DNA of 64,000 nt, taken from the NCBI GenBank assembly GCA_965208835.1, contig OZ242358.1:352001-416000 (forward strand), written 5' to 3'. Positions 1 through 64,000 of this stretch are shown here, in pieces (position 1 is the stretch's first letter; each line of letters starts with the position of its first letter). Below the pieces are notes generated by a model. It was not told where the DNA came from. It saw nothing but the letters and a program-made list of their open reading frames with translations, and searched no databases. This stretch comes from Candidatus Latescibacterota bacterium. Lineage in GTDB: Bacteria > Latescibacterota > UBA2968 > GCA-2709665. A program made the translations under genes and the position numbers.

Positions 1-3000
1 GGCGGACATCCCCGGAATACGCGAATGCAACCTTGCCAGCCGCCACCCGGTCCGGCGACCCGGCAGCTTCAGCCACCGTCTTCAGGCCGTCCCGCAGCGA
101 CCGCGCATCGCCGAAAACCACGCCCGCCCTGTAGTCCAGATGGCTCCGGCATGTCCCCGCGGTCCAGGCCATATCCGCGAGCACGTCCTGCAGCGCTTCT
201 TCGGAAGCCGTCTCTGCAGCCCTGTCGTCGAGCCAGTCGAGATACCGCCCCGCCAGGTCAATCAGCGCGCCACCCGCCTTCCCGGATAGCGGAAGGAAAC
301 GCGTCTTCCGCGGTTGACACACGTTGTTCTCCGGGACCGCCAGGTCCGCGATCGGCTCCGGCAGTGATACGTCGACGAAGCACGCGGCGCCCGCGGGGAC
401 GGGATCCGCATCATTGGGTGAAGCGACCTCCGATGCGTAACCTTCCACCACGACATGGGCGTTCGTGCCCGAGACGCCGAAGGCGCTCACCCCTGCTCGC
501 GGCGGTCGATCGGTGTTGGCCGGCCAGTCGGTGTTAGCCGACACCACGCGTACCGGCAGGCTGTCCCAGTCCACGTGCGGGCTTGGTTCGCTGAAATGCA
601 GGTTCCGGGGAATCACACCGCGTTTCATCGCCAGGACGGTTTTGACAAGGCTCGCAACCCCCGCAGCGGGCTCGAGATGGCCGATGTTGGTCTTCACCGA
701 ACCCACCAGCAACGGCCGTTCGGCGTCACGTTCCCTGCCGTAGACCGCCGCCGCGGCGTGAAGCTCGATCGGGTCGCCAAGCCCCGATCCGGCTCCGTGC
801 GCCTCCAGATAATCCACCTCCGAAGGGTCGACGTTCCCGCGCGCAAGGGCGGACTCGATGACCCGCTCCTGCGCGGGGCCGTTCGGGACAGTCGGGCCGG
901 CGCTCGCTCCGTTCTGGTTCACCGCCGAACCGCGAATAACGCCCCAGATGCGGTCACCGTCGGCCTCGGCCTGGCCAAGCCGTTTCAGAACGACCATACC
1001 ACAGCCCTCCGCTCGCACGAATCCGTCCGCGGATGCATCGAATGCCCTGCACCGCCCGCTTGGCGACAACATCCCCAAATCTGCCATTTCTCTCGTCAGT
1101 TCAGGCGAAAGAGCGGCGTGGGAGCCTCCAACCAGTGCCATGTCCACTTCTCCCGCCCGCAGGGCAGCGACCGCGTAATGTACCGCAACAAGTGACGACG
1201 CACAGTTGAGCTCCACCGGAATTGTGGGGCCCTCCAGTCCCAGTACGAAGGAAAGACGTCCGACGGCCATGCTGGCTGCGGTATTCAGATAGCTGACACC
1301 GTAGTCATCGCTGGACATCAGAAGCCGGTATTCGCTGGTGGAAATACCCGCATACACTCCCGTGAGGGTGCCCCGCAACCGGTCCGGATCCATCCCCGCG
1401 TCCTCAAGCGCCTGCCAGCTCGTTTCCAGGAGCATCCGCTGACGAGGATCCATCGTGCGCGCCTCGATCGGCGTAATCCGGAAGAACCTCGAGTCGAATT
1501 GATCGATCTCATCCACGAATCCGCCCTGTCGGTACGCGGCATACTCGACTGGAAGGTCTTTGGCGAAACCGCCAGAGGCGCCGGAGTCCCCGCGTCCGTC
1601 CGTCACCGCGTCTTCGCCCGCTTCGAGGTGGCGCCAGAATGCGTCGAGATCGGGTGCGCCGGGGAACCGGCACGCCATACCCACGATCGCAATGCCGCCT
1701 TCCTCCTTTTCCTGTCGCACAACCGGCTGAGGCGCCGGCTCGGGTTCTTCCTCGGCGACCGGTTCACTGCTGACCTCGCCCAGTTCTCCTGCCAGGTGAC
1801 TCGCGAGACTGGCGATGTCCGGGTAGTCGAATACCACTGTATTGGGTACGACGTACTGGTCGGAGAATGCCCGGTTAAGGCGGTTTCGCAGCTCTACGGC
1901 CATAAGCGAGTCCATACCCAGATCGAAAAATCCCACCGAGGGCTCAGGCGCCGCCGGAAGCCTGAGTACCGCCTGCACCTCCTGCTGCAGGAACGACACG
2001 AGCAGTTCTTCCGGCGCCGCGGGCGTTCCGCGCAGCCGGGACATCAGGTCCTCGGAAGACGCAGCTGCGTCGGCCTCGTCATCCGTTGTCGCGGAAAGCA
2101 GATCATCGAGAAAAGGCGGCCGGTCCTGGACAGCCTCCTCAAACACCGACCAGTCCATCGACATCACCACGGAATTCGTAACGTCCTGACGTACAAGCTG
2201 GTCGAACGCCCGCATACCCTGCTGCGGGGTGAACCAGCGCCCGCCGAGCGCCGACCGCTGCCGGTCGATCCGTTCCCGCTGTTCCGCGGCCTCGCCGATT
2301 TCCGACCACGCCCCCCAGGCGATGGCCTGGCCGGGGAGTCCCAACGCGCGGCGGTGACCGGCGAGCTGATCCAGAAACGCGTTTGCCGAAGCGTGGTTCG
2401 CCTGCCCCGGATTGCCCATGACGCCGACCCGGCTGGAGAACAACACGAACATATCCAGATCGCGGTCCATCGTGGCCCGATGCAGGTGCCATGCGCCGAG
2501 GACCTTCGGCCCGAGTACCGTTTCGAAACGGTCCCAGGTCTGGTTGGTCAGTGCGCCGTCGGAGAGTACCCCCACGCTGTGGATCACGCCCCCGAGCGGT
2601 GGTAGTGTCGCATCCATCCTCTCCAGCATCTCGTCGATAGCGGCGGCGTCCGTCACGTCCGCCAGTTCTACCTGCACCGTAGCGCCGCCCTCGCGCAGCC
2701 TGCGAATCGCTTCCTCGGCCTCGTCATCGGGCGCCCGGCGTCCGTTCAACACGATGGCGCCTGCTCCGCGGTCCGCCAGCCAGGCCGCGACGGCGCATCC
2801 GATTCCGCCCAGACCGCCCGTAACAAGATAGGTCCGGTCCTGGCGCAGCGTGCCGTTCTGCACGGGCGGCGTTGTTACGACGATCTTCCCGAGGTGGCGT
2901 GCAGCGCGCATGAAGCTCAGGGCGGCTCCGGCCTCGGCGAGCGGCCACCTGCTGTGGGTGATCGCTTCGAGTTCTCCGGACGAAAGGCGAGTCATTACAT

Positions 3001-6000
3001 CCCGGAGGACCCTTCCCACCCATTCGGGGTCGGTCTTTTTCATCACGTCCAGTTCAAGGATGTCGTACGGCACGTCCGGCCGCACCGCCGCCATCTCCTC
3101 CTCGCTCAGAATATCCCGCCTGGCCAGTTCCACGAAGCGTCCGCCGCGCCTGAGACAGGACAGACTCGCATCGATGAAGCCTTCTCCCGTAAGGCTGTTC
3201 AGTACCACGTCCACACCCGCGCCGTCCGTGGCCTCCAGGATTTCCCGGCCGAAGTTCGTCGTGCGGCTGTCGAAAATGTGTTTCACCCCCAACGATCGGA
3301 GATACGCCTGCTTGGGGGCGCTCGCGGTGGCGAAGACCTCCGCTCCCGCGGCCTGCACCAGCTGGATGGCAGCCAGTCCGACGCCGCCCGCCCCCGCGTG
3401 AATCAGAACCCGCTCGCCGGCCTCAAGACCGGAAAACTCGAATGACAACGCTGCGGACACGAACGCGCTTGGCACCGTGGCAAGTCCGGAGACCGAGTAT
3501 CCCGATGGCGCGGGCGCCACCAGTTGCTCGTGCGTGACCATCTGCTGACCGAATGCACCGAAGCCCAATCCGACCACATGGTCGCCCACCGAGACGGTTG
3601 ATACTTCGGAGCCGACCTCGAGGATGTGGCCGCACATTTCTCTGCCAAGATTGCCCTCTTCGATAAAGCCGAGGGAACGAAAGACATCCCAGAAGTTGAG
3701 CCCGGCCGCTTCCACAGCAACGCGAACTTCCCACGGCTCGAGAGATCGTTTGGGCAGCGGGAGGACCTGCGGCCGGTCGAATACGCCGGTCGGATCCGGA
3801 GCCAGCACCCAATCCGACGCCTCGGGCAGCGACAGCCGCTCACCTTCGGTCCCGGCCTGAACCAGGCGCGCCACCTGACGGCGGCCGGACCGATACGCGA
3901 TGTGATTTTCGGAATCCGGATAGAGAAGCTCGTTGGCGAGATCGGGCGCGGGCGCCATCTCGCCCGGGTCCAGATCGATCATCCGCGGCTGGAGATGCGC
4001 CGCTTCACGGGCTACGGCCTTGCCGAAGCCCCACAGCGTGGCGCCGACGAGTTCTCCGCCCCGCTCACGTTCCAGTACCTGGGCACCCCGTGTGATCAAC
4101 CAGACTCCGTTTTCCGGAACGACGTCGGCGTCGGCGATGCCCTGCACGAGCGCGAGCGCGCTCGCTCCCGCCCGCTTCACGTCCTCCGCCAATTCCTGCG
4201 TTGTGGCCTGTGCCCCGTGACCGTCCAGTCCCGCGAGATGCACGACGCCGCGCAGCGGCACCTCGTCAGGCAGATCTGCCAGAAGCGCGCGCCAGGACTC
4301 GCGACAATCTGTCTCCACGCCAGTGTTGAAGACACCCGTGACGTCGCCCGCGGGTTCCTTGTCGTCCTGCATTTCACTGCCGGCAAGCACGACAGTCTGG
4401 TTCCGCGCGGCTAATTCGGCTGCCATTCTCGACGCGGAACCTCCCCGGTCCGCAGCCAGAACCCAGGCGCCGGGAGCCTCGGCCACTTTCGCCGGACCCT
4501 GCGCCACGATGACACCCTTGTCAAGCGTCCGGGACGTGTCGGACTCGTCCGCCCCCAGGACTTCCACGCCTTCGAATCCTGCGCCGCCGAGAGCATAGCG
4601 CCAGATCGGGGGGCCGGCGAGGGCGTGGTGGGGACGGTAGTCGTCGGCGAACCGCCACCAGCCATCCAGCTGCCCGAAGGTCAGGTCCATCCATCCCAGC
4701 CCACTCAGGTTTTCAAGTGCGATCAGGTGCCCTGACGGCGCGAGAAGGTCCCGGCAGTGGGCCAGCGTCTCGCTCAGGTACCGCGTCGCGTGCAGCACGT
4801 TGGATGCGATCAGCAGGTCGTAACCGTGGGCGTCGAAGCCCTGCTCAACCGGGTCCTTTTCGATATCCAGCGGACGGTACTCGATGCAGCCGCCGCCGTC
4901 GCCGAACCTCGCTTCCGCCTCGGAAAAGAAGCCCGCGGAGATGTCCGTATACATGTAATCGAACTGCCCATCGGGAAGTTCCGGAAGTACGGAAGCGGTC
5001 GCCGATCCGGTTCCCGCTCCGACCTCGATGACTCTCAGGCGTCGGCCTTCGGGCAACGCAGCCACCAGCGCTTGGACCGCATCCGCCAGCATCCGGTTCG
5101 CAGCGCGTGCGACCGGCGCCTTCAGATACAGATCGGCCGCTGTCGGTTCACCGCTGCTGAACAGAAGTGTCAGCGGATCTTCACGACCGCGAAGCACGTC
5201 CGCCAGGGCATTGCCGGAACGCCGGAACAAGCCGGTCTCGATCTGGCCGTCGGGGTGCAGGTCGACCATGCGCGAAGCGAACTCCTCGAGGTCGTCTGGC
5301 AGGCCTTCGGGGAGCGGATCACCAGGGCCCACGACCACGGTGAATCCGTCGCCCGCTTCCTTCACGACCCCCGACCTGGCGAGCATCTCGAACAGCCGCC
5401 GAAAGAGGCGGCTGTGCTCCGGAAGGATGTCCAATTCGTCCCGCAACACCTCCGGATCGACGGTTTCTCCTGCCTGCCGCCGCCAGCCCAGCTCTTCCAG
5501 CGTCGCGAGCGCGCGGGACCGGGACCACCGTTCCAGGTCCGCCAGCAATGCGTCCCTGTCATCGGGATCGACTCCCGCGTCCGTGAGATATCCGGCGAAC
5601 GTCTGTGAGCCGGCCGCGACGGCCGCCGGGGTCGGGAAGAAGCCCGCGGACGTTATTCCGGCGGGAAGGTCGCACTCGCGCCAGACCACCTCGTACAGGA
5701 GGTCCTTGACGCCTTCGACCGCGGCGAGCAGCGCTTCCTGCGTGGCCCGTTTTACCGTGTACCCGCTCAGGCGGCCAAGATGCGCACCGTTCGGGTCGTA
5801 AATGTCAATCTCACCGCTCAGCACCTCAGGGGGCTCACCGGCCGCGGCTTCCGCCTCGCTGGATGCTTCGCTGAGTCGCACGTGACAAACCACCCGGTCC
5901 GGCAGCGTTCCCGCCAGCCAGAGCCGCTCCCACGCGAACGGCAGATACGTGGCTCCGCCCTCCTTGCCTGCCAGATTGCGCGCCGCGCCCACAACCTGGA

Positions 6001-9000
6001 AACAGCCGTCCAGCACGAGCGGATGGACATCCAGACCATGACCTGAAAGCGACTCAGGTAGAGACACCTCGCCCAGCGCCTCGCCTGGACGCGACCAGAC
6101 CCTGCCAAGCGTACGGAAGAACGGCCCGAGGTCGACGCCGGTACTCGCCCTGTGGCGGTAGTAGTCCGCCACGTCCATGGGGGAAAGCGCGCTCTTCACG
6201 CTTTCGAGATCGATTCGTCCGCCAGGATCGGGAGCCGGAGCTCCCGGCGCAAGAACGCCCTCCACGTGAACGGTCCAGTCTCCTTCGCCGCCGCTGCTGA
6301 AGATCTGGACACCGCGCGGTGAACCCGGTTCGCGGGTATCGAGCCCGACCTGCATCCTCCTGCCCGCGTCACCCTCGCCGTCTTCGTCCTCTTCGAAAAC
6401 CAGGGCATTGTGCAACTGGAAGTTCTCCACGACCACGGGACCTGCTTCCTCAAGGCGAGACGCGGCACAGGCCATCGCGCCGTAGAGCGCGCCGGGCGCG
6501 ACGATCCTGCCGAACACCTTGTGATCGTTCAACCAGGCCGGGTCCGACGGAAACACTTCCGTCTCGAAGGTAACCTCTCCACGCGCGGATTCGTGCCGGA
6601 CGCCAAGCAGCGGATGGCCGGCTCCGCCGGCCCGTCGTCTCGGAGGCTGGATCCAGTGTCTACGGCGCTGAAACGGATAGCTGGGCAGAGAGACCCGTCG
6701 GCGGTTCTCCCCTGCGAAGAGCCCGGCGAAGCCAACCGGGAGTCCCGCCTCGTATGCCTCTGCCACTGCCGCTACGAAACCATCGGCATTCCGGGTCTCC
6801 TCAGCACCGTCCGAAGGCGGGCGGAGGCTGGACAGCACCACCGGCGCCGGTGTTTCCGGCGATTCAGGCCAGGACGCGGCCGCCAACGGAGCGAGTACAG
6901 ATCGCGGACCGATCTCCAGCACCACGTCGACGCCCTGATCCGCCAGCGTCTTCACACCCTGGGCAAACGCCACCGCCTCCCGGGCGTGCCTGCGCCAATA
7001 AGCGCCGCCTTGGGTCTGCCCCGGTTCTACAGCCTGACCCGTCAGGTTGCTGACAACGGCAAGTGAGGGAGACTGGATCTCCAGGCCGCTGAGAAAGCTC
7101 TCCAGTTCGTCAAGAATGGGCTCAACGAGGGCGCTGTGGAACGCCTTGGTCGTGTTCAACCGCCTGACCCTCACGCCTGCCGTGGCGAATCGATTCGAGA
7201 TCGCCTCGATGCCCGCTGCAGGACCACTGACAACCTGGTGGGTACCGTTGTACCCCGATATGCTCAACCCGGCATCCTGAGAGCTCGCGTTCACGACTTC
7301 CTCGACGCGATCGGCTGGCGCAAATACAGCGGCCATGCTTCCCGGTTCCATCTTCGACATCAACGCGCCGCGTACCGCGGCGAACCGCATTCCGTCCTCC
7401 AGGCTGAATACGCCCGCCGCCTGCGACGCCGCGAGTTCCCCGATGCTGTGTCCCAGAACGACGTCGGGACGGATACCGACGCTCGACCAGAGCGCCGTCA
7501 GCGCGCATTCCAGCGCGTAGAGAGCAGGTTGCTCCCAGGCCGTGTCGCCGAGTTCCCCCTCGCTTCCGACATTTCCGAACATCACATCCAGCAGCGAGGC
7601 TCCCCGTTCTTCAAGTATCACCGCCTCGCAGCGGTCCATCACCGCCCTTGCGACGGGCTCCGTCTCGTACAGTCCACGTCCCATGCCTGCCCACTGGCTC
7701 CCCTGTCCCGTGTAGGCGAACGCCACCCTGGCGCGAGTCCGCGAGAAGGAGCCCAGGTTTCCCTCCTGGACATCCCTAAGCTGATTGCGCAACGTTTCCA
7801 CGTCCTTGAAGACGACGCCCGCGCGGTGGTCGAAGTGACTCCGGCCCACGCCCGCAGTCCAGGACATGTCAGCCAGTATCTCACTATCGTCGGAGGAGAT
7901 TTCGTCAGCGGCTTCCCCCAGCCGCGAAAGGTAACGCCCGGCAAGATCGCACAGCGCACCATCGGATTTTCCCGATAGCGGAAGCAGGCGGACCCGGCGC
8001 GGTTGGACTTTCCGTTCAGCGATCGGGAGATCCCCCACCGCTGCCGGAAGTGAGACCGCTACGGGCATCGCGGCACCGGCAGTCCCCGGTTTTCCGGCGG
8101 CGGCGTCCGGCGCACGGTATTCCTCCATTACGATATGGGCGTTGGTCCCGGATATGCCGAAGGAGTTAACTCCGGCGAGTCGGGTACTCCCCGGACGGCG
8201 CGGCCAGTCCATCATCGACGACGTCACGTGCAGGGGCAGCCGGTCCCAGTCTACGCTCGGATTGGGATCCCGGAAGTGGAGGTGCTTCGGGATCACTCCC
8301 CGGTTCAGTACGAGCGCGGTCTTGATCACACCTGCTACGCCAGCGGCCGACTCCAGGTGGCCGATATTGGTCTTCACGGATCCGATGAGGAGCGGCCGGT
8401 CGGCCTTTCGTCCACGCCCGTAGACACTCGCCACGGCATCGATCTCGATAGGATCGCCGACGGTGGTTCCCTTCCCGTGCGCCTCGAGGTAATCCACGTC
8501 AAGCGGGGAGATGCCGCCCTCGGACAGTGCGGTTTCGATCACTTCTTCGAGCGCTGGCGTGTTCGGCACCGTCAGCCCCGTACTGGCCCCGCCATGGTTA
8601 ACCGCCGAGCCCCGGATGACCGCCCAGATCCGGTCCCCGTCAGCCTCAGCCTCGCTCAGCCGCTTCAGCACGACGACCCCGCAGCCCTCGCCACGCACAT
8701 AGCCGTTTGCCGAGGCGTCAAAGGTCTTGCACTGTCCGTCCGGAGACAGCATCATCGCCTCCGCGCGCAATTCGTAGATGCGACCGTTCAGTATTGCCTG
8801 CACGCCGCCGGCAATGGCCAGATCGGCTTTGCCCTGTTGCAGGTCCGCCACTGCGTCATTGACCGATACCATGGACGACGCGCACGCGGCGTCGACCGCC
8901 TTGGCCGGTCCCCTGAGCCCCAGTACGAATGAGACCCGCCCACTGGCGCCGTTCAGGTTCGTGCCGCTGAGGGCATAGAGACACCCGGCAGCCTCGGCGG

Positions 9001-9478
9001 GCTTGATTGAGTCCACCACCAGCATTCGGTATTCATCGTTGCTGATCCCGGTGTAGACGCCCGTGCGGGTCTCTCTCAACCCCTCCGGATCGATTCCTGC
9101 GTCCTCAAGCGCCTCCCAGCTCGTCTCCAGCATCATTCGCTGTTGCGGGTCCAGAAACTCCGCTTCCACGGGCGAAATCCGGAAAAAGGTGTCGTCGAAA
9201 AGGTCGATGTCGTCGACGAATGCGCCGAAACGACAACCCTCGTTCTGCCCTGCGTTTTCGGCGAAGATCTGCCCCCAGCGGCCCGTCCCGGAGCCCGGGA
9301 CACCCTCACCTACGGCATTCCCGCCGGCTTCGAGCAATCGCCAGAATGAAGCGATGTCCGCCGCGCCGGGGAATCGACACGCCATGCCCACGGTTGCTAT
9401 CGGCTGCGCGGACCCGGAACTCATGCTCCGGTCGTCCGGGTTCCCCAGGGATTCAATGTGCCCATCTGCTTCCATCAT
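1..9478 (-). CDS. Type I polyketide synthase, SupA-like (KS-AT-DH-cMT-ER-KR-ACP-KS-AT...), 3' end outside window
   Basis: Manual minus-strand translation from ATG 9478 (RBS AGGAG). KS1: [33 protein letters not shown]: GHSIG and KAFH. DH: HPLLG and [10 protein letters not shown]. cMT: [11 protein letters not shown]: [12 protein letters not shown]: [13 protein letters not shown]: DLGMDSL. KS2: ELNCASS. Start of a second AT: VAFAYSG. The frame at position 2 matches the start codon. Confidence 0.95.
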
Positions 9479-9576
9479 GCACTTCTCCTATTTTGCGGAC
9501 TTCGCCGAATCCGAACCGGTCATTTGCCGACCCGTGTATTTGCCGATCGGGATTTGCATCGCAGGCGGTGGGATAT

Positions 9577-10368
9577 TCAGTTGCCCGGATTTCGCTCAAG
9601 CGTTTCCAGCCAGCGATATCCGTAGATCGGGATGTCGTCTGACGGCGGCGTCACGCCACCCCGGAACATGCTGAACCGTACCACCCGTATACGGTAGCTA
9701 TAGCCGTGCACTGGCCGGAAGCCCACGATTTCACTTCGAAACGGGGCGCCATTGACAACTCTGCAGTAGATGGAACGATTGTCGTCGCATTGCACCCGGC
9801 CCGGCCCGACCACGACGATCTCCTCGTCCGTGCCCGTCGCCTCGTCCTTCGTGACGATTTCATCCAGCACATGGCGGCCATCGCCATATTTGTTTACATT
9901 TAAGTGATAGTAAAAACCCGCCTCGTATTCAAAGTTCGTGATGATGTCGTTATATGGAACACCGTTAACCAGCAGGCAGAAGTCATCTGAATTTGAGCAC
10001 GTAACCCGTGTAGGCCCGATAAGCAATGTCGCCGGAGTGGACGGGGCGCGGGTTTTCTCCATTTGTTCAAGCAGACGATAGGCATATCGGCCTGCATCCT
10101 GGGGTGGCTCTCCTCCATTCCAGGGGTCGTATTTTCCAATCCGCAGCCGGTAGGAGTAGCCGGCTTCGAAGGTAAAGCCATCGATTCCGTCGTAAAACAA
10201 GTTGCCGTCAACCACCATGCAGGTCTGCTCGCCGACGCCGTAGCATCTGGCAAGGGCCGGCCCCACGGTAACTTCAATGATCTCGATATAACGCGGTCCC
10301 ACCGCATCTTTGCACGCGAAGGATGCCAGGGTCACAACCACGGGAAGAACAAGCCTTCCGGCTCGCAT
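9577..10368 (-). CDS. Lipoprotein with tandem DUF4377-like repeats
   Basis: ATG 10368 after AAGGAGG; lipobox-like LASFAC; three repeats of the form VGP..xC..C..V.G..F..I.GF.(F/Y)E.G(Y/F).Y.L; PPQDA..Y.Y.L motif. Confidence 0.75.
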   Translation of the reverse strand: MRAGRLVLPVVVTLASFACKDAVGPRYIEIIEVTVGPALARCYGVGEQTCMVVDGNLFYDGIDGFTFEAGYSYRLRIGKYDPWNGGEPPQDAGRYAYRLLEQMEKTRAPSTPATLLIGPTRVTCSNSDDFCLLVNGVPYNDIITNFEYEAGFYYHLNVNKYGDGRHVLDEIVTKDEATGTDEEIVVVGPGRVQCDDNRSIYCRVVNGAPFRSEIVGFRPVHGYSYRIRVVRFSMFRGGVTPPSDDIPIYGYRWLETLERNPGN

Positions 10369-10755
10369 CGGGACCTCCTTCAACAGGGCACACACCCTGT
10401 TGCGTTGTTCCCGGCATTTGAACAGCATCGACTCAACCGGCGGGTGAGCCCTGTCGAACCATCAGGCCGTTTGTACGCCGGCGGGTCAGCTCTGAAGTTG
10501 ACAAAGCCGTCGCATCCATTGTAACTTTTAATATATAACAAAAATCGGCGTTTGAACAATGGCAGGTGGCAGCCATCCGGAAACACCGGCTCATCCTGCA
10601 ATCTTCCAATGGACTGATTCCGGCCTTCGGGCGCGGACGTCACACGACGGCCAAGTCCGGCAGGAGTGGTTGGCATGTCATTGGCTGGTCGACGAATTCC
10701 AGAAGCGATTGTTGTCCCGATCGGCCATCTTCAGGACCCCGCCCTGATCGTCTAA

Positions 10756-10901
10756 CAGTCCGTTGATAAAGTCGCTCTGCAGGCGAGGCCGAAGACAAGG
10801 CGCGCAACCGAGTCCCATCGGGCGATTCGGCGAGGGAGCGCAACGCAGTATTTCGACCGCGAGGGCCGGCCGTAGTCCGGATGGGCTTTCCCAACGGGCT
10901 G
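10756..10901. mobile_element. MITE, copy A (IS5/IS1182-like ends)
   Basis: Imperfect terminal inverted repeats CAGTCCGTTGATAAA / TTTCCCAACGGGCTG; near-identical inverted copy at 22798-22957; no transposase. Confidence 0.8.
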
Positions 10902-10914
10902 CCAAGGGGGATAG

Positions 10915-13875
10915 ATGGTGCGCGTGATTCTGTTTTGCTGGCTGGTGCTGGGGTGCGGGACGGTCTGGTCCCAGCCCATTGGCTATATTGAAGGGACGGT
11001 CAAAGGGGAAAGTGGCGAGACCCTGCCAGGTGCAAATGTCGTCGTTACGGGCGTGGACGTCGAGGAGCGTACACGGGCTGCCACAGGCGACGAGGGCCGG
11101 TTCAGATTTGCCGTTCCGGCGGGGAATTACCGGATCGAGATCACATTCATCGGGTATAAGTTCAGAATTCTCGATGACGTCTCGGTTCGGCAAGGCCAAT
11201 CCACCAGGCTGGACGTGATCCTCAAGGAGCAGGTTATTTTTCTGGAGAAGAGCGTGGTCTCCGCTTCCCGCCGCAGGGAAAAGATCCTGGACGCTCCCGC
11301 CTCCGTCTCCGTGGTCGAGACCGCCGACATCCGCAACAACCCCTCGATGAACGTGGCCGACCACGTAAAGAACCTGCCGTCGGTTGACTTCGCGAAGACC
11401 GGACTGGCAAACAGCAGCATCGTGGTGCGCGGCTTCAACAGCGTCTTCACCGGCACCCTGCTCATGATGACGGACAACCGGCTTGCCAGGGTGCCGTCCG
11501 TGCGGGTCAACGCCCCGAATTTCATTCCCATTACAAGCGATGACGTGGAACGAATCGAGGTGGTTCTGGGTCCTGGATCGGCGCTCTACGGGCCCAACAG
11601 TGCGGACGGTGTGATGCACATCATCACCCATTCGCCCTTTACGTCGCAGGGTACGAGTGCGCACTTCGGATACGGAGAGCGCAACCTGCGTCAGGCCTCG
11701 ATTCGCCACGCGGGCAAGGTCGGGGACCGGGTGGGCTACAAGGTTTCCGCCCGGTACTATACAGGGACCGAGTGGGAATATGTCGATCCGGAGGAGGTGA
11801 GGGCCCGAGAACGCCGGGAGGAGCAGATTGCCTCGGGTCTGAACCTGCCGTCTCTTCCGCTTCGCAACCCCGAAACCAACAATCTCGGGCTGGAAGCGCG
11901 TCTGGACTGGCGCGCCTCCGACAACTTCACCGCTATTTTTTCATCGGGACACAACAAGGCGGACCTGGTCGGGCTGACCGGCGTGGGGGCCTCCCAGACG
12001 AGAGACTGGCAATATAACTACGCTCAGATGCGCGTGCTGTACGGCGACTGGTTTGTACAGGCCTTCCGCAACTGGACCGATTCCGGAGGGACTTTCCTGC
12101 TGCGTACGGGCGATCCCGTGGTCGACAAGTCCTCCCTCACGGTGTTCCAGGCGCAACACGTATCGAAACTGGGTGCCCGCCAGCGGTTCACGTATGGCCT
12201 GGATGCACTGTTTACGCGGCCGGATACCGAAGAAACCGTCATGGGCAGGAACGAGGATGACGACGACCTGAACGAGTTCGGGGTCTACCTGCAGAGTGAA
12301 ACTTCCCTTTCCGCGATGGTTGACCTCGTGCTTGCCCTGCGCTACGACTACCACAGCCGCCTCGTGGACCCCGAGTTCTCGCCCAGGGCCGCGCTGGTTT
12401 TGAAGCCGAAGCCGACCCAGACGTGGCGTCTGACGTACAACCGGGCTTTCACCACGCCCACCTCGAACAATCTGTATCTCGATCTGCTGGCCACCAGAGA
12501 CCCCTTCGGGTTCAGCGGAATCTTCTCGCCGATGTTCACGGCACGCGGTCTGACGTTCGACCCGATCGATCTCTGGACCCAGGGCAACTACCAGGACAAC
12601 GACTTCGGCTTCACATTCCGGCGGGAAGGCGGACGGCCCCTCTTCCGCTCGCCGTTTGCCCCCATGGCCGGCCTGCCGGCCGATCAGTATCTGCGACTGG
12701 ACGATCCGGAATTTACCAACGTGATGTGGGGTATCGGCAGGGAGGTGGTGCTCGAACAGCTGCTGCCGACGGTAAAGGAAATGGCCGTCGACATCCTGAT
12801 CCAACAGGGCATGGGCGCCGAAGAAGCCCGGAATCTCGCAAACGGACTGGCTGAAGCCTTTCCCGGTATCGTTCCCGAGCGATTGGCGGGCCTTCGCAAC
12901 GTCATGGGCCGGCTGAACATCGCAACGCCGCCGCTGGGCGAAAATCCGGAAGATATCCAACAGCCGTTTTTCTTTCTGGAGTCGGACGGCGCGACTCCGG
13001 TGACGGCCTACGACGTCCCGCGCATCCAGTCCGCGATTACCAGGACGATCGAGTTGGGCTACAAGGGCGTCATTGCGGACAGACTCATCGTGGCCGCGGA
13101 CCTGTATCAGTCCAGGATTGAAAATTACGTGGGTTCGGTTTCGGTGGAAACCCCCAACGTGTTTCTCGAACCGGAGAGTCTGGCCGAGGCTCTGAACCAC
13201 GGATTCGAAGAGACGCTGTCCGATCCGTCGAACGCCGTGCTCGCCGCCGGTCTCCAGCTGATTGACAACGTGCAGGTGCCGGGGCTCCTGGAGGGCAACC
13301 GGAACGGTTCTCCGGTGGATGAACTGACCGCCATCTTCGTGGCCGGTGCCGCGGCGATTCCATACGGAACGGTGTCGCCGGAACAGGCGACCGATCCCTA
13401 CGCGATGGTGTTGACCTACCGCAACTATGAAGATATCACCATCCGCGGCCTGGACCTGGGCCTGGCCTGGTATCCAACGGCGCAATGGAGACTGACCGGC
13501 AACTATTCGTACGTGAGCAAGAACTTCTTCAAGAACCTGAAATACACGCACGTCCCGGGCGTTGGCGATATCACATTGAATTCGCCCCGGCACAAATTCA
13601 AGCTGGGGGCGTCGTACGACTTTACCGGATTGGGCCTGTCGGTCGGCAGCGCGCTCCGATTCACCGATTCCTTTCCCATGCAATCGGGGGTGTACGTGGG
13701 CGACGTGGATGCCTATACGGTTGTCGACATGTCGCTGAAATACCGGTTGCCCGTTGAGCGGGAAGTGGACCTGCATCTGGACGCGAGCAATCTACTCAAT
13801 ACACGCTATCGTTCATTCATCGGGGCCCCGGAAGTGGGCCGCCTCGTCTTCAGCCAGGTCAGCATGAGGTTCTGA
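10915..13875 (+). CDS. TonB-dependent receptor with N-terminal carboxypeptidase-regulatory-like domain
   Basis: Signal peptide; GETLPGANV domain; plug motif IERIEVVLGPGSALYG..A.GV; C-terminal NLLN..Y..GR...F. Confidence 0.9.
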   Translation: MVRVILFCWLVLGCGTVWSQPIGYIEGTVKGESGETLPGANVVVTGVDVEERTRAATGDEGRFRFAVPAGNYRIEITFIGYKFRILDDVSVRQGQSTRLDVILKEQVIFLEKSVVSASRRREKILDAPASVSVVETADIRNNPSMNVADHVKNLPSVDFAKTGLANSSIVVRGFNSVFTGTLLMMTDNRLARVPSVRVNAPNFIPITSDDVERIEVVLGPGSALYGPNSADGVMHIITHSPFTSQGTSAHFGYGERNLRQASIRHAGKVGDRVGYKVSARYYTGTEWEYVDPEEVRARERREEQIASGLNLPSLPLRNPETNNLGLEARLDWRASDNFTAIFSSGHNKADLVGLTGVGASQTRDWQYNYAQMRVLYGDWFVQAFRNWTDSGGTFLLRTGDPVVDKSSLTVFQAQHVSKLGARQRFTYGLDALFTRPDTEETVMGRNEDDDDLNEFGVYLQSETSLSAMVDLVLALRYDYHSRLVDPEFSPRAALVLKPKPTQTWRLTYNRAFTTPTSNNLYLDLLATRDPFGFSGIFSPMFTARGLTFDPIDLWTQGNYQDNDFGFTFRREGGRPLFRSPFAPMAGLPADQYLRLDDPEFTNVMWGIGREVVLEQLLPTVKEMAVDILIQQGMGAEEARNLANGLAEAFPGIVPERLAGLRNVMGRLNIATPPLGENPEDIQQPFFFLESDGATPVTAYDVPRIQSAITRTIELGYKGVIADRLIVAADLYQSRIENYVGSVSVETPNVFLEPESLAEALNHGFEETLSDPSNAVLAAGLQLIDNVQVPGLLEGNRNGSPVDELTAIFVAGAAAIPYGTVSPEQATDPYAMVLTYRNYEDITIRGLDLGLAWYPTAQWRLTGNYSYVSKNFFKNLKYTHVPGVGDITLNSPRHKFKLGASYDFTGLGLSVGSALRFTDSFPMQSGVYVGDVDAYTVVDMSLKYRLPVEREVDLHLDASNLLNTRYRSFIGAPEVGRLVFSQVSMRF

Positions 13876-13891
13876 TGAAGCCGCAGGATGA

Positions 13892-13931
13892 CAAAAGAGG
13901 GGGTGCGGCGACTGCTGCACCCCCTCTTTTG
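13892..13931. terminator. Strong hairpin, probable intrinsic terminator
   Basis: CAAAAGAGGGGGTGCGGC-gact-GCTGCACCCCCTCTTTTG just after the receptor stop codon. Confidence 0.65.
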
Positions 13932-13951
13932 CAAGGCAGAGGTCTGCGAAT

Positions 13952-14944
13952 ATGTCTGGCAACGGGACATCGGCGGAGCATTCGAAAGAGACGCGTGACG
14001 ATGGGGCGTCCGTCCGTAACATGGCCGGATCACTGGACCGGGCGAAGGGGGCGCTGGTGGGGCTGGCGCTGGGGGATGCGCTCGGTACGACGCTCGAATT
14101 CTCCGGGCGGGACACCAGGCCGCCGGTTACCGAGATCGTTGGTGGAGGTCCATTCGGCCTGGCCGCCGGGGAATGGACCGACGATACGAGCATGGCCCTG
14201 TGCCTCGCCGAGTCGCTGCTGGAACGGGGTCGGCTGGACGTTCACGACCTGACGGTACGGTTCCTCCGGTGGCGCGATGAAGGACACAACTCGGTCACGG
14301 GCGTGTGTTTCGATATCGGCAATGCCACTGACGGCGCACTCCGGTCTTTTCGGGAAACCGGCGAGCCGCTGAGCGGCAGCTCCAATCCCCGGACCGCAGG
14401 AAACGGTTCGCTGATGCGACTCTCGCCGGTGGCGATCCGCTGGTGGCGCGACCGGTCCAAAGCAACGGCGGCCGCCCGGCTGCAGAGTCGAACCACCCAC
14501 GGCGCCCCTCAGGCGGTGGAGGCGTGTGCGCTCTTTGTCGAACTGCTGATCGAGGCGATCGCCGGTGCGCCGAAGGAGACCGTCCTGCGCGGCAGGGGCT
14601 GGACCGGCGACGCGCTGATCGCCGACGTGGCCGTCGGTTCATGGCGCGCAAAAGAGCGCGACGCCATCTCCTCTTCGGGATACGTCCTGCACACGCTCGA
14701 AGCGGCGCTGTGGTGCGTGGACAGGTCGGAGTCCATCGAGGATGCCCTGATTCTGGCCGCCAATCTCGCTGATGACGCCGATACCGTGGCCGCGGTCACG
14801 GGACAGCTCGCCGGCGCCCTGTGGGGCATGTCGGGCGCCCCCGCCGCATGGCTCGACAAACTGGCCTGGCGCGACCGCCTGGACGCGCTCGCCGCCGACC
14901 TGTTCGAGGCCGCCAACAGCGAGCTGGCCGGTCCCGCGGCGTGA
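13952..14944 (+). CDS. ADP-ribosylglycohydrolase (DraG family)
   Basis: GLALGDALG, WTDDTSM, AGNGSLMR, THG and DADTVAAVTGQLAGA motifs. Confidence 0.92.
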   Translation: MSGNGTSAEHSKETRDDGASVRNMAGSLDRAKGALVGLALGDALGTTLEFSGRDTRPPVTEIVGGGPFGLAAGEWTDDTSMALCLAESLLERGRLDVHDLTVRFLRWRDEGHNSVTGVCFDIGNATDGALRSFRETGEPLSGSSNPRTAGNGSLMRLSPVAIRWWRDRSKATAAARLQSRTTHGAPQAVEACALFVELLIEAIAGAPKETVLRGRGWTGDALIADVAVGSWRAKERDAISSSGYVLHTLEAALWCVDRSESIEDALILAANLADDADTVAAVTGQLAGALWGMSGAPAAWLDKLAWRDRLDALAADLFEAANSELAGPAA

Positions 14945-15140
14945 AATGCGATTGCCGGTTTTGCGTTCGCAACGAAAAAAGCCGCGATCCACCTCCTGGT
15001 GAACCGCGGCCATCGCCACACCCTCATGCACACATCATCCGGTGGCGGACGCACGGTTCCCGCTGCGCAAAACCACCAGCGCTTAAGGGAAATCGCCACG
15101 CTACCGAACAAACACCTCGAATGCCGCCCCATGAATATCC

Positions 15141-16217
15141 TCACGATCCGGATTCCTTCCGTTCGTCTCTGCGCATCCGGTCCCGCGCTTTCCTTGAGAT
15201 GCGGTTCCAGACGCCCGTAAGCCCCATCGCCTTCTTCATTTCCTTTAACGTCTCATCTGCGACCACCTGGACGCGCTGCGTTCCCTCGTACAGTACCTTT
15301 TCCACGTACCCCGAATCCGCTTCAAAATGCGCCCTTCGCTCCCGGATCGGATCGAGAAACTCGTTCAGCGCCCGGGTGAGCTTTTCCTTCACCTCCACGT
15401 CGCCGACCGTCCCCTCGCGGTACCTCGACTTCAGGTCAGCCACTTCCGCCTCGTCCGGATTGAACGCGTCGTGGTAGACGAATACGGGGTTCCCTTCCAC
15501 CCTGCCGGGTATGTCGGCTCTGACCCGGTTGGGATCGGTAAACATCCCCCGCACCTTCCTCTTCACGGTCTGCGCGTCGTCGGACAGAAAAATCGCATTG
15601 TCCAGGCTCTTGCTCATCTTGGCCTGGCCGTCCGTACCCACCAGAACGGGGACCTCGCCGATCAGCGCGTCCGGAATCGGGAAGACCTCTCCGTAATAGC
15701 TGTTGAACCGGCGGGCGATTTCTCGGGTGACCTCCACGTGAGCGAGATTGTCCTTTCCCACGGGAACCAGGTGCGCCCTGGGCGTCAAGATATCCGCGGC
15801 CTGCAAGATGGGATAACCGACCAGCCCGAACGGGATCGCCTCTTCGTCCAGCCTGGCTGCGCGCGCCATATCCTTGATGCTGGGCAGCCGCGCCACTCTG
15901 GGTAGGGTCACCAGCATCTCGAAAAACAGGTTCATTTCGTATACCGCGTGGATGGCGGACTGGAGATAGACGGTCGACCTGGACGGATCGATGCCCACCG
16001 CCAGATAGTCCAGCAGCATCTCCCGCACGTTCTCACGCAGGGCGTGGATGTGTTCCTTCTGCGGCCGGGTCGTAAGCATGTGCAGGTCCGCCACCAGGAA
16101 AAAGCACTCGTATTCGTCCTGCAGCCGTACCCGGTTCTTCAACGAGCCGACGTAATGTCCCAGGTGCATCTTCCCGGTGGGCCGGTCGCCCGTGAGGATC
16201 CGTTTCCGTTCATCCAT
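15141..16217 (-). CDS. trpS: Tryptophan--tRNA ligase
   Basis: TGDRPTGKMHLGHYVG (HIGH-like), YPILQAADI and KMSKS motifs. Confidence 0.97.
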   Translation of the reverse strand: MDERKRILTGDRPTGKMHLGHYVGSLKNRVRLQDEYECFFLVADLHMLTTRPQKEHIHALRENVREMLLDYLAVGIDPSRSTVYLQSAIHAVYEMNLFFEMLVTLPRVARLPSIKDMARAARLDEEAIPFGLVGYPILQAADILTPRAHLVPVGKDNLAHVEVTREIARRFNSYYGEVFPIPDALIGEVPVLVGTDGQAKMSKSLDNAIFLSDDAQTVKRKVRGMFTDPNRVRADIPGRVEGNPVFVYHDAFNPDEAEVADLKSRYREGTVGDVEVKEKLTRALNEFLDPIRERRAHFEADSGYVEKVLYEGTQRVQVVADETLKEMKKAMGLTGVWNRISRKARDRMRRDERKESGS

Positions 16218-16392
16218 CTATATTCCCTCCTCGGACGCTGTCTTAAAATTCCCAGCGGTCTTCGCGCGGCTGCAAAAGCGCCGGTCGGCGTTGGTCAAAC
16301 CCGCCCGTATAGACAAATATGGGCGGATTCTCCCGCCTTGACCGCCACTTTTTCGCTCGCGCTCGGGAACTCACCGGTAATTTTAAGACAGC

Positions 16393-16425
16393 TAAAAAAA
16401 ATCCCCGCCGTAGGCCGGCAGGGAC
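16393..16425 (-). terminator. Attenuator terminator upstream of trpS
   Basis: Minus strand GTCCCTGCCG-gccta-CGGCGGGGAT followed by a T run. Confidence 0.85.
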
Positions 16426-16454
16426 GTTGATCTTAAAAAATCCGAATCTCAAAT

Positions 16455-16532
16455 TCAGCACGCAGTCAGCCGGCCGGTACGATTGAAGTCGTACCACCAC
16501 CAGCTTCCGGAATGTCCGTCGCGCGCGGCCAT
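16455..16532 (-). CDS. Trp leader peptide MAARDGHSGSWWWYDFNRTGRLTAC (25 aa)
   Basis: AAAGGA RBS, ATG, three consecutive TGG codons, TGA; lies between a sigma70-like promoter and a terminator upstream of trpS. Confidence 0.88.
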   Translation of the reverse strand: MAARDGHSGSWWWYDFNRTGRLTAC

Positions 16533-16571
16533 CTCGTTTTTCCTTTAAACAGGGTTCTCTGGGACCGGTCA

Positions 16572-16600
16572 ACGATATCGAATTCTCAATATCCTGTCAA
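16572..16600 (-). promoter_or_regulatory. Sigma70-like promoter for the leader/trpS transcript
   Basis: TTGACA-N17-TATCGT on the minus strand. Confidence 0.7.
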
Positions 16601-16651
16601 GCGAATTCTTCTATTTCCGGTCTTTCAACACGCGATGCGCCTGAGAGACGC

Positions 16652-17644
16652 CTATGTCGCATTCTTCAACGATTCCGCCATTTCGACGGCAAAGTAGGTC
16701 AGGATCATATCTGCGCCGGCCCGCTTGATGGACGTAAGCGTTTCGACCATCGCGCGCTCCTTCTCCACCCAGCCGCGCTCCGAAGCCGCAAGGACCATCC
16801 CGTATTCGCCGGAAACGTTGTAGGCCGCGATGGGCGTTTCGAAGCTCTGCCTCGCGCTCGCGATGACGTCCAGGTACGGCAGTGCGGGCTTCACCATCAC
16901 CACGTCGGCCCCTTCCTCGATATCCAGCGCGATCTCCTTCATCGCTTCCCGGATATTGGCAGGATCCATCTGATACGTCTTCTTGTCCTCGGGGACACCC
17001 CGCGCCTTTACCGGCTCGGACTTGAGCGCTCCACGGAACGGCCCGTAAAAGCAAGATGCATATTTGGCGGAATAGGCCATGATGCCGACGTTGCTGAACC
17101 CCTGGTCGTCCAGCGCCACCCTGATGGCGCCAATCCGTCCGTCCATCATGTCAGACGGGGTGACCCAGTCCACGCCCGCCTCGGCGTGAGAAAGCGACAT
17201 CTTGCACAGCACCTCGACGCTCTCGTCGTTCGCGACCTCGCCGTCGATCAGCAGGCCGTCGTGTCCGTGCGTGGTATAGGGATCCAGCGCCACGTCCGTC
17301 TGCACGCAGAGGTCGGGAAGCGCCGCCTTGAGTGCCCGGACCGCCCTCTGGATCAATCCGTCCTGTGCGTACGCCATTGTTGCGCGCTCGTCCTTTTCCT
17401 CCGAATAGCCGAACAGATTGACGCCGCAGATGCCGAGGCCGTACACCGTCTCGCACTCACGCACGAGTTCGTCGACCGAAAACCGGAACTGGCCGGGCAT
17501 CGAATCGATGGGTTCCCGCACGTTGGCGCCTTCCGTCACGAACATCGGATAGATCAGGTCCCCCACGTTCAGCACGGTTTCCCTCGTCAGCGTCCTTATG
17601 GGTTCCGTACGCCTCAACCGCCGGGGCCGGTAGGTCAGTTCCAT
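16652..17644 (-). CDS. hemB: Porphobilinogen synthase
   Basis: RPRRLR, DVALDPYTTHGHDG (Asp-type rather than Cys/Zn-type site), SDMMDGR, YSAKYAS, YQMDP and MVKP motifs. Confidence 0.97.
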   Translation of the reverse strand: MELTYRPRRLRRTEPIRTLTRETVLNVGDLIYPMFVTEGANVREPIDSMPGQFRFSVDELVRECETVYGLGICGVNLFGYSEEKDERATMAYAQDGLIQRAVRALKAALPDLCVQTDVALDPYTTHGHDGLLIDGEVANDESVEVLCKMSLSHAEAGVDWVTPSDMMDGRIGAIRVALDDQGFSNVGIMAYSAKYASCFYGPFRGALKSEPVKARGVPEDKKTYQMDPANIREAMKEIALDIEEGADVVMVKPALPYLDVIASARQSFETPIAAYNVSGEYGMVLAASERGWVEKERAMVETLTSIKRAGADMILTYFAVEMAESLKNAT

Positions 17645-17668
17645 ATTGCCTCTCTAATGCAAAAACCC

Positions 17669-17787
17669 AAACCGACCGGGATTAAGCAGGATTAGAAACA
17701 AAGAGCAGGGACAGAACCAATCAGGATTAAGCAGGATTAAAAGCAAAGAGCAAAATCAAAACCGACCGGGATTAAGCAGGATTAGAA
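17669..17787 (+). repeat. Short direct repeats, core GGATTAAGCAGGATTA x3
   Basis: AAACCGACCGGGATTAAGCAGGATTAGAA at 17669 and 17759, partial copy near 17723. Confidence 0.8.
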
Positions 17788-17951
17788 TCCAGGAACGAGA
17801 AAAGAAAAATACGGCGCGCAATGCCGATCCGCGCATAATCAGAATGTACCCTCCATAGACGCATTGTCAACCCCTTCGTTATTTGGAGACGCGGCAAAGG
17901 GCGTCTGCCAGGCGAAGAAAAACCCAGCAAATAATCACGTCCCATTGCCGT

Positions 17952-17976
17952 GTAGGGGCGTCCCTTGTGGGCGCCC
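17952..17976 (+). repeat. GTAG-type REP palindrome (others at 32315-32340, 36461-36485, 38761-38785)
   Basis: GTAGGGGCG/A-hairpin consensus, e.g. GTAGGGGCAACCCTTGTGGTTGCCC. Confidence 0.75.
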
Positions 17977-18161
17977 GCATTCCTGCCGCCGTCGCCCGTA
18001 CGAAAATGGCCTTTTCGCTGAAATGTGACGGCAGTAAATTGGATGCCAGGTGATGGACGACGCCGCAGGCTTTTCTCTCGACTACATTCCAGTAGAACGA
18101 GAACGAGCAGGGCAGACAGGAATGTCCGCCCCACCTTCACATAAACGGAGTGGAGCCATAA

Positions 18162-20489
18162 ATGGACCTCGCGAAGTTTGAGGACGATACGATAAACTCG
18201 GAACAGCTTCTTGTGGAATCCGAGCACGAAGAGAACGTCGATCTACCCGTTGACGCCGGGGACTGGCGGCGGGTGAACGAAGTTCGCGCTGAGGTGTATC
18301 TGCCTCCTGGCGCAAACGGTCTGCTCTGGTGCCGGTTGACGTCGGGCCATCGCACCGAGGGCATGAGCGAAGACGATGGCTATCTGTTCCACGCCATCGT
18401 CTCCCCGCGCGGCGGGAACCTCTGGGAGGGCTGGCGGGAATTTCGGTTTCCCGCGGAGTGTTTCTATACGCAGGGGATTCCTTCAGGTTGGAAAGAGACG
18501 CGATCGGCAACGCTGACCGGCCCGCAGGGCAGCCGGTTTCGCAACATTCGCCTGGTAGAGAGAGACGTGACGCCCGGTCCGCGTATGACGGATGAAGCCT
18601 TCATCGCCACACTGGACCCGGACCACCCCGGCCTGAAAATGCTGAAGGACTTGCCGGACGGATCCCTTCTGACGGAAGTCGCGAGGTATTTCCGGTCCAG
18701 CGGCTTCGACCGGGAACTGGTCCCGAGTGAACGGGAGCCGAATGCCGATCCCGATCAGGCCGACCGGGTCCTGGAAGGCAGGGTCCTGGGGCAGGACTGG
18801 TCGGCGGCTATCGACTGGGAGGCCAATCCAACGGGCTATATCGAATGGACGCTCGCCATCCACTATCTCCTGTTCCTGAGGCCTGCGATCGACGCGTACT
18901 GGGAAACCGGAGACGCAAAATATGCCAAGGGCATCGAGCGATACATCGCGGACTGGATGCGGCGCTGCCCGGTTCCCTACGGCGTTCGCGCCGGAGGATA
19001 CCCGTGGGGCCATTCGCTGGTGGTGGCCATCCGGCCATTCAGCACACTCGTGGACGTGTTCCGCGTGCTCTGCGCGTGTCCGGAGACCGATGACGCCACG
19101 ATCATCGACATGCTCAAGTCCATCTACGAGCATCAGGCCTGTCTGCTGCGTTTCCAGTCCTTCCCGCCCTCGAACAAGACCATTGCCGAGGCACGGACCA
19201 TTGCCGCGCTGGGCTGCGCTTTCCCCGAATTCAGAGACGCCGCAGGCTGGCGGGAAGAAGGCTATCGCCGGCTGCTGGACGACATGCGCGTGCAGGTGAT
19301 GCCGGACGGGGCGTCGTATGAACTCACGCCCGGTTACCAGATGAGCATTGCCACGTGGTTCCTCGAATCGTTTCAGGTTGCGCGAAAGTTCAACCATCCG
19401 CTCGACCCAGAACTGGAGGCGGGCATTCGATCTATGTTCGACTGGTGCGTGGCCATCACCCGCCCGGACTTCACCCGGCCCTCCGTCTCCGACGCCGGAA
19501 GCATGGACTCGAAGTATGACGATGCCCTGGCGCACCCGGGGCGCGTACTCGACAACCCGGCCGCGGTGTGGGTGGGCACCGGGGGCCGTGAGGGCGCGCC
19601 GCCGGAATATGAATCGATCGGCCTGCGCGACTCGGGCTATTTCATCATGAGGAGCGGCTGGGACCGGGACGCGCGATATCTCTTCTTCGAGGGGGGCCCT
19701 TACGGCCGCTGGCACCAGCACGAAGACAAACTCAGCTTTGAAGTCTATGCCTATGGCACGCCCTTTATCGTGGATCCCGGCATCACGTCGTACTACACCA
19801 ACCCCTGGACCCGGTTCTATACGACCACGCAGGCCCACAATACCGTCCTTGTGGACGGCCGGCCGCAGGCCCGGGGCCGCAATCAGACCATCGAACAGTG
19901 GACCCGTTCCGCCCGCGATTCGACATTCTGGCATTCTGATGATGATTCCGACGTCGCCGCGGCGAGTTACGACGCGCCATACGCAGATCTGGATGTGGCG
20001 GTCCGGCATCGCCGCGCTGTGATTTTCGTCAAACCGGATTATTTCATGGTCTTCGATGAACTGACGGGCGACGGCAGCCATACGTACGAGGCATTGTTCC
20101 ACTTCATGCCGTTCCGTCTGCTGACGGATTCTGAAACCGGCGCCGTCCGAACCGGGCGTATGGATGCACCCAACCTGGAGTTGATTCCACTGACCCGGAT
20201 GACGCCCCGGCTGGTCTGCGGCCAAAACGACCCGGTCCAGGGCTGGCTGGCGGTTAGCGGGCAGGACGTGCCGGCGCCAGTGGCCATATACAGAAGAAGG
20301 ACGCGGCTCCCGTTCCGGACAGGGTACGTGATATATCCCTTCGGCACGGACCGCGTCACCGCGGGAATCACGACAGAAACCGTACGGCGCGCGAACGTGT
20401 GGTCCGTCAACGTCGACCACGCCGACGGAAGGCGGGACCGCGTGCGAATGGACTGGGATGACGAGGCAGGACCGGCGTTATTGCGGTGA
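18162..20489 (+). CDS. Heparinase II/III family polysaccharide lyase
   Basis: QVMPDGASYELTPGY, DSGYFIMRSGW, HQHEDKLSFE, DPG..Y and AHNTVLVDG motifs. Confidence 0.88.
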   Translation: MDLAKFEDDTINSEQLLVESEHEENVDLPVDAGDWRRVNEVRAEVYLPPGANGLLWCRLTSGHRTEGMSEDDGYLFHAIVSPRGGNLWEGWREFRFPAECFYTQGIPSGWKETRSATLTGPQGSRFRNIRLVERDVTPGPRMTDEAFIATLDPDHPGLKMLKDLPDGSLLTEVARYFRSSGFDRELVPSEREPNADPDQADRVLEGRVLGQDWSAAIDWEANPTGYIEWTLAIHYLLFLRPAIDAYWETGDAKYAKGIERYIADWMRRCPVPYGVRAGGYPWGHSLVVAIRPFSTLVDVFRVLCACPETDDATIIDMLKSIYEHQACLLRFQSFPPSNKTIAEARTIAALGCAFPEFRDAAGWREEGYRRLLDDMRVQVMPDGASYELTPGYQMSIATWFLESFQVARKFNHPLDPELEAGIRSMFDWCVAITRPDFTRPSVSDAGSMDSKYDDALAHPGRVLDNPAAVWVGTGGREGAPPEYESIGLRDSGYFIMRSGWDRDARYLFFEGGPYGRWHQHEDKLSFEVYAYGTPFIVDPGITSYYTNPWTRFYTTTQAHNTVLVDGRPQARGRNQTIEQWTRSARDSTFWHSDDDSDVAAASYDAPYADLDVAVRHRRAVIFVKPDYFMVFDELTGDGSHTYEALFHFMPFRLLTDSETGAVRTGRMDAPNLELIPLTRMTPRLVCGQNDPVQGWLAVSGQDVPAPVAIYRRRTRLPFRTGYVIYPFGTDRVTAGITTETVRRANVWSVNVDHADGRRDRVRMDWDDEAGPALLR

Positions 20490-20520
20490 CGCCTGTCACG
20501 TCAACGGTTTCAGAAAGCCG

Positions 20521-20556
20521 AAAAGGACGGGCACCACACGGTGTACCCGTCCTTTT
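20521..20556. terminator. Bidirectional terminator between convergent genes
   Basis: AAAAGGACGGGCACCAC-ACGGTGTACCCGTCCTTTT hairpin with A and T flanks. Confidence 0.7.
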
Positions 20557-20627
20557 CGATCTCAGACTATGTGTAAATCCGCGCCCAGTGTGTAAAGGCC
20601 TCAATTCTTCAGCGACAGCAGGGCGGA

Positions 20628-22589
20628 TCAGGTCGCGTCGCCCGGCTCAGCCAGATGCGCCTTTCGTGCCTCCTCCACGCGCTCGGGCGGAACGGGTCTG
20701 GAAAGCCCCACGCAAAACGCCAGGTACCACATGACGAAGATGCCGAAGGCAAGCATCAACAACTGCCAGACCCACAGAGACGGCAGGCCGAACGGGCCCC
20801 ATGTCGCAGGCGCATTGGGGTCGCCGAACAGCGTATTGCCGACTACGGCAAAGGGTCCGAAGCCCACGAGGAACCAGACCACGGTGAATAGCCAGGCCCA
20901 GGGGACGTGCCGGCGCCGCTCCTGCGAAATACCCGAGACCGCCTGAACGAAGCGGTGATGGCTCACTCTCCGGTCCCGGTCTTTCCCGCCGTCCGGCCGC
21001 AGATACGACACAAGAACGGCAACCAGCATGTTGAAGAAAATGCCCCAGCCCGCGCTGTGAATCGTCAGCGGGTACGCGCCCCAGGGCGTGTCGCTGATCG
21101 TGGAGGCGATGCGGTCCGGCAGGAACAGCTTCACAAATCCCATGATCACGGGAAGCACCTCGCTGACCGTGCGGTCGGTAAGTGTAACCGCTGCCAGTCC
21201 CGCAACCAGCCCCCATACCACGCCCTTCCTGGTGAAGAACCGGAAATAACAGAGCCCCATCAATGCCGGATACATCTGAAACCCGTAGGCCACGGCGAGT
21301 CCGCCCAGCATCACGATTGCCTGCGTGGATTTGGCTGCCACAATCAGCGCGGCAAGCGTTACCAGTATCACGAAAATCCGGCCGTACAACTTCTGCGTGC
21401 TGTCCGAAGCATCGGGTGAAACGTAACGCCGATAGAGGTCCCGGGTCACCATCCCGCTGAACGTGGACATATAGGCCGCCCCGGTGCTCTGCATGGCCCC
21501 CAGCGCACACACGGCAAGCAGTCCGACCAGCCACGGATAGTTGTCCGCCAGCAGGTTGATCAACTGGGGCACCAGTTCCGGCCGGCTCACCTTTTCGAAG
21601 ACCCCGTTGGCCAGCAGCACGTTACCGCCCAGTCCCTGGAATATAGTAAAGGTAAACAGGATGATTCCGATGATCACCGAGGACGCCACCACCTGCTGCC
21701 ATCGAAAGGGCTCGCTGGTACGGTTGGAAAACGCCCACATTGAAAAGGCGGGCGAAGACTGGATGCCCATCAGCGCGAACATATAGGTCATACACATCAT
21801 TCCGGTCCAGACGCCTCCAACCGCTTTCGACCCCTCGGAAACAACCTGAATCGAGCCGGGCAACGCCACGTAATGGGAATGCCCCGCGGGCGTCAGTCCC
21901 TTTCCCGAAGCCAGGTCCTGTCGAACAAGATTGCCCACGCCCTCCGTGAAAGCCGTCCATCCACCGGAAAATTGAATCGCGACAATGCCCAGGGCGACGA
22001 TCCCGAACGCAAGGAGAATGCACTGCGCGCAGTCCACGTAAGCCACAGACCGCAGCCCACCGGCAGCCACATAGATCATCACAATGGCGGACAGCGCGAA
22101 CATCCCCACTTCCACGCTCAGCAAGTTATCGGAGAGCACGTTGAACAGGAACCCCGAGGCTCGAAGCTGGACACCCAGATACGGCACGCTGAAAAGAAAC
22201 GCCACGAGTACCGTCAGCAGTCTGATCGTATCGCCGCCGTAGTAGTGGGAATACATCTCGCCGGGCGTGATATGCTGAAACGCCCTCCCGATGAGCCATT
22301 GTCGCCTCAGGAAAAGCACGCCGGTAAACGGAATCGTCAGCGCATAGAAGGAAGCGAACGCATAAGGAAGGCCTGCCTCCAGAATGAGACCGGGATGACC
22401 CACGAAGGTCCAGCCCGAAAAACTGGTGGCGGTGGCGGCCAGCACGAAAACCCAGATGCCGATGCTGCGGCCGGCCACGAAATAATCCGCGGACGTGCGC
22501 GATCGCAGGGCCCCCCGGAACCCCCAGAAAAGACAATAGGCCCAGTACAGGCCCACGAAGATCAGCAACCAGATCAGTTTGGCTTCCAA
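20628..22589 (-). CDS. Sodium:solute symporter family protein
   Basis: DYFVAGR, ATSFSGWTF.G.PG, GGLRSVAY.D, AMQST motifs; many hydrophobic segments. Confidence 0.92.
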   Translation of the reverse strand: MEAKLIWLLIFVGLYWAYCLFWGFRGALRSRTSADYFVAGRSIGIWVFVLAATATSFSGWTFVGHPGLILEAGLPYAFASFYALTIPFTGVLFLRRQWLIGRAFQHITPGEMYSHYYGGDTIRLLTVLVAFLFSVPYLGVQLRASGFLFNVLSDNLLSVEVGMFALSAIVMIYVAAGGLRSVAYVDCAQCILLAFGIVALGIVAIQFSGGWTAFTEGVGNLVRQDLASGKGLTPAGHSHYVALPGSIQVVSEGSKAVGGVWTGMMCMTYMFALMGIQSSPAFSMWAFSNRTSEPFRWQQVVASSVIIGIILFTFTIFQGLGGNVLLANGVFEKVSRPELVPQLINLLADNYPWLVGLLAVCALGAMQSTGAAYMSTFSGMVTRDLYRRYVSPDASDSTQKLYGRIFVILVTLAALIVAAKSTQAIVMLGGLAVAYGFQMYPALMGLCYFRFFTRKGVVWGLVAGLAAVTLTDRTVSEVLPVIMGFVKLFLPDRIASTISDTPWGAYPLTIHSAGWGIFFNMLVAVLVSYLRPDGGKDRDRRVSHHRFVQAVSGISQERRRHVPWAWLFTVVWFLVGFGPFAVVGNTLFGDPNAPATWGPFGLPSLWVWQLLMLAFGIFVMWYLAFCVGLSRPVPPERVEEARKAHLAEPGDAT

Positions 22590-22797
22590 AACGTCCGTCC
22601 CTCCCGTGGAAATGAAGGAAAACGAAGAACAGGCCCGGCAAGGTATGAAGAATAGCCCTGATACGCAACGGTAAATTGCCCAAACGCGACTCGCCGCGGT
22701 CCGCTCCGGCAGCCGGCGTCCACGGCCCCGAATCCGATTTTTGATTTGACAAGACGGGGATATTTTCGTATGGAGAGTTGCAGTGTTGAGCCCTTAA

Positions 22798-22957
22798 CAG
22801 CCCGTTGGAAAAGCCCATCCGGGCTACAGCCGGCCCTTGCGGTCGAAATACTGCGTTGCGCGCCCTCGCCGAATCGCTGGATGGGACTCGGTTGCGCGCC
22901 TTGTCTTCGACCACAATGCCTCCGCCTCGCCTGCAGAGCGACTTTTTCAACGGACTG
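22798..22957. mobile_element. MITE, copy B, flanked by TTAA on both sides
   Basis: ttaa-CAGCCCGTTGGAAAAG ... CTTTTTCAACGGACTG-ttaa; reverse complement of 10756-10901 with a short internal indel. Confidence 0.85.
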
Positions 22958-23042
22958 TTAAAGCGTGTTCACCATACGCTGTCAGGGCTTCAACATCCGA
23001 CAGAACACCAAGCGTAGGCTCGATCTTCTTCGGTTCAGCGAC

Positions 23043-24572
23043 ATGGCTATCACGCGAAAAAGACTCACGCCGGCTATCGTCGGCTTTTTCGTCTCCGCCT
23101 GCACCCTCGCGCCGCGTTCAGCGCCGCCGGTCGCTGAATCGGTTTCCGAGCTGACCGACGGATCCGCAGGGGGTGAAGTCTCTGTCTCAATCCAGCGCCG
23201 GGAATGGTGGAAATCCTTCGCCGACCCGGCCCTGAACGGGATAATCGAGAACGTGCTGGAATCGAACTTCGACCTGGCGGCCGCGGTCGCCCGGGTCGAT
23301 CAGGCCAGGGCGCGCGCACGCATCGCCAGGGCGCCCCTGTTCCCGTCGATTCAGCCGACAGCCGGCGTCAACGAATTCGACGCACCCACAAACGCGGGCA
23401 TCGGAGCGCAGCTGGACGAACTGGGAGTGGGTTCGGGAGGTGGCGGCGTGCCGCGAATCGCCCTCCCCGATCGACTCGGGCTGACGACTTACACGGTCGG
23501 TGCGGAATTCGCGTATGAACTGGACTTCTGGGGCCGGAATCGCAACGACGGTCTCGCCGCGGGAGCCGAGCGCCTGGCATCCGAGTCGGACTATCTGACG
23601 GCCAGGATGGGCGTTCTGGCCGAAACCGTCCGGACCTACCTTGAAATTGTCAACCTGCGGCGCCAGCAGAGGCTGGCAACGGAAATAGCAGAGGTCTCCC
23701 GCCAAAGGGAGTCGCTTGCGGAGTCCCGATACAACCGTGGGCTGACCGACGTGAGCGGCCTCCACAGGGCGCGGCAGGATGCGCGAGGCGCACAGGCCGA
23801 ATTGCCGCAGATTGTTGCTCTGCTGGCCAACGCGGAGGGGCGGCTCCGGGTGCTTATGGGAGACCACCGCGTGGACCTCGCGCGATTGCTGTCTGATTCT
23901 CTGGCCACCGACGGGGCCCTGCAGCCTGTTCCGGCGGGCATTCCGACCCGCCTTCTGGCGCAGCGTCCCGACGTCGTCGCGGCAAAGCAGCGGTTGGAAG
24001 CCGCCCGATACCAGGTCGGCGCCCGTCGCGCGGACCTGGCGCCGAGACTGTCTCTTCACGGATCCATCGGGCTGCAGAGTACGGAGTCGAGCGAGTGGTT
24101 CAACCCGGAGCAATGGTTCCGCAATCTGAGCATGAACCTGCTCGGACCCGTCTTCCAGGGCTCTCGTCTTCGCGGCAATCTCGCGCTCGCGAAAGCCAGA
24201 ATGAAAGAAGCCGTCGCGGCCTACGGGAGATCCGTGGTCACCGCTGTCAACGAGGTTGAAGCCGCGCTTGCAGGCCTGGCGGCCAGCCGCAGGCGTCATT
24301 CTCTGCTGAGCTCTCAATCGAATGCGGCTCAATCGGAAGAAGAACTGCAGGAGCAACGGTATGTTTCGGGTGTGATTGACTATGTGGCGTTACTGACCGC
24401 GATGCAGGTCCGGCTGACGGCGGAATCCTTGCTTGCAGCGTCGGACCGCGACCTGGGTCTGGCCCGACTTGCCCTGCACCGGGCGCTGGGAGGCGCGTGG
24501 ACCCCCGACGCCCGCCAGGCCTTCGGGCCGGAACCGCCGAGCCAACGCATCTCCCGACCTCCAACGGAGTAG
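23043..24572 (+). CDS. RND efflux outer-membrane lipoprotein (NodT/TolC family)
   Basis: Lipobox VSAC from ATG 23043; WWKSF.DP.L, YELDFWG, LLAQRPDV and LHRALGG motifs. Confidence 0.92.
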   Translation: MAITRKRLTPAIVGFFVSACTLAPRSAPPVAESVSELTDGSAGGEVSVSIQRREWWKSFADPALNGIIENVLESNFDLAAAVARVDQARARARIARAPLFPSIQPTAGVNEFDAPTNAGIGAQLDELGVGSGGGGVPRIALPDRLGLTTYTVGAEFAYELDFWGRNRNDGLAAGAERLASESDYLTARMGVLAETVRTYLEIVNLRRQQRLATEIAEVSRQRESLAESRYNRGLTDVSGLHRARQDARGAQAELPQIVALLANAEGRLRVLMGDHRVDLARLLSDSLATDGALQPVPAGIPTRLLAQRPDVVAAKQRLEAARYQVGARRADLAPRLSLHGSIGLQSTESSEWFNPEQWFRNLSMNLLGPVFQGSRLRGNLALAKARMKEAVAAYGRSVVTAVNEVEAALAGLAASRRRHSLLSSQSNAAQSEEELQEQRYVSGVIDYVALLTAMQVRLTAESLLAASDRDLGLARLALHRALGGAWTPDARQAFGPEPPSQRISRPPTE

Positions 24573-24578
24573 AACGTC

Positions 24579-25790
24579 ATGTCCCGCATATCCAGCATCC
24601 TGATTTCCGTCGCGATTGTCGTGTTTTCGGTGGGTCTGGCTGCTCTAATGGTTTCACTGGCGCCCGAACCGACGCGGACCGAACAGCCTCCCCAGATTCC
24701 GTACGTTCAGACGGGTTGGGTTTTGGCCGGGTCCGGATCCATACCGATTTTCGGGTCCGGTACCGTGCGTCCCGGCGCGGAGGTCGATATCGTTCCTCAG
24801 GTGAGCGGCAGGGTGGTCTGGGTGGATCCGGGATTCAAGAGCGGCGGCCGGGTAACGGCCGGGCAACCCATGTTCCGGATCGAAGAGGTCCACTATCAAT
24901 TCCGGGTGGAGGAAGCGGAAGCCAATCTTGCGGCCAGCCGGGTGGCATTGCTCAGGGAACAGGAACAGGCATCCATTGCCCGCTCCCAGTACGAACTCTA
25001 CGCGCGGCAGCGGGGGGACGAGGCTTCGCCATCCGATACGAATCCTCTCACGCTGAGAGAGCCCCAGTTGAACGCGGCGAGGGCGGCGCTGAATCGCGAC
25101 GAAGCCAGGCTTGCCGACGCCAGACTCGCCCTGTCCAGAACCCGGATGACCGCGCCTTTCAACGGCGTGGTGCGCGAGGAATTCGTGGACCGGGGAAAGG
25201 TCGTCAGTCCCGGCCAGCCGGTGGGCCGGCTGTTTGCCGCGGACGCGGTGGAAGTGGTCGTACCCCTGACCGACGGCAACGCCGCCCTCATTCCGGACCT
25301 GTGGCGACTGAAGGCGGGTGACGGCAATCGAGACGTGGCTGCCCGGGTGGTCGCCCGGTACGGCGACGCGAAATACGAATGGGAAGGCTACGTGGATCGA
25401 GCCGAGGCAGCCCTTGACGAGCAATCGCGCACCATCGATGTCATCGTGCGCGTACCGGGTCCGTTTTCCGCGGGCGTCCCGGCGACCGGGAACGTCAACC
25501 CAGGTGGTCATCCGCCACTGTTGGTGGGCAAGTTTGTCCAGGTGGAAATCGAGGGCAGGTTCGGGGAGGGCTTTTTCAGGATCCCACGGGCATCGCTGAA
25601 GCCCGGTAACGAGGTCTGGATGGTGAAGGGCGGCGCTGTGAATATCGTTCCGGTTCGGGTTTTGCAGCGTTCCAACGATGAGGCGTACGTGACGGGTTCG
25701 CTGGAACACGGTCTGGCGGCAATAACCGGCGGGATCCAGTTCGCAACGGACGGAATGCCCGTCCAGACGGAGACTGACGAGTCGCCATGA
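24579..25790 (+). CDS. RND periplasmic adaptor (membrane fusion protein)
   Basis: N-terminal TM segment, PQVSGRV, coiled coil, APFNGVV. Confidence 0.92.
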   Translation: MSRISSILISVAIVVFSVGLAALMVSLAPEPTRTEQPPQIPYVQTGWVLAGSGSIPIFGSGTVRPGAEVDIVPQVSGRVVWVDPGFKSGGRVTAGQPMFRIEEVHYQFRVEEAEANLAASRVALLREQEQASIARSQYELYARQRGDEASPSDTNPLTLREPQLNAARAALNRDEARLADARLALSRTRMTAPFNGVVREEFVDRGKVVSPGQPVGRLFAADAVEVVVPLTDGNAALIPDLWRLKAGDGNRDVAARVVARYGDAKYEWEGYVDRAEAALDEQSRTIDVIVRVPGPFSAGVPATGNVNPGGHPPLLVGKFVQVEIEGRFGEGFFRIPRASLKPGNEVWMVKGGAVNIVPVRVLQRSNDEAYVTGSLEHGLAAITGGIQFATDGMPVQTETDESP

Positions 25791-28700
25791 GTACGAACGA
25801 CGACATCCACGGCGAACGGCCCGGCCCGATCGCCTACATGGCCGGCAACAGCATTGCCGCCAATCTGTTGATGTGGGCTATCGTCGCCGCGGGGTTGGTT
25901 TCGCTGACCGGAATCGATCGGGAAGCGTGGCCCACCACGCCCTTCTACCATATCGAAGTCTCCATGGCCTATCCCGGCGCCACTCCGGAGGAGGTGGAGG
26001 AGTCGATCGTTGTCAAGATCGAGGACCGGGTCAGCGGTTTGGACGACGTCAAGGCGGTCAAGTCAGTGGCGGCGCCGGGTATCGCGTCCGTCAGAATTCA
26101 AATGAATTCCGGAACGGACATGGCCCGGGCCCTGGACGATATCGAGTCCGCGGTCAATCGCGTACAGTCTTTCCCCGCCGATGCCGATCGTCCCAGTTTC
26201 CGGGAGATGGATAACCGCATGAGCTTGATGCGGCTCATCGTCTACGGCGACGTGTCCGAGCGCTCGCTGAAGGAATTGGCGTATCAGATCGAGGATAAAC
26301 TCACGGCGCTTCCGTCCGTGTCCCAGGTCGAGATCAGTGGTGTTCGGGAATACGAGATCTCCATCGAGGTGCCGCTGCATCAGTTGAGGGCCCTCGGGCT
26401 TACTCTCAACGACGTTGCCAATACCATTCGTCGCAGTTCCCTGAATCTCTCTGCCGGCAGTATCGATACCCGGGAGTCCCAGGTGCGGATCCGGACCCTC
26501 GGCCAGAACTACGACCAGCAGGATTTCGAAGCAATCGTCCTTCTCAGCAAGAGTGACGGCACGGTATTGCGCGTTGGCGATATCGCCGAAGTCCGCGACG
26601 GATTTCAGGAAGCCGACCTGATTGTCCGGCATCAGAACCATCCCGCTGTATTCGTGGAGGTCTTCCGGGCCGATGGCGAACAGGTGATGGACGTCGCGAC
26701 GAACGTCCGGGAACATTTGAAAAACGAGGTGATCCCGGTGCTGCCGGACGGCGTGGGCGTCACCGTGTGGAATGACGAATCCCAAGTCTATGAGGAACGC
26801 GCCGGTCTCCTTATCAAGAACGGCATCCTGGGGCTGTTGCTGGTGTTGATCGCACTCAGCCTGTTTCTCGAAATCCGGCTTGCAATTTGGGTCGCCGTCG
26901 GCCTCGCCGTTTCGGGTATAGGCGCGCTGGCCGTCATGAATGCGCTCGACGTGGCGATCAACGAAATCAGCCTGTTTTCCTTCGTACTCGCCATAGGGAT
27001 CGTCGTCGACGACGCCATCGTCGTCGCCGAGCACATTCGATACGAACGCAGTCGGGGAACCCCCGGTGTTACGGCCGCGATCCGTGGTGTACGTCGGATA
27101 AAGGTGCCACTGACCTTCGCGGTCCTCACTTCGGTGGTCGCTTTCGTCCCGCTGCTGTTCATCCCCGGCGGCATCGGTGACGTATGGCGGGCCCTGCCGA
27201 TCGTCATGATCGCCATGTTATTGGTCTCCCTGGTCGAATCACTGCTGGTGCTGCCCAACCACCTGTCCCATTTGAAGGGTCCGGAATGGGTGCCGACCAG
27301 TGCTTTCGACCGGTTCTTCGCACGGATCCAGGGCCGTGTGAACGAGTTGTTGAACCGGTTCGTACAGGGTCCGCTGGACCGGGCGCTGCGGTTCGCGACG
27401 GATCAGCCCGCGATCACGATGGGGGGGGCCGTGGGTATGCTCGTGCTCAGCATCTCGCTGTTGCCGGCGGGAATCGTACCCACAACGCTGGCCGCTGACA
27501 TCGAGGGGGATTTCGCGACGGTCGTCCTGGAGATGCCCGATGGGACGACCGCCCCGAGGACGTACGAAGTGGCGCTGGAACTGGAGGCCGCAGGCCGCAG
27601 GGTCATCGAACGACTCTCGCGCGGCCGGCCCGGAGACGCGCCACCGCTGCTGACTGGCGTAACGGTTACCGTCGGTTTGGGATCGAGACTCGAGGGCGGG
27701 CTCAATCCGGCCCCCACCCTCAATCCCCAGGCCAACATCGCTACCATCGAGTTCAAACTCCTGAGTGCGCAGCAAAGGCAGATCTCATCCGGAGAGGTCG
27801 TGCAGGCATGGCGAGAAGAGGTGGGGGTGCTTCCTTACGTGCGCGGCGTCACCTTCAGCGGCGCGGTCTTTGACCTGGGCAACCCGGTCGAGGCCGTACT
27901 GTCGCATCCGGATCCGGATCTCCTTGCGCGGATTGCGAACGCTGTGGTCGACGGTCTCCGAGAAGTGGCAGGCATCCACGACATCCGGTCGGATCACACC
28001 CCGGGCATCCCGGAAATGCAGCTGGAGCTGCGGCCGGAGGCGCGGACGCTCGGTCTCACGCTCGATGCGCTGGCCGGGCAGGCGCGCGCCGCGTTCTTCG
28101 GCGCAGAGGCGGTTCGGGTGCAACGCGGCCGGGAAGAGGTCCGGGTCTACGTGCGCCTGCCCGAGGATGAGCGGAATTCCATTACCGATATCGAGGGGTA
28201 CCTGCTCCGTACACCGGGCGGGGCCGAGGTTCCGGTCATGAGTGTGGCCTCCCTGAATCCGGGGGTGTCACCGCCGGCCATTCGGCGGAAGGACGGCCAG
28301 CGCGTCGTCACGGTCACCGCGGATGTCGATGCTTCGGAGATTTCCGGCGACGAAGCCAACAACATTCTGGCCAATTCGATCCTCTCGGACCTGACCGCCT
28401 TGCACCCGGACCTGACATACAGCTTCGGAGGTGAACAGCAACAGCAACTCGATTCCCTGGATGCGCTGTACCGTGGGTTCGCGGTCGCGCTGATCATGAT
28501 CTTTGTTCTTCTCGCCATTCCGCTGCGATCCTACACCAAACCGTTTATCATCATGGTCGTGATCCCCTTCGGGTTCATCGGCGTGATCCTGGGCCACTGG
28601 GTTCTGGGAGTAGCTCTGAGCGCTGTTTCCTTCTTGGGTATCTTCGGCCTGAGTGGGGTGGTCGTGAACGATTCCCTGGTGATGATCGATTTCATCGATC

Positions 28701-28981
28701 AGAAACTCGGGGAAGGCGCGTCGGCAAGAACTGCGATTGTGGAGGGCGCCAAAGGACGCTTTCGTCCGATCATGCTCACTTCCGTGACGACGTTCCTCGG
28801 CTTCACGCCCCTCATTCTGGAGCGCGCCATCCAGGCCCAGTTCCTGATCCCCTTTGCCGCCTCGCTCGGTTGCGGCATTCTGTTCACCACGGCTATACTC
28901 ATGATGGTCGTTCCCGCGCTTTACACCATCCAACTGCGTCTGACTGCTTCGTGGGGCCGTTCCGGCGCCGGTACCACGTAG
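25787..28981 (+). CDS. RND efflux permease (AcrB/AcrD/AcrF family)
   Basis: YPGATPEEVE, GIVVDDAIVV, RFRPIMLTS; 1064 aa; ATGA overlap with the adaptor gene. Confidence 0.95.
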   Translation: MSTNDDIHGERPGPIAYMAGNSIAANLLMWAIVAAGLVSLTGIDREAWPTTPFYHIEVSMAYPGATPEEVEESIVVKIEDRVSGLDDVKAVKSVAAPGIASVRIQMNSGTDMARALDDIESAVNRVQSFPADADRPSFREMDNRMSLMRLIVYGDVSERSLKELAYQIEDKLTALPSVSQVEISGVREYEISIEVPLHQLRALGLTLNDVANTIRRSSLNLSAGSIDTRESQVRIRTLGQNYDQQDFEAIVLLSKSDGTVLRVGDIAEVRDGFQEADLIVRHQNHPAVFVEVFRADGEQVMDVATNVREHLKNEVIPVLPDGVGVTVWNDESQVYEERAGLLIKNGILGLLLVLIALSLFLEIRLAIWVAVGLAVSGIGALAVMNALDVAINEISLFSFVLAIGIVVDDAIVVAEHIRYERSRGTPGVTAAIRGVRRIKVPLTFAVLTSVVAFVPLLFIPGGIGDVWRALPIVMIAMLLVSLVESLLVLPNHLSHLKGPEWVPTSAFDRFFARIQGRVNELLNRFVQGPLDRALRFATDQPAITMGGAVGMLVLSISLLPAGIVPTTLAADIEGDFATVVLEMPDGTTAPRTYEVALELEAAGRRVIERLSRGRPGDAPPLLTGVTVTVGLGSRLEGGLNPAPTLNPQANIATIEFKLLSAQQRQISSGEVVQAWREEVGVLPYVRGVTFSGAVFDLGNPVEAVLSHPDPDLLARIANAVVDGLREVAGIHDIRSDHTPGIPEMQLELRPEARTLGLTLDALAGQARAAFFGAEAVRVQRGREEVRVYVRLPEDERNSITDIEGYLLRTPGGAEVPVMSVASLNPGVSPPAIRRKDGQRVVTVTADVDASEISGDEANNILANSILSDLTALHPDLTYSFGGEQQQQLDSLDALYRGFAVALIMIFVLLAIPLRSYTKPFIIMVVIPFGFIGVILGHWVLGVALSAVSFLGIFGLSGVVVNDSLVMIDFIDQKLGEGASARTAIVEGAKGRFRPIMLTSVTTFLGFTPLILERAIQAQFLIPFAASLGCGILFTTAILMMVVPALYTIQLRLTASWGRSGAGTT

Positions 28982-29012
28982 TGCACTTCATGACGCAGGG
29001 AGGCGAAAACCG

Positions 29013-31040
29013 ATGGCTGATTCTACCGAGGATCCGACGACTCAACCGCTGACTTTGACTCAAGAACTCATCCTGATGCTTCTCAATGAGGAGACCGGTT
29101 ACTTCCACCAGGTCCCCGGCTGGGATTTGCACTGCGCTGTTGTCGGCGCCGTGCTTGCGGAACTTTCACTCCGGTCCCGCATTGACACGGACGCGGAGTC
29201 CCTGTTCCTCCTCGACCAGACGCCAACGGGCAATTCCACCATCGATCCCATACTGAAAGAAATCGCAAGCGAGTCAAATCAGCAGAATACCCAGTACTGG
29301 ATCGAGCGGCTGGCTTCCCGTGCAGAGTCGATCGTTGATTCGGTTCTGGACCGCTTGGTAGAAATGAAGATCCTGGAACACCACGACGGCGAGTTCTGGA
29401 CGTTGGCCCGTACCGACTGGAAGATGGGATTGCACAGCGACGACGATACGGGCACCGCGAATCAGTACATCAGAACGCGGATCAGTCGGGCGATCTTCAT
29501 GAACGAGATACCCGACCCGAGAGACGTCATAATCATCTGCCTCGTCAATACGTGCGACGTATTTCGGTACATTTTCCAACTCGACGACGAGACGGAGCAG
29601 CGCATCGAGTTCATCTGCAAGATGGACGAGATCGGGCGTTCAATATCAGAAGCGGTCTCCCACAATCTCGCTGGCCCGATGCTTCGACGTCCCGTGCTTA
29701 CCCGGAAGATTCCGAAGGTTTCGCTACGCAAGCTGGTGCTAAACCCACATGTTCTAGACGGGAACGTAAATGCGCTATTTGCGGATCTTGCGCAGGAATA
29801 CGGCCCGGTGTTTGAGATCCGTCCTCCGTTCGCCAAGCCCATGATCTTCCTTGCGGGACTCGAGGCAAACCGCTGGGTGCATAAGCACGGGCGCATGTAC
29901 CTGAGAGCCAAGGACTACTTCAGCGACTTCGAGAAGGTCTACGGCGCGTCCGGCCTCTTGCCTTCCCTGGACGGCGCCGATCACTTCCGGCTTCGCAAGT
30001 CCTTGTCGCCAGCGTATTCTCGCGGCAGACTGGAAGGGCAGATGGACCAGCTCTACCAGAATGCGCGGAATTACATGGCAAGCTGGAACGTTGGAGACGC
30101 CTATACTGCCACGTCCATGTGCCGGCAGATGGTGAACGCCCAACTCTCGCCACTGTTTATTGGTGTCGACAGCCAGGATCTCATGGACGATCTGATGAAA
30201 TACAAGGAACGGGCGCTCAGCGTTCACATCGCCAGGATGTTGCCAAAATTCACGCTGAACACCCCAGGCATGAGACGCCGGGCGAAAACCCTCGATACGC
30301 TGATGGAGCGAATCGAGGGGGTCCATACCCCCGCCCAACGGGCCGAAAGTCCGCGGGATCTCGTGGACGAGTACCTGAGCCTGCACGCGAGTGACCCGCA
30401 GTTCCTCCCGGAGTCCAACCTGCGGTTTGCCTTTTCCGCAGCGTTGATCGCCAGCGTGTACCTTGGCGATACGTTCAGCCTGGTCGTTTACGCGATGGCG
30501 TCGCAGCCTGCCCTTTGCGAGAAAATCCGAAATGAAGCCGATGCCATGTTCGAGAACGGCGATCCGGATGCCGAGGCCTTCACGCCATCCGCGATTGACG
30601 TCACGCATCGCTTCCTCATGGAGTGTATGCGCATGTACCCAATCGTTCCCATGTCCATTCGAAACGTGATGAATACGTGTGTGTTCGAGGGTTACGAACT
30701 GCCGTTGGGGGAACGCATCCACATCGCGATGACCGCCGCGCATTACATGAGCGACGTCTTTCCTGACCCGAACACCTTCGACATCGACCGCTACCTGCCG
30801 CCGCGACACGAGCATCGCAGCCCCGGGTACGCTCCGTACGGACTGGGCACGCATATGTGTCTCGGCACACGCTGGATGGAATTGCAACTTGCTGTCAACT
30901 TGCTGTTGCTGACGCACTATTTCAAGATCGAAATGTCGCCAGCCAACTATAAGCTGCGGTTCAATCCGTTTCCGTCGTTGAAACCTAGCAAGAAGCTGAA
31001 GTTCCGGATTACCGAACAGCGACGGGAACTGTTCGACTGA
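29013..31040 (+). CDS. Cytochrome P450 fused to an N-terminal GPP34/GOLPH3-like domain
   Basis: N-terminal LTLTQELILMLLNEETG...GAVLAELSLRSRI...W...LVEMKIL (GPP34 pattern); C-terminal ECMR (ExxR), FPDP..FDIDRY and PYGLGTHMCLG heme motif. Confidence 0.88.
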   Translation: MADSTEDPTTQPLTLTQELILMLLNEETGYFHQVPGWDLHCAVVGAVLAELSLRSRIDTDAESLFLLDQTPTGNSTIDPILKEIASESNQQNTQYWIERLASRAESIVDSVLDRLVEMKILEHHDGEFWTLARTDWKMGLHSDDDTGTANQYIRTRISRAIFMNEIPDPRDVIIICLVNTCDVFRYIFQLDDETEQRIEFICKMDEIGRSISEAVSHNLAGPMLRRPVLTRKIPKVSLRKLVLNPHVLDGNVNALFADLAQEYGPVFEIRPPFAKPMIFLAGLEANRWVHKHGRMYLRAKDYFSDFEKVYGASGLLPSLDGADHFRLRKSLSPAYSRGRLEGQMDQLYQNARNYMASWNVGDAYTATSMCRQMVNAQLSPLFIGVDSQDLMDDLMKYKERALSVHIARMLPKFTLNTPGMRRRAKTLDTLMERIEGVHTPAQRAESPRDLVDEYLSLHASDPQFLPESNLRFAFSAALIASVYLGDTFSLVVYAMASQPALCEKIRNEADAMFENGDPDAEAFTPSAIDVTHRFLMECMRMYPIVPMSIRNVMNTCVFEGYELPLGERIHIAMTAAHYMSDVFPDPNTFDIDRYLPPRHEHRSPGYAPYGLGTHMCLGTRWMELQLAVNLLLLTHYFKIEMSPANYKLRFNPFPSLKPSKKLKFRITEQRRELFD

Positions 31041-31044
31041 CGAA

Positions 31045-32115
31045 ATGGCTCCTTGTGGAGCCAGGGGGAAACACCACAAAATGCGGCTGGGCAAACTATC
31101 AAGAGCGCCGGGAGATTCGTACCGGGGATCGGGCGTCGCAAGTCGAGTGCGGCACTTCGACGGCTGGCTCGAACGGGCGGCGACGGAGCCCGGTGACGTG
31201 GGCGGGTACGATCACACTGAAACAGTGAAAGACTATTACGACCTTTGCAGCGGGTTCATGGTGTGGGGCTGGGGCGAGTCCCTGCACTTCGCGCCTCTCA
31301 CGCCTGATGAGAGTGTGGAAGCGTCCATGGTCCGGCATCAGCGGTGGATGATCTCCAAGTTGGAGCTGCAACAGGGTATGACGGTGGTCGACGTCGGTTG
31401 TGGAGTCGGCGCCCCCATGCGCCGCGTCGTCCGCGAGGCTGGTGTCAGGGTTGTAGGAATCAACATCAATGAGATCCAGTTGGAAGAAGCGAAAAGGTTG
31501 AACGCCGAGGCGGGGCTCGATCACATGGTCGATTTCGAGACGTGCAGCTTCATGGACATGGGCGCCATCGAGGACGACACCTTCGACCGGGGTTATGCCA
31601 TAGAGTCAACGTGCCATGCGCCGGACAAGCAGCGCGCCTTCGCGGAGATCTTCCGCGTGCTGAAACCCGGTGCCCTGTTCTGGGGCCAGGAAATGTGTCT
31701 CACGGACAGGTTCGATCCGAAAGACGAGCGGCACCAGGCCATCAAGCAGGATCTCATGCGCGGCATTGCGCTGAAGGACATCGCGACCTTCGGGGAAGTG
31801 AATCGCGCGCTCGGAGCCGCGGGATTCCAAGTCATGGAAGGGATGGACCGAGACGTCCAGAAGGGACCCTCCACGCCTTGGTATCAGCCCATGGAGAGTC
31901 GCCATGGGACGTTGGGGAACACCTTGCGCAGGCTTCCGTGGGGCCGCAAGGCGGTCATCGCAGGATTGCAGCTGGCGGAAGTACTGCGGCTCTTTCCGAA
32001 GGGCTCCACGGAAGTCGTCCGACTCCTGGACCGGACCGCGGAGGCTTACGTGGCGGGTGGCAAGGCGGGTATCTTCACGCCGTTGTACTGTTTCCTGGCC
32101 CGCAAGCCTCTTTAG
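31045..32115 (+). CDS. Sterol C-24 methyltransferase (ERG6/SMT-like)
   Basis: YYD...WGWGESLHF (region I), DVGCGVGAP (SAM), YAIESTCHAP (region III), EIFRVLKPG (region IV), C-terminal IFTPLYCFLARKP. Confidence 0.88.
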   Translation: MAPCGARGKHHKMRLGKLSRAPGDSYRGSGVASRVRHFDGWLERAATEPGDVGGYDHTETVKDYYDLCSGFMVWGWGESLHFAPLTPDESVEASMVRHQRWMISKLELQQGMTVVDVGCGVGAPMRRVVREAGVRVVGININEIQLEEAKRLNAEAGLDHMVDFETCSFMDMGAIEDDTFDRGYAIESTCHAPDKQRAFAEIFRVLKPGALFWGQEMCLTDRFDPKDERHQAIKQDLMRGIALKDIATFGEVNRALGAAGFQVMEGMDRDVQKGPSTPWYQPMESRHGTLGNTLRRLPWGRKAVIAGLQLAEVLRLFPKGSTEVVRLLDRTAEAYVAGGKAGIFTPLYCFLARKPL

Positions 32116-32388
32116 GCCCGCCAGAAGCGCCTGCACGCAGGACCCTCAGGCCTGGGCTCTCCTGAACCGCCAGCCGTACATGATGCGCCAGTAATAGTTG
32201 AAGGAGTAACTTGCCGCGGCATCCTCGAAGTGGCAGTCCGTCCGGGAGATGAATCGTTGCGTGTGAGCCTGTCGGTACACGTCTGACAGGTTCTATTTTT
32301 ATATCAGCGTCGATGTAGGGGCAACCCTTGTGGTTGCCCTCCCGCCATGCAGACAACAACACGACAGCGAAACGGATAAAGGGTACCT

Positions 32389-33768
32389 GTGACGGAGAAA
32401 ACCATGCCGCGGCGTATCGCCATTGTCGGCGGAGGGATTTCAGGACTGGGGGCCGCCTGGGCGCTGCATCATCATCCGGACCGGTTTGATTTTCGCCTGT
32501 TCGAGGCCCAGGACCGGATTGGAGGGAATGCGGTAACGGCCGATATGCCGCAGAACGACGGCAGCTCCATTCCCTTCGACATTTCCGTCACGGCCTGTAT
32601 TCCGTCGGTATATCGGCACGTGATGTTGATGATGGAAACGTTCGGCATCGAACTGATCGATACCCGGTTCAGCTATAGCGTGAAGTACCGCGGCCGTGTC
32701 TATGCCCACGATTTCGACTCGGATATCCGGGACCAGCTGCAACTCGAGATTGGGAAGTTTCAACGGGTCTTGAAGCGTCTGCATCGGTTCGGTTGGCTGA
32801 CCCGTTCCGAGTCAAAGTTTCTGAACGCCCTCAATCCGTTCAACTACATCAGCATGCGGACGGTTCTGAATCTCGGCGGTTTTTCCGCGGACTTCAGGTA
32901 CAAGGTACTGAAGCCCATGTTTGTCAACTTTCTGATGGCGACGAACGTATTCGACATGCCCGCGGCGCTCTTCGGGAGGTATCTCGAATTTTTCGACATC
33001 GAAACCGCCACGCCCATGCAGACGTGGGACCGGGGAACACGACGCATCTATGAGAACCTGTCAGCCGACTTCAGAGAAAGGATATACTTCAACCGTCCTG
33101 TCCAAAAGGTGTACCGTCGAACCGAAAATGTGGTGATCGAGGACGAGGACGGGGTAAGGGAGACGTTCGACGAGGTGATCTTCGCGTGCAATGCGAACCA
33201 GACACTGATGATGCTGGATAAACCCACATTGCTGGAACGGTACATACTCTCGTCCATACGTTACGAAAGCGAACTCCACAACCACACGATTGTCCACTCC
33301 GACGCTTCAGTCCTTCCTGACAATGAAGTGAAACCCCTGACCACGCGAAGCAATCACATCGAACAATACGGCGTCAGACCGGACAATTATGAAATCACGT
33401 ACATCATGCACAACCAGCAGCCGTGGGCGAAACGGTCTGACAGGCCCTGTCTGGTGACCTACAACCCGATCAGCCGGATCGATGAAAAAAAGATCATCGG
33501 AAGGTGGTGGTTCCAGCACATTGTGCACGACGTGCGCCACGTTGCCCTGCTCGTTCCACTGTTCCGCTTCATTCAGGGCAGGAAACGGACCTGGCACTGC
33601 GGGGCGCACACGCTGATCAACAGCCAGGAGACATGTTTCGTCAGCGGGCTTGCCGCAGCAACGCAGATCGGCGCGGACTATCCCTTCGAAGATCACGAAG
33701 CAAGACGGTCGTTCAACTACTATGGGAGCATCCTGTATGGGTGGGGGTTCAGGAAGGCGAGGGGCTGA
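32389..33768 (+). CDS. FAD-dependent oxidoreductase (COG2907 / amine-oxidase-like)
   Basis: IAIVGGGISG, FEAQDRIGG, FDEVIFAC, HSDASVLP and IQGRKRTWHCGA motifs. Confidence 0.8.
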   Translation: MTEKTMPRRIAIVGGGISGLGAAWALHHHPDRFDFRLFEAQDRIGGNAVTADMPQNDGSSIPFDISVTACIPSVYRHVMLMMETFGIELIDTRFSYSVKYRGRVYAHDFDSDIRDQLQLEIGKFQRVLKRLHRFGWLTRSESKFLNALNPFNYISMRTVLNLGGFSADFRYKVLKPMFVNFLMATNVFDMPAALFGRYLEFFDIETATPMQTWDRGTRRIYENLSADFRERIYFNRPVQKVYRRTENVVIEDEDGVRETFDEVIFACNANQTLMMLDKPTLLERYILSSIRYESELHNHTIVHSDASVLPDNEVKPLTTRSNHIEQYGVRPDNYEITYIMHNQQPWAKRSDRPCLVTYNPISRIDEKKIIGRWWFQHIVHDVRHVALLVPLFRFIQGRKRTWHCGAHTLINSQETCFVSGLAAATQIGADYPFEDHEARRSFNYYGSILYGWGFRKARG

Positions 33769-33816
33769 AGGCGTCCGACGATATTTGGGAACGGACAATC
33801 GCCCGCGCGGCGTCGA

Positions 33817-34887
33817 TCAGGCCTTTGGAGGTTCCGGATAGAACTGCCGGCAATATCGGCGGTAGGTGCCGATGGGGCCGTCTGCCCGACAGAGCCTTGG
33901 GGGCGACCGATGCCGTTTCTTTTCCCAGATCACGACGTCCTGCAGCACATCCCGTTTCTGCTGCAAAAGCAGAATGTGATTCATCAGCCGCTGGCGCAGC
34001 TTCATGGGTAAGAAACCGAGACCCGTGATGAACCGCCCGGGCTTTCGGAACTCCCGCAGTTGGCTGACCAGGACAAGATCGATGAGGGTGCCATCGATGG
34101 GCGTAGGAAGTACCCACAATCTCGCGCGCATATCGATGGTCTTCTCGTGGATTTCGACGAAGGAGTAGCCGAGTCCATGGATGTGGGTAATGGCGGAGAT
34201 TTCGTACACGAGGTCTATCATACCCAGGATGCCGCGGACGCGTCTGAAGTCGAAGCAACTCTTCAGGTAGGCGCCGTCCACGGTAACCGAACCCACCGGA
34301 TTCACCTTGTCGTAGCCGTGTACATACCGAAGGTGTCCCAGATCCACTGAGTTTTCGGCCGTTTCCTGGGGATGGCTGCGGAATCGGAGACGTCGGAATC
34401 CCAGTTTACTCCACTCGGCGCCGGTGGGCGGCTCACCCGGAAGATCCCAGTGCGCGGGCCTGTTGCCGTTCCCGTACCACGCGAAGACGAGGCCAAAGAT
34501 CTCTCTGGTTTCGTAGACCTTGAGTTTCGCGGCTCTGGGCGCCGGGGCGTTCGGTGTCGCCACGCATTGGCCGGTTGCATCGAACTCGAATCCGTGAAAT
34601 GGACAGACCAGGCGTCCGTCGCAAACCCTCCCGCCAACGTCCGGCCCCAGCGATGAGCCCAGGTGGGGGCAAATAGAGTCGGCCACGCAAACACGGCCCT
34701 CCTCGTCGCACCAGGCAACGATTTTTTCTCCCATCCAGGTCTTCTCTACCAGCTTCTCTCGCAGAAGGGACTCCCGCGTCTCTACCAGATACCAACCTTC
34801 GGGGAACGGGGGCAGATGATCAGCACCGGCCGCGCCCGGTTCTCTGGCCAACCTTTCCTGTGTCTCTGGCGATCCTGTTGAAGCCAT
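33817..34887 (-). CDS. Rieske oxygenase, KshA / cholesterol 7-desaturase (Neverland/DAF-36)-like
   Basis: FPEGWY; CPH...CPFH Rieske ligands; ENSVDLGHLRYVH Fe site; DVVIWEKK...L...DGPI..YRRY..QFY C-terminus. Confidence 0.85.
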   Translation of the reverse strand: MASTGSPETQERLAREPGAAGADHLPPFPEGWYLVETRESLLREKLVEKTWMGEKIVAWCDEEGRVCVADSICPHLGSSLGPDVGGRVCDGRLVCPFHGFEFDATGQCVATPNAPAPRAAKLKVYETREIFGLVFAWYGNGNRPAHWDLPGEPPTGAEWSKLGFRRLRFRSHPQETAENSVDLGHLRYVHGYDKVNPVGSVTVDGAYLKSCFDFRRVRGILGMIDLVYEISAITHIHGLGYSFVEIHEKTIDMRARLWVLPTPIDGTLIDLVLVSQLREFRKPGRFITGLGFLPMKLRQRLMNHILLLQQKRDVLQDVVIWEKKRHRSPPRLCRADGPIGTYRRYCRQFYPEPPKA

Positions 34888-34916
34888 GCGAGCCCGATCC
34901 TCCTGATCCCGCGCTA

Positions 34917-36200
34917 CTACCACGCCTTCAGCGCATCCCTGAACAGCGCTGCCAGGTCCTCTCTTCCGGCGGGCCTCGGCGACAGCTTGGTCACGCGGTG
35001 CTGGGGCAGCGTGCCCTCCACCAACGCCGGCACGTCGGCTTCCGTAAACCCGATCGCGGAAAGTCCGTTGGGCATTTCGAGACGCTTCATCAGCACGACG
35101 ATGCGGTCGGCGAGGATCCCTCCCGCCTCCGTCTCAGGGTCCTTCACCCCGGAAATGTCCGCGCCCAGCAGTTGCGCGGCCTTGAGATGGCGTTCCGGGC
35201 ATGCAGGACCGGTAAACCGGAAGGAGGCCGGCGCGTTCAGGAAAACCGACATCCCATGGGGCACGATGGGATGGTCGCTTACCATCCCATCCGGCCGGTA
35301 ATCCTGCACCATCCCCGAGACGGGATAGGACATCCCGTGAGGGAGATGAACGCCCGCGTTGCCGAAGCCCATCCCAGCCATGCTCGATGCCAGAATCATA
35401 TTCGACCTCGCCTCGTCATCATCCGGATCCGCAACCGCGCGCACGATGTTTTCCGCGACGAGTTCGATGGCCCGGATCGCCCACATGTCGCTGATGGGAT
35501 TGGTGCCCTGGTAAGCCGGCCGCAGAATCGGCCGTTCGGGCAATGGCCGCTGGTCGTAAGGAATCGCCGTATAAGACTCCAGCGCGTGGCAGAGCACATC
35601 CAGGCCCGTCGAGGCCGCAACAACGGGCGGCATGGTTCGCGTATTCTCAGGATCCACAATGCCCAGCGACGGTTTCAGGCGGCGGTGGGCGATGCCGGTC
35701 TTGACGTGTTTTGCGGAAATATCGAATATCGTGACACCCGTGGTCTCGCTGCCGGTTCCGGCGGTCGTCGGAATCGCGATCAGCGGCTTGAGCGCGCCGG
35801 GAACCGGCTTGCCGCTGCCGATCGGGGCGTTCACGTACGCGTAGAAATCATCGGGAAAGGTGGAATAGAGATTCGCGGCTTTTGCCGTATCGATGGAGGA
35901 ACCGCCGCCCACGGCAACGAACGCATCGAAGTTTCCATCCAGCGCAAAGTCGATGGCTTCCTGAAACGAAACGTCCGTGGGTTCGACCCTAACACGGTCA
36001 TAAAGCGCGTAATCGACCCCCTCGCTCTTGAGGGATTCGACCGCCGTCCGCACAGGCGGCAGGTCCACGAGATTGGGGTCCGTTAACAGCATCACCCGCC
36101 TGGCGCCCAGTTCGGACAGATCCATGCCCACTTCCCTTGTCGCGCCCGGTCCGAACCGCAAGTTCGAAGTTCCCATCTCAAACGCGAAATCGGTCTGCAT
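34917..36200 (-). CDS. Hydroxyacid-oxoacid transhydrogenase (Fe-ADH family)
   Basis: VRVEPTD.SF, GGGSSIDTAKAANLY, YVNAPIG.G, GFGNAGVHLPHGMSYPVSG. Confidence 0.9.
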   Translation of the reverse strand: MQTDFAFEMGTSNLRFGPGATREVGMDLSELGARRVMLLTDPNLVDLPPVRTAVESLKSEGVDYALYDRVRVEPTDVSFQEAIDFALDGNFDAFVAVGGGSSIDTAKAANLYSTFPDDFYAYVNAPIGSGKPVPGALKPLIAIPTTAGTGSETTGVTIFDISAKHVKTGIAHRRLKPSLGIVDPENTRTMPPVVAASTGLDVLCHALESYTAIPYDQRPLPERPILRPAYQGTNPISDMWAIRAIELVAENIVRAVADPDDDEARSNMILASSMAGMGFGNAGVHLPHGMSYPVSGMVQDYRPDGMVSDHPIVPHGMSVFLNAPASFRFTGPACPERHLKAAQLLGADISGVKDPETEAGGILADRIVVLMKRLEMPNGLSAIGFTEADVPALVEGTLPQHRVTKLSPRPAGREDLAALFRDALKAW

Positions 36201-36738
36201 TCGTTCTCCTGTTGCCGGAATAGGTAAGAATCCGGTCAGAAATGACGTGTCGCCTTACATCCCGCCCGACACGGGGGCTTGTAATTTTAAGAAAATGCGC
36301 GGGTGGAGGCAAGGATTACGGGGAAAAGACCGGTTCGGGCGAAGCCAAGCGGCATATCGGCAATAGCAGATCGCTAAAGGCGGGCGGTTCGCGATGCTCT
36401 CTACAAGAACCCGACATTCGTCGTATTGATATAGCGGTCTGACGTGACGCCCTTTCATTTGTAGGGGCAACCCTTGTGGTTACCCAACCTGAAGCTTTTT
36501 TGACTCATCCTTTGTGTATTCGTCTCTTTGTGTGAGCCCGGATTTCTTGCCTTTCTCCCCCTTTCCTTCAGGAGAGGGGGTTGGGGGGAGAGGTCTGGCG
36601 CCGTCGTCAGAACCGACGTTTACGCCTGCCCCGCTGCAGGACTTTCTCGCAGGCATGACGACTTTTGTTTATCATGAAGTGTGTACCACCCCAGCACGTC
36701 GTTTGTCTCACGCCACCCGCTATTGGAACGATCATCCT

Positions 36739-38709
36739 GTGTCTCCTGAAGATCCCTCAAGAATACGCAATCTTGGTATCCTCGCACACGTCGATGCCGG
36801 CAAGACGACCGTGACTGAGAATCTGCTGTTCCAGAGCGGTGCCATCCGCATGGCCGGAAATGTCGACAAGGGGACAAGCCTCTCCGACACGCTCGACGTG
36901 GAGAGGCGGCGAGGGATCTCGGTCCGGGCATCGGCGATGTCATTTGAGTGGGAGGGCGTGAGGATCAACCTGATCGACACGCCGGGTCACGTCGATTTTT
37001 CCGCCGAAGTCGAACGGTCTCTTCGGGTGCTGGACTGCGCCGTTCTCGTTCTTTCGGCGGTCGAAGGCATCCAGGCCCAGACCGAGTCGATATGGGCCGC
37101 GCTGGAAGCGCTGAACGTACCCGTCATCGTGTTCGTGAACAAACTGGATCGGACCGGCGCGGATACGGCGAGGGTCGTCGATGATCTGAAGCGTCGATTT
37201 TCACGCGACGTGATTCTGGTCAATCAGCCGGAGAAGGAAGGCGAACCGGACGCGCGTATGACCGATCTTGACCCGGACGGCCAGACCGCCCTGGCAGAGA
37301 CCGTCGCCGCGAAGGACGACGCGCTCCTGGAGCGATTTCTGAACGAGGAGCCAATTTCACGAGCAGAGATCGAGAAAGTGATTGCGGCTTGCACGGCCAG
37401 GAGAGAACTGTTTCCCATACTCTGCGGTGTGGCCAAGAACATGATTGGAACGGAGGAACTGCTGGGGAAGATCGTGGCCTGGTTCCCCGATGCGAATGTC
37501 GATGACTCACGTCCACCCTCCGGCGTGGTGTTCAAGCTCGACCACGATCCGAAACTTGGGCGCATCGCCGGCGTTCGTCTCTTTGCAGGACGACTCCAAA
37601 ACAGAGATATCATCCGGAATGTTACGGCTGATCGCGACGAGAAGATTACGCAGATCAAGAAATCCTATCTCAATCGATACGAGGACACGGGCGCCCTCTC
37701 CGCCGGCGACATCGGTTTCTTCTGCGGGATGCCGGAGGCTAAGATTGGCGACGTCCTGGGCGACCCGGGTCCCATCCCCGGGTCCTGCGAACTCGGAGAG
37801 CCGCTGCTGTCGGTACAGGCAATCCCGGAACATGAGGCGGATCACGCTCTGCTGGCCGGGGCGCTGCAACAGTTGTCGAGCGAAGACCCACACCTCAACT
37901 TCACGTGGTTCGAGGATGAGCGCGAACTGCAGGTGAAGATCATGGGCCCGGTTCAGGCGGAGATTCTGACCGAGATGCTCGATGCGCGATTTGGCATAAA
38001 AGCGCGGTTTAGTGACCCAGCGGTCATTTACAAGGAGACACCTGCTTCGGTCGGCTTCGGCATCGAGCGCTACACGATGCCGAAACCGTGTTGGGCCATC
38101 GTGAAATATCGGATCGAACCGGGCGAGCCGGGAAGTGGTGTCGTTTATTCGTCACAGGTCGGCGTCAACGACATCAAGGCACGATATCAGAAAGAGATTG
38201 AAAGATCGATCGAGGGCGCGCTCAGGCAGGGAATCAAGGGATGGGAAGTCACGGATCTGAAGATTACCCTGGTGGAGGGGAGCGATCACGTTCTGCACAG
38301 CCGTGCGGGCAATTTCAAACTCGCGACGAATATCGCGGTGTTGAAAGGGCTGACCGAGACCGGGTCGATTCTGCTCGAACCGATACTGGCGTTCAAAATC
38401 ACGGTGGCCGAGACCTACGTTGGCAGGATCACGTCGGACATCATCAACGCGCGCGGCACCTTCGATCCCGTTGAGGCAGACGGAGGTGCGTTATCGGTTA
38501 CGGGACGATTACCCCTGGCGACTTCGATGGACTATCCCATCCGGCTGAACTCGTTGACGGGCGGAACGGCGAAATTCTCCTTTAAGTACGACGGATATGA
38601 GCCGTGCCCGCCGGGCGAGGGCGTCGTGCGGCCCTACAAGGGGATATCGCCGCTGGATCGGGCGAAGTACATCCTGGCGATGCGCGGGGCGGTAACGGAA
38701 GCCGTTTGA
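36739..38709 (+). CDS. TetM/TetW/TetO-like ribosomal protection / EF-G-like GTPase
   Basis: NLGILAHVDAGKTT.TE, RGISV, DTPGHVDF, NKLD; about 650 aa from GTG 36739. Confidence 0.85.
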   Translation: MSPEDPSRIRNLGILAHVDAGKTTVTENLLFQSGAIRMAGNVDKGTSLSDTLDVERRRGISVRASAMSFEWEGVRINLIDTPGHVDFSAEVERSLRVLDCAVLVLSAVEGIQAQTESIWAALEALNVPVIVFVNKLDRTGADTARVVDDLKRRFSRDVILVNQPEKEGEPDARMTDLDPDGQTALAETVAAKDDALLERFLNEEPISRAEIEKVIAACTARRELFPILCGVAKNMIGTEELLGKIVAWFPDANVDDSRPPSGVVFKLDHDPKLGRIAGVRLFAGRLQNRDIIRNVTADRDEKITQIKKSYLNRYEDTGALSAGDIGFFCGMPEAKIGDVLGDPGPIPGSCELGEPLLSVQAIPEHEADHALLAGALQQLSSEDPHLNFTWFEDERELQVKIMGPVQAEILTEMLDARFGIKARFSDPAVIYKETPASVGFGIERYTMPKPCWAIVKYRIEPGEPGSGVVYSSQVGVNDIKARYQKEIERSIEGALRQGIKGWEVTDLKITLVEGSDHVLHSRAGNFKLATNIAVLKGLTETGSILLEPILAFKITVAETYVGRITSDIINARGTFDPVEADGGALSVTGRLPLATSMDYPIRLNSLTGGTAKFSFKYDGYEPCPPGEGVVRPYKGISPLDRAKYILAMRGAVTEAV

Positions 38710-39033
38710 ATCCAATGTCAAGTCACGGCGCCGAACGCAGATCGACGCACGGTATGTGTCAGGGCGACCGGCCGGTCGCCCCTACACAAGCAGGCATCCG
38801 CGAATTGAGTTCGCCAGGCCGTATCGACGTCCTATGGGCAGGGTCTGGTCCTCTTTCTTCTTCCTTTTTCCCTCTTCCTTCACGCCAGAAATCCCTTGTC
38901 CCGTCTCTCGAAATCGAATATACTCCCGGTCGTCATCCTGGCGTTTCCAACCAGCCGCAACGCGCCCATCTCGTTGGGCTCGGATCTATTGCCCTCGTTC
39001 CACGCGCTATTGCGGCGTTCTTTATTCCAGTCG

Positions 39034-39822
39034 ATGCAAAACCCGCCCATCATCACCGTTGAGAACGCGTGCAAGACCTTTGCCGGAGACCGCGGGGAGG
39101 TCCAGGCGCTGGACGGCTTCGACATGGCCGTGCGGGAAGGCGAACTGGTGTCGATCGTCGGTCCGAGCGGCTGCGGAAAGAGCACGCTGCTCTGGGCTAT
39201 GGCGGCGCTCTGGCCGCTCACCGAGGGGAAAATTACGGTAAACGGAAAGCAGGTCGTGGAACCCCGGCGGGAGATCGGCATGGTTTTCCAGACCTCCAAT
39301 CTGCTGCCATGGCGAAACCTGCTGCAGAATATCCGTTTTCCATTCGAAATCATGAGGGAAGACCACGGGGAATACCGGGAACGTATCGACGACCTGATCG
39401 AGATCACGGCCCTGAAAGGCTTCGAACGTCACTATCCGGGCGAACTTTCGGGAGGCATGCAGCAACGGGCGTCCATCGTCCGGGCGCTGGCGTACGACCC
39501 GCGGGTCCTGCTGATGGATGAACCGTTCGGCGCCCTGGATGCCTTCACTCGGGACGAAATGAACCTGATGCTCCTCAACATCTGGGAACGGTCCCGCAAG
39601 ACCATTGTCTTCGTCACCCACCAGATCCCCGAAGCCGTCTATCTCTCCGACCGGGTTTACGTGATGACGCCCCGTCCGGGCAGGAACTCGAAGATCTACG
39701 ACATCGATCTGCCCCGCCCGCGTCCGCTTTCCGTAACCGCCGAACCCCATTTCTTCGAAATCGTCGCCGAAATCAAACAGACCATCTTTCAGGACGTGCA
39801 GAACGATGCCGCATCAAGTTGA
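39034..39822 (+). CDS. NitT/TauT-family ABC transporter ATP-binding protein
   Basis: GPSGCGKST, LSGGMQQR, LLMDEPFGALD, VTH. Confidence 0.93.
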   Translation: MQNPPIITVENACKTFAGDRGEVQALDGFDMAVREGELVSIVGPSGCGKSTLLWAMAALWPLTEGKITVNGKQVVEPRREIGMVFQTSNLLPWRNLLQNIRFPFEIMREDHGEYRERIDDLIEITALKGFERHYPGELSGGMQQRASIVRALAYDPRVLLMDEPFGALDAFTRDEMNLMLLNIWERSRKTIVFVTHQIPEAVYLSDRVYVMTPRPGRNSKIYDIDLPRPRPLSVTAEPHFFEIVAEIKQTIFQDVQNDAASS

Positions 39823-39865
39823 ACATTGACGCCAGCATGCGACGCTGTGTAGAAGTCGCTAAAAG

Positions 39866-39996
39866 GCGGGGAGACGGTAGAGGGAAGAGGGTAGATGAAA
39901 TCCTTGCCCGCTATATCCTTTCTTGTCGCCTCCGGCATGAGAAGAATCCTTACAGGGCGGGCAATCTCTCCCTTCTACCGGCTTACGTCTACCCGC
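39866..39996. repeat. About 130-bp inverted-end intergenic element, copy 1 of 3 (others 40851-40980, 42189-42318)
   Basis: G(C/T)GGGGAGACG...TGAGAAGAA...ATCTCT...CGTCT(A/T/C)CCCGC in all three copies. Confidence 0.8.
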
Positions 39997-40045
39997 TTTT
40001 TGCTTTTGGCTGACAGCTGACCACCGATAGCTGATAGTTCTATCC

Positions 40046-40846
40046 ATGTCCGCTAAAGACGAAAAACAACCCATCAACTGGTCCGCGCTGACGTCCGTCA
40101 GCTTCGCCGGCGTGCAGGTTGCGGTAATCGCCGGTGTGGCGGTGGCTGTCGTTGGGGCTTCCGAACTCGTGGTCCGCGCGTGGGACATCCCGTCCTATGT
40201 CTTCCCGCTTCCGAGCGAGATCGCATCCGCGCTCTACCGGTCCTTCCCGTTACTCTGGCCCCACCTGCTGGTTACGCTTCAGGAACTGGGTCTGGGATAC
40301 GCGATCGGCGCCGTCGCGGGTATTCTCCTGGCCGCGCTGATTACGCAGTTTCCCTTTGCGGAAAAGATCGTCACGCCCTATATCCTGATTCTGGTCACCA
40401 CGCCGATGCTCGCCCTCGTGCCGCTGCTGATCCTCAAATTCGGGTTCGGTCAGACGCCCCGGGTCATCGCGGTCGCACTCGCGGTGGGTCCGATGGTCAT
40501 GATCAACGCCGCCACAGGTTTCCGCAGGACCGACCTTGCGAAAATCGCTCTGGCCCGCTCATACGGCGCCTCGACGCTTCAGATCTTCTACAAGGTCCGC
40601 TTTCCACTCGCGCTGCCCATGATCATCGTCGGACTCATGGTCGGCGGCATTTTCGGACTGCTGACGGCGATCGGCGCCGAGATGGTGGGTGGCGGGTCCG
40701 GCCTGGGCAATCGCCTGGTCTATTATTCGTCCCTCGCGCGCATGTCCAGTTTTTTCGCCGTGATCATACTCATTGCGGCGATTGGAATCGGTTTGTACGT
40801 CGCTTTTTACCTGATCGGCAAGAAATGGGCGAACTGGGAGAATTAA
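40046..40846 (+). CDS. NitT/TauT-family ABC permease
   Basis: P.PS.I, LARSYGAS..QIF.KVRFP.ALP (EAA-like loop), AEMVG...GLG. Confidence 0.92.
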   Translation: MSAKDEKQPINWSALTSVSFAGVQVAVIAGVAVAVVGASELVVRAWDIPSYVFPLPSEIASALYRSFPLLWPHLLVTLQELGLGYAIGAVAGILLAALITQFPFAEKIVTPYILILVTTPMLALVPLLILKFGFGQTPRVIAVALAVGPMVMINAATGFRRTDLAKIALARSYGASTLQIFYKVRFPLALPMIIVGLMVGGIFGLLTAIGAEMVGGGSGLGNRLVYYSSLARMSSFFAVIILIAAIGIGLYVAFYLIGKKWANWEN

Positions 40847-41050
40847 AAAAGCGGGGAGACGTTAGAGGTGAGACGTGAGAAGAAGCCCCTGCCGACTTGC
40901 ACTTCCTACTTGCCTTCAGCCTGAGAAGAAACCCTTTACGGCATGCTATCTCTACCCTCTCCCGTCTTACGTCTTCCCGCGGTTTAGGGGGTTGGAGGAG
41001 AGGTGACGACGCTTTCGCCAACCGGCAAGATTCAAACCGGAGGAAATGAA

Positions 41051-42163
41051 ATGAAAAAAGACACCCTTACCCGCCGCGAATTTCTGGGGTATTCATCGGC
41101 CATGGGCGTCATGCTATGTATTCCCGCCAACCCGCTCAATGCGGCCGAAGCCGACAAAGTCGTCTGGGTCTCTCCCCGCGGAAACCTGGAGGTGATGGAC
41201 GACTTCAACCTCTGGGTCGCCCACGAAATGGGCTACTTCAAGGAGATGAACCTGGACGTGGTGCTGCAACCCGGTCCCACGGAAGCATTGGCGGTAACCA
41301 AACTGGTCGGTCAGAAACAGGCAGATATGGGTTTTCCGTCTCCCGGCGTCCTGCTTTCCAGCATCGACGCGGGGATCCCGGTGGTCCTCGTGTGGGAGAT
41401 GGTGATGAAACAGGTCTTTGACTTCGCGTTGCCCGAAGACAGTCCGATCACCAAAGTCCAGGACCTGGCTGGAAAGAAGATCGCCGTCGCGTCGGAAGGA
41501 TGGCGCGTGATCATCGATCCCATCCTCGTGGAAGCCGGACTGGACCCCAAATCTGTCACCTACCTGAATGGCGGCCCTCAGTGGGGGCAGATGGTCGCGC
41601 TCGGACGCGCGGACGCGGGGCTTGCATGGCGCGGGCTGGCCGCCCAGTGGAAGGCCCTGGGGATGAAGCTCAAGTTTCTCGTCGGGATGGAGTTCTCAAA
41701 TCATCCGTCCAACGGTTACGCCATCCACCGCGATGACCTGAAGGACGAAAACCGCGTGGACATCTGGACGCGCTTCTTCAAGGCCAATTGCCTGGCCTAC
41801 GAATTCACGCGGGCCAATCCGCGTGCGGCCGGCCAGATTACCTACGGCCGTTTTCCGGCCCTGCGCGAGCAGATGGCGCCGCAACTCGCGCTGGATTCCA
41901 TGCTCGAACTGGGCACCATCTACTTTGACGGCGACCGCATCGGAAAAGGCTACGGGTACAGCGACCTGGAGTCCTGGCAGGCCTATATCGACACCGTCCA
42001 CAAACTCGGGCAGATTCAGAATCACTACAAGGCGGACGACGTTGTCAGCAACGCCTTCGTCAAGGACGCCAACGATGTTGACAAGGACCGCGCCCGCGCG
42101 GAAGGGAAAGCGTACGAGCTGAACGATGACTTTAAGGATCTGAAGATTAATTATCCCGTGTAG
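41051..42163 (+). CDS. ABC substrate-binding protein (NMT1/THI5-like), Tat signal
   Basis: TRREFL twin-arginine motif; GYFKEMNLDV; DLAGKKIAV. Confidence 0.88.
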   Translation: MKKDTLTRREFLGYSSAMGVMLCIPANPLNAAEADKVVWVSPRGNLEVMDDFNLWVAHEMGYFKEMNLDVVLQPGPTEALAVTKLVGQKQADMGFPSPGVLLSSIDAGIPVVLVWEMVMKQVFDFALPEDSPITKVQDLAGKKIAVASEGWRVIIDPILVEAGLDPKSVTYLNGGPQWGQMVALGRADAGLAWRGLAAQWKALGMKLKFLVGMEFSNHPSNGYAIHRDDLKDENRVDIWTRFFKANCLAYEFTRANPRAAGQITYGRFPALREQMAPQLALDSMLELGTIYFDGDRIGKGYGYSDLESWQAYIDTVHKLGQIQNHYKADDVVSNAFVKDANDVDKDRARAEGKAYELNDDFKDLKINYPV

Positions 42164-42476
42164 GAGAAAGAAGGAAGAAGGATGAAAGGTGGGGAGACGC
42201 AAGAGGGTAGACGGGAGAAGAAGTCCTTGCCGATTTGTTCCTCCGGCTCGCTTGCGGCATGAGAAGAAACCTTATACGGCATGCGATCTCTACCCTCTCA
42301 CGTCTTTCGTCTCCCCGCTCTTGAGGAACACGCCGTAGGCAGGGAATTTGGGGAGATGTGGATTTTGAATTTGGATTGCGCCTTTGGCTGATAACTTATA
42401 GCTCCGCACTCACGGGGAACCGTTTTAAAAACGCTTGAAGTGCCTTTTGAGAGGACTTTCAAAGGAGACACTGAAG

Positions 42477-43658
42477 ATGACACACGAGGTTCCACCAATG
42501 TACTCCGGTATCAGGATCACCGCAGTGGACACCTTCCTGGTGGAAGGGAACTGCTGTTTCGTGAAGATCAGCACGAACGAGGGGATCACCGGACTCGGCG
42601 AGGGTTCGATCAGCGACAACAAGGTGGGTACCATCGCCCAGTGCGTCAAGGACTTCGAAGGCCACCTCATCGGCAGGAATCCAACGGATATCGAACATCT
42701 CTGGCAGGGGCTTTTCAGGTGGAACCGGTGGCACGTGGGCGTGCTGTTCACCACCGCTCTGAGCGCAATCGATATCGCCCTGTGGGATATTCTGGGAAAG
42801 ATCGCGGGTCTGCCCATCTACAAACTTCTCGGAGGCGCCGCGCGGGACCGGGTCCGCATCTACGCCGGCGGCGGGGGAAAAGCGGGCGTGCAGCGCGCCC
42901 GGGCCATGGGATGCAATGCCGTCAAGACGGGACCCCCGGTGACCAGGGTCGGCGATCCACTCACGGTGCCCATGCCCTGGGACCTGAAGCGTGCGGTTGC
43001 TCAGATCGAGGAAATGCGCATTGAAGGAGGCGATGACTTCGATATCCTCATCGACGCCCACGGCCGGCTGACGCCGACCATGGCCCTGGAGTACTGCAAG
43101 GCCGTCGAACCCTACCGACCCTTCTGGGTGGAGGAGCCGATTCAGGTGGAAGGATCCAACGACGCACTCGAGTGGCTGAGCGTCCGCACCACGGTGCCTC
43201 TGTGCATGGGCGAACGGAATTTCACCAAGTGGGGCTTCCAGGACATCATCGCCAAACGCCTGGTGAGCTACCTCAATCCGGACATCGTCCATTGCGGCGG
43301 CATCTCGGAGTTCAAGAAGATTGCGGCCATGGCGGAGGCGCAGTACATCCAGGTCTCACCACACATCACCTACAGCCGGGTGGGCGTGGCCGCCGAGATC
43401 CACATGGGCCTGAACTGCCCGAACAGCGTGATCCAGGAAATGGCTTCCTATGCAGACGACTCCACCAGAGAAAAGACCGACTGGCGGGACGACCTGTTCT
43501 ACGGGCACCGGTTCCAGGTCGAGGACGGCTTCGTGACGTTGCCGGACACGCCCGGTCTCGGCCTCGAGCTGAACGAGGGGGTCGCCCGGGCGCATCCCTA
43601 CAAACAGCAACTCCGCGAGGAACTCAGGTACGAGGACGGATCGGTGGAGGACAACTGA
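42477..43658 (+). CDS. Mandelate racemase/muconate lactonising enzyme family (galactonate dehydratase-like)
   Basis: AIDIALWDILGK..GLPIYKLLGG, DAH, WVEEP, GER, PGLG. Confidence 0.9.
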   Translation: MTHEVPPMYSGIRITAVDTFLVEGNCCFVKISTNEGITGLGEGSISDNKVGTIAQCVKDFEGHLIGRNPTDIEHLWQGLFRWNRWHVGVLFTTALSAIDIALWDILGKIAGLPIYKLLGGAARDRVRIYAGGGGKAGVQRARAMGCNAVKTGPPVTRVGDPLTVPMPWDLKRAVAQIEEMRIEGGDDFDILIDAHGRLTPTMALEYCKAVEPYRPFWVEEPIQVEGSNDALEWLSVRTTVPLCMGERNFTKWGFQDIIAKRLVSYLNPDIVHCGGISEFKKIAAMAEAQYIQVSPHITYSRVGVAAEIHMGLNCPNSVIQEMASYADDSTREKTDWRDDLFYGHRFQVEDGFVTLPDTPGLGLELNEGVARAHPYKQQLREELRYEDGSVEDN

Positions 43659-43690
43659 AGAGCAAGAAGTCAACCCGCGATTGCTGTCTG

Positions 43691-45850
43691 TCAGGTATTC
43701 ATCACGACCGCCGCGTGGCTTTCCGGCCCGCAAACCCCCGCGCTGTTGCGCACCTTGAGCCGCAGTTTGTTCAGGCCTTCGCGCAGCCTCCACTCCAGCG
43801 AGGGGGTTGTTTGTTCCCTCCATTCGGCTCTGTCGATTTTCACCAGAAACGCGTCAAAGCAAGGCGTTTCGGTATCCACATCCACGCGCAGGACATCCGG
43901 CTCGGTGGTTTCGCTCAAAAAGAGTTCCGTCTGGTTTAGAGGGGGACTGAAATCCTGCCAGCGCCTGGTGTGTTGGGGGTATTCACGTTTGCGGGGGAAC
44001 ACATCGCTGTAGAAACAATAGAAGAGATCGCTCCCCCAGTTGCTGGAGAGTCGCCACGGCAGCGGCCATGGCCGGCTGGCGAAGTCGTTGCGCCGAACCA
44101 TTTGCAGGTGTCCCTTGAGCATCAGATGCTCGGGTCCTCCGCTCAGGTCGTCAATTGAAAACGCATTGTCGCCCTGGCGATAGGCAACGCGAGCGGCACG
44201 GAGCATTTCGAGGTCCGGCAGGCGCCACTGGATGGGATATTCCCAGGTTGCCGGCCCGGGCATGATTTCGGCCAGGCGCCCGCTGATTTCCACCAGACTC
44301 AGGGGAATTCCCGTGTTGGGATCGTAAATGTAGTAATCGCGCGTCGCATCCAGGAAAATCCACTTGTCGTATTCGTTGGACCATACTTCCGCCACTTCGT
44401 GCCCGTAAGTGTGTTTAGTCGAGATGTTGACCCAGCGGGCTGGAAAGCCCATGGCCAGACAGGCGGCGATCAAGGTCAGGTTACAGTAGAGGCAGTGGCC
44501 GTCTCGCCGGCGCATCCGGTAGTCGCCGAGCAGGGTGGGGCGTCCGCTTGCATCCCTTTCGAGTTGAGGCAGATCGAAGTAATTCCATTGGTACGCGTCC
44601 AGGCGACCGAGCGGCACTTTGTAGGCCCAGTGCATGAGTTTCAGCTGGGCTTCGAATTCGGTCGCCGCGTCAGAGATCACCGCGTCCAGTTCAAACCGGT
44701 GGCGCAGTTCGTTCAGGCGGGCGAAATCTTCGTGGAGGTAGGGCAGGGAAGGGCGGATCACGCGACCGTTTCGGAACCGGTGAAGGTGGTAGCATCTTTT
44801 TGGCCGGTGTTTGTGCTCGCTGCACTTCACTTCCACGGAAATACCCTTGAACACCGGCGTCACCAGCGGATTGCGGGCGTGCATGACAATCCTGAACTGC
44901 AAGTAGCGTCCGGCCCGTTCGCACCACGTCCTCGAAAAATTCGATACGGACTCGAAAGAGGACCATGTGGCGGCACCTGGCACTGGATTATCGCCCAGAC
45001 GTGCCTCTATTTCCACCTGGCTTCCCTCGGGCACATCCAACTCCCATCCTACTTCGCACGCTTCTATTTCGAGCAGTTTCCCGATTCCCTTGGGGTCTCC
45101 TCCTTTAGCCAGGTCGATCACGGATGAGACAAAGGTGCCCTGCGGTACGCTGCGATCCAGACTGAGACGGATGGCGTACTCCCCGTCGATTTCATCTTTA
45201 CAGCCCAGGTGCTCAAAGTCCCAGATGCGGCCGCCGTCCCGGCTCTTGGCGCTGCGGTTTGGGTGGCAGAGTCGCGTTTCGGAGCCACGCTTATATTCTC
45301 CATCGGCGGCCAACATGATTTCCCAACTGGTCTCCTCCGAATCGGTCCACAGGACGAATTCATTGGTACCCTGCCGCAGGGTTTCCACCGGCACGGGTAC
45401 CTCGAACCAGTTGTCGAAGTGCGAGCCGCCCCAGTCGCTGGTATAGTATTGGCGAGCGGTTGGGTGGGCAATCTTGCTCGGTGGTCGGATTATGTGGTGA
45501 CCATTGATGGAGATGTGGAGCGCATGGTCATTGTCGTCCATCTCCCGTCCGTTGAAGATCAGATAGGCAGCTTTGGCGCGAGGATCGTCCAGGACCAGGT
45601 CTTTGCGGATCATCACGCCTGCCTGCAATATCTCAAACCACGACCGGTCCTCAGCGCCCTCGGGGCGGCCGATGGCCGGCGCATCGTCTTCGAACAGGAG
45701 CATATCATTGAGGACGATCGCCTCTTTCAGCTCGCAGTATTGGAGTTGATCGAACTGGCCCCGCGCTTCGAGCGCAGCGGCATCGAGCGCAAAACAGAAA
45801 TCGCTCTCCGTCGACATATTTTGATACTCCTCTGACTCGTTCCAGGTCAT
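43691..45850 (-). CDS. Transglutaminase-like domain protein
   Basis: Probable start ATG 45850 overlapping the dipeptidase stop; GHCLYC...GFPARWV...HEVAEVWSNEYDKWIFLD (Cys-His-Asp). Confidence 0.78.
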   Translation of the reverse strand: MTWNESEEYQNMSTESDFCFALDAAALEARGQFDQLQYCELKEAIVLNDMLLFEDDAPAIGRPEGAEDRSWFEILQAGVMIRKDLVLDDPRAKAAYLIFNGREMDDNDHALHISINGHHIIRPPSKIAHPTARQYYTSDWGGSHFDNWFEVPVPVETLRQGTNEFVLWTDSEETSWEIMLAADGEYKRGSETRLCHPNRSAKSRDGGRIWDFEHLGCKDEIDGEYAIRLSLDRSVPQGTFVSSVIDLAKGGDPKGIGKLLEIEACEVGWELDVPEGSQVEIEARLGDNPVPGAATWSSFESVSNFSRTWCERAGRYLQFRIVMHARNPLVTPVFKGISVEVKCSEHKHRPKRCYHLHRFRNGRVIRPSLPYLHEDFARLNELRHRFELDAVISDAATEFEAQLKLMHWAYKVPLGRLDAYQWNYFDLPQLERDASGRPTLLGDYRMRRRDGHCLYCNLTLIAACLAMGFPARWVNISTKHTYGHEVAEVWSNEYDKWIFLDATRDYYIYDPNTGIPLSLVEISGRLAEIMPGPATWEYPIQWRLPDLEMLRAARVAYRQGDNAFSIDDLSGGPEHLMLKGHLQMVRRNDFASRPWPLPWRLSSNWGSDLFYCFYSDVFPRKREYPQHTRRWQDFSPPLNQTELFLSETTEPDVLRVDVDTETPCFDAFLVKIDRAEWREQTTPSLEWRLREGLNKLRLKVRNSAGVCGPESHAAVVMNT

Positions 45851-46902
45851 CTCCACGCCGCGCGCAGCAGGCGGAGCCAGTTTTCGTGCATGACGTCGGC
45901 AACGGCGGCCTGCGAGTAACCGCGCCCTTCGAGGATGGCGGGAATCTTCCGCAGGTCGGCGATCGTGTCGAGATCGGACGGGCACTGCTCCTTGCCGAAG
46001 CCGCCGTCCAGGTCGGTGCCGATGGCGGCGTGGCGCGAGTTCCCGGTCAGCTGGCAGACATGGTCGATGTGGTCCACCACGGTCTCCAGCGTGATGCCCG
46101 TGTTGTCCATGGCGGCCGGGTCCCACAAGGGAGAGATCATCCAGACGTCCATGGCTGTGCCAATGACGCCCCCGCGCTGCGCCAGCGTCTTGATCTGTCG
46201 ATCGTCGAGCTGGCGGTCGTGGTCGCACAGGGTCCGGCAGCAGTTGTGCGTGGCCACCACGGGACCGCTGAAGACCTCCAGGGCTTCCCAGAATGCCTGC
46301 TCGGCCAGGTGGCTCACATCGAGGATGATCCCGGCAGCCTCCAGGGTTTCGAGCATGGGGCGGCCTCTGGCCGTCAGGCCGCCGGGAGCCTGGGTCCCGT
46401 GTGAGTAGGCGCTGACCCCGTAGTGACACAGGCTCACGATCCTCAGGCCTTCATCCCACCACTCCGGTACCTGTTTCGGTGTCACAATACCGTCCGCCCC
46501 TTCCATGCTGAGGACGAACCCCAGCGGGGTTGTCTGCGGATCGTTATGCCACTCGGCAAGATGGGCGTCGAGTCCGGCGCGATCGCTTATCTGGCGCAAG
46601 ACACCCCTGGCCTCCATCAGGCGGTAGTAGGCTAACTCGCCCTTGCATCTGGCGTAGGCGATGTCCTGCGTGCGTACCCCGGGAAAGCGCTTGCCCATCG
46701 AGGCGAGCCGGGAGTGCACCGTCACGAAGAACAGGCCGATCCCGCCGCGCCGCAGTTCGGCGAAATTCACTGCGTTCAGGCCGCGGCCCTTCTGCGTCAT
46801 TCCGGCTTCGGCCTCGCGTATTCCGGCGATGGGCCGAAGCAGGTCCCGGTCCCATTCGAGCGCGTTGTGGGCGATATCCAGGTGAGAATCGACGATCAGC
46901 AT
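45847..46902 (-). CDS. Membrane dipeptidase (peptidase M19)
   Basis: DSHLD, SMEGAD, DVSHL, THN, DHIDH and IGTDLDG motifs. Confidence 0.92.
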   Translation of the reverse strand: MLIVDSHLDIAHNALEWDRDLLRPIAGIREAEAGMTQKGRGLNAVNFAELRRGGIGLFFVTVHSRLASMGKRFPGVRTQDIAYARCKGELAYYRLMEARGVLRQISDRAGLDAHLAEWHNDPQTTPLGFVLSMEGADGIVTPKQVPEWWDEGLRIVSLCHYGVSAYSHGTQAPGGLTARGRPMLETLEAAGIILDVSHLAEQAFWEALEVFSGPVVATHNCCRTLCDHDRQLDDRQIKTLAQRGGVIGTAMDVWMISPLWDPAAMDNTGITLETVVDHIDHVCQLTGNSRHAAIGTDLDGGFGKEQCPSDLDTIADLRKIPAILEGRGYSQAAVADVMHENWLRLLRAAWR

Positions 46903-47290
46903 GGAGGTTCTCCCATCGGAAATGTCATAAGGCGATCGATCCTCTTTCACGGCATGATCTGCAAGTATCCGGAGCGAGGGCATCCCTGCCCTCGAACTTC
47001 GAGAAACCGACGAATCTCCACATCAATGGCCAATTGCTTCTCTTCCATCCGAAACCACATCTGGAATGACGGCACAAAGATCTCTTATGTTCGCCGTCGA
47101 GGGCAGGGATGCCCTCGCTCCCGGGAAAGGCAATCGTGGCCATTTCGCCATTATAATCTGCTCGCCGTCGATCGCGACCTTCTAATGACCTCCCGCGGGT
47201 GTGCGGCTTTTGGTTCCTCAGGTCACTTTGTTCTTGGACAGCAGTGCTTGCGGCTGATAGCTGACGGCTTTATTTCCTGTTGACGATGTA

Positions 47291-48805
47291 TCACTTTTCA
47301 ATTCTCTCAAACAGCGCCTCGACCTCCGCCTCCTTTTCCTCACTGCGTCTGGAGATATAACCCTCTCCGAAGTAGATGACCAGCGCGACCAGGATCTCCA
47401 CACCCGTGTATATCTCGAACCTGTCCGTGTATTGAATCGCGATGAAGTAGGTGATGACGCCACCGATAAACGACAGGATCGCACCACGCGCCGTCGGGCG
47501 CTTCCATATCATCCCGAACATCAACGGGATCGCGATGGGCGACAGGAGGCCGCCGAACAGCTTTACCGTGAGGCCGAACACCTTGTTCATGCCCTGGCTC
47601 TGGGAGATCACGATTGCGGTCACCAGAACCGCGAGCCCGAAGATCGCCGTTATCGTCATGCCCGCCCTGAACAGCGCCCTGTCGTCGATCTCGCGCCTGA
47701 AGTTCCGCTGGTAGAAGTCTTTGGTGAATACCGCGGCCAACGCGTTGATATCGCTGTCGATCATCGACATCGTCGCGGCAAACATCGAGCATACCAGCAG
47801 TCCGATCAGCCCCGGCGCCAGAGCGGAGAGGATCTTCTGGGTTACGAGGATATACGTCTGGTCCAGGTCGAAACCGGCGATTGGCAGAAGTGTCTGAGGA
47901 TCGAAGTACTCGGGGATCAACAGCGGCGCCGCCCAGGCGGGGACGAAGATGACGATGGGATAGAACAGATAGAGAATCGCCGACAAGAGGGCCGCCTTCT
48001 GGGCATCCCTCGGCTTGTCCACCGACACGAATCGCTGCGCCAGACCCCAGGTCCCTCCGTTGTAACTGAAGATGATCACAACCACGTAGACCAGCCAGAA
48101 GCTCACACCGATACCGCCCGACGCGTTGAAAAAGCCGGCACGCTCCCGTGGCAGACTGTCCCACATCGCGTTCCAGCCCCCCACCATGTCCAGCGCGATA
48201 AACAGCACGGCCAGACTCATGACGAGCTGGACAACGAACTGTACCAGGTCCGTAAGTACCGTCGCCCACAAGCCGCCGATGAACACGTACGCGATGGTGA
48301 TCAGACCCGAAACGACGATCACGGGAAGCACCGCCCAGCCGGTAACCACGTGAACCACGATCGAGATCGCAAACAGCTTGATGCCCAGGTCGATAAACTT
48401 GATGAGGATACCCGACACCGCGATCAGGCCCCTCACGGAATTGCCGTAACGCGCTTCCAGGTATTCCACCGGCGTGAGCACTTTCAGCCTGGACCATCGC
48501 GGCGCCCACACGAGGCATCCGATCACCAGCGCCACGAACACCCCGAGCGAAAACAGGGTCCACATGCTGAATCCCGTCACCGCCGCGCGGCCGGCAAATC
48601 CCACGAATGCAACCGCGCTGTATCCCGAAACATGGTGCGAGATGGCCGCCATCCACCAGGGCAACCCGTGCCCCGCCACGAAGTACTGTTCCACGTTGGC
48701 GGACTTCCGCTTCGCCAGGATTCCTATCCAGGCCATCAAAACCGCGTAGACCGCGATAACGCCATAATCGATTTGTGTGAGCATATAACCTTTCTGTAAA
48801 GACAT
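47291..48805 (-). CDS. Sodium:solute symporter family protein
   Basis: YFVAG..LPWW, EYLEARYG, GGLWA...TD..Q, FAATMS.IDS. Confidence 0.92.
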   Translation of the reverse strand: MSLQKGYMLTQIDYGVIAVYAVLMAWIGILAKRKSANVEQYFVAGHGLPWWMAAISHHVSGYSAVAFVGFAGRAAVTGFSMWTLFSLGVFVALVIGCLVWAPRWSRLKVLTPVEYLEARYGNSVRGLIAVSGILIKFIDLGIKLFAISIVVHVVTGWAVLPVIVVSGLITIAYVFIGGLWATVLTDLVQFVVQLVMSLAVLFIALDMVGGWNAMWDSLPRERAGFFNASGGIGVSFWLVYVVVIIFSYNGGTWGLAQRFVSVDKPRDAQKAALLSAILYLFYPIVIFVPAWAAPLLIPEYFDPQTLLPIAGFDLDQTYILVTQKILSALAPGLIGLLVCSMFAATMSMIDSDINALAAVFTKDFYQRNFRREIDDRALFRAGMTITAIFGLAVLVTAIVISQSQGMNKVFGLTVKLFGGLLSPIAIPLMFGMIWKRPTARGAILSFIGGVITYFIAIQYTDRFEIYTGVEILVALVIYFGEGYISRRSEEKEAEVEALFERIEK

Positions 48806-49044
48806 CCTGTTAACAAGCCGTCAGGTATGCGCGGTGATCTCGCCCCCCGGCCTCCTACAACAGAGCCATCAGCCATCAGCCAGAAGCAGAAACCGAATCA
48901 GTTGACATCAGCGCAATTATGTGGACGATCGCGAAGGGCGCAGACCTCTCCCCCCAGCCCCCTCTCCCAAGGGAGTGGGGGAGTAGAAGCAGGGGTTGAC
49001 CCAATGTCTCTTCTTTATCGCAAGTCAGCGATGGGCGGATAGAT

Positions 49045-50781
49045 TCACCATCCGATAGCGTACGACGTTGAGCGAGGGTCCGCGCCGCCGGCGCGCGTCC
49101 CAGTTTCCGGATCGACCGTAATGGCGCACACCCGGCTGACTCCGGAGCTCCATTCGTCATTATCGTCGACGATGTGCCCTCGATCTCGCAGATCTTCGCG
49201 GACGTGCGGGGCGATGCGGGCTTCGACCGTTACCTCGCCGGGCAATGATCCGTGGGGCCAGAACGAATTCGGAAAGCTGTGGCTGATGACGCGCGGTGCG
49301 TCTATCGCTTCCTGAGGTTCCATACCAAACTCGATGATATTGAGGAACACCTGCAGCATCCCCTGGACCTGCGCATCGCCGCCGGGACAACCAAAGGGCA
49401 TAAACGGCCTGCCATCCTTCAGGACCAGCGCGGGATTCGGGGTGAGGCGCGGACGCTTCCACGGCTGCAGACATGAGGGATGCGCCGGATCGAGCCACGT
49501 CTGCGTGCCGCGTCCCGAGACTGGAAAACCCAGGCCCGGCACGACAGGGGTCCAACCGACCACGTCGGACGGGGTCGAAGAAAAGGCGTTGCCCTGTTCG
49601 TCCACCACGCAGAGGTAACTGGTGTCGCTTTCCCAATGAGACAGTCGCTCCGGTTGCGGGCGGTCCGGATCCAGCGTCGGGAAGGGACCGTTTTCCCCCC
49701 GCTGTTCCGGATGGAACGGCCACGGATCGCCGGCGCGCGGCATGTCGGCCGCGGCACGATCCGGATCAATGGCGTTCCGTCTTCCAGCGGCATAGCGCTC
49801 ATCAAGTAAACCCGCCAGCGGCACCTGCACGAAATCGGGGTCGCCGAAGTACGCCTCGCGATCGGCAAACACCAGTTTGATCCCCTCGATAATCGCATGG
49901 AGATAGTCCGTGGATTCGTGCCCAATTCTCCGCAGGTCAATTCCTTCGAGGATCTTCAGCGCCATGTTCAACGTTGGCCCCTGGCACCAGGGACCGCAGG
50001 TATAGACGTCATAGCCCTTGTAGGTGATGTGTGCGGGGGGTTCGACCCGGGCTGAGAATGCCGCAAGATCCTCGTACGTGAGCAGGCCCCCTTCCCGCGC
50101 GTAGAATTCGGCAATTTCCCGTGCGATTTCACCCTTGTAGATCAGATCGCGCGCGGCCCTGATTCCCGTTACCCGATCGCCGCGTGCCCCCCGTTCGGCA
50201 TCGATCATCCGCCGGAAAGTGTTCGCCAGGTCCTTCTGGCAGAAAACTTCCCCGATCTGTGGAATGTGTCCCCCGGGATTGAAAACGGCAGTTGTCGACG
50301 GCGCATCTCCCAGTGCTCCGCTGGCGAAGGCGTGGAACTGATCGTCGACCGGGAGTCCGTTCTCGGCGAGGTCCAGCGCGGGCTGAATGACCTGCTCGAA
50401 GCTCATGGTGCCGAACCGCGCCAGCGCCGTCAACCACGCATCAGGCGATGCCGGCGTAACGGTTCGCAGGATACCGGGGGGCAGGTCGCCGCCGTGATAT
50501 TCCTGAAAGGTGTCGATGCTTGCGGCCCGGGGCCAGCGTCCGAGGCCGCTGATGGTTTCAACTGGCGCGCCCGTTCCCGGGCAATAGATAATCGGCGCGA
50601 CGCCGCCGAAATGAGTGGACCCGGGTTGAAGCACGTTGATGCAGATCCCGGTGGCGACGCCGGCATCGGCAGCATTGCCGCCGTTTTCGAGAATCCGGAC
50701 CCCGCCCATGGTTGCAAGATAGTGCAGCGACGAGACCACATACCGTTTCCCGCGGACCGAAGGGCGATGACTTCCCGGCAT
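49045..50781 (-). CDS. Gamma-glutamyltransferase family protein
   Basis: GGNAADA, T nucleophile in DTSYLCVVD, KRPRLT, PGGDAQ, GADPR. Confidence 0.92.
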   Translation of the reverse strand: MPGSHRPSVRGKRYVVSSLHYLATMGGVRILENGGNAADAGVATGICINVLQPGSTHFGGVAPIIYCPGTGAPVETISGLGRWPRAASIDTFQEYHGGDLPPGILRTVTPASPDAWLTALARFGTMSFEQVIQPALDLAENGLPVDDQFHAFASGALGDAPSTTAVFNPGGHIPQIGEVFCQKDLANTFRRMIDAERGARGDRVTGIRAARDLIYKGEIAREIAEFYAREGGLLTYEDLAAFSARVEPPAHITYKGYDVYTCGPWCQGPTLNMALKILEGIDLRRIGHESTDYLHAIIEGIKLVFADREAYFGDPDFVQVPLAGLLDERYAAGRRNAIDPDRAAADMPRAGDPWPFHPEQRGENGPFPTLDPDRPQPERLSHWESDTSYLCVVDEQGNAFSSTPSDVVGWTPVVPGLGFPVSGRGTQTWLDPAHPSCLQPWKRPRLTPNPALVLKDGRPFMPFGCPGGDAQVQGMLQVFLNIIEFGMEPQEAIDAPRVISHSFPNSFWPHGSLPGEVTVEARIAPHVREDLRDRGHIVDDNDEWSSGVSRVCAITVDPETGTRAGGADPRSTSYAIGW

Positions 50782-50921
50782 TCTGATTCGTCCTTCCAAG
50801 GGGCATTACTCAACAAGGCCCGCGATGGTACGGGGCCGAGTACCTGCGCGCGAGGCCATCGGTCATTCCACGGGCGAAAGATACCTGGACGGAACCCGCC
50901 GCGCCGGCATTCGCGACCTGC

Positions 50922-51680
50922 TCAGAACACGCCCGGGATGAGGGCACGGCGGCTGGGCGGGTAGTCCGTGAAGCGTTCCTGGTACCAGCGGTGATTGCTG
51001 CGGGCCCGGGGGACCAGATTGGCGATCGTATAGACGCAGAACGCGAGCCCGCCGGGCGACCACGTGGCGATCGCCCAACCCGTCCATTCCAGAATCTCGC
51101 CGAGGTAGTTCGGGCTGGAGACGTACCGGAAGGCGCCGCGGTCCGGGACGACGTAACCTGCGCCTCCCTGTTTCCGCAGGCCGCGCAGGATGCCGTCGCT
51201 CTGCACATTCAGAACGATGCCACCGGCGAAAACTGCCGCTCCGATCAGGAAACACGGGTTGGTCAGCCATGAAACAGGGTACTCGCCGAGGTGGGAGACG
51301 AACCGGGCATTGACGTAAGCATTCAGCATATTGAAGAAGAACCCCGATCCGGCGACGACAAGCGGCATTCTTCGGCCGGTCCGCATCCGGAACGGGTAGA
51401 TGAGCGTCCGGTTCAGGTAATGGCCCTGCCACATTGCCAGGAAAACCAGCGACAAGAGGTTGCCCCTCAAGCTCCCTTGCAGATAAACGAACAGGAAGAA
51501 GAAGACCGCCGGAGACTCCATGCCGATCCAGCCCGCCCTGCTGGAGACGGCAGGCCCCCAACCGGAGCCCGGAAAGTGGCGGCCGTAAGGCGCCGGTCTC
51601 CGAAGCAAATACAGGAAAGTCACGCCGGCCAGGCCGAATATGACCCATACCAGCAGGCGGTAGATGTCCGGCTCAGTCAT
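50922..51680 (-). CDS. 3-oxo-5-alpha-steroid 4-dehydrogenase (steroid 5-alpha-reductase, SRD5A-like)
   Basis: APYGRH, W..MESP, HY..R..IYP, N..SD.IL..LR, PNYLGEILEW.G, NLVPRA...H.WY...F.DYP..R.ALIP. Confidence 0.92.
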   Translation of the reverse strand: MTEPDIYRLLVWVIFGLAGVTFLYLLRRPAPYGRHFPGSGWGPAVSSRAGWIGMESPAVFFFLFVYLQGSLRGNLLSLVFLAMWQGHYLNRTLIYPFRMRTGRRMPLVVAGSGFFFNMLNAYVNARFVSHLGEYPVSWLTNPCFLIGAAVFAGGIVLNVQSDGILRGLRKQGGAGYVVPDRGAFRYVSSPNYLGEILEWTGWAIATWSPGGLAFCVYTIANLVPRARSNHRWYQERFTDYPPSRRALIPGVF

Positions 51681-51681
51681 A

Positions 51682-51978
51682 TCAGCAGTCACGATCGCAG
51701 AGATCCAGCCTGTGCGCTGTGATGTTGTTCTCGCTGGCGTCGATCTTTCGAAGTTCGTCCTTCAGCGACGATTCCATTTGAGGCACATTGCGCGCGCAGG
51801 TCGCTACGACCGTCGCACCCCAGCCTGCCAGGATCCTCGCGGTTTCGAACCCGAGGGAATTCGGCGACGCCCCGGTTGCGATCACGTGGCGGCCAGTCAT
51901 ATCGACCGGCGTCGCCAACGGTTTACGGCCGCACAGGTGAATCAGATGTTTGGCGAATTTGGAAAGGGCTTGCGGCAT
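51682..51978 (-). pseudogene. Truncated short-chain dehydrogenase (N-terminal Rossmann fragment only)
   Basis: VDMTGRHVIATGASPNSLGFETARILA...LDLCD then stop at 98 aa; no YxxxK. Confidence 0.65.
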
Positions 51979-52066
51979 GTCCCCATGAAGGTCGAAGTGG
52001 CTCTCGCGATTACGTGCGATTATCTACAATCCCACGTAAGTCACTTGATATGATTCGCCACGCGAG

Positions 52067-53281
52067 TTACTCTGGTGGGACCTCTACGACATAAATATCA
52101 AAAGTCGTCTCGGGGTCAGAGAGAAAGGCGATTTTCCTGCCATCGGGCGACCAGGCCGGAAAATACTCCGCATTCTCGCGATTCGTTAAGCGTTTGACAT
52201 CTGTACCGTCGGCGTTCATTACATAGAGTGGGCCGTCTCCCTCAGCCGAGTAAACCACTTGAGTGCCGTCCGGTGACCATACGGCACCTACCCACAAATC
52301 ATCCCAGATATCCTGATAGGTGAGGCGAGTAACCTCGCTGCCGTCAGCATTCATCACATACATATCGCCATAGTTTGGACGGGCATTGTCGCGCCTTGAC
52401 CAGAAGGTAATTCTTGTTCCGTCAGGCGACCACACGGGCAGCATACTTCCTTCGTCATCCGCAGTGAGTTGCGTAACCGTTGCCGACTCGACATCCACCA
52501 AGGAAATCACAGCGAACCTGTTCTCATTGGAGTCAGTACCTATAGACGTGAATGCAAGTTGCTTACTGTCGGGCGACCAGACCGGAAGCCAATCGTGGGC
52601 ATTACTATTCGTCAGCCGTGTGAGATCCGAGCCCTCCGGATTCACCACGTAGATTTCAAAGTTCCCGTCCTGGTTGGACGAAAAGGCGATCCTGGCGCCG
52701 TCAGGCGACCAGGAAGGATAAATATCTTCCGCGTCATTATTGGTAAGACGAGTGAGACCTTCACCATTGGCGCCTACCCTATAAATCTCTGAATTCCCAT
52801 CCCGAACAGAGGAAAAAGCGATGTGCTGACCGTCCGGCGACCAGGTCAGCGTCGTGTACAATTCGGTATCGACTGCAATCGAAGTGGCCAATCTCATTGA
52901 ATCACCACCATCCGCATTCATCACCCACAATTCCGGATCTTCATGTCCGGATAGATATGCAATTTTCTGGCCGTCCGGCGGTGACCACGTGGGATGTAAT
53001 TCGATGGTCTCGCTATTCGTCAAACGGGTGAGTTCGGCAACACAAGGTGTACCAAACAACTTCGCGAAGGCCTGAAAGTCGGCCAGATCAATCGAGCCGT
53101 TGGCATCCAGATCCATTGCGGCGTTATAACCCGCTTCCCCCTGCCGGGCCCCGAATACAACGGCGAAGTCAAGAAAATCGGCGAAGTCAATCTGCCTGTT
53201 GTTGTCGAAGTCACCGGGACAACCGTAAGCCTGGGCTGTGAGAACCAGAACCGTGAACAGGACAACCGACCTGAAGAACAT
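52067..53281 (-). CDS. Secreted dockerin/EF-hand-like plus TolB/PD40 beta-propeller protein
   Basis: Signal peptide; GDFDNNRQIDFADF / DLDANGSIDLADF; about seven P.WSPDG repeats. Confidence 0.88.
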   Translation of the reverse strand: MFFRSVVLFTVLVLTAQAYGCPGDFDNNRQIDFADFLDFAVVFGARQGEAGYNAAMDLDANGSIDLADFQAFAKLFGTPCVAELTRLTNSETIELHPTWSPPDGQKIAYLSGHEDPELWVMNADGGDSMRLATSIAVDTELYTTLTWSPDGQHIAFSSVRDGNSEIYRVGANGEGLTRLTNNDAEDIYPSWSPDGARIAFSSNQDGNFEIYVVNPEGSDLTRLTNSNAHDWLPVWSPDSKQLAFTSIGTDSNENRFAVISLVDVESATVTQLTADDEGSMLPVWSPDGTRITFWSRRDNARPNYGDMYVMNADGSEVTRLTYQDIWDDLWVGAVWSPDGTQVVYSAEGDGPLYVMNADGTDVKRLTNRENAEYFPAWSPDGRKIAFLSDPETTFDIYVVEVPPE

Positions 53282-53527
53282 AAATGCCCCCGCAGCAGAA
53301 AATCAGATACCTGTCAATCATAGTCTGAATTAGAAATAAAAAAGGTAGTTTGCTTACACAAGTCATTGTATTATATCAGGGTTATCCCAATAACTAAACA
53401 ACAATGATCTTGGAAGAAACTACATCGGAAGGTCAAGATAAACATCAAGGGGCGTGTTTCGCAAGTGTTTCAGGCCAGCAGTTGGAAGCCGCCTTCGACG
53501 GGGGGCTGCCAGGGATCAGGAGGCGTG

Positions 53528-53734
53528 ATGCCAATGGTTGAAAAGTACCGACACGGAACGCCGTGTTGTGTTGATCTTGCGACAACTGATTTGGCTGGGG
53601 CGAGGGTGTTCTACGCGGGACTGTTCGGTCGGGAGTATGTGGATGAAGAGTTGGGGCAGGTGGACATCGGTGTCTATTCGATGGCGATGCTGGGCGGATC
53701 GGCGGCGGCGGGGATTGACGAATGTCTAAAATAG
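53528..53734 (+). pseudogene. N-terminal fragment of a two-domain VOC/glyoxalase protein
   Basis: MPMVEKYRHGTPCCVDLATTDLAGARVFYAGLFG...MAMLGGSAAAG, then stop. Confidence 0.75.
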
Positions 53735-53901
53735 CAAACGACAATCGTCTGTTAATCCTTCTCGCCAGGGTGATTTCGGCTATCGGGATCTGCAAATAGG
53801 CCTCAGGCAGCTCGTCGTAGCCGCGCGAACATTGTAACTCCGTTTCATTGGAGTTAATTTGTGATCCTGCTGAATTGGGATTATATTTGCACGCAGGGTT
53901 A

Positions 53902-54056
53902 GTGTCCTGTCCCAGAAATTCCTCCCCATTCGACCGCCGATTCATCCCGTCTCGCTACGTTCCCCTCGCTCGCCGACCGTACGAAGGTTGGAGGCGCCTT
54001 GCGAGCCGGGCGACTCAGCGGCCGAATTCAGGCAACTAATTTCCGGGACAGTACAC
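53902..54056. mobile_element. MITE family 2, copy A
   Basis: TIRs GTGTCCTGTCCCAGAAATT / AATTTCCGGGACAGTACAC; internal sequence shared with 56832-57105. Confidence 0.78.
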
Positions 54057-54181
54057 CAGGCCACCAGGTGATCCGCGTCAGGGTCCTCTGTGAATGGCTC
54101 GATTTCGCTGGTTCGACAAGCCGTCTCCCGAGTCCCTGAGCACAACAGCCGGCGGTCGCGGCGGCCGGAAAGGAAGCTGAT

Positions 54182-55096
54182 TTGACAGTACCTCCAGCCA
54201 ACTGGGAGATACCCGCGCCACTGTCCACTGACAGCGTGAAGGTGGACGACGATGCCGTCATCGTCCTGAGACGCCACGGGAATCCGGCGGGTCCCCGGCT
54301 TGTCCTCAGTCACGGGAATGGCCTCGCCATCGACCTCTACTACCCGTTCTGGTCGTTGCTGGCCGCTGGCTTCGACCTGGTGGTCCATGACCTCAGGAAC
54401 CACGGCTGGAACGAAGTCAGAGCCCTGGAGAACCACCGTTTCGATGCGTTTTCCCGCGACCACGACAGCATCTTCGAAGCGATCGAAAGGCTCTACGGCG
54501 CGAAACCCACGGTGGGCGTCTTCCACTCCATTTCTGCCCTGGCCGCCATGCACACGCCTTCGAGAGGCAGTCACTACTCCGCGATGGTACTGTTCGCGCC
54601 GCCTCTGTGCAACACGGGCCCGAGATACAGGGAGTTCGAGCTGCGGGCGGTGCGAACGGGTGACATGCTCAGTTGGAGGGCGCCGTGGTTCAGGGCCCGG
54701 GAAGAGCTCGCCGAACTTCATACCAACCTCCATTACTTCCAGCACGCTGTGCCGGGCGTCCTGGATCTCGTTGCCAGGACGACCCTCAGGGAGTCCGGGA
54801 CGGGACAGGGTTTCGAGCTCCGATGCCCTCGCGAGTACGAAGCGCAAATCTGGTATGAAGCCTCTCAACCTGCGGTGTCTGTGGACTTCGGCTCCCTGCG
54901 ATGTCCCACCATGATCGTCGGGTCAGATCCCGCCCTGGATCCGAATCGTCCGAAGTTCGACTACAGCGCCGCCGCAGGCGTCGACCACGAGTTCGTGCCC
55001 GGAACGACACACTTTCTGCAGCTCGAGAAACCGGAGGAGTGCGCGGCGGTGATGCTGGACTTCCTGAGCCGGCAGGGTTTTGTCGAGAGTCCGTGA
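54182..55096 (+). CDS. Alpha/beta hydrolase
   Basis: LSHGNG, DLRNHG, atypical nucleophile elbow FHSIS, HFLQLEKPE. Confidence 0.85.
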   Translation: MTVPPANWEIPAPLSTDSVKVDDDAVIVLRRHGNPAGPRLVLSHGNGLAIDLYYPFWSLLAAGFDLVVHDLRNHGWNEVRALENHRFDAFSRDHDSIFEAIERLYGAKPTVGVFHSISALAAMHTPSRGSHYSAMVLFAPPLCNTGPRYREFELRAVRTGDMLSWRAPWFRAREELAELHTNLHYFQHAVPGVLDLVARTTLRESGTGQGFELRCPREYEAQIWYEASQPAVSVDFGSLRCPTMIVGSDPALDPNRPKFDYSAAAGVDHEFVPGTTHFLQLEKPEECAAVMLDFLSRQGFVESP

Positions 55097-55181
55097 TTGA
55101 CTGCGGGACACGCGCCGATGTGACGCAAAACGACCATTGCCGAATGATCGGCGGATACGCAGGAGGCGGTGTTCGGTGTAG

Positions 55182-55841
55182 GTGAGGTGGGCGATGGCGA
55201 TGCTGGGCGGATCGGCGGCGGCGGCGATTTATGAATCGGGGCCCGGGCAGATTCGTCCGGACGGTACAGCGAAGTGGAACCTCTACCTCTCGGTGGACAA
55301 TGTCGACGCCGTGGTCGGGCGGGTGGCAGCGAATGGCGGGTCTGTGCTGGCGGGTTCGAGAGACGTCGATCGCGCGGGTCGGGTGGCGGTGATCGCGGAT
55401 CCGACGGGCTGTGTGACGACGCTGTGGGAGCCCGGTGAGTTCGTGGGATGTGGCGTTATGGCCAAGGCAGGCGCGTTTGCCTGGTCGGAGCATCTGAGTA
55501 CGGATCGCGCGGCATCGGTACGGTTTTACGAGGAGGTTGTCGGTGTCGAGACCGAGACGGCTGGCGAGGAACATCCGGTGCAGTACTCGACCGTGCTGGT
55601 GGGAGACAAGGCGGTCAGCGGGATCATGCAGATGCCGGACCGGATGATCGAAGAAGGGGTCGCGTCCGAGTGGTACGTGTATTTTCAGGTTGCGGATTTT
55701 GACGAATCAGCGGGCTATGTGCAGAAGCACGGAGGGCGATTGATGGCTGAGCCGGACGACATTACCGGGTTCGGTCGAATGGTGGTCGCCCGGGACCCGC
55801 AAGGCGCCGACTTCTGCATCGTCCAGCCGGAGACGGGGTAG
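55182..55841 (+). pseudogene. C-terminal part of the same VOC protein (may be expressed as a truncated form)
   Basis: Begins with MAMLGGSAAA, duplicated from 53681; WNLYLSVDNVD, DPTG, WYVYFQVAD, DPQGA. Confidence 0.75.
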
Positions 55842-55872
55842 TCAAGCTGCCTGAACGATACAGTGCGTGAGC

Positions 55873-56610
55873 TCACGCGTTTCCGCCTGTCAGAATCGAC
55901 ACCACCTGTGGGACGGCCTCCTCCACGCATTCATCCACTTTTTCGCCTCTCATGGGTGCAGCGTGCACGCGCAGTTCGATATTCCTGTAGCCTGCGACGC
56001 CGTCAAGGGTGCTCGACCACGCGCCGGCTCCCGAAGGCCTGAACCTGGCCTCCAGTTCCTTTTGTGGATACTCCCATCGCAGGTCCATGCCGCGGTAGCG
56101 GACACGGTCCCCCTCCTTCACATCGTACATCCTCATTCTGCGGTGTACTCCGAAGTGAATCAACCTGCGATGCACGTTGTCCGGCTGCGGTCCGGCTTCC
56201 GCCCATCCTTCGACCAGGTAGTTTCCTGTCAGATGCGACAGCTTGAACCCATCACCATCGCGTTCGATCATTGGCACCCTGCCCGCGGCCGTGATGTAGG
56301 CGGTGGGGATGCCTCTCAACTCGAACTCCAGCATATCGTGCAAACTGCACGAACTGGCGCCGCATCAGTCCACGACCCCCATGACAAGCCCGTCGCACTG
56401 CGGAACGATTTCCTCCACAAGCTTCTTCGTGCAGACTCGGTAGGGCGATGACTTTTTCCAGGGTCCCACCACATTCGCGTCGTACTCCGCCGCAAGCCGT
56501 TCACCGACGCCATTGAGAACGGCCCCCGCTGTACGCTTTCCGGGATCCAGAAGTCCGATCCTGGCGCCGCTCAGACGGGTCAATCGTGATGCGGGTTCGA
56601 TTCTTGACAC
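55873..56610 (-). CDS. UGSC-family-like selenoprotein (in-frame TGA at 56365-56367)
   Basis: ORFs 56365-56610 and 55873-56343 share a frame: ...GVVD-U-CGASSCSLHD..E.RGIPT; hairpin downstream of the UGA; RBS AAAGGAG. Confidence 0.8.
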
Positions 56611-56831
56611 GGGTCATCTCCTTTCTGATCTTACCTTTCAGTTGCGGTCGGAATTTTCAGCGAGTAGGAAGAGTCACCGGCCGGATCGTGTTCGAGCGCT
56701 CCTGCCCTTGACTCCCGGCGAAATATAGCCAAAGAATGATCCTGTGTCTCGTACGAATTGGCATGATCATCCCCGGACGGGTACCCACGGCGCCGGTCGC
56801 CTTCGGGTGGCCGACGTTGCCTAGCGAACCA

Positions 56832-57105
56832 CTGTATTGTCCCATAAATACCTCACCATTCTCCCGACGATTCATCCCGTCTCGCTGAAACGTGGTCATT
56901 GAGCTTGTCGAAATGCCCGCGTTTCAATACCAGTCGATGGCCAATCAATATCCCTTCGCCGACCCTTCGACAAGCTCAGGGAGCGGCTCAGGGCTTGCCC
57001 GCCGATTCCTGAGCCTGTCGAGGGCGCTGCCCTGCGCCTGTCGCAGATTGCGAGCTAGGCGACTCGGCGGTTGAATTCAGGCAACTTATTTCCAGGACAA
57101 TACCA
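56832..57105. mobile_element. MITE family 2, copy B, with nested palindromic repeat
   Basis: TIRs GTATTGTCCCATAAATA / TATTTCCAGGACAATAC; central insert containing TGAGCTTGTCGAA, TTCGACAAGCTCAGG and CCTGAGCCTGTCGA. Confidence 0.72.
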
Positions 57106-57119
57106 TTGAGGAGGTCTCA

Positions 57120-57857
57120 ATGTTGACTGACGAACAGGTGGGGCAGTTTCGGAAAGACGGCTATCTCGTCTTCGAATCCCTGATACAGGGCGAGCGATTG
57201 GCCTATTACAAGCGGGTGTTTGATGAACTGGTCGCAAAGGGGAGCAAATTAACCGGGCAAACGCCGCACTGGGCGCTGGAACTGGACGAAAGCGGCAACC
57301 CCCGGGCGGGTCTGCTGCACAAGGTTCAGGGCGTTTGCGTGGTGGATGCCCGCGTTCTGGAACTGGCGCGCGAACCGGCGATTCTGGACCGCGTGGCCGT
57401 ATTGACGGGCGAAAATATCGATGTGTTCGGCACCAAGTTTTTTCCGAAGCTACCCAACGGCGGCACGTCAACGAGCTGGCATCAGGACAATTTCTATTTT
57501 GGCACCGATACGAATCGCATCATCAGTTGTGGGATATACCTGGAAGATTCAGACGTGGAGAACGGATGTCTGCGCGTGGTGCCCGGCAGCCACCGGATGG
57601 GCGAGATTGTCGAGCACCGCAGAAATCCGGGCAGGCATGGCAGCTGGACGGAGGTCGATGAATCGCGGGCTGTGGATCTGGTCGTTCCCGCCGGCACGGT
57701 CGTTCTGTTTTCCGCCAATCTCCTGCACGGTGCCTATGATAACCACAGCAATCGCACGCGTTACAGTACGGCCTGGCATTATATGCCGGAGGAACTCAAT
57801 CCGGATAGGTTTCCAAAGGGAGTGTACGAAGATCGACACGTGGCGCGTACACATTGA
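57120..57857 (+). CDS. Phytanoyl-CoA dioxygenase (PhyH) family Fe/2OG oxygenase
   Basis: F..DGYL, WHQD, ENGCLRVVPGSH, LLHGAYDNHS..TR. Confidence 0.92.
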   Translation: MLTDEQVGQFRKDGYLVFESLIQGERLAYYKRVFDELVAKGSKLTGQTPHWALELDESGNPRAGLLHKVQGVCVVDARVLELAREPAILDRVAVLTGENIDVFGTKFFPKLPNGGTSTSWHQDNFYFGTDTNRIISCGIYLEDSDVENGCLRVVPGSHRMGEIVEHRRNPGRHGSWTEVDESRAVDLVVPAGTVVLFSANLLHGAYDNHSNRTRYSTAWHYMPEELNPDRFPKGVYEDRHVARTH

Positions 57858-57899
57858 GAAGCGTGGCCGACCGATGCGCCGGGAAGAGTCCTATCTGGG

Positions 57900-58703
57900 T
57901 CAGAGCATTTCCGCGATTTCGTCGAGATACTCTTTAAGGGACAATCCGTGGCTTCTTGCCAAAATCGCCAGCGTGTCGATTCTCGTCCGTTCCCCTTTTT
58001 CAATCCTTCGCACATGGCGTTCAGAAAGCCCTCGTATATCGGCCTGTATAAGCCCGCACTTCTTGCGGAATTCGGCAACGGCCTCACCAAATCGGAGGTC
58101 GTACATCAGTCTTTCCCGATCCTTTTTTTTGCGCCATGTTTCGTCTTTCAGGTAGCGAACAGCATCCAGGTCAATGTGTACATCGGCCTCAGGCCAGTGT
58201 ATATAACTGCCTTCACTGGAGATGGTAAATGAAGAACGCTGTTGGGATGGAATCCGCTCCAGGGCGGGCATTTCGGCAAAACCCGCTCTGAATAAGGTAT
58301 GATCACACGCCATGACAAAGAGCTCCTCACCTACGACCTGTGCATCGGCAATGAGTTGATCGGGGCATCCAAGGCTCCAAGCCGTAAGCACACGCTTTGG
58401 AACATCCTTCGTCGAATGCACGATAATGTGTCGGCTGCTTTTGAGTTTTGCCTCGTAAAGCATCTGCGGCAAAAACTGAGCGTTGCCGTCTTCGCGGACG
58501 AATAGGGTTCGAAGATGGTTCCGCTGATTGGCAGCACGGACAAAATCACTTACCGTTGGAAGATCGGCAACAGAAGTTAATACGAAAATATACCGAGCGT
58601 TAACCGCGCTTTCATCCGATCTAAAAACGGTGAAAGTGGGCGGAATGACGTCATAGCTAAATTGATCTTGAGCCCAGACGATCATTTCAGCAGTCCTTGC
58701 CAT
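57900..58703 (-). CDS. DUF2442 plus XRE-HTH protein (putative antitoxin)
   Basis: ISSEGSYIHWPEADVHID (DUF2442-like); C-terminal HTH FGEAVAEFRKK.GL.QAD..GLSERHVRRIEKG. Confidence 0.75.
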   Translation of the reverse strand: MARTAEMIVWAQDQFSYDVIPPTFTVFRSDESAVNARYIFVLTSVADLPTVSDFVRAANQRNHLRTLFVREDGNAQFLPQMLYEAKLKSSRHIIVHSTKDVPKRVLTAWSLGCPDQLIADAQVVGEELFVMACDHTLFRAGFAEMPALERIPSQQRSSFTISSEGSYIHWPEADVHIDLDAVRYLKDETWRKKKDRERLMYDLRFGEAVAEFRKKCGLIQADIRGLSERHVRRIEKGERTRIDTLAILARSHGLSLKEYLDEIAEML

Positions 58704-58713
58704 TTTTGGCTCC

Positions 58714-58983
58714 TTATATCACTTTGGTTTCCCACTCGGCATAAAGGGCGTCTCTATGCTGAAGCACCAGACTCAACAGTTCTCTCAGCTCTTTGCTCGA
58801 AGGGCCTGATCCCGAAGGGGGAAACTTCACATTAAAAGCTAGATTCCTGGGTTTGCACGCGCGAAAAAAGACGCGTATCTCCCATTTGTCCGGTTTGCGA
58901 GCGTGAAAATGAGGAGGTTCGTGATCTGAGGAATTGAACCATAATTCCAGGCCTGCCAATTGAAAGCATTCCAACCTTCCCAA
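58714..58983 (-). CDS. DUF4160 protein (putative toxin)
   Basis: F.SSDHEPPHFHA and L..EW motifs; directly upstream of the DUF2442 gene. Confidence 0.8.
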   Translation of the reverse strand: MGRLECFQLAGLELWFNSSDHEPPHFHARKPDKWEIRVFFRACKPRNLAFNVKFPPSGSGPSSKELRELLSLVLQHRDALYAEWETKVI

Positions 58984-59168
58984 AAGATGGCTCCTTGCTC
59001 TCTACCAGAGAACATATCCAAAACCGGACAAAAAATCAATTATACACTAAATAAACAATGTCCGCCATCTGGCCGCAATGATTCAGTTTGACGGTAGCTG
59101 ATCGGCTGCCATTATAGTCACTGATTCTCAGGTTATCGTTCAGTCCAGAACCATGCCGCCGCGGATGT

Positions 59169-60062
59169 TTATGGTCTGGCCGTGCCCGTGTCGCGAAGGC
59201 CCGGAGGACGCCACCGCTCGGTGAGCCTCGGCGCGTGCGAGCGTACTGCGATTGAGAGCCGCTCCAGCCCGTCGACTTCGACGTCGACGCTGTCCCCGTC
59301 GTTGATGTTGCAGAGGCCTCCGTGGTGCGTGCCGCACGCGATCACGTCGCCGGGCATGAGGGTAATGTACCGGCTGAGCCAGGCGATCTGCTCGGCGATC
59401 GGGTACGCCATTGCCGACGTGCTGTAGTCCTGCTGAAGTTCCTCGTTCAGCCACAGGCGCACGCGTACGTCCTGCGGGTTGGCGATCTCGTCTCTGGTCA
59501 CGAGTGCAGGGCCCATCGGCGCCCAGTCGTCGATCCCTTTGGAGAGGAATGTGGTGCGCCGCGCCTGCAGCCCCCGGCAGGACACGTCGATGAAGTTGAC
59601 GTACCCGAAGACGTGGTCCATCGCGTCTTTTCCGGACACATGCCGCGCCTGCCTGCCGATCACGTATGCGATCTCCGGCTCCGGCTGATAGGCCACTGCG
59701 CCTTCCAGGCTTGGTACCTCAATCGTCGTTCCCGTTCCGACGATGCTCGTCGCGCCCTTGTAGAAGAAATCGAGGGCGCCTCTTGTCGCACCCTCCCGTT
59801 CCAGGTAGTTCGAGAACGCGCAGAGCAGGTGGCGCGGCCTCGGCAGCGGCGCCAGAATCCGCACGGAATCCTTGGGTACACCCCTCTCGCTTTCTGCCAA
59901 CTGCTCGAACCGTGGGCGGTACTCATCGAAGGCTTCGATCACCGCTTCCATGCGCCATTGCGCGGGCTGCTCAGCCAGGCTGCCGAGTGCCGGGCTGAGG
60001 TCCACGATCCGGCCATCGAGGAGCAGGCCGGTCCTGCCGTTGTCGTACAGGACGAGCTTCAT
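59169..60062 (-). CDS. Fumarylacetoacetate hydrolase family protein
   Basis: NY, FYK, EPEIAYVIG, FGY..F.DVS.R, K..D...PMGP, L.PGDVIACGT. Confidence 0.9.
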   Translation of the reverse strand: MKLVLYDNGRTGLLLDGRIVDLSPALGSLAEQPAQWRMEAVIEAFDEYRPRFEQLAESERGVPKDSVRILAPLPRPRHLLCAFSNYLEREGATRGALDFFYKGATSIVGTGTTIEVPSLEGAVAYQPEPEIAYVIGRQARHVSGKDAMDHVFGYVNFIDVSCRGLQARRTTFLSKGIDDWAPMGPALVTRDEIANPQDVRVRLWLNEELQQDYSTSAMAYPIAEQIAWLSRYITLMPGDVIACGTHHGGLCNINDGDSVDVEVDGLERLSIAVRSHAPRLTERWRPPGLRDTGTARP

Positions 60063-60098
60063 CCGTTTCCTTCTCCCGCGACGATCTCCTTCGCGGCC

Positions 60099-61871
60099 TT
60101 AATGCTTCCGCCGCGACAATGTCCGGATCGAGACCGGCGAGGGGCTCTCTCCCGTCGTCTCTAACGTCATGAGCTGGATGATATCGTTGCTGGTGACCGC
60201 GCCTAAAAACGCCTCCGAATCCCGTTCCACGACGGGTATGATGGAAAGAGAATTTTCTGACATACGCTGCAGCACGTCTTCGACAGGCTCATCAGGCCAG
60301 GCCAATGGCGTTTGGCGGCGTACCACAGCGTCGAGCCGGGTCTCGTCCCAGGCGTCCTTGGGCAGGTAGCGGAGCATCTCCAGGGACACGATCCCGACCA
60401 GCGCGTCATTATCTGCCACGACGTAGTGGTGCTGGTGCGGAACGATCCACTGCTCCGTGAAATCACGTACTGTGACCGAAGGCGAAGGGTGTCGACGCGA
60501 GCGGTTCAGAATGTCATCAATCGTGATGTCTTCCAGCGCGAAGCGGTATATTCCCAACGGAATGTCGTCAAGTTGCGTTGGCAGGTCCGGCCTGCGGCTG
60601 GCCCGGCTTACCGCGAAGTTGATCACCCCCGGCATGAACAGGATATAACAGAACATCACCAGCACCAGGAACGAGAAGACCACCTCGTCAATGGTTCCGG
60701 AATTCCACATAACCAGCAGCAGCGCGATTTCAGCTACTCCCTTGCCCATCAGCCCGGTGGCTACGGCGTAGGGAACGGCGAGGCGGGACACGTAAGCGCC
60801 GATGAATGCACCGGTGAAGTTGCCGAGCAATGGGATCAGCGCCAGCCCCGCCATGGCCCACAGCGGCAGGGTTACGAAGGTAAAGCTGAAGCTCAATCCG
60901 GCGGAAGCAAAGAAGAGGGGGACGAAAAACCCCTCGGCCACGCTGCGAATCCCCGGGAGGATCTCCTGCCGCACCTGGTAAGGAAGGTTCGACAGCGACG
61001 CCCCGAACAGCAAGGCACCCAGCGAGCCGTGGAGTCCCACTGCCTCCGCGCCGTACACGATCAGCAAGAGCATGCCAAGCAGCAAACCCAGGGAGAGCTG
61101 CGGTACCTGGATCACCCGCTGCAAAACCGCCACCAACGGCGGCAGCACCCTCGACGACATGACCCAGGTCACCACCGAAAAACCGGCAACTTTGCCCAGC
61201 AGAATCAGCATGCCGACAGGCGAAACCTGGTGGGCGTGTTCGCCGATGCTGAAGCCGATCAGCAGCAGGGCAATCAACTCGGCGATGATCACTACCGTGA
61301 AAATTTGCAGTCCAACCGGCTGTTTCAGGTATCCACCGTCCGTCAGCACTTTGGCCACGATGCCCAGGCTGGTCATCGACAGCACGCCGGCCAGCGCCAG
61401 CGACTCCGTGAAATTAAGCTTCAGTCCGAAATCGAAAACCAGATCGGTGGTGACCAGCATCGAAACGCCCAGTGACACGGTCACGGACAATACGGCCGCA
61501 AGGAAGTAATGACCCTTGAGGGACGACATGAAACTGGAAATATCCACTTCGTCGAGGCCGATGAGGAAGAAGAATACGAACACACCCAGCGTCAGAACCA
61601 GCTCGAGGTGCAGCGTAGACTCAATCCACCAGATGCCGGTCAGCTCCAGGACCGGTCCGAGAAACATGCCCGTGGCCGCATAGGCGATGATGGCGTTCAA
61701 CCGCAGCCTGCGAAAAACGCCCTCGGCCAACTTGGCAACGATGATGAGCATCCCGAGAGTCAACAGGGATTGGTGTAGTTCATGCGTGTGCTCAGCGAAT
61801 CTGAACAGATCCGCTATATCCTGGAGAGAGAAGCCTGCCGCGGACATCTTGAGGTTCTCCGTAGGTGTCAT
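60099..61871 (-). CDS. Cation:proton antiporter (CPA2) with C-terminal CBS pair
   Basis: Multiple TM segments, TSLGIVAKVL, FFVPLFFASAG; CBS-like LVGIVS and LGAVT..D. Confidence 0.9.
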   Translation of the reverse strand: MTPTENLKMSAAGFSLQDIADLFRFAEHTHELHQSLLTLGMLIIVAKLAEGVFRRLRLNAIIAYAATGMFLGPVLELTGIWWIESTLHLELVLTLGVFVFFFLIGLDEVDISSFMSSLKGHYFLAAVLSVTVSLGVSMLVTTDLVFDFGLKLNFTESLALAGVLSMTSLGIVAKVLTDGGYLKQPVGLQIFTVVIIAELIALLLIGFSIGEHAHQVSPVGMLILLGKVAGFSVVTWVMSSRVLPPLVAVLQRVIQVPQLSLGLLLGMLLLIVYGAEAVGLHGSLGALLFGASLSNLPYQVRQEILPGIRSVAEGFFVPLFFASAGLSFSFTFVTLPLWAMAGLALIPLLGNFTGAFIGAYVSRLAVPYAVATGLMGKGVAEIALLLVMWNSGTIDEVVFSFLVLVMFCYILFMPGVINFAVSRASRRPDLPTQLDDIPLGIYRFALEDITIDDILNRSRRHPSPSVTVRDFTEQWIVPHQHHYVVADNDALVGIVSLEMLRYLPKDAWDETRLDAVVRRQTPLAWPDEPVEDVLQRMSENSLSIIPVVERDSEAFLGAVTSNDIIQLMTLETTGESPSPVSIRTLSRRKH

Positions 61872-61882
61872 TTAGGGCGTCA

Positions 61883-62105
61883 TTATTGCGGGCGCTTGAG
61901 CTTTTCGACCCCGTGGTATTGACCGTTCGTACCAATTACGGTCAGGAACACGGCGTCGGATCCCTGGTTGTCGCCCGACCCGTATTTGAGCGGCATGCCG
62001 TCGGTTTCCTGGTAGTACGATGCCCGGACGTTGAGCACGTTGTTCAACTCCGGGTCACGCAAGAACTCGGCCCCGGTGAACGGAGCCAGGAAGGGTACGC
62101 CGGCA
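61883..62105 (-). pseudogene. Internally deleted remnant of a branched-chain amino acid-type ABC substrate-binding protein
   Basis: GVPFLAPFTGAEFLRDP..NVLNVRASYYQET (mid-protein motif) joined directly to YGSGDNQGSDAVFLTVI (C-terminal motif). Confidence 0.6.
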
Positions 62106-62327
62106 ATTCGAAGAAAGATAACCGTTAAATTGGCCACAAAAAGCACAAAAGGTATCGGTACCAAACGGCGTGTGCAGTAACGCCGTGACCTTGCGGTAAT
62201 TTCCGGCGATACACCCTGTAACAGAATCGCTGTTTTTGTGCCTCTTGTGGCAACTCGCCCTGAATCGAAAAATCCGGCAAGCCGACACCGCGGCGAAAAA
62301 TTCCGAAACGGAGCGGACGTCTGACGA

Positions 62328-63242
62328 TCATTCAGCGGTGTCGTCCTGCACAGCCCATCCCGGATCAGGGTCGCCGGCCATCGCCTTCCGAACGTCGGGG
62401 CCGGGCGCCCCTGCCGTGCCCCAGAGGTCAGCCGTTTCCGGCACCCGTCTCCACACCGCGGGTTTGTGCGTTGCTTCGTCTTCGATGAACGCTATGTCGC
62501 TCGAGAATTCGTTCACATATCCAGCCGGATCCCTGTAGTAACAGAAGATGTTGTTGCCCGGTCCGTGACGCCCCGGTCCCCAGTCGGGTTCCTGCCCCCG
62601 GGCACGCAGGTTGGAGACCCCTTTCATCACGTCGTCCACATTCGCCATCACATACGCAATATGGTTGACCGACGCGTAGTCTGCGCGACTGAAGACAATG
62701 ACGTGATGTCTCCGGCCGCAACGCAGGAAGGCCAACCGGTCCTCAATCCGGTCCGAGACCCGAAACCCGAGAATATCCGTGTAGAACGCCACGGTCTGCT
62801 CGAACCGCGGCGTGTTGAGACCCACGTGGCACAGCCGGCGTGGGGCGACTTTTCCGGTTGACCCGCCGCTCAGGTGTACGTCCACGTCGGCCGACAACTC
62901 GATGCAGCGGTTCTCCGGGTCAAGAAACCGCAGCCCGTATCCGCCGCCGGGTTCGTCCAGGTCGTCCGGCTGCGCGACGAGGGGGGTTCCCCGCCGTTCG
63001 AGTTCGGCTGCCGCCGCGTCGACTGCTTCGCATCCGTCAAGGCCGAAGGCCAGGTGGTGGAGCCCGGTCCGGCCGGCCGGATGCAGGCTGAGAACGTGGT
63101 GCCCGGTTGACGAGGCGCGGAGATATCGTGCGTGTCGGTGTTCTCCTGCCGACTGGAGTCCCCAGTCCTCGAGATAGTATCTGGTGTGGGCCGCGATCGC
63201 CGGCGACAACAACCCCACGTGGCGGATGTCCCGAATCTTCAT
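62328..63242 (-). CDS. VOC family extradiol dioxygenase-like protein
   Basis: ATG 63242 (ATGA overlap); HVGL, FYTDILGFRVSD, FLRC...HH, GPGRHGPGNNIFCYYRDPAG..NE. Confidence 0.88.
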   Translation of the reverse strand: MKIRDIRHVGLLSPAIAAHTRYYLEDWGLQSAGEHRHARYLRASSTGHHVLSLHPAGRTGLHHLAFGLDGCEAVDAAAAELERRGTPLVAQPDDLDEPGGGYGLRFLDPENRCIELSADVDVHLSGGSTGKVAPRRLCHVGLNTPRFEQTVAFYTDILGFRVSDRIEDRLAFLRCGRRHHVIVFSRADYASVNHIAYVMANVDDVMKGVSNLRARGQEPDWGPGRHGPGNNIFCYYRDPAGYVNEFSSDIAFIEDEATHKPAVWRRVPETADLWGTAGAPGPDVRKAMAGDPDPGWAVQDDTAE

Positions 63243-63958
63243 AAGTGGGGTTCTCTTAATGGTCGCCTGGCGGGTTTTCCTCCCGATCTCCTCCGGGTCA
63301 ACTCGATCTTCAAGTCCCGTCGAATGTAGATTTCGATGAACTCGCGCAGCCACACTTCCTTCGCAAGCGTGAATCGCTCGATCAGTTTCTGCTCGGGTCT
63401 GTGAGTGAGATAAACGATTCGCCACAGGTTGAGGGGTCGCAATTCGTCACCATCGACCGAATGCTCAACGTGAAAGAGCGGCTGTCCTTCGCCCGCTCGC
63501 AGCAGGATCCCGTCCTGGTCGAGGAGTTCCGATGCCCCGATGAAAGTGGCACTCTGCCGAGCAGGGTTGAGGAATACCTGCTCAAGGACCAATCCGTTCT
63601 CCGAGGGCTCAAGCCAGAGGCGCTGCCGCGAGCATCGCACGAAGGATTCGGCGCCGCCGGCCGCCGCCTGCCGGCGCCAATAGCGGGAGCTTTCCTCCGA
63701 TACGACCGAAGGGATATACAGGTCGGGCCGGAACGCCTTTTTCACCTCCATGTCCCATAACATGGACCGGGTGAACTTGAGCGGCTTGTTCGTGCGGTAA
63801 TGCCTGGAGAGCGCCAGATTGATGTCCACCGGAGACAACTCGATTCGTGTGTTGTCCGGGTCGGCCCAGGCCCGCTCGAACGCCTCTTCATGCCTCAGTT
63901 GGGCGACCGGCTTCGATGCCTGCTTCCTAGGGCTGGCATCTTCCGCTTCGCGTCTCAC
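63239..63958 (-). CDS. Hypothetical protein
   Basis: 239-aa ORF with protein-like composition, translationally coupled to the VOC gene; start uncertain. Confidence 0.6.
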   Translation of the reverse strand: MRREAEDASPRKQASKPVAQLRHEEAFERAWADPDNTRIELSPVDINLALSRHYRTNKPLKFTRSMLWDMEVKKAFRPDLYIPSVVSEESSRYWRRQAAAGGAESFVRCSRQRLWLEPSENGLVLEQVFLNPARQSATFIGASELLDQDGILLRAGEGQPLFHVEHSVDGDELRPLNLWRIVYLTHRPEQKLIERFTLAKEVWLREFIEIYIRRDLKIELTRRRSGGKPARRPLREPHL

Positions 63959-64000
63959 GACTAACCTTGATTCGTAAGTCTTCGGGGACGTTAATTCGAA

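What the first reader, a model, noticed from the sequence alone, without database searches (positions are those of the whole stretch)
23043..34887. Candidate bacterial sterol-remodelling and export system: RND pump + GPP34-P450 + sterol methyltransferase + flavoprotein + Rieske oxygenase
Seen: OMF, MFP, RND, P450 and SMT are tightly coupled (gaps of 6, -4, 31 and 4 bp), followed by a COG2907 flavoprotein and a convergent sterol-type Rieske enzyme. No squalene epoxidase or oxidosqualene cyclase is in the window. Known: SMTs alkylate sterol C-24, and KshA/Neverland Rieske enzymes hydroxylate or desaturate steroid rings. Inference: a symbiont pathway that takes host or dietary sterols, modifies the side chain and ring, and exports them. 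It could contribute to unusual sponge sterols and sterane biomarkers. I know of no description of this gene combination.
Basis: partly seen in the sequence, partly recalled or inferred. Interest (0 to 1): 0.92.

Follow-up and report, generated by a model that had tools for sequence, protein, structure and literature searches.

The report
Mobile sterol-tailoring and export gene cluster
A tightly packed set of genes for a lipid pump, an unusual GPP34-cytochrome P450 fusion, a divergent sterol-type methyltransferase, a flavoprotein and a steroid-type Rieske oxygenase is shared at high identity by bacteria of many phyla that live in sponges, and most likely edits sterols that these bacteria cannot make themselves.

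Summary
All seven genes are present with the stated domains and spacing.

The cluster is not a chance neighbourhood. In 69 related loci from named MAGs of at least six phyla, the GPP34-P450 fusion keeps the same partners. Of the 56 loci with at least 5 kb on both sides, 51 hold an RND-superfamily lipid transporter, 43 the KshA-like Rieske, 37 the SMT and 21 the flavoprotein.

Cluster genes are 60-95% identical across phyla, while housekeeping HemB is 48-57%. That points to horizontal spread.

- **Sterol link:** in a Nitrospirales genome the fusion and the flavoprotein adjoin a squalene-epoxidase/oxidosqualene-cyclase fusion, a CYP51-like P450, ERG24 and an SdmA-like Rieske.
- **No own sterol synthesis:** the window's genome has no cyclase and no squalene epoxidase, but has two SMTs and an ERG4/ERG24 reductase.
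- **Caveats:** the cluster SMT has a non-canonical sterol-binding Region I, and the P450 lacks the usual I-helix acid-alcohol pair. Substrate and chemistry are inferred, not shown.
- **Prior work:** the fusion was published in 2025 as a putative phagocytosis effector. Its link to sterol genes was not found in print.

The parts
23043..24572 (+). Outer-membrane factor of a tripartite RND pump (NodT family). The ORF could also start at 22965.
   Evidence: OEP 150 bits. TIGR01845 259.5 bits, above its cut-off of 210. 61-88% identical copies lie in the same position in related loci.
24579..25790 (+). Periplasmic adaptor (membrane-fusion protein).
   Evidence: TIGR01730 141.8 bits, above its cut-off of 94.9. 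It overlaps the RND start by 4 nt.
25787..28981 (+). RND inner-membrane permease (AcrB-type, HAE1-like).
   Evidence: ACR_tran 534 bits. It is 82-95% identical in 32 related loci labelled Gemmatimonadota, Latescibacterota, Rhodothermales or unclassified, always directly upstream of the fusion except in the Rhodothermales locus, L026.
29013..31040 (+). GPP34-cytochrome P450 fusion (the 'GPP34_L' form). The GPP34 domain covers residues 15-215 and the P450 domain residues 249-663.
   Evidence: Pfam GPP34 104.8 bits plus p450 124.6 bits. The heme Cys616 and E537/R540 are invariant in 61 of 61 relatives. The I-helix reads A-S-x-Y-L-G-D instead of AGx(D/E)T. No signal peptide or TM segment was seen. 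The nearest solved structures are CYP120A1 and Methylococcus CYP51.
31045..32115 (+). Divergent sterol-methyltransferase-family enzyme; the probable true start is 31081.
   Evidence: Sterol_MT_C 61.1 bits plus Methyltransf_11 65.3 bits. Region I is MVWGWGESLHF and Region II is DVGCGVGAP. M81 and L89 each occur in 42 of 45 cluster-linked homologues. It is 42% identical to the genome's canonical SMT.
32265..32293 (+). Terminator-like hairpin between the SMT and the flavoprotein gene. It is a possible end of the pump-P450-SMT transcription unit.
   Evidence: Stem of 11 pairs followed by a T-run. Weak evidence: the region has 13 such sites, against 11.3 expected from shuffles.
32389..33768 (+). 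Amine-oxidase-family FAD flavoprotein.
   Evidence: Amino_oxidase 54.9 bits and NAD_binding_8 46.4 bits. The best solved relative is LkcE, E 3e-26 over the full length. It is not HpnE-like. Copies 73-95% identical lie in 24 of 67 related loci, including directly after the fusion in Nitrospirales.
33817..34923 (-). KshA-like Rieske non-heme-iron oxygenase, convergent with the flavoprotein gene.
   Evidence: Rieske 61 bits plus KshA_C 74.8 bits. The best solved relatives are KshA proteins, E 1e-21. The CxH...CxxH and DxxHxxxxH motifs are visible in the alignment. It is the only KshA_C gene in the genome and is present in 51 of 67 related loci.
34917..36200 (-). Iron-containing alcohol dehydrogenase just upstream of the Rieske gene, overlapping it by 7 nt. 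It is a lineage-specific neighbour and probably not part of the mobile core.
   Evidence: Fe-ADH 146.9 bits plus ADH_Fe_C 119.6 bits. It is conserved (96-97%) only in the two closest loci, L017 and L021.

Best explanation
This is one copy of a horizontally spreading 'sterol-editing and trafficking' module of sponge-associated bacteria. Its hub is the GPP34-P450 fusion.

Proposed working (inferred):
1. A sterol reaches the cytoplasmic membrane. In this genome it must come from outside the cell, most likely from the host, because the genome has no squalene epoxidase and no cyclase.
2. The GPP34 domain docks the soluble heme-thiolate domain onto the membrane or its lipid, where the P450 domain oxidises or rearranges the sterol.
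3. The divergent SMT-family enzyme adds a methyl group to an olefinic carbon of the side chain. The position need not be the canonical one.
4. The KshA-like Rieske oxygenase hydroxylates or desaturates the ring system.
5. The amine-oxidase-type flavoprotein desaturates or reduces a C-C bond.
6. The co-transcribed OMF-MFP-RND pump then moves the product out of the inner membrane, either to the outer envelope or out of the cell. Lineages with another envelope use an MMPL/HpnN-like transporter instead.

Shown here: the gene content, the conservation of the neighbourhood across phyla, its mobility, its adjacency to de novo sterol genes in some lineages, and the absence of cyclases in most carriers. 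Inferred: the substrate, each reaction, and the direction and destination of transport.
For: 1. Domains and tight coupling.

2. Conserved neighbourhood. A scan of genome contigs with the fusion gave 69 loci, and 67 hold a full fusion match. In the 56 loci with at least 5 kb on both flanks, 51 have an RND-superfamily transporter, 43 the Rieske, 37 the SMT and 21 the flavoprotein. 53 have at least one of the three enzymes and 12 have all three.

3. The transporter type changes with the lineage but stays adjacent. Loci labelled Gemmatimonadota or Latescibacterota have the tripartite RND pump. Dehalococcoidia, Acidimicrobiales and Proteobacteria have 786-828-aa MMPL proteins. These match the sterol-sensing-domain model (43.3 bits), HAE3 and HpnN, and weakly BstA. 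In Proteobacteria a LolA-like protein and a weakly DUF1302-like protein also lie in these loci.

4. Independent sterol link. In L038 (Nitrospirales) the order is fusion, flavoprotein (88% identical to the window's), a 244-aa unknown, a 1135-aa squalene-epoxidase + oxidosqualene-cyclase fusion (osq_cycl 724 bits), a P450 with an AGQHTS I-helix, ERG4_ERG24 (242 bits) and an SdmA-like Rieske (405.6 bits). The same long cyclase family lies in L037 and L056.

5. Own genome. It has no cyclase or epoxidase, but it has a second, canonical SMT (Region I FEFGWGRSFHF) and an ERG4/ERG24-family reductase 3.8 kb past the window's end.

6. Carriers at large. Of 35 complete or long cluster-bearing genomes, 30 have Sterol_MT_C and 17 have ERG4_ERG24. 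Only 7 have a strong cyclase match, and only 4 of these have the OSC-type fusion. Sterol_MT_C and ERG4_ERG24 matched 0 of 14 control genomes.

7. Mobility.
- HemB identity to those 35 genomes is 48-75%, and it does not track cluster identity. Against G001, for example, HemB is 57% while RND is 90%, the fusion 86%, the flavoprotein 81%, the Rieske 81% and the SMT 77%.
- Within the window's own genus, 11 of 14 genomes have a full-length fusion at 51-85% identity, and 3 have none.
- The window's fusion is 79% identical to L017's, although L017's flanking genes are 96% identical. It groups instead with another clade at 86%.

8. The fusion is an enzyme under constraint. The heme Cys and ExxR are invariant in 61 of 61 relatives, and both domains are about equally conserved. 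By sequence and by fold, the nearest solved structures include lanosterol-bound Methylococcus CYP51.

9. PMC11706023 (passages read) reports that GPP34+P450 proteins occur only in sponge symbionts and are expressed in a sponge metatranscriptome. It also reports rare GPP34+Rieske and GPP34+ABC-ATPase fusions. That fits GPP34 acting as a module attached to oxygenases and transporters.
Against: - No enzyme here has been assayed, and no substrate is shown.
- The cluster SMT departs from residues conserved in all functional SMTs tested by Brown & Welander: F89 is L, G132 is A in the window's copy, and Y/F81 is M. It may not accept the usual Δ24 sterols, or sterols at all.
- The P450 lacks the I-helix acid-alcohol pair, so ordinary monooxygenation is not assured.
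- No ferredoxin or reductase partner for the P450 or the Rieske protein was seen in the cluster.
- The flavoprotein's closest solved relative (LkcE) acts on a polyketide amide, not on a sterol.
- The structural preference for CYP51 over P450 BM3 is marginal (E 5e-14 against 2e-13), and the model has only moderate confidence, pLDDT 71.4.
- The genome makes squalene through HpnCDE, so an endogenous non-cyclic isoprenoid substrate is possible.
- AcrB-type pumps are generalists, and their adjacency could reflect detoxification.
- 5 of 56 loci lack a nearby transporter and 3 of 56 lack all three enzymes.
- Phylum labels come from submitters' record titles and may be inconsistent.
Confidence: 0.55

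Rival explanations
1. Detoxification and efflux island. The enzymes inactivate a toxic lipophilic compound made by the host or the community (a steroid, terpenoid or similar), and the AcrB-type pump expels it. The module spreads among sponge symbionts as a resistance island would.
For: - The pump is an AcrB/HAE1-type tripartite system.
- Pairing a P450 with a methyltransferase is common in xenobiotic handling (general knowledge).
- The module shows strong horizontal spread and allelic replacement within a genus.
- It is present in genomes that cannot make sterols.
Against: - In Nitrospirales and Arenicellales loci the fusion and the flavoprotein sit inside or beside de novo sterol biosynthesis genes. 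That is a biosynthetic context, not a defensive one.
- In several phyla the adjacent transporter is of the MMPL/HpnN type. HpnN carries hopanoids to the cell's own envelope (function recalled).
- SMT-family enzymes are biosynthetic tailoring enzymes.
Confidence: 0.17
2. The module acts on a non-sterol lipid, for example endogenous squalene or another linear isoprenoid, or long-chain unsaturated fatty acids. The 'SMT' methylates an isolated double bond there, and the flavoprotein reduces or desaturates the product.
For: - The own genome has HpnC (319 bits), HpnD (313 bits) and HpnE (390 bits), all above their cut-offs, but no cyclase.
- Region I of the SMT, its sterol-binding region, is non-canonical.
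- The flavoprotein belongs to the amine-oxidase family. Phytoene desaturases and HpnE are of this broad family as well: the genome's own HpnE matches the same Pfam model.
- Recalled, not tested here: SMT-like enzymes of Botryococcus methylate squalene, and the mycobacterial 10-methyl fatty-acid pathway pairs a methyltransferase with an FAD protein.
Against: - HpnC passes its cut-off in only 18 of 35 cluster-bearing genomes, so squalene is not a universal endogenous substrate.
- The flavoprotein shows no significant similarity to the genome's HpnE.
- The Sterol_MT_C domain, the KshA_C domain, the sterol-sensing-domain transporters and the adjacency to OSC, CYP51, ERG24 and SdmA-like genes all point to sterols.
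Confidence: 0.13
3. The published reading. The GPP34 protein is a secreted, PI4P-binding effector that blocks phagosome maturation in sponge cells, and the neighbouring genes are unrelated to its role.
For: - PMC11706023 (abstract and passages read) proposes this.
- GPP34 is a eukaryote-like domain restricted to sponge symbionts in its fused form.
- The residue aligned with GOLPH3 W81 is conserved in the fusion family.
Against: - There is no signal peptide or TM segment at the N-terminus.
- The domain is fused to a heme-thiolate enzyme whose catalytic Cys and ExxR are invariant.
- The gene lies 31 bp after an RND permease and 4-40 bp before a methyltransferase, in an arrangement kept across phyla.
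- The residue aligned with GOLPH3 R90 is V, I or A in 60 of the 61 members, with a gap in the other. That R90 is a PI4P ligand is recalled, not tested.
- The paper's main text contains none of the words sterol, methyltransferase, MMPL, efflux or lipid, so the neighbourhood was not weighed there. Its supplements could not be seen.
- The two readings are not mutually exclusive.
Confidence: 0.07

Closest known systems
GPP34_L (GPP34 + cytochrome P450) proteins of sponge symbionts (PMC11706023, Microbiome 2025)
   Same: It has the same two-domain architecture. The relatives found here are MAGs whose titles include sponge- or coral-derived names, such as Ca. Palauibacter irciniicola and Ca. Poriferihabitaceae. 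The spread over many phyla is as that paper reports.
   Different: That paper proposes a secreted PI4P-binding effector. It examined the flanks only of the short GPP34 form, and noted only a nearby P450. Here the long form is seen as the hub of a conserved cluster with SMT, Rieske, flavoprotein and RND/MMPL transporter genes, and beside OSC genes in some lineages.
Bacterial sterol biosynthesis gene clusters with SMTs (Brown et al. 2023, PMC10070321; 'CSGs' of Kelly et al. 2022, PMC9531527)
   Same: It has an SMT-family gene clustered with sterol-type oxygenases in sponge-associated bacteria, with horizontal transfer proposed. L038 and L056 contain such a cluster next to the fusion.
   Different: The window's genome and 28 of 35 carriers lack a strong cyclase match, so this is not de novo synthesis. 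The SMT has a non-canonical Region I. An exporter and a GPP34-P450 are integral parts. RND, P450 and Rieske do not occur in the main text of PMC10070321.
KshA/KshB 3-ketosteroid 9α-hydroxylase of actinobacterial steroid catabolism
   Same: It has a Rieske domain plus the KshA_C catalytic domain, and the best solved relatives are KshA proteins.
   Different: The similarity is low (E 1e-21). No KshB-type reductase was seen in the cluster, and no other steroid-catabolic genes were seen nearby. The context is tailoring and export rather than degradation.
Sterol and hopanoid envelope transporters BstA and HpnN (RND superfamily)
   Same: In Dehalococcoidia, Acidimicrobiales and Proteobacteria the fusion neighbours MMPL-type transporters. 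These match the HpnN, HAE3, sterol-sensing-domain and (weakly) BstA models.
   Different: Scores are far below the equivalog cut-offs: HpnN 100-108 bits against 751.85, and BstA 36 bits against 1400. The window itself has an AcrB-type tripartite pump instead.
CYP51 sterol 14α-demethylase (Methylococcus capsulatus CYP51-ferredoxin fusion)
   Same: It is among the closest solved structures by sequence (E 1e-18) and is the top Foldseek hit (7snm, lanosterol-bound).
   Different: Identity is about 18%. The AGQHTS-type I-helix seen in the true CYP51-like gene of L038 is replaced by A-S-x-Y-L-G-D. The fusion partner is GPP34, not a ferredoxin.

Membership tests
Sterol C-24 methyltransferase (SMT/ERG6) | C-terminal Sterol_MT_C domain behind a class I SAM methyltransferase fold | tested here: met
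   PF08498 61.1 bits (cut-off 21.7) plus PF08241 65.3 bits.
Sterol C-24 methyltransferase (SMT/ERG6) | Region I motif GWGxxFHF preceded by Y/F81-E-Y/F83, which is conserved in all functional SMTs of the Brown & Welander preprint (section read) | tested here: not met
   The window has M-V-W-GWGESLHF. Among 45 cluster-linked homologues, M81 occurs in 42, L89 in 42 and V82 in 35. The genome's other SMT has the canonical FEFGWGRSFHF.
Sterol C-24 methyltransferase (SMT/ERG6) | Region II SAM motif DxGxGxxGP | tested here: inconclusive
   The window has DVGCGVGAP (G132 replaced by A). 29 of 45 family members keep G and 16 have A.
Sterol C-24 methyltransferase (SMT/ERG6) | Methylates Δ24 sterols | not testable with these tools
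   Needs an enzyme assay.
KshA (3-ketosteroid 9α-hydroxylase oxygenase) | Rieske CxH...CxxH cluster, mononuclear-iron DxxHxxxxH motif and KshA_C domain | tested here: met
   Rieske 61 bits and KshA_C 74.8 bits. The motifs are visible in the alignment to 4qdf.
KshA (3-ketosteroid 9α-hydroxylase oxygenase) | Close orthology to characterised KshA, and a partner KshB reductase | tested here: not met
   The best solved KshA match is only E 1e-21, 80 bits. No reductase or ferredoxin gene was found among the cluster genes or the neighbours scanned.
SdmA (bacterial sterol C-4 methyl oxidase) | Passes the NCBIfam equivalog NF052579 | tested here: not met
   40 bits against a cut-off of 600. It is 24% identical to the SdmA-like Rieske of L038, which scores 405.6 bits.
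CYP51 | I-helix AGQHT(S) signature (recalled) and close similarity to CYP51 structures | tested here: not met
   The I-helix is A-S-V-Y-L-G-D where CYP51 has AGHHTS, and the L038 P450 has AGQHTS. Identity to the 7snm chains is 17-18%.
GPP34_L (GPP34+P450 fusion of sponge symbionts) | GPP34 and P450 domains in one polypeptide | tested here: met
   PF05719 covers residues 15-215 and PF00067 residues 249-663 of one 675-aa ORF. It is 59-86% identical to 67 full-length relatives.
Tripartite RND efflux pump (HAE1 type) | Adjacent OMF, MFP and 12-TM RND permease genes | tested here: met
   TIGR01845 259.5 bits (cut-off 210), TIGR01730 141.8 bits (cut-off 94.9) and ACR_tran 534 bits. The RND_permease subfamily models score below their cut-offs (422 against 1250), so no named pump family applies.
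De novo bacterial sterol biosynthesis cluster | Oxidosqualene cyclase and squalene epoxidase present in the genome | tested here: not met
   PF13243 gave only 24.9 bits, below the cut-off. PF13249 and PF08491 gave nothing in the 97.8%-complete single-contig genome.

The most novel reading that the evidence does not exclude
The GPP34-P450 'symbiosis factor' is not a phagocytosis effector. It is the core enzyme of a pan-phylum mobile module through which sponge symbionts take up host sterols, rebuild them and hand them back or display them. The M81/L89-type methyltransferase would perform a non-canonical side-chain alkylation, for instance at C-26 or on Δ25 sterols. The non-canonical P450, the Rieske oxygenase and the flavoprotein would rebuild the nucleus. 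If so, part of the 'sponge-specific' sterol inventory, including precursors of sterane biomarkers such as 26-methyl and 24-isopropyl steranes, would be a product of the holobiont made by bacteria that have no sterol pathway of their own.
Probability: 0.12. Interest if true: 0.95.

Novelty: new variant of a known kind. Interest (0 to 1): 0.78.

Why it matters
1. It gives a concrete, testable biochemical context for GPP34-P450. This gene family is a striking genomic marker of sponge symbiosis, and its only published interpretation is a speculative effector role.

2. It bears on the dispute over whether 'sponge' sterane biomarkers could come from bacteria. 30 of 35 carrier genomes encode an SMT-family enzyme, and only 7 have any strong cyclase match. 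Surveys that require an OSC to call a bacterium sterol-active would therefore miss them.

3. The cluster SMT is a distinct subfamily with an altered sterol-binding region. That makes it a candidate for unconventional alkylation chemistry.

4. The module is a clear case of a multi-gene metabolic unit shared across at least six phyla within one host-associated community. Its transporter is swapped to suit the envelope of each recipient.

Tried and rejected
- **Expression.** The look-up of sequencing runs (kind rna) listed six holders of the stretch. None is on record as RNA: 'no RNA holder listed'.
- **Flavoprotein function.** NCBIfam gave only N-terminal Rossmann-fold matches. The protein atlas gave only generic 'FAD-dependent oxidoreductase' clusters. 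Comparison with the genome's HpnE gave nothing significant. 'COG2907' could not be checked.
- **P450 family.** The structure prediction had moderate confidence (pLDDT 71.4, pTM 0.63; the other four models scored 47-59). Foldseek put CYP51 first, but by a small margin over P450 BM3. I do not use this to assign a substrate.
- **Other loci in the genome.** The second P450 (L074), the short GPP34 gene (L075) and the second SMT (L004) lie in unrelated contexts, so there is no second sterol locus at those places.
- **Mobile-element signs.** The window has no tRNA gene, and no GC anomaly is seen over the cluster. No integrase search was made.
- **Promoter and terminator scan.** It was not above shuffled expectation.
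- **Distant fusion paralogues (33-35% identity).** tblastn found no homologue of the window's SMT, Rieske, flavoprotein or pump near them. Pfam showed sulfotransferases there instead. The sterol-cluster association is therefore shown only for the subfamily that is 51-86% identical.
- **Literature.** Searches for the gene combination found no paper that links GPP34 or GPP34-P450 with sterol genes. The library does not hold most subscription journals. Supplementary files of PMC10070321, PMC9531527 and PMC11706023 were not available. They list cluster gene content and flanking genes, and may bear on the claim that the combination is not in print.
- **Papers seen.** PMC10070321: passages. PMC9531527: passages. 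PMC11706023: abstract and passages. Preprint 10.64898/2025.12.19.695621: abstract, outline, and part 2 of the Results.
- **Recalled, from no call.** GOLPH3 W81 and R90 as PI4P ligands; AGQHTS as a CYP51 signature; P450s without the acid-alcohol pair acting on peroxides; Botryococcus triterpene methyltransferases; the mycobacterial 10-methyl fatty-acid pair; sponge sterol sulfates; the KshB partner of KshA.

Full report
**1. What is there**

Window 23043-34923 holds, on the plus strand:
- a NodT-type outer-membrane factor (OMF);
- a membrane-fusion adaptor (MFP);
- an AcrB-type RND permease;
- a 675-aa protein with an N-terminal GPP34 domain and a C-terminal cytochrome P450 domain;
- a 356-aa methyltransferase with the Sterol_MT_C domain (probably 344 aa in reality);
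- after a 273-bp gap, an amine-oxidase-family flavoprotein.

A Rieske/KshA_C oxygenase converges on the flavoprotein gene from the minus strand. The one exception is the SMT start, which homologue lengths place 36 nt further downstream. An iron-type alcohol dehydrogenase (34917-36200, minus strand) overlaps the Rieske start by 7 nt, but it is conserved only in the two closest loci. The outer flanks hold a sodium:solute symporter on one side and an EF-G-like GTPase on the other, both ordinary genes.

**2. The genome around it**

The window lies in a single 5.18-Mb contig that is 97.8% complete.
- The genome has no squalene-hopene or oxidosqualene cyclase: PF13243 gave only a sub-threshold 24.9-bit hit and PF13249 gave nothing.
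- It has no squalene epoxidase domain.
- It does have an HpnC-HpnD-HpnE operon, all three above their NCBIfam cut-offs, so it probably makes squalene.
- It has a second SMT with fully canonical motifs, standing alone in an unrelated neighbourhood.
- It has an ERG4/ERG24-family sterol reductase (108.8 bits) 3.8 kb beyond the window's end.
- The KshA_C gene is unique in the genome. The other P450 and the short GPP34 gene lie elsewhere, in unrelated contexts.

**3. Is the neighbourhood conserved?**

I scanned one genome per species of GTDB with the fusion protein. The scan returned 69 loci at 59-86% identity. Their record titles name Gemmatimonadota (including several Candidatus Palauibacter species), Latescibacterota, Dehalococcoidia/Chloroflexota, Acidimicrobiales, Nitrospira/Nitrospirales, Alpha- and Gammaproteobacteria (Arenicellales, Ca. 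Poriferihabitaceae) and Rhodothermales.

I then ran tblastn with the window's proteins and with two MMPL representatives, requiring E ≤ 1e-15, at least 35% identity and at least 40% of the query in one segment. 67 of the 69 loci hold a full fusion match (L072 and L073 do not).

| Loci counted | Transporter | Rieske | SMT | Flavoprotein |
|---|---|---|---|---|
| All 67 with a full fusion match | 56 | 51 | 46 | 24 |
| The 56 with at least 5 kb on both sides | 51 | 43 | 37 | 21 |

Among the 56, 53 have at least one of the three enzymes and 12 have all three. Five lack a transporter (L028, L037, L038, L042, L045) and three lack all three enzymes (L039, L040, L045).

Gene order follows the lineage:
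- Gemmatimonadota- and Latescibacterota-labelled genomes: OMF-MFP-RND-fusion-SMT-(TPR protein)-Rieske-flavoprotein.
- Acidimicrobiales: fusion / MMPL / Rieske / SMT.
- Dehalococcoidia: fusion / SMT / MMPL / Rieske.
- Proteobacteria: fusion with an MMPL transporter; a LolA-like protein and a weakly DUF1302-like protein lie in the same loci, though not always next to it.
- Nitrospirales: fusion / flavoprotein.

The MMPL proteins match the sterol-sensing-domain and Patched models, HAE3 and HpnN, and weakly BstA. All of these matches fall below the equivalog cut-offs. The constant feature is therefore the fusion next to an RND-superfamily lipid transporter suited to the host's envelope, plus a variable set of three tailoring enzymes.

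**4. The link to sterols**

In L038 (Nitrospirales) the genes run in this order:
1. the fusion;
2. the flavoprotein (88% identical to the window's);
3. an unknown 244-aa protein;
4. a 1135-aa protein that joins squalene epoxidase to an oxidosqualene cyclase (SE 78 bits; SQHop_cyclase_N/C 166 and 179 bits; NCBIfam osq_cycl 724 bits);
5. a P450 whose I-helix reads AGQHTS;
6. ERG4_ERG24 (242 bits);
7. a Rieske protein that scores 405.6 bits on the SdmA model.

The same long cyclase family lies in L037 and in the Arenicellales locus L056, where the order is fusion-MMPL-flavoprotein-unknown-SMT-cyclase.

Across 35 cluster-bearing genomes that could be searched whole:

| Feature | Genomes with a match (of 35) |
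|---|---|
| Sterol_MT_C | 30 |
| ERG4_ERG24 | 17 |
| HpnC above cut-off | 18 |
| Strong cyclase match | 7 |

Of the seven genomes with a strong cyclase match, six have SHC-like hits of 421-485 bits and four have the OSC-type fusion; three genomes have both. Two further genomes have 34-37-bit hits and 26 have none. Sterol_MT_C, ERG4_ERG24 and GPP34 each matched 0 of 14 control genomes. Most carriers therefore hold sterol-type tailoring genes without any way to make the ring system.

**5. Mobility**

The housekeeping enzyme HemB of the window (16652-17644, minus strand) is 74-75% identical in seven of the 35 genomes, 48-57% in 27, and unmatched in one. Cluster genes do not follow this pattern.

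| Compared genome | HemB | RND | Fusion | Flavoprotein | Rieske | SMT |
|---|---|---|---|---|---|---|
| G001 (L008) | 57% | 90% | 86% | 81% | 81% | 77% |
| G012 (L023) | 75% | 82% | 75% | – | 81% | – |
| Dehalococcoidia genome (L027) | 52% | – | 72% | – | – | 70% |

- In the window's own genus, 11 of 14 other genomes have a full-length fusion, at identities from 51% to 85%. Three have only the short GPP34 gene.
- One same-genus genome with a 52% allele has a rearranged locus: Rieske, then the fusion, then the pump on the opposite strand, with no SMT or flavoprotein within 9 kb.
- The window's fusion is 79% identical to that of L017, whose flanking genes are 96% identical. It groups instead, with SH-aLRT support of 97, with a clade that is 86% identical.
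- In the 61-row tree, labels cluster by phylum, but Chloroflexota need at least two changes, and Gemmatimonadota and Latescibacterota interleave. Those labels come from submitters' titles and may be inconsistent.

Together these results indicate a few inter-phylum transfers followed by vertical descent, plus ongoing allelic replacement among related symbionts.

**6. The individual enzymes**

*SMT.* The Brown & Welander preprint (Results part 2 read) lists residues conserved in all functional SMTs, including GWGxxFHF (84-91) and DxGxGxxGP (125-133). It singles out positions 81 and 83. The window's enzyme reads M81-V82-W83-GWGESLHF and DVGCGVGAP. Among 45 cluster-linked homologues:
- M81 occurs in 42;
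- L89 occurs in 42;
- W83 occurs in 26;
- three homologues carry the canonical Y81 and three carry F89.

The cluster type also scores lower on Sterol_MT_C (57-64 bits) than most of the additional SMT copies in these genomes (about 72-90 bits). It is therefore a distinct subfamily. By the preprint's criteria it might be inactive on desmosterol or 24-methylenecholesterol, or it may have another substrate or regiochemistry.

*P450 domain.* The heme-ligand loop (P-Y-G-L-G-T-H-x-C-L-G) and ExxR are invariant. Where CYP120 has AGHET and CYP51 has AGHHTS, all 61 family members have A-S-x-Y-L-G-D, with Tyr483 and Asp486 invariant. There is therefore no canonical acid-alcohol pair. From recalled knowledge, such P450s often use peroxide or hydroperoxide substrates, or substrate-assisted chemistry. 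No redox partner is encoded nearby. This is a lead, not a result.

*GPP34 domain.* It aligns weakly with human GOLPH3 (E 0.003). The Trp aligned with GOLPH3 W81 is conserved. The residue aligned with R90 is V, I or A in 60 of the 61 members, and the remaining one has a gap there. The role of those two residues in PI4P binding is recalled. The protein has no signal peptide or TM segment. I infer that the domain is a membrane- or lipid-docking module for the enzyme.

*Rieske protein.* It has the KshA_C fold and metal motifs, but it is distant from solved KshA and is not SdmA.

*Flavoprotein.* It is an amine-oxidase-fold enzyme whose nearest solved relative is LkcE. Its reaction is unknown. By analogy with recalled methyltransferase/FAD-protein pairs, it could reduce or shift the double bond left by methyl transfer.

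**7. What is known**

- PMC11706023 described GPP34+P450 proteins ('GPP34_L') as exclusive to sponge symbionts, monophyletic and expressed. It proposed that GPP34 is a secreted PI4P-binding effector. Its main text does not contain the words sterol, methyltransferase, MMPL, efflux, lipid, operon or synteny. Its flank analysis covered the short form only.
- PMC10070321 showed that bacterial SMTs from sponge metagenomes are active and lie in clusters with erg and sdmAB homologues. Its main text does not mention P450, RND or Rieske.
- PMC9531527 described ERG24-CYP51-LSS clusters as horizontally transferred and enriched in Ircinia symbionts.
- Six searches for the combination found no paper that joins GPP34-P450 to sterol genes. 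Supplements were closed, and most subscription journals are not in the library.

**8. Verdict**

The best-supported reading (confidence 0.55) is a sterol-tailoring and envelope-transport module that acts on exogenous sterols in this cyclase-less genome. Three rivals remain:
- detoxification and efflux (0.17);
- a non-sterol lipid substrate (0.13);
- the published effector-only role (0.07).

The components are known kinds. What is new is the assembly, its occurrence in genomes without sterol synthesis, the divergent SMT subfamily, and the re-reading of GPP34-P450 as a metabolic enzyme. I file it as a new variant of a known kind, with interest 0.78.

Noticed in passing
L004:10522-11547 (-) = G000:C1:704522-705547: A second SMT-family gene in the same genome, this one canonical. 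Sterol_MT_C scores 86 bits, Region I is FEFGWGRSFHF (Phe at both 81 and 83) and Region II is DLGCGVGGP. It stands alone between a HepII_C-domain (heparinase-II-like) gene and an ApbE gene. The genome has no cyclase.
   Followed up: partly
L076:7767-8906 (-) = G000:C1:419767-420906, 3.8 kb past the window's end: An ERG4/ERG24-family sterol reductase (108.8 bits; 0 of 14 control genomes match) in a genome without OSC. The family is present in 17 of 35 cluster-bearing genomes.
   Followed up: partly
L077:6495-9603 (-) = G000:C1:2438495-2441603: An HpnC-HpnD-HpnE squalene-synthesis operon, all three above their NCBIfam cut-offs, in a genome with no squalene cyclase or epoxidase. The fate of the squalene is unexplained.
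   Followed up: partly
L038:14613-18020 (-); also in L037 and L056: A single 1135-aa protein that fuses a squalene epoxidase (FAD_binding_3 plus SE) to an oxidosqualene cyclase. PF13243 matches of similar score lie in open frames of 1137-1184 aa in three more of the 35 genomes searched.
   Followed up: partly
L079:9038-12141, L080:7861-10994, L083:6492-11012: Distant GPP34-P450 paralogues (33-35% identical to the window's) sit beside Sulfotransfer_3 genes. In L079 a PhyH dioxygenase is also adjacent. This suggests a hydroxylate-then-sulfate module. Sulfated sterols are known sponge metabolites (recalled).
   Followed up: partly
window 29013-31040 compared with L017 and L066: The cluster is a mosaic. 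Against L017, the window's fusion gene is 79% identical, while the RND, SMT, flavoprotein and flanking genes are 91-96% identical. The fusion gene groups instead with the L066/L008/L006 clade at 86%.
   Followed up: yes
P0055: A 477-aa database protein, 82% identical to the window's SMT, also carries a KshA_C Pfam match. This is either a gene fusion of SMT and a Rieske fragment or a gene-calling artefact.
   Followed up: no
window 18162-20489 (+) and L004:7683-10487 (+): Heparinase II/III-like genes lie near both SMT loci, which fits glycosaminoglycan use by a host-associated bacterium.
   Followed up: no
window 2-9478 (-): A very long open frame (3159 aa, running off the window's start) that I did not examine.
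   Followed up: no
L006:13152-13958 (+) and 10 other loci: A 268-aa TPR-repeat protein is inserted between the SMT and the Rieske gene in 11 loci of one Gemmatimonadota-type clade. It is absent from the window.
   Followed up: no
L047-L050, L057, L059 (Acidimicrobiales loci): In several of these loci a second MMPL gene is followed by an acyl-CoA dehydrogenase and an MpaB/Lcp-type oxygenase, with an aldehyde dehydrogenase further on in some. They lie a few kb upstream of the fusion and may be a lipid-oxidation extension of the module.
   Followed up: no
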